A stretch of DNA of 64,000 nt, taken from NCBI GenBank assembly GCA_964016885.1, contig OZ024742.1, positions 221,712,001-221,776,000 of the forward strand, written 5' to 3'. Made by a program: the position numbers and the translations under genes. Under the pieces are notes generated by a model that made no database searches, was not told the origin of the DNA, and saw only the letters and a program-made list of their open reading frames with translations. Positions 1 through 64,000 of the stretch are shown here, one piece after another; positions within the stretch are counted from its first letter, which is position 1, and each line of letters starts with the position of its first letter. The stretch is from Eledone cirrhosa. Taxonomy: Eukaryota.

Positions 1-409
1 TTACCAAAATTTATCATTTACTAACACATTGTTTGTCCCCATCTTTTCATCCCCTCAACCCTATCCAACTTTGGATTAAAATGAAATCGTTCATACCTTC
101 ATTTCACTTATCCCCTTCCCAGATAATCTCTGACCCCCTTTCCTCATTGACCCTTCCATTCATATTTTCATTTCACTTATCTTCCCTAATAATCTTTCTT
201 CCCCCCCTCCTTTCAGTCATTCATTCATTCATATAATTTTTTTTCTTATTTTGCATATTTGGCTTTTTTTTTTATTGTTTTCCCTGTTGTTTCTCTGTCA
301 ATCTCTCACTTCCTATCTATTTCTTTCTCTCTATCACTCTCTCTTTCTGTCTCCTATGTTGCTTTACTCTCGCAGCCTTTCTTTCCTAATGCTTCATGTA
401 TTCTTTATT

Positions 410-554
410 ATATATATGTATATATATATACATACCTGTCTTTTCCTTTAGCATCCCATTTAACTATAGTTCTATAAATCTCTCTCTCTATATATATATA
501 TATCTATATATATATATATATATATATTCACACATGCACATATATGTATGTATG

Positions 555-591
<37 letters not shown>

Positions 592-617
592 GTATGTGTG
601 TGTGTATATATATATAA
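410..617. repeat. (TA)n/(TG)n/(TATG)n compound microsatellite
   Basis: Direct dinucleotide runs; the overlapping YIYI-type ORFs are artefacts. Confidence 0.9.
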
Positions 618-1522
618 TCAGTTGTTAGAGCAGATGATACTACAACCCTGTTGGTATGTCTCTGCTGCATTGGATGTTGCACCTTAGTTTACTAGTAGTC
701 CACTCTAGCTGTGCTTTAGTGAACTATTTCTCCTGTGCTTTAGTCATGTAGTTTCACGGTTGACATCTATGTCTACCTTGCAATATTGCTGTATCATGCT
801 CACTAGAAATATATGTATGCATGTCTTTATATAAAATAAACTGGGTTTTTTTTTTATGTCTTGTCTTGTTTTGTTTTCTTCTGTCGTAGCCCATTCATTA
901 GTGTATTTTTAATGAAATACATTGCCAATGTTCATTGGTTTATACAAAACTGTTTTTAAATGTTTACATTTATCCAGAAATCTTACATCATAATTTTATA
1001 TTAAGAATCTTTATATTCCAAATACCAGATAAATTGAGAAAGTTGGTTCATCATCATCGTTTAACATCCATGTTCCACGCTAGCATTGGTTATATTACTA
1101 ATTCCCTCCAAGTCCTTCATTATTTTCAAAATTATAGGTTGCCTTTTATGGTAATGAAATGATTAAATTCTCAGTGGTGTAGGGTAATTGCAAGGCCACC
1201 ACTGCCATTACTTCTTTTGTTAACATATTTCTATGAAAGACACATTCTATAATTTCCAAATCATTTCCAAAATAATAATTTGGAGGTAGGTAACTAATAT
1301 AACTTTCTCATTAAGTTGTGTTGTCTCAAACGGTCCCCTTTCTTAACCCTTAATTAATACCAAACCATCACCGGTTCTATGATAGTTTGTTTTAAATTAT
1401 CCAGATTTATTTTTAAATCTTCCATCGTGATTTTATGTAAAGACTTTTCAGTTATGCTCAATGCTATTGGATAATTTCAGGGCCAGTGCTGTCATTAAGG
1501 CCAACTAGACAGCTGTCTAAGG

Positions 1523-1695
1523 CAGTGGTTCCCAAAGTGGGTTCCTCAAAGGATTGTCTAGGGTTCCGTGAAAAAAAAACCTAGAGGAGTATATTTATAT
1601 TACAACCATATAACAGTATTAGGCTTTGGGGTCTCTCTCCCCCAAGTTTCCGAACCAAAAAGGGTTCCGCATTTGAAAAAGTTTGGGAAACCCTG
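1523..1695. mobile_element. hAT (Charlie-like) MITE
   Basis: TIRs CAGTGGTTCCCAAA / TTTGGGAAACCCTG; near-identical 8-bp TSD GTCTAAGG / GTCTAGGG. Confidence 0.8.
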
Positions 1696-3643
1696 GTCTA
1701 GGGCATAGACCTCAGAAGTACATTACTGAACTTTAAAGGATCAGTTTTATACAAATTTTTATAATTAATTTAAGTATTTAATTTCCTGCAATCAATAAAT
1801 AAATCACTAAACATCTTTATTGCATAGCAGTGTTGTGGAAATATCCAAAACAGTGAGAGGTTTGTTAGTGTTATGACTTGGCATGGATGAGTGTGGATTA
1901 TCATCATTTCATCATCATTTTACGTCTGCTTTTTCCCTGCTTGCAAGGGTGGGACTATATAGTGAAAATTGCAGGCTTAGTAATTCTTTTAGTATAGTCA
2001 GAGCAAGAAGTGTCACAATCTAGTTTTGTCAGCCTACTAAACTGTAAGTTGAAAGTATTTTGAGAAGGAGGCACTACATAACCAGGCACTGCAGATGTAC
2101 ACATGCACACCTTCCCATTCATATTTAATATAATTATACAAATTTGTATAAATCTGGGATCCTTTAAGATTTAATATTGTACCCTAGTTAGCCTCAATTG
2201 TAGCACAGGCCCTAAGTGTGTGTAATAGGTTCTGTTTTAACCAGCTGTATCTGGCCAGAATTCTCACCTCTTTCTGTTCAAACCAGCTGTAACTGGCCAC
2301 TCATACTTAAGTTACGGTATTTTTCTTAAAATGAATATCAAAATCTCATAGATTCGATATTATGTGAGATAAAGTGTTAACTGAAAATACAATAGTAAAT
2401 ATAGAGTAATGTAAAGGCTAAAGGGTTAAAACGCTATTTTTTATCCTTTCACTTCAACCCATTCATGACTAGATTTAAATTCTTTTGATGGCAAATGGAG
2501 AAAAAAAAGTCACACTTTGGAGTAGGAAAGCAAGATATAAACTAGAATTTAAGTTTTTTTACTGGTCTTATCCTATATTGTTATTGATAGGTAGCAAATA
2601 TCAGTGGTTAAAGTATTGGATTAAATTCCTCGGTATTTTTCCGTCTCTCTGTGCTCTGACTTCAAATTTTGTCATGTCAACTTCATTTATCCTTTTATGG
2701 TTGATAAAGTGCCAGTTAAATTTTGCAAAGATTTTAATTTTTACCTTTTTCTTTTTAAGTATTGAAATTAAAAGCAACTTTTTCTCTTGAATTTGTCCTA
2801 ACACATTCTGTGGAGAGTAATTCATTAGTCTCCAATTAAAATATAGTACTGGGGTTGATATAATAGACTTTCCCGTCCCCAAATTTCTGGCCTTGTGCCA
2901 AAATATGTAATTATTTCACTATTACCAAACTACTCACTCTAAAGACACCATGCATGTAACATATCTGAAAAATTCATGCAAGCTGTTATGTTGTCTTGCA
3001 TACACGCACAGGCCGACCGTCAAAGTTGATTAAATCAACCCCAGTACTTGACTGCTAGTTTATTTTATCGACCCTGAAAGGGTGAAAAGCAAAGCTGACG
3101 TAAGCGGGTTTGAACTGAGAATTCAAAGAAGCAGAACAAATACTGCTATGGCATTTTATCTGACACTGTGCCGATCCACCACTCTAACATATATAAACCT
3201 GTTTCTCTAACACAACAGTCTCTTATACGCAATACTCTATTTTCATTAAAGGAAAATGACTATAGATAAATAAATGTATCCTCCAAGCAGCTCAGACAAT
3301 AACAGGTCCATGAAATAATTCCCACCATATAGTAAAAAAGATAGATAATATGAATACGATCGGAACTAGATAGCTCATTTTTATTTTTCATACACATTTC
3401 GTTTAACATTTTAAGCACAAGTGCCTTAGGAATTACTTTATGATTTACACTTATTATTTATAAAATAAAGTACCACTAATGTACTGGGATAATTGCTGGC
3501 CTTGTGCCAAAAGTAGAAATAATTATTTGTGAATAAGTTCACTCTGCAAAATGGTAGCATTGATGCCACGATAAAATGCACCCAGCCCACTGCAATGCGT
3601 TAGTGTTGGTGTGATAAAACGCCACAGTCTGTTCTGCAAAGCA

Positions 3644-3835
3644 ATAATTGTTTCTACTTTAGGCACAAGGCCAGCAATTACCCAGTGCATTACTGGTACT
3701 TTATTTTATCGACCTCCGTAAGGATGAAAGGCAAAATCAACCTCGGCGGGATTTGAACTCAGATCGTAAAGGAGCGTAACTATGCTGGAAAGCATGGCGT
3801 CCGACCCTCTACCGATACTGCCAATCCACCGCCCT
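3644..3835 (-). mobile_element. Copy of the dominant SINE family (other copies at about 22590-22775 -, 27320-27830 +, 33445-33830 +, 47640-47810 +, 49665-49790 +, 54455-54838 + twice, 58890-59040 +)
   Basis: Recurrent consensus GGCAGTATCGGTAGAG..GAGTTCAAATCCCGCCGAGGTTAACTTTGCCTTTCATCCTTACGGGGTCGATAAAATAAAGTACCAGTAATGCACTGG..TAATTGCTGGCCTTGTGCC..AAAGTAGAAACAATTATT, with tRNA-like A box and B box (GTTCAAATCC). Confidence 0.85.
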
Positions 3836-4894
3836 ATCTGCAAAGCAATAATGCTGGTGCCATGATAAAACATAACCAGTACACCCTGTAAAGTGGTTGA
3901 CGTCAAGCTGTAGAAATTATATCAAATTGGAATGTATGAGCAAGACGGGGTCATATATGACTTGTCTAATCTCAGAACATGTTGATCTGTCATAACTCAT
4001 ACCAACATGGAGCACGGGATGATATACTGATTAAAAACTATTAAAAACACAGCTAGCAATTTGAAAGGAAGGGCCATCATAAAAATAAACAAATGTAGAG
4101 AAAAGGCGTTATTGTAGTTATATACATACACCTACACACTCAAATTACATTCCATAATGTTAGCTATTAAAAACTATATTTGGTTTTATTTTTTTTACTA
4201 GGTGGGATTTCTCAGCGACCTCCAGTTTATAAAACCCTGGCCTAGTTAGGTGCAGACTTGATTGTATATGATTAAGTAGTTCAATTCAAAATTACGAGAT
4301 TTTGAGTTTCGTCCCATGGCGTACATACCTGTAACTTTTTTTCATTAGCTTAGGGCGGTCTTCTGCAAAGAAGACGAGTGCTCCAGTCTGAATACTTACA
4401 GCAAAAGACAGGTGATCGTGTATCCACCTCGTAACTTTCTTAATATATATTTTTATTGACATTTTGCAGATACATTTTTCATTTTTTTTATGGTGTAGAT
4501 TACGATTAAATAAATGGAGTTCTTTTGTTCGTAATTCATATTTGTAGAAATGACATTGCATTGAAAAGGTTGTAGGGACACTGTATTAACAAACGGCATT
4601 TTTAAAACCTGGTGGAGCCCATGTCTGAATACAGCAGATTTCTCTCCGAGAAGGATAGAAGAAAGGAAGTGAGGAAGAATTGGTCCTAGTACTTGACTGG
4701 TACTTTTTTTATTGACCTCAACTGGATGAACGGCAAAGTTGATGAACCCGGAGAGCAGTGTACCGGAACGAATACTACAAAGCATTCTATCACATTACGA
4801 TCCAGTAGAAAATCTATTTTCATTATCAACATGAAATCGTTGATGCTATTATAGACTAGAATAATATTTAAACAAAACAAAACAAAAACAAAAA

Positions 4895-5020
4895 AGGAAA
4901 GGGAGGACATTTCAATTTCAGCCATACCCCACAGACAGAATGGCGAGAACATGCCACGGAGAATGGCCAGCGACACCCGCTTCACAGAGTTCCTCCTTCT
5001 CGTAGGGTGTTGTTTTTCGG

Positions 5021-5055
<35 letters not shown>

Positions 5056-5130
5056 GAAATCGGCAGTGTGGGCACCAAGGACACCAGCAGTTTCAACAGC
5101 GGTCGGACAAGCCTCCTCGGTGGAAGGCAT
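4895..5130 (-). mobile_element. 3' fragment of CRE-like RLE non-LTR retrotransposon, interrupted by a poly(A) tract
   Basis: Translation PTAVETAGVLGAHTADFL matches the P.AVET.G.LG segment of the RLE fragment at 12020-12421. Confidence 0.65.
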
Positions 5131-5559
5131 GACGAAAAAAGAATTCCGAATTAATGTTTAGCCTAATACAAATCGAAAGTATTGGATATAAAACTGCTAG
5201 TTTTATAACGTTCATACTTATATTAAGACAACCCACACACGTTATAATTTTATTCAATGTTTGTCATGCTACAAATTAATTTTTTGATTATTTCCAAAAT
5301 TAATTGAAACACATTAGCAGTGTATTTCATTAGAAAGACGGTAAGGAGACCATTAATGGATGGAAGTAAACAATAATGAAAGTATCTACACAAAACCGCG
5401 TTAAGAGGAAACAATAGCACAAGAGATATAACGGTGCTTAAGATGTTAAATGGAAAACAAACTTGCCATCTAGATTCTGACTAGTCAAATTGTTATATTG
5501 TTTACTATACCGGTGCAAAACTGCAGTTTATTTAAAATGCTACAGTAATCTAATTACCT

Positions 5560-5810
5560 ATTGGAGGAAAAAAAAAAAGGATTAAAATAAACAGGAAGAG
5601 AAAAGTTAATTGAGGGAGCAAATTCTACACGTTTGGCTGAACAGTATATCACAGCTGTGTATGTGAGAACAAGATGGTGAAAGAATTGCCACGGAGAACA
5701 ACCAGCGATACATACATCAACCCCTCTCGATTTTGCGGAGGAAAACAGTTTTACAGCGACTGACACGAAAAAGAAGCGTTCAAAGCACACCGGAAGTCTT
5801 TACAGGGACC
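5560..5810 (-). mobile_element. CRE-like element 3' end/UTR remnant
   Basis: GTGTAGAATTTGC...TCTCTTCCTGTTTATT 3' sequence is shared with the CRE-like remnant at 58170-58480. Confidence 0.5.
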
Positions 5811-8213
5811 TACACGAAAAAGGAGTGTTCCGAGCTCGGTATTTGGATATCTTCTCTTTTGAGTTACGAAGTATCAAAACTATTTGATACGAATGGTTTG
5901 TGAAAAGCCATGCACTTGTTAACCTATCTTTTACACGTAGTGATGTACGATCTCTCTCTCTTGCTTTCAATAGTCCCAATAAAACGCATACACACTTTCA
6001 TTATCTGTACAGGCAATATTTATTAGAAGGCTGTTTGAGTGTGTATACATTTTTTTAGACACCCTGTATATTAATATTGTTGTTATTGTAAATATACACT
6101 CTAAAGATGGGAGTTAATAGTCTGGATAATTATAAAACTTGAAATAGTTTGTTGTGTTTTTCGGTCCCTAGAAGGATGGGACGGGGCTTAGGTTCATGTG
6201 TACTTCAGAGAAATACTTTCCATTAATGTGAAAGGGCTATGGGGATGGGTATCTAAATTAGATATAGTAAACTGAATCGTTACTTCAATAGATGTGTGTG
6301 TGGGAGGAGGACAAAGATGAAAAAAACGGGGTTCGGTTGAAGGGTCGATTGGTTTATTCTCTCGTTTGTTGTTTTGTGTGGAGAGTAACTCATTCAGTTT
6401 AGTGGGATTCATCATCAACATTATCACTATCAAAGTTATTACTATCCGCACCATCATCACCTGTCTCGGCAATGTGTTTTCTGAAGTTTGTATTTTGATA
6501 TCCCTTCGTCCATAAAGTACCAAGTGACGTTGAAGAGAGAGAACCTCTTCATGGTAGTTTGACCGACTAGAAATAACAGCCAAATTCTCTCAAATCAACT
6601 TCCAAAAGTCAAACATTGGTTTAGAAAAAGTTTTAAGATTTTCTTTACCATATTTTAAATGATTTTGAAAACGATAATTTTTAGTGATTTAGTAATATAA
6701 CTCACCTTTGCATTATTAAGCTGTGTTTGGAACTTAACTTAAAGGTTCTTACATAAAATTACGATGGCAGGGTTTTAGATTAATATAAACACGTTAACCC
6801 TTTCGTTACCATATGTCTAATTAAATTAGCCTATGATTTTTTTTTATTATTTTTAAAACAATAACAAATTTAGAGTGATTTAATAATATAATTTTCTGAC
6901 TCGTTATTAAGCTGGTGTTTGGAGCATAATTCAACAAAAGTTCTTACTTAAAATTATGATGGAAAGTATTCAGATAAATTTAAATTAAATAAACAGCGTT
7001 GTATCATAAAACCAGGGACAATTTACTATCAAACGGGGTAAGCCGAAATTTTCAGTGAGTTTTATAATATTTAAATAAAATGTGACTTTTCTTCGTGATT
7101 TCCTGCTTACAGCATGACTAATCATGTGTTTGCACCTGGAAAGTTCCTCTTCAAAGCACAAGCCTGAGCATGGCGTTTTGTGGAGGACCAGTAGTTAGTT
7201 AGCCTTGTATTTAAGTCTACACACCAAAGTTGTACAATAGAAAGGCAAAGGCCGATACAGCTTGGCACCAGGGCAACAATTTGTGGGGAGGGGGAGTCGA
7301 TTAAATCAAGCTAGTGTGTTACTGGTTCCTTAAGAATGATAGTCAAATCTAACCTAATAATTCTTCCCCCATCTTAATGATGAAATGACTTTAGTAAATC
7401 CCCTCAAATTCTTCATTCATGGACTTCAGTGTATTTCGTTATAAAATGGCCATGAAAGGGTGTGTACCGATATATCTACTATTACTACAGCCGTCACACA
7501 ATCGAGTATGACTTTGTAGTATGTAGACACAGACACCCTCCTGCCATGAGCGATGAACTGAGCCAGTACTTTACTGGTACTTTATCGACACCAGAAGGAA
7601 TAAAAGGCAAAGTGGACCTCGGCAAGATATAAACTCAGAACGCAGAGACAAGGGTCAAATATCCAACGTTCTGACGAATATTCCATAGCGACTACTTTAC
7701 CTTCGCATGCATGGTCCTATAACCCCCGAGAGAGTTGTAGGGGCACCGTATTGACATACGTCGTTTCTAGGGTATTTTAAAAAGATCTGACGGACCCCAT
7801 CTCTTCTCGAGGTCTGAATCCAGTGAAGGATAGAGGGTGAGAGAATGGAAGTGAGAAAGAATCGACCAGTATTTAACTGGTACATTCTTTTCGTCCTCAA
7901 ATTGATGAAAGGAAAAGTCGACCTCGGTGGGATTTGAACTGAAAGAGCAGAGAGCCGGAACGAATATCGCAAAGTATTCTATCCGACGTTCCAACGAATC
8001 TGCCAAATCGACCGCTTGGTGTTTTAATGGCTTTCATGGAGTGTGTGAAATCAGACCGCTTGTCAAAAGAAACATTTTCAAATCTATCATTTCTAATATT
8101 TAGCCTCCTACTACGCACGCGCGCGCACACAAACACATGCATACATACATACATACACACACACATGCATATTTACATACCGCCGACTGTCTTATACATG
8201 AATACATATATAT

Positions 8214-8950
8214 ATATATTAATAAATGGAAACTATATTTATAAAACCATAATTATTTTATTATATTTCAAGTGTAACTAAGGTAGTCTTGGTGCGCTTT
8301 CATCAGATAAAATACAAAATTTGTTTTATAAATATTGACATAACCGTGCAAAACAACCCTGACGGTTGAAAGTTCGCTGGATAGTGAAAAATTGTATTGA
8401 GGGTAATTCAAAGTTTTGTGTATGCAAATATGCAAATGAATGTCCGAAAAATCGAAAAAAACAACCGTTTATTTAAATTACACTGTTGGAAGAAGAGAGA
8501 AAATAAAATAAAATATTAATATATGCAGAAGTAGAGCGAAGAAAGAAGTTTATCCTAGGATGTGTTTTTCTCTCTCTTCTTCCAACAGTGTAATTTAAAT
8601 AAACGGTTGTTTTTTTCAATTTTTCGGACATTCATTTGCATATTCACACAGAACTTTGAATTACCCTCAATAACATTTTTCACTATCCAGCGAACTTTCA
8701 ACCGTCAGGCTTGTTTTCCACGGTTATGTCAATATTTATAAAACAAATTTTGTATTTTATCTGATGAAAGCGCACCAAGACTGCCTTGGTTGCCCTTGAA
8801 ATATATATAATAAAATAATTATGGTTTTATAACTATAGTTTCCATTTATTAATATATTGAATATTTACTCCAGTAGAGTGTCGAGTGCTTTATATCAGTT
8901 ATAAACTTTTAAGTTTGTTGGAATCCCAACAAATTAAATATAACTTCTAC
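8214..8950 (+). mobile_element. Non-coding fold-back PLE derivative: inverted pseudo-LTR arms with hammerhead ribozymes plus a 3' tail
   Basis: Arm about 8214-8503 is the reverse complement of about 8563-8855; tail 8856-8950 is homologous to the PLE tail at 13214-13300; (TA)n on both sides. Confidence 0.85.
8753..8817 (+). ncRNA. Minimal type-I hammerhead ribozyme
   Basis: TATTTTAT-CTGATGA-[AAGCGCACCAAG ACTGC CTTGGTTGCCCTT]-GAAA-TATATA-TA^ATAAAATA: 8-bp helix I, palindromic helix III. The mirror copy at about 8254-8315 (-) has lost 4 nt of helix III. Confidence 0.85.
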
Positions 8951-10267
8951 ATATATATATATATATATATATGTATTCATGTATAAGTACATAGATAATA
9001 TATAAATACATATATACAAACATGCATAAAGACATACGTATAAACACACATGCATACAAATTTACATTTCCATACACAAACGCTTAAAAACATATATACA
9101 ACCACACTCACACATAAATACGCACAGACAACCACACATACACTTGCATATATACAGAGACACACATACACATTGGAAATTTCAAAAAGCTATCTCAGCC
9201 TTTGAAGTTTTTATTTCTTAATCTACCCTTATTGTACCTTAACATCTACAATGTCAACGTGTGGAATTCGACTATTTATAGTCCGGTATTCTTTAGATTA
9301 TAGCAGGGCGTTTCACTCTAACGTATATTATAAAACGAACAGTAAAAAGACGTCAAGAGGTTTTATATATATATAAACAACATATATATGAGGACTACAG
9401 GAAATATAATTTGAACTAGCTTAGTTATTTTTATTTTCCGTTTATTTGTTTGTAAGGTGGTTTTGTTGGTGACACGACACAAAGCACCCAACCCATCCTA
9501 TAAAGTGATCATGTTAGTGAAATGACAAAAAGCACCCGGTCCACCCTGTAAGGTGGTTGTGCAGGTGACACGATGAAAAATTAGCCTGTCCAACCTGTTA
9601 TTTGATCGTTTTGGTGCCATGATGAAATGCACCCAGTCCACGCTGTAAATGTGACTGGCGTTAGGAAGGACATCCAGCAGTAGAAACGAAGCCAGAAACA
9701 GTTCTGTATGAACAAAACAAGGTTACCTGACCTGACTTGTCGCATAACGGAACCACTCGTCTAAACCCAAGCTAGCGCGGAAAATGGACGTTAAACGGTG
9801 ATGATGATGATATATAATTAAGTTGGTTTTCCTAAGAGAATCGGAAGGAAACCACATTTAAATAAGATACTCAATACATTGGTACAGAAGGTACACAAAT
9901 ATTTCATAGAGAAATAATTTCGACGGGACTAGAACTGAAGAAATCAGCTGTTTTCCGACCGGGAGAGGGATGGGCTCAACCACATCGTGTCCCCAATCTC
10001 CATCAAAAATTAAAGGCCCTTTATTTATTTTAACATATTTTAGGGATATTTCAATGACAACACCCGAAATGATATTACTAGTTGCTTTTTTTTCTTTTCT
10101 TTTTACAAAAAAATGTGCTTTAATTTAATCAGACAATAAATATATCTTGAAATTCAGACAGATGGCCATACAGAGATGTCACAACCATTTTTTCTTCCAA
10201 GACATTTACTGTTATAACACCAAGAAAATTATAAACAAATCTATTCAAATAACAACACTACAAATAT

Positions 10268-11220
10268 TTAAAAACGGAAAATGAAGAGATGGGCAAGGGC
10301 TCTAGAGTCATAGAAGAATGGGAGGGTGATGGGCTCTAGGACTAGGGCGTGGTACTGTTGGGCCTGCGCCCCTCGGACAAGACCGTAAAAGCATTTCTGT
10401 GGACTATGACCAGCAACAGCCACACCATCTCGCGGGGCTCCTTCCTCGGACGGGCTGCGGACATTCCGATCTCGTGGAGGAGCTCGGTAGTACGGCGTTT
10501 GCCGTCTCTTGGTCGAAGCCTGTTGGCTCCAGTTGTGACGGGAAGCCAACTGCATCCAGGCTCAGAACGGCATGTCGGAGTAACCGGCCTGCGCTCTGGC
10601 AGCAAAACAGTGGGTACAGGCCAAACTGACCAACGACCGCCCCGCTGCAGCTTTTATGTGGCTCACACATGCGGAGTCCGAGGTGTTGGGCCACTCTGAT
10701 GCGAATGCACTCGTCAACAAGAAGAGTACCGGTTGACGTGGAGGGCACCGAATTGAGCCACGCACCGCTGTTTGGCTGTAAAGCGGAGCGGAGGCGGTGT
10801 TGGTCCAAGCTAGACTCGATCCGTGTGAAGGAAGACTTGCATTTGATGTCGTTCCAGTTGCGTTGGACATTTGTATACTAGAGCCTGCTCAAGTTCTGGG
10901 GCCACGTCAGGTTCGGCCGTCTTGCTGAGGACTTCGCTGACGAGAACGCGACTGGGAAAGATTGAGGAAAGGTAGGCCGGTAGAGCCAGATCCAAGGCCA
11001 CCGAACCTCGCTGGGAGCTTCGCCTGTTACCAGCCGACGCTGTCGAAACTGACATTGCAAATGATTTCTGCACTGCGTCGAATTCACCGAGAGGATCTGC
11101 GTGGGGGTGACAAGGTGCACTACGCAGCGTGAACAGAAATTTAGGGAGGGCGAAGCAGTTCCTCAGGAGGAAGAGTGTCAATGAGACGCAGCTTCTCTGC
11201 CATTCAGGACAAATCTGCAT
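10268..11220 (-). mobile_element. Degenerate CRE-clade non-LTR retrotransposon (RT C-terminus plus RLE with internal deletion)
   Basis: Frameshifted peptides LLRNCFALPKFLFTLRSAPC, SGAWLNSVPSTSTGTLL..RIRVAQHLG, LEPTGFD..DGKR and EPREMVWL; GC-rich island. Confidence 0.75.
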
Positions 11221-11355
11221 GCTTGGTCTCCATGTATTTCAGTTCTCTCTCTGATCAGCCAGTCTGCTAATATGCAAATCAGGCCAATCAGTCACTGTAT
11301 ATTTTAGAAAATATCATATATTTTCACTAGCTCTGACAGTTGGCAGGTGAACAGT

Positions 11356-11404
11356 GAACTGTACTGATGAAGGGTATACCCAGAAACATTAGTGTCAGCA
11401 GTTC
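11356..11404 (+). ncRNA. Minimal type-I hammerhead ribozyme
   Basis: GAACTGTA-CTGATGA-AGGGTATACCCA-GAAA-CATTAGTG-TC^AGCAGTTC; GUC cleavage triplet; one mismatch at the base of helix I and one at the base of helix II. Confidence 0.75.
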
Positions 11405-11544
11405 TGTTTATATACCAACACAAGAGCAAGAATGGGGGGCTCATTCTACTGACATGGCTTTAAAAATGAGGCTTGTTTGCAAACGAATCGAATATTATAA
11501 TTAATATTCGAAAAACTCAGATTACATGTATTTTTGTTTATAAA

Positions 11545-11589
11545 GCTCTGATGATTCCTGCCCAATGGTATGGATGAAACATTGTCAGC
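11545..11589 (+). ncRNA. Minimal type-I hammerhead ribozyme in a solo PLE pseudo-LTR end (about 11530-11637)
   Basis: GCT-CTGATGA-TTCCTGCCCAATGGTATGGAT-GAAA-CATTG-TC^AGC; downstream sequence is homologous to 21415-21505 and ends in (TA)n. Confidence 0.8.
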
Positions 11590-11633
11590 AAATAAAAATT
11601 GTATGAATATGTAGGCGTTCTTTGATTTCTTTT

Positions 11634-11691
<58 letters not shown>

Positions 11692-12019
11692 GGAAGAGAG
11701 AGACGGAGAGAGAGAGAGAACTGAACACACACACACATGCACGCGCGCGCGCGGTAACGAACTGGCAGTAATTAAAACATCGGATAGCATGCTTTGTGGT
11801 ATTCTTTCTGGCTATCTGAACTCTGTGTTCAAATACTGCCAAGGTCAACTTAGCTTTTTATCCTGTAAATAATGGGTCGTATTTTCTTTGATATTACTTT
11901 CCCACTCTCTACTTCTCTCCAAGAAATCAGCTGTATTCAGATTTCAGGAGGGGATGGGCTCCGCCAGGTTTAAAGTGTCAAAGACCCGTCGTATGTCACT
12001 ACGGCGCTCCTACGACTCT

Positions 12020-12421
12020 ACTAGCTCGAACCGGTGGGGCTGGACCGAGGGGTCGGCAAAAGGCCAGACGGTATGACCGTTCCGCGGTGGCAAACCCCTC
12101 GTCTGGGATGCCACTTACAGCGACAATTTCTCCAGCCGCAACTTGGTGCAGTCTGCGATTAACCCAGGTTCTGCTGCACGTCGGGCTAAGGAGGGCAAAC
12201 TCTCCAAGTACCGGTCGCTCTCCGACAGGTTTGCGGTCGTGCCCTTGGCAGTGGAGACTTCTGGTGTCCTTGGCCCTAGGGCTACCTCCCTACTCTCCAC
12301 CATAGGCGCTGAGATGGCCAGCCGCAGGTATGAGCCGCGCGAGATGGAATGGCTCTTCCAGCACATCTCCCTTACCATCCTCCGGGGACACGCCTTCTCC
12401 ATCTGTCCACCGTGGCTGTGA
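12020..12421 (+). mobile_element. CRE-like RLE (PD-(D/E)xK) endonuclease fragment
   Basis: LEPVGLDRGVGKRPDGMT..GKPLVWDAT..KLSKYRSL..VPLAVETSGVLGP..WLFQHISLTILRG. Confidence 0.8.
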
Positions 12422-12962
12422 GGCGGCCAGCAGGTGGGATCCCACATGCTCACAATATAGAGAGGTGGGGAGGGCGAGAGAGATTGAGGCGATGACAGTG
12501 GGAGTTCGGCTCTGTCATGTGGATCTTTGTCTTCTCAGTTACGAGTCCACACATATGTACATATATGTATACAAGAAATTCAACTTTTTATACTATGGTT
12601 AGTCAAACGTAGTTCGTATAACGGAAACAGACGCCCTATAGTTGAACTGAAGTGAAACAGTATCAAGTGCTAAAATAATCTTAGTTTGTGTGAGGTGTTG
12701 TCATGATAGAAATATATTTCAACTATCACCACTATACATATTCTCAAGTACATTTTCAATGACAAATTGTACAGTGGCACACTTTTTATTGTCGGTGTAA
12801 CGCCAAATCGACTGAGACTCGTATTGTTTAGAAAAGACATGCTACATTATAACGAGTCAAAGGAAAAAGAAAGACAAGAGAAAGTGTTACATTAAATTTA
12901 AATACTATAAAAAGGGTAATTTATGTTTAACCAGATAAAGAAATATGCAAGTAGGTGGCTAT

Positions 12963-13008
<46 letters not shown>

Positions 13009-13343
13009 TATATATATTCACAATCTTGAGGTTGTAAGTTCGATTCCTGGACCGGGTGATGCGTTATGTCCTTGAGCAAGACACTTTATTTCACGTTGCT
13101 CCTTCTACCTGGAGTTGCGACCGATAGATAGTATTAGCAACTGGAAAGACCGATGAAAACATTGTTTCCTCGTTCCGATTTGACGAAATATATGTATATA
13201 TATATATATATATGGAAAGTTATATTTAAAATTGTTGGGTTACAACTAGTAAATATTTATAACTGATATAAAAGCACTCGACAAATATTTGGAGTATATT
13301 TACAATATTAAATAAATGGAAACTATATTTATAAAACCATATT

Positions 13344-13409
13344 TATTTCATTATATATATTTCGGGGATATCATATTAACAATATGCTATGCCTTCCTCA
13401 GACAAAATA
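13344..13409 (-). ncRNA. Minimal hammerhead ribozyme in the PLE 3' pseudo-LTR
   Basis: Reverse complement of the motif at 17391-17456. Confidence 0.75.
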
Positions 13410-14753
13410 CAATATAAATAGTTTTATAGATAAATAGATTCGACATACCGTAACAACACCGACTTGCATTTGAAGAGGTTGAATTGGCAGTGAAAAAATT
13501 TTACACAGAGAGAAAGAAAGAGAGAAAAAAGAAAGAAAGACAGAAAACGAAGAAAAGGAAGAAAAAGAAGAAATGCATGGAACAAAATAGAGAGATGGAA
13601 AGATAGATAAAGAGAAGAACTTCATGTAAAGAAACAGAAAGAGATATATATATATATAGAGAGAGAGGAAATAGAGATAGATACATATATATATAGAAAA
13701 TTAGGTAGTGGGAGGTCAGTTGAGTAAATGTATCAATGATACATTTATTTATTTATTTATTTATTTAGCTCTAGTATTAATGTAAGGGAGATATATATAG
13801 AGAGAAAAAATATAGAGAGAGAAAAAAATAGCGAGAGAAACAATTTAAAAATAGCCAGATATATTCGAGGCGTAAAAACCGTATGTTTTAATGTATTAGT
13901 ATTTATAAAACTTCCACTATATTGTAAATATCAGTATTCCTGAATGAGACAAGTATCCATAGTGTGTGAAAATTAATTATCTTATGTTTAGTTTTTTAAA
14001 AAAATTCATATGTTTATGTGATAGCTACAAACACCCATGTGAATCCACATGATCAACTCTGCAAACTCTAGGTTCACGGAAAACATTCTCAATGTGGTAT
14101 AAAAATTTGAGTATACATATATGTGTATTATTATTCCTGTCTTTACTCTACAAGATTATCTATCAAGCAGAAATAGAGAGCAGATTTCAATATATATCAG
14201 AAGCAAAACTAAAAAAAAAATAACAATAATAATAATAAGTAATAATAAAATAGAAAACTAAAAAAAAAAAATATTACGAAAGAATATTACATATTAAAAA
14301 TATTACATATTAAAAAATTTACATATTAAAGATATTAAAAATAAAAATAAAAAATATTAGAAAATACTACAATAATAAAAAATAAAAATAAACCACAAAG
14401 ATCAACCCTTCAAAATTAATTGACAATATATTGCCAAGTTCATTATAAGCATCAGAGTCGAAAAACAGACAAAGCCAAAAAATTATCTATCAAATCACAT
14501 CTAGCAAAGATCATTTCAAAAAGTTTATGATGCCCAATTTGGTCTACATGTGTTCTTATATTTAATATAGAAGTTTATCTAGTGTAAGGTTTATTCAAAA
14601 TATTTGGAGCATCAGCTTTTATGGTAGCTTAATTTTTCATGAGGAATGTTTAAATAAAAATAAAATAAAAATAAAAAATAAAAAAGAATAAAAAGAAGGA
14701 ATCAAAGATTTATCGGCTAGTTTCCCATATAAATATAAATCAAACTAAATATA

Positions 14754-15416
14754 CTACATTTTAAATTTAAATTTATATTTAAACGTTGAGTTTAATCTAT
14801 GTTTGCAACAACTGAATAAATTTGTCCGTAGATTAAGGGAATTTTTAGATTTTAGTATAAAGAATATCTCCTCTGCACAGAGGTCACATGTCTCAGAGGA
14901 TGAATTAAAAGGAATCCCTCTTGAGACTATATTCCAAGCCGTCGAATATCTAACGTTATCTAGCTTAAGTTGCCAGAGTACGCCTGATAGTGCCGTTGAA
15001 GATTTTTTGCTTGGATCTGTGAAAGAATTCTTGTGGTTATTATAGCGAAGTTTAAATTCCGTCGATGTGGAACCGACATAGTTAAAAGAATTAGAGTCAG
15101 TATTAACATTACAATTGTATACTATATTTTTAACTAAGCAGTTGTTATTTAACGGACATTTAGATCTATCTCTACAGTTACATTTGTTAACTTGTATATT
15201 ATTTATGCCATTATCACTAGGTTTTAAGTTCCTATTATTTATTCTATTAATATTTTGTGCTAAATTTTTGGTGGATGAGTAGGTTAATTTAATTGTATGC
15301 CTATTGAAAATTGAGTGATACCTATGTGTTCTAGGGAAGCGATTATCAAGAGCTTTGAAAAATAGTTTAGCGATGTGGGTTTTAATGTTTAGTGAGAAAG
15401 GGGGGGGGCAAACCAA
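14754..15416 (-). CDS. PLE linker plus GIY-YIG endonuclease (frameshifted continuation of the RT ORF)
   Basis: PPFSLN, CNCRDRSKCPL (CxCx5C), IVYNC..YVGST..FKLRYNNHKNSF, CDLCAEE, LNLR..CCKH. Confidence 0.9.
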   Translation of the reverse strand: MVCPPPFSLNIKTHIAKLFFKALDNRFPRTHRYHSIFNRHTIKLTYSSTKNLAQNINRINNRNLKPSDNGINNIQVNKCNCRDRSKCPLNNNCLVKNIVYNCNVNTDSNSFNYVGSTSTEFKLRYNNHKNSFTDPSKKSSTALSGVLWQLKLDNVRYSTAWNIVSRGIPFNSSSETCDLCAEEIFFILKSKNSLNLRTNLFSCCKHRLNSTFKYKFKFKM

Positions 15417-16477
15417 ATTATGTTCCTAGTTCTATTTCTTTTTTGGCCTTTGGAATTATTGTAATGCTTTCTATTATAGTTGTTAAGGTTGTTGCCGTAA
15501 TTAAAAAAGTTGTTACTTTGTTTAGTTTGTCTATCATTATCTATGTACACAATCTTATCAGCATATCCTGCTCTAGCTAATGCTTCATTATAGTATTGGG
15601 CCTTTTCGTCGAAAATCTTTCTATTCGACGAGATCCTAGAGATACGTTTTTGAACAGAGTTTACTATAGTGTTTTTGACAGATCTGGGGTGGTTAGAGTT
15701 AAAGTTGACATAGTTTAAGTTTTCATTCAACTTGTGAAAAGGATAGTGGAGACATGTGTTGAGATTTAATGTTATATCTAGGAAATTGACTATTCTATGG
15801 TTGTTCTCAATTTCTATTTTAAGATTAAAGTAATTAAAAAATTTTGTAATTTGTTTACATTTTCTATTTAGTTCAGGGTTATTATTATTAATAAGTAAAA
15901 GCATGTCATCTCTATATAAACCTCCGGTAGTACCAGGTATTTTCCTATGTAGCGAATTGATTAAAAATAAGCCCACAAGGTCAGTTACCTGAGCTGAGTC
16001 GGATGATCCCATAGTTATGTCAAAATTGCTATCTCTATCTGCTCTGGTCCATAGTTTGTCATTAAATTCTATCAAAGTTTTCCTAGCCGATAATATAATA
16101 TGCATTTCTTTGCTAGTTAGGTCAGTATGTTTGAATGCGTAATTTAGTGCCTTATTTAGTAGACTAGGGGTAATAGAAGAATAATAGTTAGCTATATCAA
16201 GTTGAATAAACCTATTATTATTGTTATATTTAATTTGCTTAAACCACTCAACAACCTCTCCAGTTCCCTTCCACAAGCTCAGGTTAGATACACAATCCAA
16301 GTTCTTAATTTGCTGTATCACCCTGTCAAGAATGTTTTTGCTTAATTTGCCCAGGTCCGATTTTGATGGTGCGATCAATCTAACTGGCAGGTCATTTTCA
16401 AAATTCCTCTTGTGATCCTTCATATTGATCTTCGGTTTCCTGGGCACGAAAGGTTGTGTTCTGTTCTCAATTTCCAA
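15389..16477 (-). CDS. PLE reverse transcriptase (5'-truncated)
   Basis: PVRLI, QLDIANYYSSI (motif A), MGSSDSAQVTDLVG (motif B), LYRDD (motif C), VNFLDITLNL, YVNFNSNHP thumb. Confidence 0.92.
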   Translation of the reverse strand: MEIENRTQPFVPRKPKINMKDHKRNFENDLPVRLIAPSKSDLGKLSKNILDRVIQQIKNLDCVSNLSLWKGTGEVVEWFKQIKYNNNNRFIQLDIANYYSSITPSLLNKALNYAFKHTDLTSKEMHIILSARKTLIEFNDKLWTRADRDSNFDITMGSSDSAQVTDLVGLFLINSLHRKIPGTTGGLYRDDMLLLINNNNPELNRKCKQITKFFNYFNLKIEIENNHRIVNFLDITLNLNTCLHYPFHKLNENLNYVNFNSNHPRSVKNTIVNSVQKRISRISSNRKIFDEKAQYYNEALARAGYADKIVYIDNDRQTKQSNNFFNYGNNLNNYNRKHYNNSKGQKRNRTRNIIWFAPPLSH

Positions 16478-17390
16478 CTCGTTAATATGTAAATTTTTTA
16501 ATATGTAATATTTTTAATATTCTTTCGTAATATTTTTTTTTTAGTTTTCTATTTTATTATTACTTATTATTATTATTGTTATTTTTTTTAGTTTTGTTTC
16601 TGATATATATTGAAATCTGCTCTCTATTTCTGCTTGATAGATAATCTTGTAGAGTAAAGACAGGAATAATAATACACATATATGTATATTCAAATTTTTA
16701 TACCACATTGAGAATGTTTTCCGTGAACTTAGAGTTTGCAGAGTTGATCATGTGGATTCACATGGGTGTTTGTAGCTATCACATAAACATATGAATTTTT
16801 TTAAAAAACTAAACATAAGATAATTAATTTTCACACACTATGGATACTTGTCTCATTCAGGAATACTGATATTTACAATATAGTGGAAGTTTTATAAATA
16901 CTAATACATTAAAACATAGGGTTTTTACGCCTCGAATATATCTGGCTATTTTTAAATTTTTTCTCTCGCTATTTTTTTCTCTCTCTATATTTTTTCTCTC
17001 TATATATATCTCCCTTACATTAATACTAGAGCTAAATAAATAAATAAATAAATAAATGTATCATTGATACATTTACTCAACTGACCTCCCACTACCTAAT
17101 TTTCTATATATATATGTATCTATCTCTATTTCCTCTCTCTCTCTATATATATATATCTCTTTCTGTTTCTTTACATGAAGTTCTTCTCTTTATCTATCTT
17201 TCCATCTCTCTATTTTGTTCCATGCATTTCTTCTTTTTCTTCCTTTTCTTCGTTTTCTGTCTTTCTTTCTTTTTTCTCTCTTTCTTTCTCTCTGAGTAAA
17301 ATTTTTTCACTGCCAATTCAACCTCTTCAAATGCAAGTCGGTGTTGTTACGGTATGTCGAATCTATTTATCTATAAAACTGTTTATATTG

Positions 17391-17456
17391 TATTTTGTCT
17401 GAGGAAGGCATAGCATATTGTTAATATGATATCCCCGAAATATATATAATGAAATA
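17391..17456 (+). ncRNA. Minimal hammerhead ribozyme in the inverted pseudo-LTR
   Basis: TATTTTGT-CTGAGGA-[AGGCATAG CATATT GTT AATATG ATATCCCC]-GAAA-TATATA-TA^ATGAAATA. Confidence 0.75.
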
Positions 17457-17493
17457 AATATGGTTTTATAAATATAGTTTCCATTTATTTAAT

Positions 17494-17630
<137 letters not shown>

Positions 17631-17631
17631 T

Positions 17632-17706
<75 letters not shown>

Positions 17707-17708
<2 letters not shown>

Positions 17709-18716
17709 TTTCTGAATTTGTTTAGCAAGATTCTTTATTGGAAAACGTGTGTTGAAACCGATATTGTTATGGTTATGCTTTGGGAGGGTCATGTTGCCAA
17801 TAAGAAACACACGCACCAGTTTCTTTCACTCCAATTTATTATAAATTAAATTTATAAATTTAAGAATTTATAAATTTCCGGTTGGTTGGTTCCATAACCG
17901 GACATTTGTTCATATATTGTCAAAGTTCTTTCGTCACACATTCTGTGACCTCTTCAGTGACTGGGGATTCTTTTCTTTGTTTTGTGCCTCTCCTTTGTTC
18001 TGTCCTACGCCATCTTGTTTTTGCGTGTGTTGTGTGCTTAGTTTATGCATGTGTTACATCCGGGTGTCTGTGTGTGTTTTTATTTGTTTATTTACATGTT
18101 ACTGGCTGGTTGTTTGTTCTATGTGAATGTGTGTTTTCATTTTGTCCTTAATTGTAAGTTGTGATGTTGCTAGTCCATTCATGTTTGATATTTAATTTGG
18201 TTGGAGTTCATTTATGTTTATTGCCTCTGTGATTTGTCTAAACATTGCGTCTTTTTATCACAGAGGCAATAAACATAAATGTTTCACAGAGGCAATAAAC
18301 ATAAATGAACTCCAACCAAAATTAAATAGAAAACATGAATGGAATAGCAACATCACAACTTATAATTAAGGACAAAATGAAAACACTCACACACATAGAA
18401 CAAACAACCAACCAGTAACATGTAAATAAACAAATAAAAACACACACAGACACCCGCATGTAACACATGCGCAAACTAAGCACACAACACACACAAAAAC
18501 AAGATGGCGTAGAACAGAACAAAAGAGAGGCACAAAACAAAGAAAAGAATCCCTAGTCACTGAAGAGGTCACAGAATGTGTGACGAAAGAACTTTGACAA
18601 TATATGAACAACCGTCCGGTTATGGAACCAACCAACCAACCGGAAATTTATAATAAATTGGAGTGAAAGAAACTGGTGCGTGTGTTTCTTATTGGCAACA
18701 TGACCCTCCCAAAGCA

Positions 18717-18720
<4 letters not shown>
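17707..18720 (-). mobile_element. Non-coding fold-back PLE-like element, second family, with HHR-like motif in each arm
   Basis: About 17775-18235 is the reverse complement of about 18285-18720; about 26-bp duplication near the apex; tail 17707-17770 on one side only; embedded in (TA)n. Confidence 0.85.
18556..18598 (+). ncRNA. Variant minimal hammerhead motif (mirror copy 17919-17961 -, further copy 25638-25680 +)
   Basis: GTCA-CTGAAGA-G-GTCACA GAATG TGTGAC-GAAA-GAAC-TT^TGAC; extra G before helix II; CUU triplet. Confidence 0.6.
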
Positions 18721-18782
<62 letters not shown>

Positions 18783-18868
18783 AGATGTCAACATGAATGG
18801 AACTATTATTTTTATCTAAAGACATTTTTTCCGATTCCATCCCGCCTGTACCTTCAATCTATTTTATT

Positions 18869-18922
<54 letters not shown>

Positions 18923-20014
18923 GTGGCTATGACTATATATATATATATATATGTATGCGTGTAGTTCAAGGTAAAAGGAAGACAAACACTAAAAACAATA
19001 ACGTAAAGTCTTATTTGTTGAGAAAGGTTTCAACGTATTGGACGTCAGTCTATCATCAGGGAAAAGAAGAAAGAGAGAAAAATACAAAGAAGTGAAGGTT
19101 GCGAAAGATTAGTGCACTGCAAGCAGTTCAATATATATATATATGGAGAGGAGGGGGGGGGGAGATATTATATGCTACTATTTAAGACTAGTAAGACCAT
19201 TATTCGACTTCGTAGTCCATACTTTAAGGAAATTGGAGTGTAGATATTATATAACAGATAGGCCCTATCTGTCTAATATATATTTATATATATATTTATT
19301 TACGTACGTATATCACGACACGCACCGTGTTATATTTTGACGGTATTGTATTAGCTCAATGTACGAGAACAGAGCCGTTATATGTAAAAGAAACCAAAGA
19401 ACGCTTACATACTCAAACAGTCTTTATTTGCTTACAATGTTTCATCCATGCCGTTGGGTAGGAATCATCAGAGCTTAATAAACACAGTGCTGAGTATAAG
19501 CCCTACCAAGCTTAGTCACACGAACAATCGGAATACAATAGAGGGTAAAGATAGGGAGATCAGAGATGGCAAATAAGGAGAGAGTACATGCTGGGGTTGT
19601 TAAGCACCAGTAAGAAGAAAAAGAGGAGGGCAACCGTGTGTACAATAAATAAATGACTGCACATCTCCCTCTCTCTTTCATTGTAGGGTCTCTCCGCCAC
19701 TGTCTTGTTTATGATTGCTAATGAGGGAAAAAGGAAAAACACAAACACAATCTTTCCAAAAATGTCAGATATAAAATAACCAGTTATAATAACTTCAAGA
19801 AAAGAGAAAGAAACGAAGTTTATTTCATTCTTTACCCATATTTATGCGAAATATTCCTTGGTGTGTAGTGAAGCCATTGATAGGCTAATACTACTGTCAA
19901 TATAGCAGAGGTTAAGTGGTTGACAGGTGGCAGGAACTAGATGAACAAGTTTTGGTCAACCCAGTGACAAGTGGCTAATTGAACTGACCAGGTCACTTGA
20001 ATATTCACTACACT

Positions 20015-20311
20015 ATGGATAAACCTAGCATCTCAAGAAAGGTCCTTCGCTCTCCGAACCTACGGCGGAAGAAAAATACTGTCCCTGTCGAACAACGTGT
20101 TACTTTAGAGAAAGTATTAGGATTAACCATTAGCTCAACGGCTGGACTAACATGTGACCCAAATACAGGAGCTATAGCATACCAAGCAGGCTGTGTTATC
20201 AATATCTTTTATCCACGTCGCAACAAGCAAACTCACATTTTCAATGCTTCCAAGAAAACCATTACTGCAGTTGCTTTTTCTGGAGATGGCAAGCATCTTG
20301 TTAGTGGAGAG
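20015..20311 (+). pseudogene. MAPKBP1: Intronless 5' fragment (99 codons) of MAPKBP1/WDR62-family WD40 gene
   Basis: MDKPSISRKVLRSPNLRRKK..RVTLEKVLGLT..GLTCDPNTGAIAYQAGCV..PRRNKQTHIFNASKKTITAVAFSGDGKHLVSGE aligns with the MAPKBP1/WDR62 N-terminus (VTLEKVLGIT..LACDP..AYPAGCV..KTITALAFSPDGKYLVTGE). Similarity stops after GE, and the next bases are AT, not a GT donor. Confidence 0.88.
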
Positions 20312-20486
20312 ATTGTTTACCCACGTGCTGTCCCGATCGCTGCCGCTTTTACCAGGAATTGCTTTTGACATGTTCGTGACTGGATTGTGTGTGGAGACTT
20401 TGGTTATATAAAGTCTGGAGCTGAAAATTGAACACATTGTGCTATACGATCTGGGATCTTAAACATATGGAGGTTTTTTTAATGTA
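20312..20486 (+). pseudogene. Decayed C-terminal half of a Neptune/Poseidon-type PLE GIY-YIG endonuclease
   Basis: VPIAAAF / LPG..DMFVTGL / ELKIEHIVLYDLGS*TYGG..N resembles the PLE pattern P(V/I)A.HF..PGH..D..V.GL....E...I..LGTL.P.GLN; frameshifts and stops present. Confidence 0.55.
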
Positions 20487-21505
20487 TATATCCAGCATGT
20501 AATTCTTGTTACTGGATGAGATGCTATGTTTTAGTGATAGTATAAATCCAACTATTTTTACTTTTGAACGATCTACATATGTGTATAATTTAGACTGATT
20601 GGTTATCTAATGACAATCCTATTTCTATATAACCCCTAGACTATCGAGACATATGTGGCCGATTGGTCTAGCCTATACAGTTAATATACATGTGTGGTAA
20701 CTCTTTGCCAGTTGGTTTTACAGTAACTAAAATAATATTGTGGGGCTTTTGCTGCAGTTCTATCTTATAGTAACCCCGCTTTGCTTGTGTATGGCTTGCT
20801 TTATTTGTGGTGCCTGTCTATATACTTGTTATACTCCGCTCTATCCTGTAATAACCCCACTTCGCTTGTGTATGGCTTGCATTTATGTTACCTGTCTATA
20901 TGCTTGTGGAACACCCATGGGCTACGTGGTTCAAGTACCTACCAGTATACCTTGTATATGTATACCATGAATGGGGATTTTAATTACTGTGGCCTTTCTA
21001 GATGTACCTTACGAACATATTAGTGCTTATATAACTATAAGTTACTGAGATCCTATTCAAGGGACCAGCGCTTAAATTCCTCTAGCTTTTTTATGTGCTT
21101 TTTTCTTTTTTCTTTTTTCACTTCTTTCCTTTTAAAAACTCTAAAAAAATCTTTTACCTTTTTTTCACTTTTTATCTTTTTATATTATCTTCCTTTTACT
21201 TGTTTGTATTTTTTGATTTTGTGTGCCGTCAATTGTATCTGCATCTTGTGAGATCTACTTGTGCCCTAGAATTTAGCTGTGGTGCTTAACAACCCCAGCA
21301 TGTACTCTCTCCTTATTCGCCATCTCCGATCTTCCTATCTTTACCCTCTATTGTATTCCTATTGTTAGTGTGACTAAGCTTGGTAGAGCTTATACTCAGC
21401 ACTGCGTTTATTAAGCTTTGATGATTCCTACCCAACGGTATGGATGAAACATTGTAAGCAAATAAAGACTGTTTGAGTATGTAAGCGTTCTTTGGTGTCT
21501 TTTAC

Positions 21506-21580
<75 letters not shown>

Positions 21581-23269
21581 CATACATACATACATACATA
21601 CATACACACATACATACATGATGATGGCTGCCCCCTCGTTATCGAGCATGGCCATTGCACGATATACCATTATTAATAATTATTAATTAATTCTATCGTG
21701 CGATGCCTGAGTGTGAAGATATTTTTTAAAGTGAAGAAAGACTGTGCACTGAGCCAATCCCACTCTCTGAGCGACAGTAGCTATAACTCGAAAAGAAGAA
21801 AAGATCAACATCATCGGTAACTACTGAGCCGTAGGTTTTATATTGGAGTTATCCCAGTTTCCTGAGTTGCCTTCTCCTAGAAGAATACCCTCCCAGTGGC
21901 TTAACCGCGCGGTACATGTGTATATACATGTTTACACACTTTCGGATGGCTGTTGACTCTTATCAGTTCTTCCGCCCTTTGTTAGGTTTTGTTTTTTGTC
22001 CTGCAGGGTGTCCAAAATCACCCTCCTCACCAAGTAAACTTGGTGGGATTGCCGGTTTAGTCGCCGACGACCCAACCATGTGACAGGTTGTACTGGGTTA
22101 CATGTTATCAGTAGCACTCAAGAGTGACCCGACATAACATACATACATACGAACATTATATGTATGTGTGTGTGTCAAAATCTCTTCGCACATACTGACC
22201 CTCGAATCACATCTGGTTGCTATTTCTCTTTATCTCGGTTGATGTCAGTGGTCTGGAGAGGCTGGCCAACTTGATGTGGAGTGAGATAAGTTTTTTCTTT
22301 GGTTATTCGACTCGGGTTCCTCAGAAGAAAAGCATCACTTCGACCTGCTCACGCAAGTAGCCAGATGTAGCGCTTAGCAAAATGCTACGTCCCTCTCGAC
22401 AAGGGCCCGACAGCAATTCTTCCATTGGCACTTCAACCACACAGAGTCATCTGCCACTTGATATAGACAACTCAGCTTCCTTGCCACTGCTTACTACTAT
22501 CTATGCTGGTGCGTACTGTCTGACTACAGCTTGTCAGTTTTTAAGGGAACATCGCTTCATATATATATAAAATAAATAAATAAATAATTGTTTTTACTTT
22601 TGGCAGAAGGCCAGCATTTATCCCAGTGTATTACTGGTACTTTATTTTATCGACCCCGTAAGGATGAAAGGCAAAGTTAACCACGGCGGGATTTGAACTC
22701 AGACCATAAAGGGCCGTAACTCTGTGCTGCAAAGCATGGCGTCCGACCCTCTACCGATACTGTCAATCCACCAATAAATAAATAAATAATAAAACCACTT
22801 CCGATCAGCAAGCCACATTGGACATTGGAATAGTTTCTTTATTTTCCTCGGAAGAAGAGATATTAATCTCGAAATATCAAGACATGATTAAATTAAGGTA
22901 AAAAAACAAACAAGTCCTGTTTCTTACGTTTTGATTTTTATCCGCCCAAACCTACATTGTTGTGGCTTTCAAACTTCGAATTCTTTATACCATATACAAT
23001 GCTTCAAGTAAACTACAAATTCCTTCTTTCCATATATATATATATATTTATTAAAATAACAGATTAAAGTTTAAGCAAAGAATCGCTGCTTTCACCCTTA
23101 ACGGGATCTTCTGAAACTAACAAAGTCGATCTGTAAACGCAGAAGTGGATATTTCAAAAAACGTTGCAACTGGAGGAAGACAGGAAGACGATACTTTGGT
23201 TCGTGGAAACGTTCCCTGGCAAAGAACGGGAAAAAACGAATATAATACGTCATTAATACCCTCAATTTA

Positions 23270-24205
23270 TTGAATGGGTTGTATTACCCGTATAGAAAGC
23301 CGAATAATACGCTTAATTACATAAGTAAGCATTCCAACCATCCTGCCAGCATAACCAAGAACCTGGTAGGAAACATTTCGTTGAGGCTTCCCCGTCTATC
23401 TACTAACGAGCATATTTTCAACGACCATTCCACTTATTACAATGAAGCTCTTGCTCGGAGTGGATTTGTCGATAAGGTAGCATATACAGAGTACGAAAAT
23501 AGACCTAGAAGAAATAGATCCCGTCGCATTTGTTGGTATAACCCACCATATAATATGGAGGTGGCCACACCATTAGCTAAGATCTTTCTTTCCCTTATTA
23601 CGAAGCATTTTCCCCCTACACATAAATATAGTAAAATTTTTAATAGAAATACTATTAAAATTTCTTACTCTACGACTCCTAACCTTGCACATAACATCAC
23701 AGCTTCAAATTTAGCTAAACTACCTAGCCGTAGGAACACGTGCAACCCTGTAGTTAGTACTAACTGTAATTGTAGGAATCGGGTTGAGTGCCCCCTATCC
23801 GGGAATTGCCTCTCTAGTAACATTGTCTACAAATGTAAGGTTGAAACACCCACGTCCCGTAGGGCCTACATAGGGTTAACCGCCAATAGATTCAAGCAGC
23901 GTCTTTACATGCATACCCATTCTTTTCGTTACCCTCTAAGAAGGAATATGACGTCACTTTCAGCTTATATCTGGAGTCTAAAAGACAACCACACCCAATA
24001 TAAGTTACACTGGGAGATCCTAGCTAGGGCTAGATCGTATAACGGAAATAAAAGACCATGTGACCTCTGCGCCGCTGAGGCACTGGAAATACTCTACGCC
24101 ACAGACCACATCTTAAACAAAAAATCTGAGGCAATTTCGGCTTGTAAACATAAATTGCACAAAACTTTCCTGTATTACAGCCCCACGTTATACCCTAACG
24201 GATAG
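23270..24205 (+). CDS. PLE RT thumb plus GIY-YIG endonuclease (truncated, uninterrupted)
   Basis: YISKHSNHP, ICWYNPPYN, CNCRNRVECPL, IVYKC..YIGLT..FKQRLYMH, CDLCAAE, LNKKSE..CKH. Confidence 0.92.
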   Translation: MNGLYYPYRKPNNTLNYISKHSNHPASITKNLVGNISLRLPRLSTNEHIFNDHSTYYNEALARSGFVDKVAYTEYENRPRRNRSRRICWYNPPYNMEVATPLAKIFLSLITKHFPPTHKYSKIFNRNTIKISYSTTPNLAHNITASNLAKLPSRRNTCNPVVSTNCNCRNRVECPLSGNCLSSNIVYKCKVETPTSRRAYIGLTANRFKQRLYMHTHSFRYPLRRNMTSLSAYIWSLKDNHTQYKLHWEILARARSYNGNKRPCDLCAAEALEILYATDHILNKKSEAISACKHKLHKTFLYYSPTLYPNG

Positions 24206-25143
24206 TACGATCTATACGTGGATATTTTACGACTTGATGTGGTAGCTAAGTATATGTTTTGTTTATACCATTAATTATTTGCATAGGTAAGTATATATTA
24301 CCTGTATGTTTTGTGAAGGTACGTATACCTTCTCGTACGTATATTTGATTGTATATGTTATGGCGTGTAATTTTATATTTTCTGCTACATATGGTTTGGT
24401 TATGTGTATACGGTTGTTTTGCGTCTGTGTGAGTATGCAGGTTCGTACGTATGTAGGGTGTGTGTATATGTGTACTTCATGTTTTGGTTGACTTACGTCT
24501 CCGAACATTTGTGTATTTACATGTAGGTATGTGTGTGCGCTTGTTATATACGTATTTATTTATTTATATACGTTTATTTAATTATTTATTTACTTGTATA
24601 CACGCATACACACACACACATATTTATATGTGCGTGGTTTTATATACCTATGGTAAGTGTTTTCGCGTATGCTTGTGTATGTATGTATTTGTATGCGTGT
24701 ATGTATTTATTTAATTTCTATTACTTCTGTATTGTATTTATTTACTTTGTTCTTAACTCTGAAGCGGAGATTCATTCGGTGTCCTAGTTAGAATTTTAGT
24801 CTACGACTTCTGCTATACCATTTACGTGGTTTTGTCTTTGCGTGCAATTGTTCTCTACGCTCCACATATGACGTATTATCTTCGTTTTTTTTTGTTCATT
24901 GCCAGAGAACGTCTCTATGAACCACCTAAGAGAACATTAGTCTACGACCTCTTTTATACCATAAACGTGGTTCTGTCTGCGCGTAATTGTTTTTCACCGC
25001 TCCTATTAATGACGTATTATATTCGTTTTTTCCCGTTCTTTGCCAGGGAACGTTTCCACGAACCAAAGTATCGTCTTCCTGTCTTCCTCCGGTTGCAATG
25101 TTTTTTGAAATATCCACTTCTGCGTTTACAGATCGACTTTGTT

Positions 25144-25194
25144 AGTTTCAGAAGATCCCGTTAAGGGTGAAAGCAGCGATTCTTTGCTTAAACT
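25144..25194 (+). ncRNA. Variant hammerhead motif (CAGAAGA core); mirror copy 23068-23118 (-)
   Basis: AGTTT-CAGAAGA-TCCC GTTAA GGGT-GAAA-GCA GCGATTCTT TGC-TT^AAACT; all three helices form but the core has U4 replaced by A. Confidence 0.55.
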
Positions 25195-25304
25195 TTAATC
25201 TGTTATTTTAATAAATATTTGCTCTACGGTTCTTATATATTTGATATATATTTATCCTTATCGAGCCCTCTTTGGATTTTAGTCTTCAAATTTATTATTA
25301 TTAC

Positions 25305-25929
<625 letters not shown>

Positions 25930-26244
25930 TCATTCATCCTCTTAAGTTGGCGAAAGCGTGCGACAAATTACTTGAAAAATAATAACCTATGTCGTATTAC
26001 TTGCCTTAACATACTTCCATTACACTTACCACTTATATATATGTGTATGTGTGTGCGTATACATATATACACATGCACACACATGTGTATGTACGTATAT
26101 GTGTGCATGTATGTATATTTGCAGTCAACTAATTTACTATTTCCTTCATTGACGACTGTATTACACCATTAATTTAGCTGCAATGGTTCTTCTATACCAC
26201 TTACTCTTGTACTTTATCTAACTTACAAGAGGTATTATTACGGT

Positions 26245-27110
26245 TGCCAAGTAGTAGTATTAGTGGTGTTGGTAGTGGCGGCGACAGTAGTGATGTTGGT
26301 GGTTGTGGCGGTAGCGGTGATGATGTTGGTGGTGATGGTGGTAGTTGTGGCGGTAGCGGTGATGATGTTGGTGGTTGTGGCGGTAGCGGTGTTGCTGTTG
26401 GTGGTGATGGTGGTGTTTGTAGTGGTAGCGGTGGTGATGTTGGTGGTGATAGTGGTTGTGGCGGTAGCGGTGTTGTTGTTGGTGGTGATGGTGGTGTTTG
26501 TAGTGGTAGCGGTGATGGTGTTGGTGGTGATAGTGGTTGTGGCGGTAGCGGTGTTGCTGTTGGTGGTGATGGTGGTGTTTGTAGTGGTAGCGATGGTGAT
26601 GTTGGCGGTGATAGTGGTTGTGGCGGTAGCGGTGTTGTTGTTGGTGGTGATGGTGGTGTTTGTAGTGGTAGCGGTGGTGATGTTGGTGGTGATAGTGGTT
26701 GTGGCGGTAGCGGTGTTGCTGTTGGTGGTGATGGTGGTGTTTGTAGTGGTAGCGATGGTGATGTTGGTGGTTGTGGTGGTGATAGTGGTTGTGGCGGTAG
26801 CGGTGTTGCTGTTGGTGGTGATGGTGGTGTTTGTAGTGGTAGCGGTGGTGATGTTGGTGGTTGTGGTGGTGATAGTGGTTGTGGAAGGAGCGGTGTTGGT
26901 GTTGGTGGTGATGGTGGTGTTTGTAGTGGTAGCGGTGGTGATGTTGGTGGTTGTGGTGGTGATAGTGGTTGTGGCGGTAGCGGTGTTGTTGTTGGTGGTG
27001 ATGGTGGTGTTTGTAGTGGTAACGGTGGTGATGTTGGTGGTTGTGGTGGTGATAGTGGTTGTGGAGGGAGCGGTGTTGGTGTTGGTGTTGGTGTTGGTGA
27101 TGGTGATGGT
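26245..27110. repeat. GGT-rich minisatellite, about 69/78-bp higher-order unit
   Basis: Recurrent GGTGGTGATGGTGGTGTTTGTAGTGGTAGCGGTGGTGATGTTGGTGGT..GATAGTGGTTGTGGCGGTAGCGGTGTT; several frames open on both strands. Confidence 0.9.
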
Positions 27111-27336
27111 GTTATACACTTGGTATTGGTTGATATGCTGCACCTGTTAGTGTTGACGTTGTTATGCACTTTGTGGTGTTACTGGAAGTGTTGTTGCACT
27201 GGGTAAAACTTAGACGAAGAGAAGAGGCTTGTAGTAATAGCTTTTCTCTTCCAACCAGCAATTATTTTTTTAGTTTAATTTTGTCTATGATATTATATAA
27301 TGAGATGGCATTATTTCGATTGCAGTATTGGTAGAG

Positions 27337-27655
27337 CAGAGGTGTGCAACATATTCCATTGGCGAGCCCCTTTTGAACATTGGAACAACTATTAAGGCCA
27401 TTAATATTTATTAAGCACTATTCCAAAGATTCACCACAACTTCTTTCCATAACATGGAACTGGGAAATTATAACACGTATAACCCTATCAGTGAAGCCCT
27501 TTAGTATAGGTCAACTAACAGAAAATTGTATTACGGTTACCAAAAAAATTCTAAATAAGCCTACAAGGTAAAAATTAAAAACGCTCATCGCGAGCCACTC
27601 TGATTAGTTTGGCGGGTCGGATTGTGACCCGCGAACCGCCTGTTGCACGCCCCTG
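27337..27655. mobile_element. hAT MITE inserted into a SINE head
   Basis: TIRs CAGAGGTGTGCAACA / TGTTGCACGCCCCTG; exact 8-bp TSD TGGTAGAG; the SINE resumes after it. Confidence 0.85.
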
Positions 27656-28627
27656 TGGTAGAGCGTTGGGCAATATGTTTTTCTGCATAGAGTTACGGTC
27701 CTTTACGATCTGAGTTCAAATCCCTCCGAGGTTAGCTTTGCTTTTCATCCTTACGGGGTCGATAAAATAAAGCACCAATAATGCACTGGGATAATTGCTG
27801 GCCTTGTGCCAAAAGAAGAAACAATTATTTCATTAACTTAAACTCTATTATCTTCAGCAGCAGCATCAACATCGTGTGTTTTCCTTGCTGGCATAGATAG
27901 GATGGGTTGTCACGGTCAGCGACTAGACTGCTCGTACGTTCCATTTATGATTGCTATATGATTGCCAACTTCCTAACAGAATGTACACATTATTGTCCTG
28001 TGGTCAGAAGTAGGCGTCAGAGTCATCTCGGTTGAGCTGACAGTTATCTATGAGAGCCGTGTAGATGAATAACAAGAGTACAAGTGAGCCCCTTCTTTTC
28101 ATACTCCTCTGTTTTGGCCTTTTTGAGTAAATATGAAAGAGAAAGTCACAGGTTAAGTTGGCAGAAGGTTCCAGTGCAATAGCAGTAAGGCGTAGGCTAC
28201 TTACCTGAAACATTCATTCGCACTCTTTCCACTAAGTTACTCTTTCTCTCTATCCCTGTCGGTGCAGTCCCTTGCGAATTTCTCGCATAGGCCTGGTGTA
28301 GATTTGCACCCGATCCATCTGCCCGATGCACATGTCCGCTTTGTATGGCCTTTGGAGGAAGGAGTGACCAGCAGTACGTTGTTCAGTATTATTACGAAAA
28401 GGTGTAGCAGAGAATTCCGCGTGAACTAACAGCTCGGGAGGAAACTGCTTACCTCGAAGATTCATTTGCCATCGTTCTTGTCAATGCTCTGTTTAGTTGG
28501 TATTTGTTGGTCTACAGTTACATGAATGGCGCACAAAGGGTTAATGTTTATTGGCAAGAAGTGCAACTGGGCTGGCTTGCCTCGCTTATATTATATTAAC
28601 TGGGTTGGCTGGCCTCGCTTATATTAT

Positions 28628-28827
28628 ATTAAAATAACAGATTAAAGTTTAAGCAAAGAATCGCTGCTTTCACCCTTACTAAACTAAAAAAAAAAACAAT
28701 CCGTGAACGCAGAAGTAAATATTTCGAAAAACTTTGCAACCGAAGGAAAACAGGAAGACGATACTTTGGTTCGTGAAGATGTTCTTTGGCAATGAACGGA
28801 AAATAGCGAACATAATTCGCCATCAAT
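28628..28827 (-). mobile_element. Solo diverged pseudo-LTR of the 23047-25305 PLE family with the HHR core deleted
   Basis: Homologous to 23050-23256, but the CGGGATCTTCTG segment is missing. Confidence 0.8.
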
Positions 28828-29094
28828 GTTTGTCAGAATGTCGTAATGCAGACAGCCAGGCATACAGACAGATATTATAAGGGCGCGACGGAGATGATAA
28901 CCGGCGCCTAACACCCCTTTAACAACAGAAAATTGAAAAATAAAAGCTGCAGTTAATATCTTTAGACCGCAAGGAATGTATAAATGCAAGTTAGAAGTCA
29001 ATCGGTGTAGAAATGTGGATTTGTATAGACTTTGCAAAAATGAGGACACACACACAGACAACTACAGTTTTATATGTGTATAGAAGATGAATAT

Positions 29095-30960
<1,866 letters not shown>

Positions 30961-31283
30961 TAGACATAGTAAAGAGTTGGGTTCTGTGTATCAGTGAGGT
31001 ATGTATGAGAGTTTTTGTGTGTGAGGTCCTCACCAAGTAATTAGTCCTGTACACATTTGGTAGAAAATATCAGCGAAGTATCAACAATTATCTTTCGTGG
31101 TTCTTGACTCATTCTCTCCTATAGTTGCCTTCATTTAGTTTCTGTCTTCGTTTCTTCATAAACGTGGATAATTCTAACCCCATGCCTGTTGTAGCACAGC
31201 TGTGATCTCTTACCTGTAGCCTTGAGCGACTCTCCCATCACCGAGTTACATTTCCTATCCTGATAACTTTTTTTTTTTAATTA

Positions 31284-31452
31284 CCGTATTTTCCGTCGCT
31301 GAAGACGCTTCGTCCTCGAGGACGCACCCTAATTTTGACAACTAAAAATTTGAAAAAAAAAAAATAAACAACCTTCGGCCTCCAGCACGCATGGTAGATT
31401 TTTGGGACTTATTTTTGGAAAAAAGTAGCGTCTTCGACGTCGGGAAATACGG
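31284..31452. mobile_element. Tc1/mariner-superfamily MITE
   Basis: TIRs CCGTATTTTCCGTCG..GAAGACGC / GCGTCTTCGACGTCGGGAAATACGG; TA on both sides. Confidence 0.8.
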
Positions 31453-31469
31453 TAATTAAAACACATGGA

Positions 31470-31752
31470 TAGTATAATTTCATCAGGAACATGGCAATGA
31501 AAGGGTTGTTTAAGGCCATTTTCACTGTTAAAACAGGGGCAGGAGACCCATGGGTAGACCCCGAGCAAGATGATTGGATAACATCCATGAGCTCCGTTGG
31601 TTTCGCTTTGTGGACCCAGCCAGATCAATTGGAAACGGTTGCTTCTGTCAGGAAGGCATGTTTGAAGACACTGTAATCGCAACCCTCCCAGGAATAAGTG
31701 GATGAAGAAGAAGAAGAAGAAGAAGAAGAAGAAGAAGAAGAAGAAGAAGAAA
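31470..31752 (+). mobile_element. RTE-like LINE 3' end with (GAA)n tail (relatives at about 43450-43845 -, 52960-53162 +, 60358-60650 -)
   Basis: RP.GRPRAR(W)LDNI coding remnant followed by GGAATAAGTGG-(GAA)n. Confidence 0.65.
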
Positions 31753-31884
31753 GCTGGAGACATTGTTTTAGCAGGGAAAATGGTCTTAACCCTGGTGGTG
31801 GTAATAGTATTAGTAGTAACAATAGTAGTAGTGGTGGTGTAAATATCACTCATATAGACACTCAACGTCGTGTCCTGTATCGTA

Positions 31885-33400
31885 CTTAATGTCCGTCAAG
31901 GGTACCATCTTTCCGCCCTTCTGTACGTATTGACTCTCAACCTTTTACTGCAGAAGCTGGAACTGATGGAGGGCATCCAGCTGGAACCGAGACGCGGAAA
32001 GACTGTGTCGGCTTATGTGGACATCGCCGTGATGGTTCCGGACACCTTGGAAATCGAGGTAGTTGGCACCTTCTTGGAGGAATATGAAACGTTGACGGGA
32101 GCAAAACTAAACCCGGAAAAATCAGCGGGCTTACAACTCGACACCTGGGGAGGCAAGTCCATGCTGTCAAACAATGTTATCGGTCGCTAGACGGACGGAC
32201 TAGCAAAGTTGATCGGGGTCTAGTTCCGACCAGACCTCTAGGTAGATAACAATTGGGACGAGGTTACCAAGAAATGGGCCGAGAGGAAGCTGTCGTTGAA
32301 AGGTCGGGCGGAGGGGCGAACGCGTACATCGCGTCCGTCATCTACTACTGCCTGACCGTTGTGCCTTGCACCCGTTCGTGCCTCAGCAAATTGGAGCGGC
32401 TGCTCATCAACTTCTTGTGGAGGTGACAGGTTCCGTTGGTGAAGCGGTCCATCTGCTGCCAGCACCCTTTACGCGGAGGGCTGGGCATGCCGTGGCTAAT
32501 GATGCGCAAACATGCGCTGAGGCTGTGGCATCTCTAGATTTTCTGCTTAAATGGTGAACAGGTCTCTTTAACTGAGCTGCAATCCTGGGTCAAGAAAAGG
32601 CCGTGACTCGGCGCCTGGCATCTGGAATGTTGCCAGGCACTCACTGTCCTCTACTAGGTGGATAATGCGGTCAGTGGAACTTCCACTCTTGAGTACTATA
32701 GATAATTAGTGGTGGGCAAATGCAACGACGCACTCAGAGAGGCTCTGGATGTCGACGAAGTCGAACTGACCAGTCTGTTCCGGAGGACTTTCGAGCCAGG
32801 GACTATGGATACCTTCCAGAAATCCCTCACTTAGCAGTGCTATCAGGGGTGATGGAACACTGCCGGTTCGAGATAAACTCTACAAGCGCTGAAGTGCTGT
32901 GAGACGGACCTGCCCGAGATGCAGATGGACGGAACCTTCTGCATGCACTCGACCAGTGTCCGTGCATTACTGACTTGTAAAGTTATGTCGAACGAACAGC
33001 TGGTATCGCGTGTGGGACGAATCCGGCTACCGTTCGAGTGCATCGTGAAAATCGTCTCACCGCCTTTTTTTGGTCGGGAAGAGCAGGCAGTATTCCCCTG
33101 CCTGATGACTGTAGCGAAAGAGATTGTATGGTGGACGAGGCAGAAAGGCCTGCTGACAGACGCTTTTCTCTTCGGCCAATCCCTCATCAATTTTTTTAAG
33201 TTTCACTTAAAAAGGAAGGTAAGAGTGGAGAGGGTGTCCTTCCCGGGTGCCTTGAAGCGTCTGGTGGTTTGGGATTGGTGGGGTACCTGAGTCGCATCTG
33301 GGTAGTTACCCCCATCCCCCATTGGGGAATTTTCATTGTTGTATTTTTCTTGTTTATTGTTATTGTTTTTTTTTATATCGTTTATTCGATTTTTATGTAA
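31885..33400 (+). mobile_element. Degenerate Tx1/L1-clade LINE ORF2 (RT C-terminal half) plus 3' UTR
   Basis: VRQGYHLSALLYVL, SAYVDI, YETLTGAKLNPEKS, KLSLKGRA, GGLGMP; many stops. Confidence 0.8.
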
Positions 33401-33444
33401 ATCCCCACTATCACCATTTATTGTATACGTCGGCCTTTGTGGTC

Positions 33445-34203
33445 AATGGTAGTATCGGTAGAGGGTCGGACGCCATGCTTTGACGCATAGAGTTACGGCC
33501 CTTGCCATTCTGAGTTCAAATCCCGCCGAGGTCAACTTTGCCTTTCATCCTTACGGGGTCGATAAAATAAAGTACCAGTAATGCACTGAGATAATTGCTG
33601 GCCTTGTGCCAAAAGTAGAAACAATTATTATTATTATTATTATTTTGGCAGTATCGGTAGGGAGTCGGACGCCATGCTGTGGAGCATAGAGTTACGGTCC
33701 TTTACGGTCTGATTTCAAATCCCGTCGAGGTTAACTTTGCCTTTCATCCTTACGGGGTCGACAAAATAAAGTACCAGTAATGCACTGGATAATTGCTGGC
33801 CTTGTGCCTAAAGTAGAAACAATTATTATAGCCTTTCATCTTTACGGGGTCGACGAAATAAAGTACCAGTAATGCACTGGGGTAATTGCTGGCCTTGTGC
33901 CAAAAAGTAGAAACAATTATTATAGCCTTTCAGCCTTACGGGCTCGACAAAATAAAGTACCAGTAATGCACTGGGTAATTGCTGGCCTTGTGCCAAAAAG
34001 TAGAAACAATTATTATAGCCTTTCATCCTTACGGGGTCGACGAAATAAAGTACCAGTAATGCACTGGGGTAATTGCTGGCCTTGTGCCAAAAAGTAGAAA
34101 CAATTATTATAGCCTTTCATCCTTACGGGATCGACAAAATAAAGTACCAGTAATGCACTGGTGTAATTTGCTGGCCTTGTGCCAAAAAGTAGAAACAATT
34201 ATT
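33445..34203 (+). repeat. Two SINEs followed by a tandem array of the SINE 3' half (about 93-bp unit, 5 copies)
   Basis: GCCTTTCATCCTTACGGGGTCGAC..GTAGAAACAATTATTATA units starting near 33739, 33831, 33925, 34018 and 34111. Confidence 0.9.
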
Positions 34204-34439
34204 AGTAGTAGTACCGTAGTTATAGCAGCAACAACAACAGCTGCAGTAGTAGTGGTGATGGTGTTGGTGGGTGGTAAGGTGTTAAATTCTCTATTATATA
34301 TTACATATCCTCTTCAGGCAAGCCAAGACCTGGTCTTGTGCCTCGGTTAAAATTACTTCATATAACCAAGTACTTAGATACTTATTTAATTATTTATAGC
34401 GGAGGTCAAACATAGATCACTTCCTCTGGCTCGAGTAGA

Positions 34440-34615
34440 CCTTGAACATTGTCATCATCATCATTATCACCATCAACATCACTATCAACATCACTATCAA
34501 CATCGTCAGCCTCTCCTCCTCCTCATCATCATCATTATCACCATCAACATCACTATCAACATCGTCAGCCTCCCCTCCTCATCATCATCGTCGTCGTCGT
34601 CGTCGTCATTATCAC

Positions 34616-34650
<35 letters not shown>

Positions 34651-34718
34651 ACAGCATCAACATCAATATTGTTGTCAGCCTCCTCTCCCCCAACCTCCTC
34701 CTCCTCTCCCTCTTCATT

Positions 34719-34766
<48 letters not shown>

Positions 34767-34932
34767 GTCGTCGTCGTCGTCGTCGTCGTCGTCATCATCA
34801 TCATCATCATTATCATCATCAGCAACAACAGCACAACAGCAGCATCACCATCATTATTATCATCATCCTCACCTCATCATCACTATCATTGGTTGTGGTG
34901 ATAGTGGTGGTGGGCTGTGGTGGTGGTGGTGA

Positions 34933-34979
<47 letters not shown>

Positions 34980-34980
34980 T
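34440..34980. repeat. (CAT)n/(CGT)n/(TAG)n trinucleotide microsatellite
   Basis: Direct observation. Confidence 0.9.
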
Positions 34981-35074
34981 CTGGTTTATTATTCATGTTT
35001 TGAATAATAAATAAACGAAGAGTTTCCTTTGTTAAAGCAACAATTAGTTACATCTCGGAAAATATGCCACAGAA

Positions 35075-35430
35075 GTGGTTTCACTTGGAAAAGAAGGTGA
35101 GGGTGGAGAGAGGTGTGCTGTCCCCCTCCTCTCCTCTCCCGTACATTTGTTGAAAGGTGGGTGAATGTGGCGAAAATATGCCAGTGTGAATGGGCTGGCT
35201 CTGAGCATGCGCCTGTAGGCTGGTGGATTTTAGGTGGAGGTGCCCTTCCTGGGTGCTCTCGAAGCGTCAGGTGGTTCAGGATTTGAGGCGGGGACCTGAG
35301 TCGCCCCCTATGTAATTTTCCCTCCTATTGGGCAATTTGTATTGTTATATTGTTTATTGTTATCATTTTTATATTATATATTCGATTTTTCTGTACCCCC
35401 CCCCCCCCGTCCCCATCTATTGTATTTTCC
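35075..35430 (+). mobile_element. Tx1-like LINE 3' end, same family as 31885-33400
   Basis: TTTCACTTGGAAAAGAAGGTGAGGGTGGAGAG and GAAGCGTC.GGTGGTT..ACCTGAGTCGC are shared with 33200-33300. Confidence 0.7.
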
Positions 35431-35444
35431 CCTATATGTCGCAA

Positions 35445-36090
35445 CAAGTACCTCAGATAGATAATATTTTCTTCAAAATGTGTGCAGTACCTAGCAAAGC
35501 TGCCTTTTGTATGACACCTAACCTGTATGGTATTTCCAGTCACTTTAAGAAGTCTTGAAGTTTCAATGGGATTGACTCTAATACCCCGATCACAACTGGT
35601 ATCAGTTTCACATTACCCTCTTGCATTCCAAATAGTCTTGCCAGCTCCAATTCAGAGTACGTGGTAACTTTTTCAATCTCCTAACTCGCAATATTCGTGT
35701 CATTTGGTATGATCATGTCGATGATCTGACAGTGTGTGTTTCTTGTTCAACACGACAATGTCAGGTCGGCGATGCTCAATTATTCAGTTTGAAAATCATA
35801 ATCCCAGAATACCGTTGCTTTTCCATCCTTCTGCGTTACTTTACAAAGCACATCCTTATACCAATTCTCTATAACTTCAAATTGGTATTTACGACACAAA
35901 AACCAATGTAGCCAAACTTTATCATGGTGGCGCTTGTATTCTTTTTGCGCAAGGCTCTCATACCCACTTACCAAATGGGTTCCATTTTCCACATTTTTTC
36001 CACAGAGCATACATTTCTGGATGTCAGACGTTTTGTAGATGTTATACTTCACTGAATGGTAGCAAAGCCAACTTTGTGAGTGAAACACAT
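35445..36090 (-). mobile_element. R4/Dong-like RLE non-LTR retrotransposon 3' fragment
   Basis: CMLCG..E...HLVSG..LAQKEYKR.HDKV, FWDYDFQTE..IEHRRPDIV, terminal KAALLGTAHILKKIL. Confidence 0.8.
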
Positions 36091-36686
36091 GTATTGATAA
36101 TAAACATATATTTTATTTTAATTCATTTGTTTGGGATTAGTGTCACCAAACTGTACGGAGGAATGGTTTTCTAGAGGCCATCTGCTGATTGTCATATAGA
36201 TAATGCTATTCCCATAATCAACCTTCGGCTGTCCAAGTATTTCGCTCCAGGTCATGAAAGGCATCAGAACTATGGAGTTGTCCATAGATTTACTCCGACC
36301 CATTGGTGTCTCAGCCTCACACTATTATAGTGGTACCTATAGTCCGGTCAATGAAAAGTTGTGAAACAAGTGGCTTAGTGGTTACGGTTGGTCGACACTC
36401 GATCATCAGACTTAAGTTCGATTTTCGGCGGCGCATGATGTCCTTGATTAAGATACATTGCTTCAGTTTACTCAGCTGCGATGCGGAGGAATAAATTGTA
36501 CCTTGTCGCAAGATGAATCTCCCTTAGAGCTTCATTAAGGTGTACACGTATCTGTGGAATACTTAGCCACTTGCACATTAATTTTCGAGCAGGCTGTTCC
36601 ATTGTTCAAACAACTGGAACACTCATCGTTAAAACCAACGAAGGTCCAACAACGGCCAGGGAAGAGTTATTTCCCTTGATTAAAAC

Positions 36687-36932
36687 ATGGCCTCCCAACA
36701 TTTTTCTCGTGTTAACCATACGGCAATTCAACCACTCCAGACACTTTTGTGGTCAAATTTAGTCAGTGGAATCTTAGTAATCGCATTTCTTATAATCGGA
36801 ATAGAACTAACAAGGTTCAGGAATGTCACAGCTGCTAGTGAAGTCGCTTGTCTCATTGTTGCAGTCCATTCTTTTCTTTTGTGGTTAGTCGGATTAGGAA
36901 ACACAAAATTTCTTCTCGGTAAACAATTTAAA
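36687..36932 (+). CDS. PIGF: PIG-F coding exon 1
   Basis: ATG, two hydrophobic segments, ends K|GTAAGT in phase 0 and joins the next exon in frame. Confidence 0.75.
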
Positions 36933-38004
36933 GTAAGTTTTTGTTTTCCCATGCAAACGTATATATATTCTTTACTTTTTCTTTTAATATATTATGAGTT
37001 TCAGTTATTAGACTGCAGTCATGTTGGGGCATCGCCTTGAAGGGATTTATTTAATCGATTATATTGACCGAAGTACATGTTATTTATGATATCTTTTCTT
37101 CGAACTGCTAACTTACGATATATAAACAAACAGTAAATGTAAACACATACATATGCACACTACTAGTTTTTCAGATTCTACTGTTATATTGAATATATAC
37201 CGTAAAGCATCTCATCCGATGCTTTAACTCCACCACTCACCTACCACACTAGATTGGTAAATATCGTGAGACTTAAACTTCCCATCTTGGGAATCTAATT
37301 CAGGAGGACCTCATCCCTCTCCAGGTCGGAACACAGATTAGTTTCCAGAGGAAGAGAGATAGTAAGAAACAAAGACAGAGTTAATACTTTATTTATCGAC
37401 CATGAAAGAATGAAAAACCAAGTTCACCCCGGTGGGATTTTAACCGAAGGATAAATACCACGGAGAATTTTAATCAAACTCTCCACCAGTTCTGCCAGTT
37501 TGACGTCTTAGTAGTAAGACATTAATTTCTCTATATGGCAATATAACAAGACTTGAGAATATTCAGCTTACTGTAAACTACCTCAGTATACTGGAATGGA
37601 CTTCTGTCAGTTTCGACGATGAATGTTCCATTTTTTCGATCAATAAGAATGCTTTCTGGTGAAATTAATGTGTGACAGAGTGTTCCATAGACACATGTAC
37701 TCCTAATGTAAATCTAATGGAGATTCAGGACGTCACGGTATATGACAAGGTACAGTCCATCTTACGGCTTTTAAAACAGCTCCCATCAACCGAATTTCAC
37801 CCACAAGGTTTTGGTTGACACAAGTAAATGACATTTGCCTAAGATGCCATGCAGTGAAATCGAACCAGGGACCTTATGAGAGTGAAACAAACTTTTTTAA
37901 CCGTTAGGCCATGCTGTGTCGATACTTCTGTATATTATTTACTAACAAACATAGGTTCTACTATATATTATTTCTAAACACACACGCATACCCATATATA
38001 TATA

Positions 38005-38881
38005 TCATCATCATCATCATCAACGTTTAACGTCCGTGTTCCACGCTTGCATGGGTTTGGACGGGGGTATTCCCACTTGAGGCAAGAGTGATTGTCTTGC
38101 TCGCATAGGACTGTCTGGCAGGTTTTCTACAGTTGGATGCCCTTCCTAACACCAACCACATTTACAGTGTGGGACTGGGAGGTTTTTACCGTGTTGCCTA
38201 CACGGCCACATAACAGCGTGGACTGTGTGTTTTTTTGTCGTGACACCTACACGATCTCATTTGTTTCGGCCTGGATGTTGTGGCACCAACATAACTTTAC
38301 ATAGGAGGGGGTGGTGTGGATGGGGGTGTGGGTGGTGGGACGGGGGTGTATTTTGTTAGAGATGCCTACTGGCTGTAGTAGGTTTTACTATGTATTTAGG
38401 TAAGGCGGGTCTTCTCTATTACTGAGTACCGCCAAAGGTCTCGGTCCAGTGACATTGTCTTGGAGAGGTGTAAGTGTGTGAGGTCGGAGTTTATCAGCTC
38501 GTCCCAGGATTTTCTAGGTCTGCCTATTCCGTGGCTACCGTCTATCTTTATTGCCCTGCACTTTGTTATACAGCTATCGACTTTCATGCGCATCACGTGT
38601 CCGTACCAACGTAGCCTTCTCTCGAGTAAACAACATCTGATCCCTCTTATTTCTAATTTTTTCCTTAGTTCGTTTATGCTTTGCCGTTCACGTATATTAC
38701 TATTACACATCCAGCGGAGCATGCAAGCTTCGTTCCTCTCTAGTCTGCGTATATCCTCTGCGCACAATGCCCAGGTCTCGCTGCCATGCAACATTGCTGT
38801 TCGTATGCAGGCTTCATACAACCTGCCTTTCATTTTTAGGGAGAACCCTTTAGCGGCTAACAGTGGTATAAGCTCTCTGAA

Positions 38882-38885
<4 letters not shown>
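38005..38885 (-). mobile_element. RTE-clade LINE 3' end with UTR and (GAT)n tail
   Basis: KGRLYEACIRTAMLHGSETW..RRLRWYGHVMRM..GRPRKSW; the tail GGACGTTAAACGTTGATGATG recurs in many short repeats in the window. Confidence 0.85.
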
Positions 38886-38931
<46 letters not shown>

Positions 38932-39071
38932 GAAGGTGGGTAATATTGTAGAACAATAAAACTATGCATATATCAGATAAGTAGCACTCAACAGTTGGTA
39001 GAACTGGAGTATATATAATAAAGAAAAAATTAATTAATTAATTAATTTCTTCTTTATTTTATATATGTATG

Positions 39072-39136
<65 letters not shown>

Positions 39137-40479
39137 ATACAGGGTGTACAAAAAAATGTATACATACTTCAACAGCATTCTAATAAATATTGCCTGTACA
39201 GGTAATCAAAGTATTACAAATTTATTGGGGACACTCAATGAATATATATATATATCATCATCGGTTTTACGTCCGCTTTTCCATGCTTGTATGGGTATAT
39301 ACATATAATTCAGACACACACATACACCATACATATATTATTTCTATATGCACCCTGAAATATAAATCAAGTGTAAAAAAAAAGTAAAGAGCCCTTAATT
39401 CTTGATGGTGTTATAGGGACACCATCCTGACTCACGGCATGTCTTGGGCATTTAAAACCTTGTAGAGCCCATCCCTCACCAGGCCTGAACGAAACTGATT
39501 TCTTCCAAAGAAAGTAACAAAGAGGATAAATCAACACTAGTACTGGATCAGTACTTTATTTATTATCCTCAAAAGGATGAAAGGCAAAGATGACTTTGGT
39601 GATATTTGAACTTAGAGGGCAGTGAGCCAGAAAAAATACCAAGGCATTTTTAATCTGATATCCTAATTTGCTGCCTTCAGTGTATAACGTACATACTTTA
39701 GAGGAATTAGTAAAAGTCAAATTAATTATTTGGAACCACAACAACAAAAACAACAGGGTCAAAATCTCTCTCAAATATGAAATGAGAGTAGAGTTTGTTA
39801 GTAAAGAAAGTTGTGCTGGAGAAATAGCTGAAGTGGTAGAGTGGTGTAGGACAAAATAAACTATGGTATTTTTTCTGGCTCTGTGCCCTGAGATCAAATT
39901 GGCAATATTGTTAGAGCAACGGCAAAATATATTGATGTTTGTTCTGACTCTGCACTCAGAGATCAAATCTTGCAGAGGTCAACTTTTCTTTTCATTCTTC
40001 CAAGGTCGATAAAATAACAGTACCAGTGAGTGGTGAATTCGTGGAATTGTTAGAGTATTCTGGCTTTCTGCACTCTGAGTTTTCCTTTCATTCTTCCAAA
40101 ATCAATAAACTAACAGTATCAGTCCAGGGTGGTGAATTGAGATGCCTTGTGGTATTTGTTTGGATTTTTTGCATTCTGAATTCAAATTCTGCTATGGTGC
40201 CTTTAGTGGAGTTGTAAAAATTAAGACCAGACACCTTCTCCAATCCATCTTTCATCAATCTCAGAGGCTCTTCCCTCACAGACTAAACAGTAGAAAAAAT
40301 AAGAAAATTGAATAATTTTAATGAATTAAAAATTCAGGGTTTCCTCCCTTTGCCTTTAAAAAAAACAACAAATAGTTGTTTAGAAAATGATAGTTTACTA
40401 GCAGCTAAAAGGAAAAGAAGCATGCATGCTTCGCTGGATGTGCAGTGTTTATGTACATAAATGAGAGAGCATTAGTTAA

Positions 40480-41270
40480 TTACGAGGAAAGCTGAGAATA
40501 AGAGGAATTGAATGTAGTTTGCAAGAGAGACGATTGCATTGGTATGGCCGTGTGATACATAAAGGGAGCAAGGGTTGTATAAAAAGGTACCGAAAGCTCA
40601 GTGGATAGAACCTGTAGGAGATGAAGGAAGAAATGGGATGAAGTTATGAAGAATGATCTCAAGAAACTGAACCTCATGAAGGTGATGACTCAAGACCAAG
40701 CTGACTGGTGATATGCCATAATGCAAAAGACCTGTCCACTAGTACAAGCATTGTGACTCTGAGAATAATTTGGTGGAGATCAGAGACTATAGGGTTTCAG
40801 AGTACTTTACAGTTTAGATGAACATATGACAACCTCTTTAGTGCTGGTGCCACAAAAAATGCACTCATGACATCATACTTATCACTTCATCGCACCTGCC
40901 ATCCTATTTCCCCCTCCCCTTCAAGGTTGAGAGGGCTGTTCAATTGATTCAATGACTGAAAACGTCCCTAGTGCTGGTTTCATGATAAAATGTACCCAGT
41001 TGGTGTTAGGAAGAGCATCCAGCCATAGAAAACTTGCCAAACAAAGAGTGCGGAGGGCACTTCAGTTGTCTCAAGGACATAATTTCTTTAGTACTGGTTC
41101 CACAACAATTGGCATGTCACACACTCTGTAGAATGTGGGAATGTATGTAAGCGAGATGAGATCCTAGCCTATCTGAGAGATTTGTGGCTCTGATTAAGTA
41201 TTGACTTGGTCTGTGATGACTCATTTAACCCTGCTAGCAAAAAAAATGGATGTGAAATGATGATGATGTA
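40480..41270 (+). mobile_element. Decayed RTE LINE 3' end
   Basis: LRGKLRIRGIECSLQERRLHWYGRV; same 3' tail as 38005-38885. Confidence 0.65.
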
Positions 41271-41653
41271 ATGTATGTATCATCATCATCATTGTTTAAC
41301 GTCCATTTTCAACGCTAGCATGGGTTGGACGGTTTTGTCCCACTTGAGGTGAGATTGGTCGGGAGACAGTGTCTTGCTCATACAGATCTGTTTCTGGCAG
41401 GTTTTCTATGGCTGGATGCCCTTCCTAACACCAACTGGGTACATGTATATGTGTTTGCCATGATTATATCTTATAATTTAGTGAATTGACATAAAAGAGA
41501 TAGATGAAATAAGTACCAGGCTTGAAAAAATAAGTAATGGGTCAATATGATCAGTTAAATCGAGGTGGTGCTCCAGCATGGCTGTAGTCTAATGACTAAA
41601 GCCAGTAAAAATATAAAAGAATAATTCTGTATTTTTTCTTCCTCTTTTTTCAG

Positions 41654-41739
41654 GCCTTTATCAAGGGTGCCAATGTTCTCTTCTTCTCCTGTGTGTTTTA
41701 TCACTTTTTGGCTGTTTGTTTTGGGGCTCCCCTGTTCAC
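41654..41739 (+). CDS. PIGF: PIG-F coding exon 2
   Basis: TTTTTCAG|AFIKGANVLFFSCVFYHFLAVCFGAPLF|GTAAGT; FGAPL motif. Confidence 0.9.
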
Positions 41740-42193
41740 GTAAGTATCGGATGTCACATTTTATCTTCTGTCAGAGAAAATACATGTTGTTATGATTTTT
41801 GCTCAGGTTTTCTGTACCCTGAGTTCAAAGCATGCTGCAGTTAACTTTGCCTTTCATCGAGGACAGCAGATTGATAGAATTGGATAAAATGGCTTTGTAT
41901 TATTAGTTCTTCACACTTAGTTCAAATCCTGCCAAAATCAACTTTGTTTTCTCCTTTTCTAGGTTGAATAAATAAACTAGCAACTCAGGGGCAGTGGATT
42001 GGTGCAATTGGTTGAGCATTAGATGAGATACCTTGTGGTATTTGTCCCAGTTTGTTGTGTTCTAGGTTCTTGAGTGATAGACTTAATCCGTCACCTGGTT
42101 TAACATCACCCTGTTTCTCCAGTCCACCAATTCTAATATTCCCTATTAATAACTTCTTACGTTAGATACCTTCTTCCCTTCCTCTAATTGTAG

Positions 42194-42310
42194 ACACACC
42201 AGTGAAACATTCCATTTTGCAATGTTACTCTCCTGTTGTACATTCTTACCAATATTGGCCTCCATTGGTACCAACTTTAGTTCATGGCTGAAAATATTTG
42301 TTGAGAACAG
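42194..42310 (+). CDS. PIGF: PIG-F coding exon 3
   Basis: TAG|HTSETFHFAMLLSCCTFLPILASIGTNFSSWLKIFVEN|GTGAGT; 117 bp, phase 2-2. Confidence 0.92.
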
Positions 42311-43117
42311 GTGAGTACACTATCATTTTCTCTTTCTACCATCACAAAAGTTCTCTGGCATATTAACCTTTCTTTTATCATATTTCTAATGAAAAACACT
42401 GCCTAAAGTTTTCAAGTTATTTTTTAAATAATCAAGAATTTGGCAGGAAATAGTAATGTAACTAACTTTGCAATATAATTTAACAAAGATTAAGTACAAT
42501 TACGATAAGATTTTAGATAAATATAAAAATGTTAACCTTTTCATTACCATATTTCTAATGAAAAACTCTATTATTTAAAATAATTTTGAAAATAATCAAG
42601 AGTTTGAAGGGATTTAGTAATATAGTTAACTTTCTCATTATAAAGTTGATGTTTGGAATATAACTTAACAGAGGTTCTTACATAAAATTATGATGGAAGC
42701 TTTTTAGATAACTATAAACATTTAAAATCAGTGTTGTATCATAGAACCAGAGATGATTTCATGTGGTTTGGTATCAAAAGAGTTAAACTAAAACAATTAC
42801 ATCATAAATACATCAATATAGTTATATAACGTACACACACCATTGATTTAAAATGTTATATGTACTTGTGTATGTTAGATCAGTGGTTCCCAAATTTTTT
42901 TTCTCTGGGCCGCATTTTCACAATGAAAATTTGCTTGTGTCTCACCAAATTTTATGTGATAAAAAGTACATGATTAACTTTAAAGTACCCTAGCATGGCC
43001 ATGGCTTAATGACTGAAACAATTACATCATAAATACATCAATATGGCTTGTTTCACACAGATTTAAAATAGCAAATCATTTAATCATTTAAAAAATGTTT
43101 CTTCTCTTTCTAAACAG

Positions 43118-43226
43118 CCCAGATGATGGTTGTGAACAGGTGGCCTATATTTTGTTTATATGTAGCATCATTGGTGCCTGGTTAGGGGCTTTCCCCATTC
43201 CTCTTGACTGGGACAGACCATGGCAG
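43118..43226 (+). CDS. PIGF: PIG-F coding exon 4
   Basis: CAG|..[21 protein letters not shown]|GTAAAG, the PIG-F/Gpi11 signature. Confidence 0.96.
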
Positions 43227-44440
43227 GTAAAGTATTAATAGCTTGTTGACGTTTTTGTTGTTGTTACTGTTCACACCTATGCAAGTTTTACCAACTTTCA
43301 CTCCTATCATGTTGCTGTTACAGCTCACATCTATATAGGTTTTACCAATTTTTTATGAGGTTGCATCTCACAGGAAGTGTCTGCGGTAGGAGGATTTAAA
43401 CTCTCAACATCCTCTAATGGTTTGGCAGAAAATATCTAAATGTCTTTTTCTTCTTCTTTGCCCACTTATTCCTGGGAGAGTTATGAGACCAGAGTCCTCA
43501 AACATGCCTTCCAGCAGGTCCTATCATAAGCAACCATCTCCAATTGATTCAAGTGAGACCAGCCAAGTTCATGGATGTTATCCAACCATCTTGCTCGGGG
43601 TCTACCCCTGGGTCTCCTGTCAGTTGGATTTGGCTATAAAATCTGTCCAGTGATACTTTCCTGAGATATTCTAACCACGTCTGTAATATTGGAGCTGTGA
43701 TCCCTCAATTCGGTGAAGCAGTGGCTCTACCCGGTGCAACTCTCTGATCTCCAAGCTACGCACTCTATCGAGTAATGTTACTCCAAAGACACTTTGGAGG
43801 AACCCCATTTCTGTCACTTGTATTTGTGATTGTATTCTTTCAGATATCTAAATGTGACTTTGTTAATTCAAATGTTTATAATATTGATAAGATATTGATA
43901 AAATAAGTACCAGATTTAAAAAGAAAAACGATTAGGGTGATATGATCTTATGAATTTCAGTGTCCCAGCATGGCCAGTCTAATGACTGAAACCAGTAAAA
44001 GAATTTAAAAAATTAATACATTTGAAATTTTCTTTCAACTATTTTAACTCTTAACATCCTGTAATGATTTAGAAGAAAATGTTTAAAACTGAATTTGTTA
44101 ATTCAAATGTTTATCATATCTTTACTACTGGATAGATTATTGTGAATATGTGCAGTATTAGAGTAAAGACTTAAATGTTCAATGTTATGCAGCTTAGTGT
44201 TGTTTTGTACTTTTTAAGAATGTCTTGCTAATGTGTAACGTGGTTTGTTAATTCAAATGTTTATAGTATCTTTATTAGTGGACATGTCATTGTAAAAATG
44301 CACAGTATTAGAGTAAAAATTTTAATTTGTAATGTGATGTAGTCATAGTGTTGTTTTGTACTTTTCAAGAATGTCTTGCAAATGTAGTTTCATGTGGTAC
44401 AGGACGTTAAGAATTAAAACACATTTTCCTTTTATTGCAG

Positions 44441-44551
44441 GTGTGGCCAATTAGTTGTGAAATTGGTACCTTATGTGGTTACGTGATTGGATTGGTTGTG
44501 AGTTCAGGATTAATGTTCCGCAGATCTAGGAAAGTTCACAAACTAGTATAA
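44441..44551 (+). CDS. PIGF: PIG-F last coding exon
   Basis: TTGCAG|VWPISCEIGTLCGYVIGLVVSSGLMFRRSRKVHKLV*; spliced CDS is 669 nt (222 aa). Confidence 0.93.
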   Translation: MWPISCEIGTLCGYVIGLVVSSGLMFRRSRKVHKLV

Positions 44552-47500
44552 ACATCCACTGACTTATTACATCATCATCGTCAAAACAGTTCACATATAT
44601 ATTCAAATTACAGAGACATCACACACAAAAATGTTTACATAACGCTTTTGTTATAAAGGAATTCCATATTTATTCAGTTTTTGATTAACCTCTTTTATTC
44701 TTTTACCAGTTCCAGCCTATAGTCTGTAGCCATGCTGGAGCACCTTTTTAACCCTTTAGCATTTAAACCAGCCATATCCAGCCACAATTCTCTCACCTCT
44801 TTCTGTTCAAACTGGCTGTAACCAGCCACTCATACTGATGTTAAGGTATTGTTCTCAAAATAAATAATATCAAAATCTCATAGATTCAATATTGTATGAG
44901 ATATATATGTAAGGTAATGCCTTTACCATGAAAATATAGTAGTATATATAGAGTAATGTAAATGCTAAAAGGTTAAGGTGGTAGTGCTGGTACTATTGAA
45001 ATGCACTCAGTCTACTCTGTAAAGTGGTCATATTGGTGCTATGACAAAACGCACCCGGCCCATCTTGTAAGATAGTTGTACTTGTACCATAGCAAAAAGC
45101 ACCCAGTCTACTCTGTAAGGTGGTAGTGCTGGTGCCACGAAAAAAGCTCCCAGTACATGCTGGTTGGTGTTAGGAAGAACAACTAGCTTTAGAAAACCAA
45201 GCCTGAAAATGGGTGAGCAAGACGTGGTCACCTGACCTGTCTGGCGTCGTAACATAATTGTCCATTTAACCCATGCAAGTGTGGAAAATGGATAGTGATG
45301 ATGATGGGATGGGAATCTTTCAATTGCAATCTGTCAGTCTCTCTTGTAAAATCTACTTGGTTCTTTCCATCCATATATTTTTGCTGAGAGATTTCAGTGT
45401 AAAGAAGCTGCTGTAGAGGAAGGCTTGGCCAGAGTGGGTGAAAGCTGATCTCAAAATGTTGATACCTCAAAGGGGAAATGACAAAGGAATGCAATGAGTG
45501 GAGGATGACTGTGTTGGAAGATCCCCCCCCCCCCCAAAAAAAAAAAGAACTGTTCAACCCATGCAAGCATTGAAAAACTGACAAAACAATGATGATGTTC
45601 ATAATGATGGCAATTGTGATGGTGGCAGTGGTGGTGATGATTTTAACCCTTCAACTGATATACTTTAGGGGTTATAAACCCTAAGGTGAACATAATTGGT
45701 TTTGACATCTGAGTTTGATTCCCACAGACACTTCTGTCAACTCTTTTTTTTCCAGCTGCAAGGCTTTATTTAGCCTAACTCATTTAACTATTATATAGTT
45801 AAATATTTAAACATGTACTGTAGCCACTTTAATAACCTAACATACTTTCAAAATCTGAAATATCCTAATTTTGACCTAGTTGAACCTCTTTTAGCTTCAA
45901 TGTATATATAACCAGCAATCATTCTATTGAGAATATAACATTGAAAGATATCACAGATTGTTTTATTGTAATTAAATGTTAAGATAATTATATAAACTAG
46001 GATTTCTTTCAAGACACTGACTAATATGTGTGTATGTGCATATGCATACGTTTATATGTATGAGTATATAAATATAAACGTGCAAACACATTTACAAAAA
46101 TACACACTCAGACAAACATTCACACAAACACAGCATAACAAATGGAAAGCCAGCCGCTATTTTGCTATACTTTTTTCACCACCCCTTCCTTCCCTTTACA
46201 CACATACATTCACACAGGCAGCAGACGCAAAGGGAGAGAATTAGTATGAGGTAGTCAAACTACTCTCTCTTTACGTGTTGTGACAGAATCACAGAAATTT
46301 ATATAGTGTTAATTAGCCTTGTTAACAAACCTGATTAAGTTCTCTATATCTAGCCAACTTCTATAGATGGTGAATTGGTAGTGTGTTGGTAGATTGGTAG
46401 AATGGTAGTAAAGTATTGGTAGAGTGGACGTAGATTAGTAGAATGGTGGTAGTATATTGGTAGATTGATAGAGTGGTCGTAGTGTGTTGGTAAATAGGTA
46501 GAGTGGTGGAAGAGTGGTCGTAGATTGTTTAAGTGGTGGGTGGTAGTGTATCGATAGAGCAGTGGTAGTGTGCCAGTAGAGTGGCTAGAGTCGTGGTAGA
46601 TCATTTGAATGGTAGTATGTGTTCCAGTAGAATGTAGAGTGGTAGTAGTGTGTTGGTAGATTAGTAGAATTGTTTGAGGAGTAGTAAAACGGCAGAGAAA
46701 ATATATATCAATATGAAAAATTTGTAATTCCCAGTAATAATCCTACAAGGGAAATAACTCCTGCTTAAGGATGTGTGTGTTCAGTATAATCGCAGTTTGT
46801 AACCTGGTCACAATTCCAATATATTACAATGGAACTTAGTAACGGATCGCAAAAGAATGCACCCTCCTCAAAAAAAAAAAAAGATGATAAATGTAAAGTA
46901 AATTTCACAATTTTTGTGATTTGAATAACTAAAATGTCTTCCACATTGTAACACTTTTAAAAAAATGATAATGTAAAATGAGTCGTTTGATTGAGACTTT
47001 ATTGAAAATAATTCATTCGCTCTTTCCCTCAATATAGATATTGCAAGGAAGGTGGGGCAGTCACTGGATCCGTAGCCAAACGGAATAAACTACGGAAATA
47101 GTGTGATTTATCTATAAACTTCAGTTTCCAGGAAATGGCATTCATGACATACGGAGAGGGAGTGCATTACCAACGAGATTGTCTTTGTTGGCGGCATGCT
47201 GTACTGAAATATCAGGTAATGCTGGGCTATTCCCGCACCGTAACCTTGCTATCACCCGACCTTACTGAAGTATCATGTGATGCTGGTGAGGGCTCATAGC
47301 TATTCCGACACCTTAGCCTTACTATCAAACGGCCTTACTGAAGTGTAAAGGGATATTTGTGACTGTGTTTGGCACTCCGGCATCTTAACTTCTATATCAG
47401 GCGACTTTTCTGAAATATCAAGTGATATTGAGGAGGGTGCTTGGTTATTCCAGCGCCTTGGTCTCGGATTGACTCGTGGTAATGTCGTGTCATGGCTTTT

Positions 47501-47876
47501 CTCAAATGTTTTTTGGAGGCAACACCAACATTCCTCCCCCTGTTGTGGTATGTAATTCGGTGTGCATGTCTTCTCTCGGTGGGGTTTTTTCCCGTCAAGG
47601 CTAATTTTTATTGGTTTATTTCGTAAATCACCTTTATTATTTTAGCGTCAGACACCATGCTTTGCAACATAGAGTTATGGCCCTTTATGTTCTGTGTTCA
47701 AATCCCGCTGATGTTATCTTTGCCTTTCATCCTTACGGAGTCGATAAAATAAAGTACCAGTAATGCACTGTGTCATTGCTGGCCTTGTGCCAAAAAGTAG
47801 AAACAATTATTTTATAAATCCTCTTTAAAATTCGAAAATGCTGATGAGTAAAAGTTACCTCCCTTCGGAATATGCT

Positions 47877-47889
47877 ATTGCCTAGCAAC
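47877..47889 (+). promoter_or_regulatory. RFX X-box-like motif
   Basis: ATTGCCTAGCAAC (one mismatch to GTTGCCTAGCAAC), about 240 bp upstream of the ATG at 48129. Confidence 0.5.
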
Positions 47890-48128
47890 CTAGTCTTAGC
47901 TCAATATTTGTCTAAGTCGAACACGAGGTTTTATGATCCTGTAAATAAGGTGTTATACTAGAGTTTAGAGAACCTCACAGATTTCATAACAGGTCTTGTA
48001 ACGAACCGCAACAACTTAGTAGAAACTTAACAACCGCCTTATTGCAGTTTCGATCGTTCGACACACGAGTTAATAGCTCCCAGTTAATCACCTATTAATT
48101 CACCCAGTTTGTCTCTATTAAGTCGTGG

Positions 48129-48178
48129 ATGGCAGATTACAAAACGGAAGAAGCTATATGGAGCCGTATTCAACAAAA
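48129..48178 (+). CDS. Unidentified gene, putative coding exon 1
   Basis: MADYKTEEAIWSRIQQ+AA|GTAAAG; phase 2 matches the exon at 53822. Confidence 0.55.
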
Positions 48179-49829
48179 GTAAAGTATTCTTGGCGTTCTT
48201 TTAAGCATCACAGAAACACGGCAATCTCCGTACATAGCCGAGAGTGCTCTTCCAAACCCCATTCTAAGCCTTACCTTAACCCTAACCCAAGACATAACCC
48301 TACACTCCAACCGTGAACTGTAACCTTAAACCTAACATAATCTTCAATCTTAAACCTAACCCTATCCCCTAAACCTGAAACCCCACTCCATCCACGACAC
48401 CGAACCCTAACCCTAACGATAATTTTGGATAAATCATTTCTGATTATATTATCGTATTTATATTAATTTATCATGGGAAGGGGCTATCCTGGAGAATCAT
48501 CTTTTGTTTAGTGTTTTTATGTATCACAGAAATTCAGTAATCTCCCGCAATCTCCGTGCATACGGACAACAGATGTTTTAAAGCCATTTTGCGTGATATC
48601 CTTGCGAGCTCCATGACAAGCGTCTCTATTTTGCCCTATCGTCTGCATCCCCACCTCATGACGTAAAAGATTACTAAAATCATTGGCGACAGGAAAGGCA
48701 TCTGACCGTTAAATATAGCCACTAAATGACCTCATCATGGGTATAATAGTATAATAACATAATCAGACTAATGATTGATCTGTATGTCTAAATTCCAAAA
48801 TGAAAAATTAATTGATATTAACTCTTAACATCGTGCAACAATTGAAACCTCATTAGCAAAACACACTTTCAAAAATACAAAGCATCATAATAACTGCATC
48901 ATTAAAAATAAAAATCTTTACCTTAACACTGAACATTTTCACAACGATCTGTCTACTAATAAAAATACTATAAACATGTGAATTAACAAACCCACTTTTT
49001 AATTTTTTCTGCTAAAATCATTACAGGATGTTAAGAGTTAATGAACGTAAAATTTAATTATGTTTAAAATGAAATTATATTTGATCATTGTAATATCTAT
49101 GAAAGAAAATTATTGTAATTGATTTTGATGATTGTAAAATGAAATGATGTTGAGTAATAATATCTAATGTATTTCATAAATGCATTTGATAATATGTGTA
49201 GTGATCGTTGAATATTTTTGATACGTAAAAGATACTTAAAACGAAAGAATGACATATTCTTCAGCCATAATCAGTATCCAGACATCAGTTAAAATTTTGC
49301 GAGATACACTATGCACTTTATTTGTCATGCCAAAGACACTTAATTGCTGATGGAATCGTAGGGGCGGCGTCGTATTTCACGGCGTATCTTGGGCATTTAA
49401 ATGTGGCGAAACCTACACCCCTTCAGGTTTGAACCCAGCCAGCCTCTGCCAATTCACTGCCTGATGCACTATACTGAGTATATTTTAGATCAGTATAACG
49501 TTCTGAGCTCGAATCACACCGAGGTCAACTTTGCCTTTCGTCCCTTTGGAAGATAGACGTTAAACAATGATGATGAAAGTATAGACTGATGAATCTAACA
49601 ATTGCTTACAAGAAAAAAAAAAATAAAGCAATATAAGGGAGACAATCCTTTAATATATTAATAGTTATGGTTTGAGTTCAAATCCCGCCGAGGTTAACTT
49701 TGCCTTTCATCCTTACGGGGTCGGTAAAATAAAGTACCAGTAATACACTGGGATAATTGCTGGCCTTGTGCCAAACGTAGAAACAATATATTAATAGTTA
49801 TTTCCCTTCAATAATTTATTTTGGTACCA

Positions 49830-51045
49830 TTATATCATCCGGGTGTGCTTATTGCACAGATCGCTATGACTCATTCTCTCCAGCCTATTCGGGCTGCCAT
49901 TGCTCGTGGTAAGTCTTCTAGGGTTCACTCAGAATCCTCACACAGTTGCTTTATGTAGGTTCGATGTGGTCTACCAACATTTGTGTACCCATGCTTCGGT
50001 TCTCAAAGGAGAACATCTCCAGCAACGTCCAGCAAATTCTTTCTCTGATATTGGTTGTCATTTACCATGGAGAAGTTCTTTCATAGAGTGTTGTCTCCAG
50101 CATTCTTGTATAAGTTCTTTCAATTTTTCTTTTCAAGACGCTTTGTTAGAATCCATGTTGTACACCCATATAACAGAACTGACTGCATAACCACTTGAAA
50201 GAAATCACGTTTCAAATTTAATGGAAGCTTAGATTTCCAGACCATTGATAATTTATTTAAATTAGCCCAGACTTTACTGATTCGGATATGAACATCATAT
50301 CCAGACAGATCATCCTTTGCAATTTTACTTCCAAGTGCTTTTGTGTCATTTGGGTATGTGAATGTCCACTGCTTGCAAACTCGCTTTTGATATCTTGTGT
50401 TAAGACAGATGAGACCATTGTCAGATATGAATTCATACAGGTATTCTCCATTCCAATTAGTTGTTTCATTGCAGCTGTATTTGTATTCATTCTTTGCAAG
50501 GTGAGCATTCATATCTCCTCCTATAAGCAAGACATTATGACAAGGTGTTTGTATCACAAGAGAAGAGAGTTCATGGTAGAACATGACAACCTCTATTTCA
50601 TCAGAGACATTTGTTGGACAGTAGCAAAGATATAACAGAGATGTGTGTGTTTCTGTTAAAGGATGGATCAATACTGTTGAGCAAGCAGAGACCATGGGGA
50701 CTGAGTAGCATTCCTACACCTCCCAGTGTAGAGTTATTAGAGTCTTGTCATGCTGAAGCTGAGATAAAGGCCCATCCATTTCCAACATCATCATGATATT
50801 TTAGTTCGAGATTACTGTGATGAAACAGTTTCTTTTATACAACTTATACTGGTATTTTGCTTGACAGCTGATGCAGTAAGTTCTGGTAACTGATTTATGG
50901 GGTTTAATGTTCAGACATTGAAAGTGGAAACGTTGAAATACTTTTTACATTTTAAAAGGTTTGGTTTTGAGTTTAACTTCATTGCTGACTTTTCAAACAC
51001 TGTAGCGAAAGTCACAACCTCAGCAGGACATGCTCCTTTAAACGT
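49830..51045 (-). mobile_element. Internally deleted RTE-like LINE (APE endonuclease joined to post-RT C-terminus)
   Basis: STFNV, YCPTN, LLIGGDMNAH, NGEYL..F..NGL..NT.YQK..WTF then directly LGS..DVHIRISK.W..L..VWKS..SVLLYGCTTW. Confidence 0.8.
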
Positions 51046-51046
51046 C

Positions 51047-51325
51047 TGATATGAGAAAGGTCATGATTATCTATCATTGGTTGAATATTCCATCTACGAA
51101 TGCTATACTTATAGATGTGGCAGTAGTTACCTTACTAAACTGGGTGGCCCTGGCAATTGACTTTGCAAGTTCTTCCACCCAATGTCTTGTGTGTTTCACC
51201 TCTGGCAAAGTCAATGGCTAGGGCCACCCAGTTTAGTAAGGCAACTACTGCAACATCTATATGTGTGTGACATTTGTAGATGGAATATTCAGCTAATGAT
51301 AGATTATCATCACCCTTTCTCATAC
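51047..51325. repeat. Imperfect inverted repeat, arms about 120 bp, loop about 35 bp
   Basis: ATGAGAAAGG..CCTTACTAAACTGGGTGGCCCT..TTGACTTTGC versus GCAAAGTCAA..AGGGCCACCCAGTTTAGTAAGG..CCTTTCTCAT. Confidence 0.85.
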
Positions 51326-53821
51326 TATATCACTCTCTTATATATATATATATATCATCATCATCGTTTTACGTCCGTTCTTCCACGCTAGCATGGGTTA
51401 GACACTGTTGCGGGCAGTGTCCAGTCGGCTGACCTTGTCTTGCTCATACAGCAACTGATTCTGGCTCGAATTCTACAGCTGAATACCCTTCCTAACACCA
51501 ACCTCATTTACAGTGAGTGGTGGGTGCTTTTTTCTGTGGCGCCTACATGTCCACTTTACAGTGTGGGCTGGGTGCTTTTTTGCCGTGGCACCTCCATGAC
51601 CACTTTACAGTGGGAGGGTGTGGGGGCATATTGTCTATATGCTTCAGCTTCGGCTTGTTCCTGTGGGTGGCCGGGTCTTCTGTATTACTGCGTGACGCCA
51701 TATATATATATATAAATTAAGTATTTCTGTAGGAAAGGTAAAGGAAAAGAGAGTGCTCTATGTAGGCTACAGAGTTTTTTTTAGTTATGTAATAAATAAC
51801 ATAAGATAATTATTTCATTTACCAAAGATCGCACGTATATGTGTGTATTTGTATTTCCATGTAGACGCACATATACTTATGTGTGAATGCATATATTTAC
51901 GTACTATTATGTATATGCGTGAGTTTGTGTATGTGTATGTTTATGTATTTGGATATTTATATAGTTTTTCTCCTCAATTTTGCCCGTTATTTTATTTCAG
52001 CCTCACTTTCATTTATCCTAAACTCTGTTTTCAAATCCATATTACTATTCCATAATAAATAAATATTTATTTTGATGAATGAAGACAGACATAAGTATCT
52101 GTCTTCAAGAAACCATTGGTAAATGAAATAATTATCTTATGTTGTTTATTACATAACTATATATATATATAATTATTTATAAGATTTGAGTATTCTCAGC
52201 ACAGAAGTTAGCCGTTACCAGCTGTATACTATTTGCATAGTAAAATTTTGGGGGTTAAGATGTAACCACAAATTGAATGAAGAGTGTAGTAAGAGATGAG
52301 AAAAGAGGGGTTATTGGGAGAGAGGGGGGAGGAGGAGGCGAGGAGAAAAATGTGGACTAGAAGGGAGGTGGATTGGCAGTATTGGTAGAGCATCGGACAG
52401 CATGCTTTGCAGCATAAAGTTATATCCCTTTATGTTCAAATCTGAGTTCAAATCCTGATGAGGGTAACTTTGCCTTTATCCTAATGGGAGGAGTTGATAA
52501 AATAAAGTATTTGTAACATACTGTGGTCGATTTAATTGACTTTCCTTACCCCCAAATTGTTGGCCTTGTGCGTAAATCAGAAACCATTAAATGTAGAATG
52601 GTATGGGATCGCACCCGAGACCTAAAGATTGTAAAGCGAAATCTTTAACCATGTGTTTTAGGTACCCATGCAGTTACCAGCAGTATCCTCTCAACCCTCC
52701 TTCCTTCACTTGAACCAATGACTGCTGGAAGGAAAGAAGGCTACAGTATGCAAATTTGGTTGATTAACTCAACCTCAGTAGTTGACTGGTAGTTTATTTT
52801 ATCAACCTTGGAAAGATGTAAGGTAAACTTGACCTCAGCAGTATTTGGACTGAGAATGTAAAGAGCAATGGCATTTTATCTGCTCTATAAATTCTACCAA
52901 CCCATTATAATATTATAAAAGTCCAAATCCTGCAAAAGACAAATTTGTTTTTCATTCTTTCAAGATGGACAGATTTTACGAGCAAAACCAACCGGTAAGA
53001 GACGCAGGGGTAGACTCTGAGCAAGATGGTTGGATAACATCCATGAGCTTGGCTGGTCAAACTTGGGGATCCATCCTGAATAGTTGGAGTTGGTTGCTTC
53101 AGACAGGACCTGCTGGAAGGAGTGTTTAAGGACTCTCTCAGGAATAAGTGGGCGAAGAAGAAAAAAGATCCTTTCAGGGATTGTTAAAATAAAGTACCAG
53201 TCAATTACTGGGGTCAATTTAATCAACTTTACTGTTCCTCAAAATTGCTGGTCTTGTGCCTAAATTAGAAACCATAGTTACTTGGGATGATTATTTTTAA
53301 TATTGGTTTCTGATTTAAGCACACTGTCAGCAAATTTGGGGATGGGCAAAGTTGATTAAATCAATCCCAATACTTGATTGGTACTTTATCTTATTGATCC
53401 TAGAAAGGTGAAAGGCAAAGTTATCCATAACAGGATTTGAACTCAGAATGTAAAGAGTCACAAAAATACCACAATAGAATTTTAAAATAATAATAATAAT
53501 AATGAAAATGATTGTATACAATGCTCACGTACACTACAACTTATCAAAGGTACATGTATAGTACATAGAATAATGTACAAATGTCAGGAAAGTGAACAGT
53601 GTATGAGTCATGATATACACACAGATACATGTGTACATGGAGGGGGAATATCAGGTGTAGTGTTGGCGAATTTTGGAAAGCATGGAAGTGTTGGAGGATG
53701 CAGGGTCCCAACAACTAACAATGTGACTCTCTCCCAATTCTGCCAATCTACCACCCTTTGATAATTTTAAATATTAAGAATATTTTTGTGAATAACTTCG
53801 ATTTTTCACTTCCTTTTCAAG

Positions 53822-53950
53822 ATCAAATATTTATTTGAAGAAGAAGAATGCCCCGAGAAAAAGCAGCACAAGTGATGAAGTAAATATTACATGCCATCAT
53901 ACTCCTTTTGGTAAATACAGACCTAACATGGTACCGTCTCACAGACCAAT
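53822..53950 (+). CDS. Unidentified gene, coding exon 2
   Basis: TTTTCAAG|SNIYLKKKNAPRKSSTSDEV..PSHRP|GTAAGT; 129 bp, open, phase 2-2. Confidence 0.7.
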
Positions 53951-55256
53951 GTAAGTTTTATGGAGTTTATTAACCATTTTGATACCAACATGTTTGAAAC
54001 TGCCCCTGCTTCCATGATATGGAGCTATATATTATAAAGTATTCATATTTATCTAAAAATCTTCCCTTATTATTTTCTGTACGAACCTTTGTTAAGTTAT
54101 GTTCCAAAAACCAGCTAAATAACGAGAAAGTTAGTTATATTACTAAAATCCCTCTAAATTCTTGATGATGATGATTATGATGATGATGGGAATGATAAAG
54201 ATGATGGTGGTGGTGTTGGCAGTGGCATTGATTATGGTGGTGGTGGGTGATGATGATGATGATAATGATGGGGAGGATGATGGGAATGATGAAGATGATG
54301 ATGGTGTTGGTGGTGGCAGTAGTGGTAGAGGTGGCACTGATTGTGGTGGTGGTGGGTGATGATGATAAGTATAATGATTAATGTGATGATCCATGAATTA
54401 TGAATCAATCACAATAAGCTGTCAATTCCTGGTTGAATCAGTTAATTTAACATTGGCAGTATCGGTAGAGGGTCGGACGCCATGCTTTCCAGCATAGTTA
54501 CGTCCCTTTACCATCTGAGTTCAAATCCCGCCGAGGTTGACTTTGCCTTTCATCCTTACGGGGTCGATAAAATAAAGTACCAGTAATGCACTGGGTAATT
54601 GCTGGCCTTGTGCCTAAAGTAGAAACAATTATTTGATAACCATGGGCAGTGGTTTGGCAGTATCAGTACCGGGTCGGACACCGTGCTTTCCATGATAGAG
54701 TTACGTCCCTTTATGTTCTGAGTTCAAATCCCGCCGAGGTTAACTTTGCCTTTCAACCTTACAGAGTCAATAAAATAAAGTACCAGTAATGCACTGGGGT
54801 AATTGCTGGCTTTGTATCAAAAGTAGAAACAATTATTTGATAAGTATGTATATATTTAATCTAATAATTAAATATAATGCTGTTATTTAAACATTTAATA
54901 ACCATGTATATATTTAATCTAATAATTGAATCTGTTGTTATTTAACCCTTTAGCATCATCATTACTCTATATTTACTATTGTATTTTCATGGTAAAGTAT
55001 TACCTTACATAATATTGAATCTAAGAGATTTTGATATTATTTATGTTGAGAACAATACCTTAACATCAGTATGAATAGCTGGTTACAGCCAGTTTGAACA
55101 GAAAGAGGTGAGAGAATTCTGGCTGGATACGGCCAGTTGAAATGCTAAAGGGTTAAATGTTATTTAATAAAATAAAGAAAGAATTATTTAAATGTTATTT
55201 GATAATTATGTATATATTTATTCTAATCATTGAATATGATGTTTTTGTTGTTACAG

Positions 55257-55385
55257 CTGCCATGCCTTGACCGATGTAAACAGTTTACATAACGAATCCT
55301 CTAAATATAAAAATCAACATTCTCACCAACGCCACCTCACATGGCCATATGGATATAAAGTTTTAGCAACACCACAACCAAACAG
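55257..55385 (+). CDS. Unidentified gene, coding exon 3
   Basis: TTACAG|CHALTDVNSL..WPYGYKVLATPQPN|GTATAT; 129 bp, open, phase 2-2. Confidence 0.7.
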
Positions 55386-55439
55386 GTATATTCTTGTCTT
55401 TTTTTAAAACTTTTTTATTCTTTTACTTGCTTATAATAT

Positions 55440-55771
55440 AATGAAATGAAATGAAATGAAATTATTGTGTAAAGTGCTCAGGTGCACTACAACTCGTCAA
55501 TATAGTACATAGAATAATACACAAATGTCAGGGAAGTACATGTGTGTATGTGTTAGCTGTAGTGTTGGCGGATCTCAGGAAGCATGGAGGCCTTAAAGGA
55601 TGCAGTGTCTCGACAGCTAACAACTGATGCAGGTAGTTTGTTCCATACTTCAGCAACACTGAGCGTGAAAAAATGTTTCCGAAAGTCATGGGAACTGTGC
55701 TGTTTTCTTACTTTGTGGGCATGTCCACGTGTGTTAGACACTAGACTGTAGGTGTATAGTTGTATTGACAC
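55440..55771 (-). mobile_element. CR1-like LINE 3' end with (TTTCA)n tail (shorter relative at about 53515-53730)
   Basis: TRGHAHKVRKQ..RKHFFTLSVAEVWNKLP..VV....ASFK. Confidence 0.8.
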
Positions 55772-55811
55772 TAGTATTTAGTCTTCTTTAGGGTACTACA
55801 ACTTCTCCAGT

Positions 55812-56326
55812 TGCCATGATAAAATGCACCCAGTCCACACTGTAAAGTGGTAGTGCTGGTGCCATGATAAAATGCACCCAGTCCACACTGTAAAGTGGTA
55901 GTGCTTGTGCCATCATAAAATGCACCCAGTCCATACTGTAAAGTGGTAGTGCTGGTGCCATGATAAAATGCACCCAGTCCACACTGTAAAGTGGTAGTGC
56001 TTGTGCCATCATAAAATGCACCCAGTCCATACTGTAAAGTGGTAGTGCTGGTGCCATGATAAAATGCACCCAGTCCATACTGTAAAGTGGTAGTGCTGGT
56101 GCATGATAAAATGCACCCAGTCCATACTATAAAGTGGTAGTGCTGGTGCCATGATAAAATGCACCCAGTCCATACTGTAAAGTGGTAGTGCTGGTGCCAT
56201 GATAAAATGCACCCAGTCCACTCTGTAAAGTGGTAGTGCTGGTGCCATGATAAAATGCACCCAATCCACTCTGTAAAGTGGTAGTGCTGGTGCCATGATA
56301 AAATGCACCCAGTACACTCTGTAAAG
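55812..56326 (+). repeat. 48-bp tandem repeat, about 11 copies, then degenerate copies to about 56700
   Basis: Unit GTGCCATGATAAAATGCACCCAGTCCA(C/T)ACTGTAAAGTGGTAGTGCTG; the same motif occurs dispersed (e.g. 9612-9660, 45000-45150). Confidence 0.92.
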
Positions 56327-56938
56327 TTATTGACAATTGAATAGAGACAATATAGGGTAAAGAAGACTATTTAGTATTGTCAAGGACGTAACAACTCTGT
56401 AGTGTTGGTGCCATGATAAAATGCACCCAGTACACTTTACAAAGGGGTTGGGGAATGAGTGTAGACAATGTAGGGTAGAGAGAATTCTTTGGTCTTGTTG
56501 AGGACAAGGCAACTTCATTGTTTGTGCCATGATAGAATACACCCAGTACACTCTGTAAAATGTTAGTGCTGGTATACTCCCCTCCCCTAAAAAATGGACT
56601 CTGTACACTCGGTAAACTGGTAGTACTGATGCCATGATAAAATGCACTGAGTACATTCTGTATACTGGTAGTGCTTATACCAAGAGAAGCTACCCAGTGC
56701 ACTCACTTAAGAGCATCTGGCTGTAGAAACCACGACAATATAAAAGGTAGAATGGGGGTGGTATATGATGATGATGATGATGACGACGACGACGACGATG
56801 GCAGCAGCGGCGAAGACGAAGAAGAAGAAGAAGAAGAAGAAGATGGTGATGATGATATGGTGTAATAGTATGTAAGCTATCTGTTTTACCTTCTATTACC
56901 AAATTAAATAAATAATAATCTCTAATGATTTTTTATAG

Positions 56939-57125
56939 GGGATTAAAATTTCCATTTGACTATATTATTGATTGGCAGATCAATGCCAATATTATAGATG
57001 AAGTTATTACTGAAATGATGACCCAGCTTGTGACAGATATATTTAGACAACAATATTGGAGAGATGACAAAAGATGGAAGAATGGTCAAAATGGTGAAGG
57101 AATATTTCAGGAAATCCACAATGAT
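56939..57125 (+). CDS. Unidentified gene, coding exon 4
   Basis: TTTTATAG|GLKFPFDYIIDWQINANIIDEVITEMM..FQEIHND|GTATGT; phase 2-0. Confidence 0.75.
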
Positions 57126-58169
57126 GTATGTAGGTTTTAAAAAAAATGAAGAAATTTTTTTAAGTAAAGAACAAATTTTAGCCCTTTTGATACCAAACCA
57201 CAAATTTTAGCCCTTTTGATACTAAACTACCCCTGGTTCTATTAAACTAATCCGTTTGTTTTAAATTCATCATCATCATCATTTTATGCCTGCTTTTTCC
57301 TGCTTGCAAGGGTGGGACAGGTCCTCTTCAGCATAGCATCTCTCCATTTGTCATGGTCCTTCGTCATCTCCTCTCTGAGGTCAGCTCTCACCACCTCCAC
57401 CCATGTTTTTGTAGTCTTCTACTGCGTCTTCCTTCCACTGGGATTACTTGGCACTTCTTCACCCAGCAGTCACTTTATTTTATGTAAGAAACTTTGTTAA
57501 ATTATGTTCCAAACACTATTATCCCATTATCAAAGCTCTCCAAATTCTTGATTATTTTCAAAATCATTTGAAAATCATAGACAGTGTCTTTCAATAGAAA
57601 AATGGTAAAGAAAGGTTTTAAAAGAATGAAGAATTTTTTAGTTTATAAAAAATAGACTAAATTTTTAACTGTTTTGATACAAGCAGTGGATTGGCACATA
57701 AATTGGGGTGTCAGATTAAATGCCTTGGTATTTATTCTGGCTAACTGTATTCTGAGTTCAAATCCTGCAATGGTAAACTCTGCCTTTTGTGCTTTTAGAG
57801 TTGATAAGGTACCAGTCCAGGAGGGGTAGCGGACTGGCAGAATTGTTAAAAGGTTGGATGGGATGTTTTTCAGTATTGTATCTAGCTCTGTGTGTTCTGA
57901 GTTCAAATCTTATCACTTTCTGCCAGGAGTTATTACTAGCAGATAGTATCAGCTTACAATAGAAGTGGCAACTCATTGTATTAAAGCAGCCATTAAATAA
58001 AGTAATGATCAAGTCAAGGCCTTGTCATGGCTTTATCTTCCCAAAAGATTAAATGAAATACAATGATGATACCTGTCAGAACAAATACTTAGAGATAGAA
58101 TCTGATACCATAAAGTCTCTGCCAATTTACCACACACCCAGGCACTGCTATCTGTACAGCAGACAATAT

Positions 58170-58480
58170 CTAAATATCAGGATTTGACCAGCTGCTTTCT
58201 TTTCGTGCTGGTTGCCATTTTCCTTTGCAAAATCGAGAGGATTACATCCCACCTGAAGAAGGAGCTCTGTGAGATGGAGTGGCTGATGCAGTAGATGGTA
58301 CTAGCTATTCTGTATAGCAACTCTCACCATCAGGATGCAGTAGAGATATATTGCCCAGCCCAGAGTGTAGAATTTGCCGTATCTCTTCCTACTTCCTCTC
58401 TTGCATTATTTAATTTTTTTCTCCTCACCCTTTCTGTCTTTTTCTCTCTTCCTGTTTATTATTTTAACCCTTCTTTTAAA
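58170..58480 (+). mobile_element. CRE-like RLE element 3' remnant
   Basis: KKELCEMEWLMQ*MVLAIL resembles EPREMEWLFQHISLTIL at 12330; UTR shared with 5560-5640. Confidence 0.55.
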
Positions 58481-59644
58481 AAAAGTACTTCCACTACTGT
58501 ATACTTCTGTTCAACAATAATTACATTTATCTAATTTGCAGTTCATCCAGAAAAGCCCCCACCCCGCTCCACTATATAATCTCCAAACCAAAACAATATA
58601 GTTTAATTACTTCTAAAGTGTTCTATTATTGTTGCTCATTGAAACAATTTAATTATTAAACAACTTTAGTTCTGCTCCACTTCAGTCAATTTCTTACTCA
58701 CAAAAGGGAGATAAATCAAAATAGTTATTTCCCTTCCATCAATAATAAGTAACGTCCCTTTTTTCAATTTTTTTTGTTTTTTTTTTCATCTACATTTTGA
58801 TTTTGTAATTATAAACTACACGTCACATAGTAACCAGTAATGATATACTATACCATACCAGTTTTTATAAACTAGAAATGGTTGACCGGATTGACGCATA
58901 GAGTTACGGCCCTTGCCATTCTGAGTTCAAATCTCGCCAAGGTTAACTTTGCCTTTCATCCTTACGGGGTCGATAAAATAAAGTACCAGTAATGCACTGG
59001 GTAATTGCTGGCCTTGTGCCAAAAGTAGAAACAATTAATTATATACTATAACATACCAGTAACTATAAACTAAAAAGGGTTGATAGGAACTTTCAGTCTC
59101 TAGACAACAGTCTCTCTAGTGCTGGTGACACGAAAAATACATCCTGTATACCCTGTGAGGTGGTTGGTGATAGGAAGGACATCTATCTGTAGAAACCATG
59201 CTAAAAAAGGGTTCAGTGTCTCTTTAGTTATGTCAAAGGCACAGTAATCTCTCTAGTGTTAGTGCCACGATAAAGTACACTCAGTAATTTGTTGGTGGGG
59301 ATAGGAAGGGCACCCGGCCATAGAAAAATACAAACTTGATCTGTGATGACTCATCCAATCCATGCAGGCAAGGAAAACGGACGTTAAATGGCGATGATGA
59401 TGATGCCTAATTGTACTAAACTGTAACTTACTAGTAATTATGTATGTGTTTGTGTGCACACGGGCATGATATATGTATGTATCATAATTTTGTTATAAAT
59501 AGTGCTTTCGGTGTCACACTTTATAAGTACGGTGTTAACTCTGGACTTAATGTTTCTTTTTAACTTTCAATACATTGAGTGCTTTGTGATTGCCTCAAAC
59601 AAATCAAATAGTACTTGCTGTACTGCAGCTAAACTTTGATTTAC

Positions 59645-59718
<74 letters not shown>

Positions 59719-60719
59719 CAAAGAGGGTGTGGTAAGATACCAAGTGGACCATAATGCACCAGAGTACTCGATACTTGGAGTAGTAGAGTGGGTAATATGA
59801 AAAGATTCAGGACCCCCAACGGCTGAGCTCCAGGCATTGGGGTCCTGAATTTTTTCATATATATATATATATATATTAGCATCCTCCTGCGAAACTACCC
59901 TTATAGTCTTTTTTTGTCAGATACTGCAAATTCTTTAGCAGTTCCTGATGAACCCGAGGGCATAACCAACTTGACTTCGCCTCTCTCTAGAGGGGATGAT
60001 AATTTTTTAGCTATTATTAGGACGACCCACCAGTGTGACCCCAGTCATAATTTGCTGATTATCAATTTCTAATGATTGTAATTAGCAAGTTTTTTCACGG
60101 GTCAAAATTATTACAGTCCAAGCACTGAAATGTAAGTTTTTAAAAATTTTTCTTTGTTAAATTGTTAAACTATTTAGATTTCTTTGATTGTTATCAGCCT
60201 TAACATGTTCTAATCAGGTACTTTTGCTCAGTGAACATCATTTTGAGTTTGCTCTGAAACAACTTTTTTTTTGTACATGTTATCATCGAGCATTGCTGAT
60301 AAGGTTGGCATATTTGTTAAGGCTTTTATCCTCATAATATTGTATCAATCTAAATCTCTTCTTCTTCACCCACTTATTCTTGGGAGGGTTATGGGGGCAG
60401 AATCTTCAAACACTCCTTCCAGCAGGTCCTGAGAGAAGCAACTGATCCGACTGGATCCCCAAGCAAGACCAGCCAAGCTCATGGATGTTATCCAACCATC
60501 ATGCTCGGAGTGTACTCCTGGGTCTCTTGTCGGTTGGTTTTGCCCATAAAATCTGTCCAGTGATTCTTTACTGAGACATTCTAACCACATGCTGCTACTT
60601 CTCCAAATTCAGAGCTGTGATAACAGCTTCGATACTATGGGCATGTGGTTAGAATGTCTCAGGAAAGAATCTATATCTCCATTATATATATATTTATATG
60701 CATACATATATTGGAACAG

Positions 60720-60854
60720 GCTCATGAAATCATCTATGAAGATATTTTACATGAAGACATCATAGAACCAGTCATTTCAGGCATGTTAAATGAAGCTGTA
60801 CAAAATATATTCCAGTCCTATGTCAAGAAACTACAACAGAAAGAATTAAATGAG
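60720..60854 (+). CDS. Unidentified gene, coding exon 5
   Basis: AACAG|AHEIIYEDILHEDIIEPVISGMLNEAVQNIFQSYVKKLQQKELNE|GT; 135 bp, phase 0-0. Confidence 0.7.
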
Positions 60855-61906
60855 GTCTGCAATATTTACTAAACCTTCACTAAATTTTACCTACATTAAA
60901 TAAAAGATATGAAATAATGTTTAGTCAGTTATTTTTAACTTCTATTACTTTTAACCCTTTAGATACCAAACTGCCTGAGACCACTTTGATCTAATGTCAC
61001 AAACATTCTCATTCTTAAGTGTTCATATTTAGATTAAAACCTCCTATGACAATTTCATCTACAAAACTAAAATATGAAAAAAAAGTTGTTATTAAACTCT
61101 TCAAAAGTCTTTATTACTATAACTAGCAGAAAAACCACCCTCGGTGGTAGTGTATATATTGATATTATACACAAATATATATGATTGTAGATATGATACA
61201 TCAAATAAAATCGTAATTGACAATATACACAGAAATTGAACAAAGTCTATGTTACACTGTCTTCTGTAATCAGTAACGTAATCCATGATACATTAAAAAA
61301 AGACGATATTATATATAAACTGCATTAGGAGAAAATTAGCGACGGAAATACATGCAATATTTTTATAAGTGTTATAATATAACGGCCGCTAATCGGAAGT
61401 ATTGACATTTGAAAATTTTAAAGAAGTGAATCTTTAAATAAGCTATAAAATATATTTAATCAACAGCCACGAAATTTAGCACATAAATTATGTAATATTC
61501 ATTCATTATTTATTCAAAGTAATCCAACTTATTTTACAAACAAAATATATTCTGGACACAGTCCCGCACTCCTTTCTTTATTATAGTTAAGATTCTAATG
61601 AAAGTCTCTATCTATAATATTCAATTAATTTTGAAAATAATCAAGAATTTGGAGGGATTTAGTAATATGACTAACTTTCTCATTATTAAGTTCATGTTTA
61701 GAACATAATTTAACAAAGGTTCTTACATAAAATTATGATGAAAGGTCTTTAGATATAATATAAACACTTTAAAATAAACAATTTAGTATCATATAGTTTT
61801 GTATCAGAAGGGTTAAACGTTAATGATAGGCTGAGTATTTCAGAGAAATATCATCACAAAAGTGTTTAGGTTTTCTTAACCTAATTTTTATCTTTTTTTG
61901 TTTATA

Positions 61907-63114
61907 TGAGAGTGGGCGGAAAAGTTCATAAGCTGACTGAAGGAGTGATGCTAGAGCTGTAAAATCGTGTATGCATTAATTTCAGCTCTTCTTATTAATA
62001 ACTGCATTGTTTCTTTCCAGGTAAACTGACATCTGACTGTTCAAAGAAGACTTCAAGTGTAACTAGTAGTGACTTCTCTTGAAAATTGACAAAATTTGGC
62101 ATCATGGTGTCATCAAGTACCTGCAGAAAAAGGGTTTAGAGCCCAAGGTCATTAATGCTGACATAGTTGCTACATTAAGGGATGATGATCCAGATTTATC
62201 AACAGTGCAAAAGGGAGCTGCTGAATTTGGGAGGGGAAGGGAGAGTCTTGAAGATGACTGAACTCTGAATGTCCTGCAACTGCCACAACCAAGGAAAACA
62301 TTGATCATGTTCACCACATGGTGATGGATGAAAGGCGATTAACTATAAATCAAATAGCCAATGCTATTATCATATCCCACAAGAGAGTTGAGAATATTCT
62401 GCACAATAAACTTGGCATGGCGAAGGTTTCTGCTTGGTGGGTGCCATGTCTTCTGACACCTGATTAAAAGCACACCAGGCTGATTACTTCACGGGAAAAT
62501 CTGACATTGAGGCAGCTGGTTTCCTATGTGTTGAGTTCATTACTTCGAGTCACAGACAAAGAGATAATCCAGGCAGTGAAAACACCCCTCCTCACCTGCT
62601 CAAAAGAAGGCCAAGGTCATTTCATCTGTAGGGAAGGCAATGGCCTCAGTGTTGACTTAAAAGCCATTGTGTTTATTGACTATCTTCAAAAAGGGCCACA
62701 CTATCAATGGAGAGTACTATGCCAACTTGCTAAGGCTATCAATACCAAACGTCCAGTAAAACTCATGAAAGGGTCTCATTTCATTAGGACAAGTCCTTGG
62801 TTTCAATGGCTGCTATGCATGACTGTGACTTTGAACTGGTTGATCACCCCTCCCTATTCTCTTGATTTGGCCCCATCTGACTATCATCTGTTCGCCAACA
62901 TGAAAAAATAATTAGCTAGGAACCAGTATCACAGTGATGATGACGTCATATGTGCTGCTGTTGACTTTTTTGACCAACACGATCCGAGCAAGCACTGCAA
63001 CACTGACGGAAGAAGTGTGTGGACCATAATGGGGACTATGTTGAAAAATAAACCTCATTTGGCCATATTCCATGAGTATCTTGGTCAGCCTATGAACTTT
63101 TCAGCTGACCCTCC
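61907..63114 (+). mobile_element. Full-span degenerate mariner element
   Basis: TA-flanked TIRs (..GAAAAGTTCATAAGCTGAC / GTCAGCCTATGAACTTTTC..); transposase remnants with HTH (GRESLEDD), WVP and YSLDLAPSDYHLF. Confidence 0.9.
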
Positions 63115-63524
63115 TAGTATACGAGGGTGTTGTAGAAACTTACTGCCACACTTCATTCTACTTCAACAATAGATACCACCATAGCTTAAATTAGAACATA
63201 GTTTAGGACACACACCATGTTATCTCTTCACCACTGCCGGTATTAAAAGAACCCACTACATTCAGATTATAAAATGCCAGCATAAGAACAGCACAAGATA
63301 TCCTTCTCTGACTTAGTTTCCCAAAGTCTTCTTTTGAAGAAGGCATTTTATTCCAAAATATTAAGGCTCAATTAAACACCTTCAAGGTAATATCCCCACA
63401 ACTCTGTAATCGTTAATTTTAACATTTAATATCCTCTTTGCATTGTTGTATCCCTCTAAAAAATACACTATTTTTTATAATATACATAGTCAGAATACCA
63501 TCTATATTTTGGTGTCACTTTCAG

Positions 63525-63645
63525 CTCTTCAACGTGGCTAACCTCAAGCTGGTGGATTCATTGATTTTGGAACAGTTTTTGTATAGTGAGGCACAACCAA
63601 GGAAAGTATGGACTAATTGTGAAACAACTGAGGAAATCCTTGATG
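63525..63645 (+). CDS. Unidentified gene, coding exon 6 (gene continues beyond the window)
   Basis: TTTCAG|LFNVANLKLVDSLILEQFLY..TEEILD+G|GTAAGA; phase 0-1. Confidence 0.7.
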
Positions 63646-64000
63646 GTAAGATAAACTAAAATGGAATTGTTCACTTCTGTGTTGAGGGAAGATTTGAAAC
63701 TGAAAATATTAGTTTCTCATTGCATGATTGAAGTTATGGAGAAGGAGAGAGAGAGAGAGAGAGAGACAAAATCAATATTGGACTGGTACTTTATTTATCG
63801 CCCTTGAATGATGTGTTTATCACAGTTTTTAGAATAGGTACACTGTATCCCTGTATGTTACATGAGATGACAAAAAGGGTTGGTCTCATGAAAACCAATA
63901 AACATTGCCTAAAACAATCCCGTCCAAACTCATGCTGGCATGGAAAAATGGATGTAACAGCAATGATGATGGTGGCGGTGGTGGTAGTGGTGGTGATGCT

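Follow-up and report, generated by a model that had tools for sequence, protein, structure and literature searches.

A hammerhead ribozyme palindrome in Eledone cirrhosa read as a truncated fold-back insertion of a Hydra-type Penelope-like element

Inverted copies and hammerhead ribozymes in Penelope-like elements

Penelope-like elements (PLEs) are typically found as a main copy with an inverted 5′-truncated copy, a tail and a (TA)n target (PMC8557442). Within them, the Hydra clade inserts in (TA)n and carries hammerhead ribozymes (HHRs), and it includes an octopus family as well as an entry with an inverted 5′-truncated copy (PMC8557442). Pairs of HHRs 100–700 bp apart on opposite strands were described in Schistosoma, within an account that links most dispersed motifs to truncated PLEs, and high HHR variability with covariation within one genome has already been reported for PLEs (PMC4209133). 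Palindromes occur at inverted junctions and have been interpreted as the result of self-priming (PMC3846280). In the anole element Poseidon, the tail corresponds to the stretch between two reverse transcriptase (RT) start sites, both target strands are cut and a dimer is predicted, while the HHR requires protein for cleavage and is dispensable for insertion in vitro (PMC11167929). The formation of PLE inverted repeats is stated as open in two of these sources (PMC8557442, PMC11167929).

Here we analysed a window of 64,000 nt from Eledone cirrhosa (assembly GCA_964016885.1, contig OZ024742.1, positions 221,712,001–221,776,000; coordinates below are those of the window), in which a palindrome at 8214–8950 carries two HHR cores. 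We consider it probable that this palindrome is a dead 5′-truncated fold-back insertion of a Hydra-type PLE, whose family is a sister to that of the coding PLE at 13.2–17.5 kb, and it most likely belongs to the PLE shape already described rather than representing a new kind of ribozyme element.

The closest described systems are Hydra-clade PLEs with a C-terminal endonuclease (EN+), such as Penelope-13_HM and Hydra-1_Obim (PMC8557442), whose motifs are recognizable by eye in the neighbouring coding PLE, whereas the palindrome holds no coding sequence. Hydra-1_Obim is a distinct family, the HHR listed for it having other helices, and four motifs taken from the window had no match in the supplement of the same source. 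Like the minimal and near-minimal PLE HHRs of PMC4209133, the ribozyme is of type I, with a long variable helix II and a tiny palindromic helix III that implies dimer folding; opposite-strand pairing at a comparable distance (455 nt from core to core) and many HHR families per genome with covariation are further points of likeness. Unlike those HHRs, the palindrome has a long, AU-rich helix I of 8 bp, and at the base of its helix II an A-U pair replaces G10.1-C11.1, which is otherwise highly conserved. Non-LTR retrozymes (10.64898/2026.07.22.740005) are likewise non-coding, bear type-I HHRs and are related to PLE pLTRs, but theirs is a head-to-tail tandem arrangement with consecutive HHRs, and the palindrome is a single head-to-head pair with a PLE tail. 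With Poseidon PAc of the green anole (PMC11167929) the locus has in common two 3′ termini that define the tail, an AT-rich target and a far-end stem-loop with an AC-rich side, the last as a resemblance only. The PAc ORF starts inside the HHR, however; the palindrome has a longer tail and lacks an ORF behind its HHR.

Anatomy of the palindrome and its likeness to the coding neighbour

In a self-alignment of the window, the inverted arms (8222–8506 and 8565–8849, about 285 nt each) were 95.0% identical (267 matches, 14 mismatches and 2 gaps), with the inverted match reaching out to 8214/8857. The two type-I HHR cores face outward, at 8761 on the + strand and at 8306 on the − strand. Across all six frames of 8214–8950 the longest stop-free stretch is 66 codons, and a tblastn search of the window with 10 PLE proteins gave no matches in this interval. 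The first-pass annotation, which had described inverted arms of about 290 bp, outward-pointing HHRs and the absence of an ORF, is confirmed in these respects.

From left to right, the locus consists of a (TA)n target remnant (8206–8219), an inverted copy of the PLE 3′ end that has no tail (8220–8506, − strand) and whose short 3′ terminus abuts the (TA)n, an unpaired spacer of ~58 nt (8507–8564), the main copy of the PLE 3′ end on the + strand (8565–8857), 5′-truncated ~197 nt upstream of the HHR core, a 93-nt tail (8858–8950, + strand) and a second (TA)n target remnant (8951–8972). The tail belongs to the + copy only, is homologous to PLE 13214–13300 and terminates in a stem-loop whose 3′ side is AC-rich. 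The spacer, pyrimidine-rich on the − strand, probably continues the inverted copy in the 5′ direction, and it contains a 10-nt palindrome (8552–8561) near the presumed head-to-head junction. The locus has the hallmarks of EN+ PLEs: an inverted 5′-truncated copy joined head-to-head to a main copy; an extension at one end, although its 93 nt exceed the published 30–40 bp; and a type-I HHR in the terminal repeat, with core and three helices in the right arm and decayed in the left. It is also set in (TA)n on both sides, the target of the Hydra clade.

The right-arm HHR (8753–8817, + strand) has the motif, fold and topology described in PMC4209133. Its helix I pairs 8753–8760 with 8810–8817 over 8 bp; the core CUGAUGA (8761–8767) is followed by an 11-bp helix II (8768–8797) and by GAAA (8798–8801); helix III has 2 bp and a palindromic 4-nt loop of the dimer type, and cleavage is predicted after 8809. 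The fold as drawn has a free energy of −8.1 kcal/mol, compared with a minimum of −11.8 kcal/mol. In the left-arm HHR (8254–8314, − strand) the core is intact, but helix II fails to fold and helix III carries a 4-nt deletion. Rfam at gathering cut-offs returned no HHR hits across the window, and none of 41 hits by E-value was an HHR, the top ones being miRNA models that matched the hairpin below their own cut-offs; the putative HHR assignment is based on motif and topology.

Similarity to the coding PLE is strong in the tail (8858–8950), where the alignment to the PLE end scored 89 (shuffles 21.5 ± 3.9; 0/300 as high). It continues weakly upstream for ~90 nt, to ~8666 (score 37; shuffles 20.8 ± 3.8; 2/300), and is absent farther upstream, with a score of 27 versus 30.6 in shuffles. 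The palindrome and PLE 13214–17499 have about 285 nt in common, and the earlier figure of about 200 nt was too short. Helix II had been called completely different from that of the PLE, which applies to its distal part, where local similarity was not found (score 6 versus 8.1 in shuffles), but not to its base, which in both reads A-R-G-C...C-C-Y-Y with an unpaired C. That it nevertheless still pairs is borne out in the right arm (−10.1 kcal/mol, z −2.3, 5/200 shuffles) but not in the left (−1.5 kcal/mol, z −0.2, 71/200), and the PLE helix II folds no better than shuffles (−4.9 kcal/mol, z −0.9, 36/200). Helix I, described as varying while keeping its pairing, does have the letters quoted; two of its pairs, however, differ through a change on one side that makes a G.U wobble, and neither change is compensatory. 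Since only the right helix II beats shuffles and the helix I changes are non-compensatory, the three HHRs of the window are thin evidence of selection. Selection on HHR structure, also proposed at first pass, appears plausible across families in view of the helix II variants in reads and has already been described for PLE HHRs (PMC4209133); the left HHR of the palindrome has decayed.

Fold-back neighbours in the window and related copies in public data

The coding comparator (13214–17499, − strand) is itself a 5′-truncated Hydra-type PLE in the form of a fold-back with one tail. It encodes RT (15389–16513) and a GIY-YIG-type endonuclease (EN, 14754–15425) in two frames, broken by a frameshift, and ends before RWK and DKT as a result of 5′ truncation. 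By eye, its sequence shows the marks of the Hydra clade, namely a CxCX5C linker, the absence of CCHH, and CxxC and CxH flanking a conserved E and N; the assignment may be extended to the palindrome only through 3′-end homology. Protein relatives of its RT and EN (8 of 3479 and 3 of 87 candidates, respectively) are only 30–41% identical (best 41% and 40%), no close sister of either having turned up in the protein database, and the five inspected out of eight are full-length RT-EN proteins. Pfam returned nothing for the three PLE ORFs, and metagenome scans gave no match to a 27-nt motif and no confirmed RT among 144 candidate stretches.

Six short-range PLE-type inverted-arm elements lie in the window (8214–8950, 13214–17499, ~17707–18720, ~19310–21506, 23044–25304 and ~25352–25835), a set that omits SINE pairs, a microsatellite match and the palindromes at 51050–51324 and 53170–53408 from the window self-search. 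In all six, one arm abuts the microsatellite and the other adds ~55–95 nt before it, compared with the 30–40 bp given for PLE tails (PMC8557442, PMC11167929); four of these tails are confirmed by a homologous second copy and two are inferred from position. The tail sits on the shorter arm in some of the fold-backs. Three of the six are ORF-less, and the elements at 17.7–18.7 kb and 25.35–25.83 kb are one family cut at different points. With an arm identity of 95.0%, against 99.1, 96.1, 95.6, 99.1 and 98.1% in the other five, the palindrome at 8214–8950 is among the oldest of the set. The two coding elements have 1353 and 943 nt between the stop codon and the HHR that follows it; upstream of its HHR core, the palindrome extends for 197 nt in the main copy and for no more than 256 nt in the inverted one. 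The absence of an ORF is therefore expected from simple truncation and is uninformative.

The neighbouring elements have peculiarities of their own. The element at 17707–18720 has a short direct duplication at its centre, and in that at 25352–25835 the HHR is present only on the tail-less arm, the tailed arm stopping short of it. A second coding Hydra-type PLE (23044–25304) has 215-nt inverted arms with an HHR-like core, CAGAAGA, in both, and its ORF at 23246–24205 is 41% identical to the EN part of PLE 13214–17499; a further fragment lies at 28621–28827. Inside the inverted-arm HHR element at 19383–21506 (227-nt arms, 95.6%), an ORF (19988–20368) matches the first WD40 domain of WDR62/MABP1 (Pfam PF24780, E 1e-22), probably a trans-copied host-gene piece carried between PLE ends. 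PLEs are stacked end to end in common (TA)n tracts at 13.2–18.8 kb and 23.0–25.9 kb (gaps 13187–13213, 17500–17706 and 25305–25351), as if each (TA)n remnant had become the next target. At 11535–11635 an HHR of the type found in the 19.4-kb family stands alone and ends in (TA)n, with no inverted partner seen.

Four of nine public runs were aligned to 8500–8950 at 82% likeness, one of them (X7) being RAD-seq. On this 451-nt half element we found 5162 contigs in X1 and 25739 reads in X7, and two other organisms (X5, X6) gave 38 and 4 contigs covering the HHR and 3′ part only. Depths are not equivalent to copy numbers, and their gradient mixes truncation with divergence between sister families. 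Depth at 8500–8531 was 0 in all four runs, where the filter may hide records. In X7 it did not exceed 3.9 at 8532–8563, then rose through 7, 21, 31 and 75 to ~150 (8630–8660), dipped to ~40 at 8660–8690 and then climbed to ~2700 over the HHR core, with ~22000 immediately downstream. In X1, depth was 82–102 on the spacer (8532–8563) and 5000–29000 over the next 100 nt, a 50- to 290-fold difference that fits either the fixed 5′ end of a non-coding family or a variable pyrimidine tract. Ten of 13 joints listed are strand switches, each at its own position, and none of those listed falls at the 8214–8950 junction; four are in X1 contigs (sides of 33–54 nt) and six solely in RAD reads (sides of 21–46 nt, three under 30), which could be chimeras and for which orientation is not given.

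The same records bear on the ends and on helix II. Reads and contigs enter (TA)n behind 8847–8864, and 8935 is the end point of 261 out of 308 molecules, in keeping with two kinds of 3′ terminus. Next to the same GAAA stand at least two other types of helix II, one of which, near the type of the PLE, accounts for 12309 reads (X7). At 8773, roughly half of the X1 depth carries T for C, and one loose-end variant has A at the partner site; each being seen on separate evidence, they suggest a candidate C-G to U-A swap. At 8833 and 8710 the majority letter in reads is that of the left arm. Taken together, we read these data as a large group of related families, strongly 3′-biased, with fold-backs made anew at each insertion. 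A spacer depth of 0–102 against 5000–29000 on the adjacent arm (X1), with no listed joint at its junction, speaks against the palindrome as a large, fixed MITE-like family and leaves room for a few copies.

Origin of the inverted arms

Of the two options offered by the first-pass annotation, the heavily truncated sister family is the best reading of the palindrome, all six fold-backs being one-tailed and three of them without an ORF. The RT-endonuclease of the element would have cut a (TA)n site, a target preference seen here and in published elements, and reverse transcription would have started at each of two 3′ start points ~90 nt apart in the family; the two 3′ ends are observed here, and as RT start sites they have been demonstrated in vitro only for anole Poseidon. 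Two cDNAs would then have grown toward each other, stopped after ~350–390 nt and been joined head-to-head, leaving an inverted repeat that is tailed on a single side. Such twin priming, by analogy to L1, is a reading that we infer ourselves, self-priming fold-back being the published alternative; a title-level literature search for Penelope with twin priming or inverted copies retrieved nothing on PLE mechanism. The HHR frame and the 3′ end would be common between families because they are the cis-acting part, while helix II differs between families. The copy appears to have decayed since, its arms being 5% apart and the left HHR broken, and it most likely has no activity now, bar a possible role as a source of dsRNA on read-through.

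A different source is conceivable but unlikely, namely a pLTR-derived, SINE-like family that has no ORF of its own and is copied in trans by a Hydra-type RT through the common 3′ end, with the locus still an ordinary fold-back. Such a family would account for the restriction of coding-PLE similarity to the last ~285 nt and for the steep fall of X1 depth at the 5′ edge of the arm, and it has precedents in non-autonomous PLEs with common 3′ ends (Chlamys MRC1; PMC8557442), in trans-mobilisation between pLTRs (PMC3846280) and, in the same window, in the probable trans-copied WDR62/MABP1 fragment. However, the long low-complexity 3′ UTRs of coding families would not align between sisters anyway (27 versus 30.6), X7 depth falls gradually with no single step, and the spacer from 8533 onward is covered in both X1 and X7, so that some other copies hold sequence beyond the arm, in one or the other orientation. 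None of the pieces listed from reads and contigs reaches upstream of 8577 or runs into an ORF, which limits the evidence for a sister family; because no copy among them can be followed into an ORF, a non-autonomous source retains some probability.

The other option of the first-pass annotation, a retrozyme-like partner, fails the definition of such elements, there being one HHR per strand in inverted orientation and not a tandem head-to-tail array. Non-LTR retrozymes consist of tandem units with at least two consecutive HHRs, and LTR retrozymes have direct LTRs, a type-III HHR and a 4-bp target site duplication, whereas the repeats here are inverted and the HHR is of type I. We regard it as very improbable that the palindrome is a replicating unit of this kind, with a ribozyme-trimmed hairpin or circle as its RNA, despite its compactness, its two HHR cores without an ORF and a low but non-zero depth at 8532–8563 that would allow a few copies with the same junction. 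Against it stand the broken left HHR, the zero depth on 8500–8531 in all four runs, the lack of the tandem arrangement that defines non-LTR retrozymes (10.64898/2026.07.22.740005) and the position of the HHRs on opposite strands, which leaves one per transcript, and that one sequestered. In equilibrium folding of the + strand read-through RNA, the pair probabilities of the HHR that were tested ranged from 3e-49 to 6e-20, and forcing the HHR fold raised the energy from −463 to −389 kcal/mol, at a cost of 74 kcal/mol. The antisense arm precedes the sense HHR in this transcript and is made first, and helix III of the right HHR needs a second sense copy for the dimer fold. The proposed hairpin with self-trimmed ends is therefore not supported: transcription across the locus would yield a long dsRNA hairpin, but self-trimming does not follow from a single, buried sense HHR, and with one such HHR per strand at most one RNA end could be cut. 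An A-to-I imprint on the arms was considered and rejected (in the sense direction, G stands against A at 4 of the 14 differences; clustering not significant, P 0.11), and we take these differences as decay since two of them break helix II pairs of the left arm.

Immediately outside both (TA)n runs, the 15 nt at 8191–8205 are the exact reverse complement of 8973–8987; this inverted copy on the right is not a direct target duplication. Among the 2352 ordered pairs of 49 (AT)n runs in the window, 10 had flank matches of at least 12 nt, comprising the PLE's own arms, eight CA/GT microsatellite matches and 8191–8205/8973–8987, and none of the 49 runs taken singly had a palindromic flank longer than 4 nt. 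The mirrored flank would reflect either a perfectly palindromic target or an inverted duplication made at insertion. Fold-back repair could yield such a mirrored flank too, and the spacer is spanned by none of the records listed, as might be the case if the fold-back had arisen after insertion, through recombination at a palindromic AT-rich site or repair of a hairpin there, or were an assembly artefact. This we nonetheless hold to be scarcely credible. Between the arms there are 14 mismatched sites and 2 indels, and changes private to either arm, the left one having the majority letter at 8833 and 8710, argue against a sequencing fold-back; the tail lies between the right arm and the mirrored flank, with the same broken symmetry as in the other five elements.

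A more far-reaching combination, which we put forward as a long shot, would join an abundant non-coding Penelope partner family, having kept the Hydra RT recognition end and swapped helix II, with the one-tail rule and the mirrored flank. The one-tail rule and the flank would then record twin priming by a dimeric RT-endonuclease at a palindromic, cruciform-prone (TA)n, with both strands cut and one subunit at each start point. As a single locus, the palindrome is of small weight, being one of six alike insertions within ~18 kb that fit published PLE anatomy. A genome rich in short fold-backs nevertheless permits the counting of tail sides, junction microhomologies and target palindromes, and if the twin-priming and partner-family reading is true, such genomes would preserve a natural record from which the formation of PLE inverted repeats could be settled. 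The fold-backs would also be a plausible large source of dsRNA if transcribed.

Elsewhere in the window, 15 other ORFs included no clear host gene, with one LINE-type endonuclease and one weak proline-rich match, both below cut-off. The palindrome at 51050–51324 is 81% self-complementary and has one end near a (TA)n run, and that at 53170–53408 (72%) resembles two facing SINE copies. A 48-nt tandem repeat forms an array at 55719–56423, with dispersed relatives at 9431–9673 and 44944–45169.

Follow-up and report, generated by a model that had tools for sequence, protein, structure and literature searches.

The chimeric locus and its host exons

The window, that is, the whole stretch of 64,000 nucleotides of Eledone cirrhosa that was analyzed (G000:C3:221712001-221776000), contains a compact unit in which three exons of a MAPKBP1/WDR62 gene, already joined to one another, are followed directly by the second exon of a Penelope-like element (PLE). 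The parent gene lies on another contig, C2. Both ends of the unit are formed by inverted arms of the element, and the features are collected in Table 1.

Table 1. Features of the chimeric unit (window positions)
Feature	Position	Strand	Remark
Inverted left arm with family tail	19286..19609	-	Element 3′ end pointing leftwards
Long family tail of left arm	~19290-19382		Ends in AT microsatellite; common to L011, L012, L015, L017, L018 and others
Hammerhead-like motif, type-I, left arm	19423..19483	-	Motif reading; core intact
Host MAPKBP1/WDR62 exon 1	19608..20098	+	407 nt leader and codons 1-28
Host exon 2, 92 nt	20099..20190	+	Match on C2
Host exon 3, 121 nt	20191..20311	+	3′ end exactly at the parent's donor
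Chimeric ORF, 117 aa	20015..20368	+	99 codons from the host, 18 from the element
Element second exon, non-coding	20312..21506	+	Runs from first base past native acceptor to short 3′ end of family
Right arm	21280..21506	+	Hammerhead-like motif inside, ~21406-21466
Microsatellite flank (CA)n(TA)n(CATA)n	21507..21619	.	Similar flanks at other family copies

The arms (19383-19609 and 21280-21506) are 227 nt long and 96% complementary, with 10 differences in 227 positions, which agrees with the length of about 225 bp given in the preliminary description. The unit had been delimited there as 19320..21505; the enclosing arms are real, but the left limit has to be moved, as the left arm extends as the family tail to about 19290, some 30 nt further out. 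Host exon 1 and the inverted arm overlap by two nucleotides (CA). There is no poly(A) tail at the ends of the chimera, which consist of element arms within microsatellites, and no target-site duplication is readable in these microsatellite flanks. Because of these ends, the unit is not a classical LINE-made retrocopy.

A DNA search of the 3.0-Gb genome with positions 19610-20330 gave four matches, namely, the locus itself and three parent exons on the minus strand of C2. Exon 1 matches G000:C2:360354421-360353919, followed in the parent by GTAAGT; exon 2 matches G000:C2:360320494-360320403, with AG before it and GTAAGT after it; and exon 3 matches G000:C2:360306006-360305886, next to which the parent has GTGAGT. 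Parent introns 1 and 2, both of the GT-AG type and 33,424 and 14,396 nt long, are cleanly absent from the window copy. The proposal that the host part consists of several exons already spliced, made at first from the intron positions of vertebrate MAPKBP1, is confirmed: the parent holds introns at those positions and not one undivided exon. Window copy and parent differ at 11 of 703 aligned bases, and a 13-nt and a 1-nt indel separate their leaders. The parent gene is complete through 28 blocks (amino acids 1-1596 of 1604), so that the C2 copy is the real gene; this excludes the window locus from being the real MAPKBP1 gene, in line with the earlier view. No further MAPKBP1 exons occur in the 64-kb window, as had been noted. 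An origin of the window flanks by duplication of the parent region was considered and rejected, as only common repeats match.

The uninterrupted 99-codon MAPKBP1/WDR62 start that had been read at position 20015 is genuine. Pfam PF24780 is found in the first 99 codons of this ORF (E 8.5e-23), and the host peptide shares 96% identity with the MAPKBP1-like protein of Octopus vulgaris and at most 70% with all others among the matches listed. Beyond these codons, the reading frame takes in 18 element codons before its stop at 20366-20368. Three replacements, D26E, P57Q, and T63N, are changes of the window-copy branch, since parent and O. vulgaris agree at these sites. The 117-aa frame as a whole carries three amino-acid and two silent codon changes; selection on it is not supported by these numbers, which are too small for a test. 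The chimeric copy bears no sign of function and the host-element chimera has not been amplified, the host part being a single retrocopy genome-wide; it is probably a non-functional retrocopy or pseudogene.

The age of the chimera can be estimated from three of its parts. The arm-to-arm differences, the host-to-parent differences, and the 21 private substitutions in about 1036 sites of the element body each correspond to about 2% per lineage, and this similarity fits one insertion event. Twelve other young copies lie 2.4-5.0% from the column majority, near the value of the chimera, which arose while the family was active. Distances between family copies were taken without the low-complexity T-rich tract, and the trees used below comprise 17 young copies of 29 aligned. 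The spread of substitutions over host part, arms, and body makes an artefact of cDNA or of the assembly less likely.

The carrier family and its hammerhead-like motifs

The element part of the chimera belongs to a dispersed family, for which 59 matches were obtained from 40 scored of 388 candidates; a 25-mer of its hammerhead region has 171 exact matches in the genome. At two loci on different chromosomes (L096 and L097), broken reverse transcriptase (RT) and endonuclease frames are colinear with the family at about 90% identity, in the order RT and endonuclease frames, non-coding stretch, intron, and second exon; at L110, the endonuclease adjoins the family. Pfam assigned the family frames to RVT_1 (E 7e-5) and GIY-YIG (E 0.013), both below the cut-off. 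From the RT fragment to the acceptor, L096 measures about 4 kb, to which a second exon of 1.2-1.3 kb has to be added, and the total exceeds 5 kb.

The CxCx5C linker and the CxxC and CxH motifs around E and N are all present in L110. The arrangement CxxC-E-N-CxH recurs in L096 and in L097, the latter with a mutated linker in its frame. The GIY-YIG core contains one cysteine in L097 and L110, and CCHH is absent. RWK and DKT, which mark the N-terminal RT part in the Hydra clade, were not found in the RT fragments of the family, which are 5′-truncated and broken. The carrier is the 3′ end of an RT- and endonuclease-encoding PLE, of Hydra-like type to judge by these motifs. The accessible text of PMC8557442 gives the Hydra clade the CxCx5C linker, CxxC/CxH around E and N, no second core cysteine, a hammerhead, and (TA)n, all of which the family shares. 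It also states that Hydra elements are generally shorter than 3 kb, whereas the carrier family exceeds 5 kb from RT to tail, and it gives an intron near the 3′ end for Penelope and Chlamys-3, with no mention for Hydra in that part. Given the length mismatch, and an assignment made by motifs rather than by an RT tree, the family is called Hydra-like here and is not filed as a member of the clade. An assignment to Neptune was dropped in view of the single core cysteine and the absence of CCHH, and the Penelope and Poseidon clades, with CCHH and two cysteines in GIY-YIG, do not correspond either.

Family copies are inserted in (TA)n, and the tail is present on one arm only in 10 of 11 other inverted pairs, as well as in the window copy. 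Inverted arms and a one-sided tail have been described for PLEs (PMC8557442; PMC11167929, as far as accessible), and the accessible part of the latter work traces the tail and the short end to two internal start sites of the RT. For this family, insertion with inverted arms, a tail on one side, and (TA)n flanks is the normal form. The PLE-like 3′ region that had been described between the arms is indeed the second exon of the family with its typical ends. The GIY-YIG-like remnant reported beside it did not survive: the stretch 20312-21280 is the non-coding second exon, stop-rich in all six frames, in which Pfam found nothing and in which six RT and endonuclease peptides (three of the family and three of other elements of the window) had no coding tblastn match.

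A hammerhead motif in each arm, also claimed before, can be read as a type-I-like motif when compared with the PLE hammerhead as described in the accessible text of PMC4209133. Stem II, a minimal stem III, stem I, and the core are readable in both window arms and in the arms of the family. In the left arm, the core CUGAUGA lies at 19471-19465 on the minus strand, followed by GAAAC-AUU-GUA and stem I, with cleavage predicted between 19433 and 19432. The core of the right arm is mutated to UUGAUGA by a C-to-T change at 21418, and in older family copies the free position of the core is variable (CUGAGGA). Rfam and folding lend this reading no support: the whole window gave 87 Rfam matches at E up to 1, with hammerhead among none of them, the left arm alone gave no hammerhead match, and minimum-energy folding did not favor the hammerhead (z 0.37 and -0.83, neither significant). 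In the one system studied in vitro, mutants of the hammerhead retain the ability to insert and cleavage is dispensable, according to the accessible part of PMC11167929, so that a role of the ribozyme in the insertion of the chimera is hypothetical.

The junction and the intron of the element

Host exon 3 is joined exactly to the first base past the 3′ splice site of a GT-AG intron of 129-130 nt that belongs to the element. Upstream of this base, family copies fall into two classes, with either a pyrimidine tract and the AG that close the intron or the first exon fused directly. A census of acceptor regions, for which the second exon's first 100 nt served as query (40 scored of 46 candidates), counted 30 loci with the intron kept, 8 with the intron spliced, 1 truncated locus, and the window chimera; the AG is intact in 27 of the 30. 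As the intron is spliced in 8 of 40 loci, the acceptor is used in vivo, and since the intron is kept or spliced across a repeat family, the acceptor is native. The preliminary description had postulated a splice junction from host to element by way of a cryptic acceptor. The junction is borne out, with the exon end meeting the acceptor, and the cryptic acceptor is replaced by the element's own. The overlap at the junction is 2 nt at most, and a random switch would land on both the host exon end and the family acceptor with a chance of roughly 1e-5. Such a coincidence being improbable, splicing is the direct reading of the junction.

None of the 39 other acceptor-region loci carries other host sequence. 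The proposed search for further inverted arms enclosing host fragments returned no foreign sequence inside 11 further pairs of inverted arms, picked from 100 listed of the 171 exact hammerhead-region matches. Host sequence is therefore found at 1 of 40 acceptor sites, and the capture event is not repeated. Four sequencing runs of one study gave shares of 0.38-0.68, with about 0.39 expected from parent mRNA alone and about 0.53 expected from parent exons together with other family copies, and provide no evidence either way.

The two classes of family copies also differ in where they begin. The start lies 39-69 nt above the donor in every one of the 8 spliced copies, whereas it lies 58-1371 nt above the donor in 28 measured of the 30 intron-keeping copies (one was unmeasurable and one not included; p 4e-5 versus spliced). 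A SINE-like insert, located about 106 nt above the donor, truncates several of the low values in the intron-keeping class. Because the spliced copies are short and the intron-keeping ones reach 1371 nt, RT has seemingly copied spliced, promoter-initiated RNAs almost to the 5′ end, and the spliced templates would begin at an internal promoter. Two pools of templates are thereby suggested, spliced RNAs that are short and start at a promoter, and read-through RNAs that are long and unspliced. In the parent, a TATA-like and initiator-like pair, by motif reading only, precedes the start of the window copy by about 25 nt. The window copy fits the spliced class, with host exons 1-3 replacing the first exon of the element. 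According to the accessible text of PMC3846280, PLEs keep introns when moving, those of host genes included, and an antisense template has been proposed. The family offers a direct test of this intron-retention puzzle.

Routes to the chimera

It is well supported that the locus is a splice-made host-PLE chimera that was retrotransposed once. The reading that we prefer, with a probability of about 0.6 for the whole chain, is exon trapping by a since-lost intronic copy of the element and subsequent retrotransposition. An intron-retaining family copy would have been situated on the sense strand within intron 3 of MAPKBP1. Introns 1 and 2 were then excised, and exon 3 became linked at its donor to the element acceptor, as the junctions show. 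To judge from the ends, RT would have started immediately beyond the hammerhead motif, at the short 3′ end, and reached near the 5′ end of the host mRNA, and the inverted arm with its tail would have been added at the 2-nt overlap. In this way, the element RT would have inserted a copy of the spliced chimeric RNA into (TA)n on another chromosome. The trapping allele would finally have been lost, or would lie outside the assembled haplotype. The middle part taken by itself, that is, splicing into the element acceptor and copying with family ends, is very probable. A chain of cis trapping and PLE retrotransposition had already been proposed; the spliced exons, the splice junction, and the typical PLE ends uphold its core, and its cryptic acceptor and intronic donor are not upheld.

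A sense-strand donor PLE had been predicted in the intron after the GE exon. It was looked for with 7-base words over intron 3, the gene as a whole, and 46 kb of upstream sequence. Intron 3 (C2:360281483-360305885) contains four (TA)10+ tracts, which are candidate empty sites. No family piece is present in intron 3 (24,403 nt, no N), and within 310 gap-free kb around the parent gene the sole family piece is a copy (L012) upstream of exon 1. As the predicted donor is absent from the assembly searched, the gene-trap step in cis is one that we can only infer. Selection would be expected to eliminate an allele that acts as a gene trap, and for this reason a missing donor is to be expected under the cis model too; lost source elements have been described for SVA subfamilies in the accessible part of PMC6139936. 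The expected distance of a surviving donor is about 4%, and the nearest family copy is 4.9-5.0% from the window copy (40 scored of 388 and of 46 candidates).

Related events are known from other systems. In the accessible parts of PMC6139936 and PMC10681720, 5′ transduction by exon trapping is described for SVA_F1 (MAST2 exon 1) and for chimpanzee pt_SVA_D6 (STK40 exon 1). As in the chimera, one or more host 5′ exons were spliced to a retroelement acceptor, the 5′ part of the element was replaced, and the product was retrotransposed. These SVA elements are L1-mobilized, poly(A)-tailed, and primate, and have grown to 84-94 copies, whereas the chimera has a PLE carrier, a native intron acceptor, three exons, inverted arms in (TA)n, one copy, and no visible source. 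In Adineta vaga, an NRPS gene between pLTRs has been attributed to Penelope-mediated mobilization (PMC3846280, PMC6431247, as far as their text is accessible). There, the machinery of a PLE mobilized host coding sequence in trans, and an inverted pLTR is found on the 5′ side, as in the present case. The Adineta copy, in the same accounts, keeps all introns, lies between two direct pLTRs, and shows a target duplication of 8 bp; the template proposed for it is antisense. In contrast, the chimera has lost the host introns and contains a splice junction, and these features require a spliced sense template. LTR-mediated retroposition likewise places partial spliced mRNA inside retroelement sequence. 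Its switches, in the accessible text of PMC5131818, occur at micro-similarity anywhere in the mRNA, whereas the 3′ join of the chimera falls on two splice sites.

Splice-mediated capture by a PLE was not reported in the literature searched, which covered few subscription papers, and the accessible parts of the Octopus repeat annotation (PMC13282606) and of a retrozyme preprint (10.64898/2026.07.22.740005) do not mention it. The RNA that a PLE copied at this locus was sense and fully spliced; it contained three splice junctions and over 700 nt of host origin. Owing to the retained intron, each sense-strand intronic copy is a potential gene trap, which opens an SVA-like route of exon shuffling to PLEs. 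The scope of the observation is one event and one copy.

The main rival of cis trapping is trans-splicing, in which an independent, intron-containing RNA of the element would have supplied the acceptor for the exon-3 donor and RT would have copied the product, with no insertion in the gene. The absence of a family copy from intron 3 and downstream favors it, as does the abundance of intron-retaining element RNA, which is common judging by 30 of 40 loci; moreover, host introns of 14-33 kb would leave a donor waiting long for its own acceptor. The missing donor is, however, also expected under the cis model, and the allele set of the window copy occurs in none of 48 aligned family segments. In general, trans-splicing of unrelated pre-mRNAs is rarer than cis trapping, which counts further against this route, and we regard it as unlikely. 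Were it true, intron-retaining PLEs could capture the 5′ exons of any long-intron gene, and PLE-rich cephalopod genomes would have a donor-free route of exon shuffling whose product is fixed in the germ line by RT. A switch of RT from element RNA to spliced host mRNA, with no splicing between them, would account for the 2-nt AG overlap with intron-retaining copies, and such switching is documented for LTR elements in the accessible text of PMC5131818. The same text reports overlaps with a median of 6 bp, located anywhere in the mRNA, and both break points would here have fallen on splice sites by the chance given above, so that this explanation is highly improbable. Even less credit can be given to an assembly artefact, cDNA contamination, a real gene, or a LINE-made retrocopy later hit by the element. 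The neighborhood is repeat-rich and the structure is read from the assembly, but 11 substitutions and 2 indels versus the parent, 10 arm differences, and 21 private body changes are those of old genomic DNA, and the real gene is on C2. A later hit would have required both a cut at the exon end and a start at the element's own acceptor.

The remaining explanation concerns L012, which is situated on the same strand, 1.7 kb in front of exon 1; proximity of this kind has a chance of 0.5% for 310 kb and about 1.5e-5 for 2 kb. Read-through RNA from a copy at the L012 site could have been back-spliced to a circle, through the exon-3 donor and the acceptor of the upstream element, and copied by RT, or L012 and the window copy could share a local source. 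Besides its position, with a chance of 0.5% or lower, this reading is favored by 11 minority alleles shared by the two copies, more than the window copy shares with any of the 15 others (next best 8, among 16 copies). In the tree, L012 is the sister of the window copy (79% overall and 84% in the 5′ half, unsupported in the 3′ half). On the other hand, L012 is of the spliced type, without an AG or acceptor at the junction site, it is 6.9% distant from the window copy, and 12 alleles of the L012/L021/L031 group, several of them in both L012 arms, are missing from the window copy; a circle, besides, would give RT no reason for stopping near the predicted host start. A derivation of the chimera from L012 is accordingly rather improbable, and L012 as direct donor is excluded by the missing acceptor, the 12 differing diagnostic sites, and the distance. 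Cis trapping leaves the proximity of L012 and its sister position unexplained. A second hammerhead-bearing inverted repeat sits between L012 and exon 1, so the region may be an insertion hot spot.

Penelope-like insertions around the chimera

The chimeric locus, in which spliced MAPKBP1/WDR62 exons are joined to a Penelope-like element (PLE), lies within a nest of PLE insertions. Two sets of reverse transcriptase (RT) and endonuclease frames in its surroundings represent two PLE families which are distinct from the carrier but have the same Hydra-type motifs, and their peptides share 34-49% identity with carrier-family peptides. Another PLE-type family is represented by a second inverted pair, both arms of which contain a hammerhead-like core (motif CUGAAGA...GAAA), and by a third copy of its repeat.

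Features of the window and of carrier-family stretches elsewhere in the assembly (G000)
Feature	Position	Strand	Remarks
RT + endonuclease, other PLE family	window 14754-16513	-	Hydra-type motifs
Second inverted pair	window 17880-18198 / 18319-18637		319-nt arms, 95%
Third copy of the pair's repeat	near window 25642 (within 25400-25800)
RT + endonuclease, other PLE family	window 23246-24205	+	Hydra-type motifs
Transposon-like frame	window 38396-38884	-
Transposon-like frame	window 50120-50713	-
Transposon-like frame	window 62468-62911	+
L012, carrier copy	G000:C2:360356129-360358157	parent gene's	spliced; inverted arm
L059, endonuclease frame to intron	L059 150-1300		two diverged tandem copies
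L111, carrier copy	G000:C3:150129000-150135500		spliced

Carrier-family copies in other stretches

L012 is located 1.7 kb upstream of exon 1 of the parent gene. Between them, in L035, there is an inverted repeat with a hammerhead-like motif (CUGAUGA...GAAAC), which belongs to a family other than the carrier. By eye, the end of this repeat resembles window 17428-17494.

In L059, the tandem copies (~67% alike, 440 nt) lie in a region that also contains short antisense frames and possibly holds a second acceptor; one peptide tested from this region had no match in Pfam. At least six copies that retain the intron (L006, L011, L014, L031, L070, and L093) carry a tRNA-like SINE at the same site, ~106 nt above the element's donor; the SINE may have been inserted once and then inherited, or an (ATT)n spot may have been targeted repeatedly. 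The L111 copy is broken by an LTR-retrotransposon-like stretch with protease and RT.

Other features of the window

The three transposon-like frames look like remnants of putative LINEs and mariner-type transposons. At window 26173-27206, a long and degenerate tandem repeat has several open frames but is probably non-coding.
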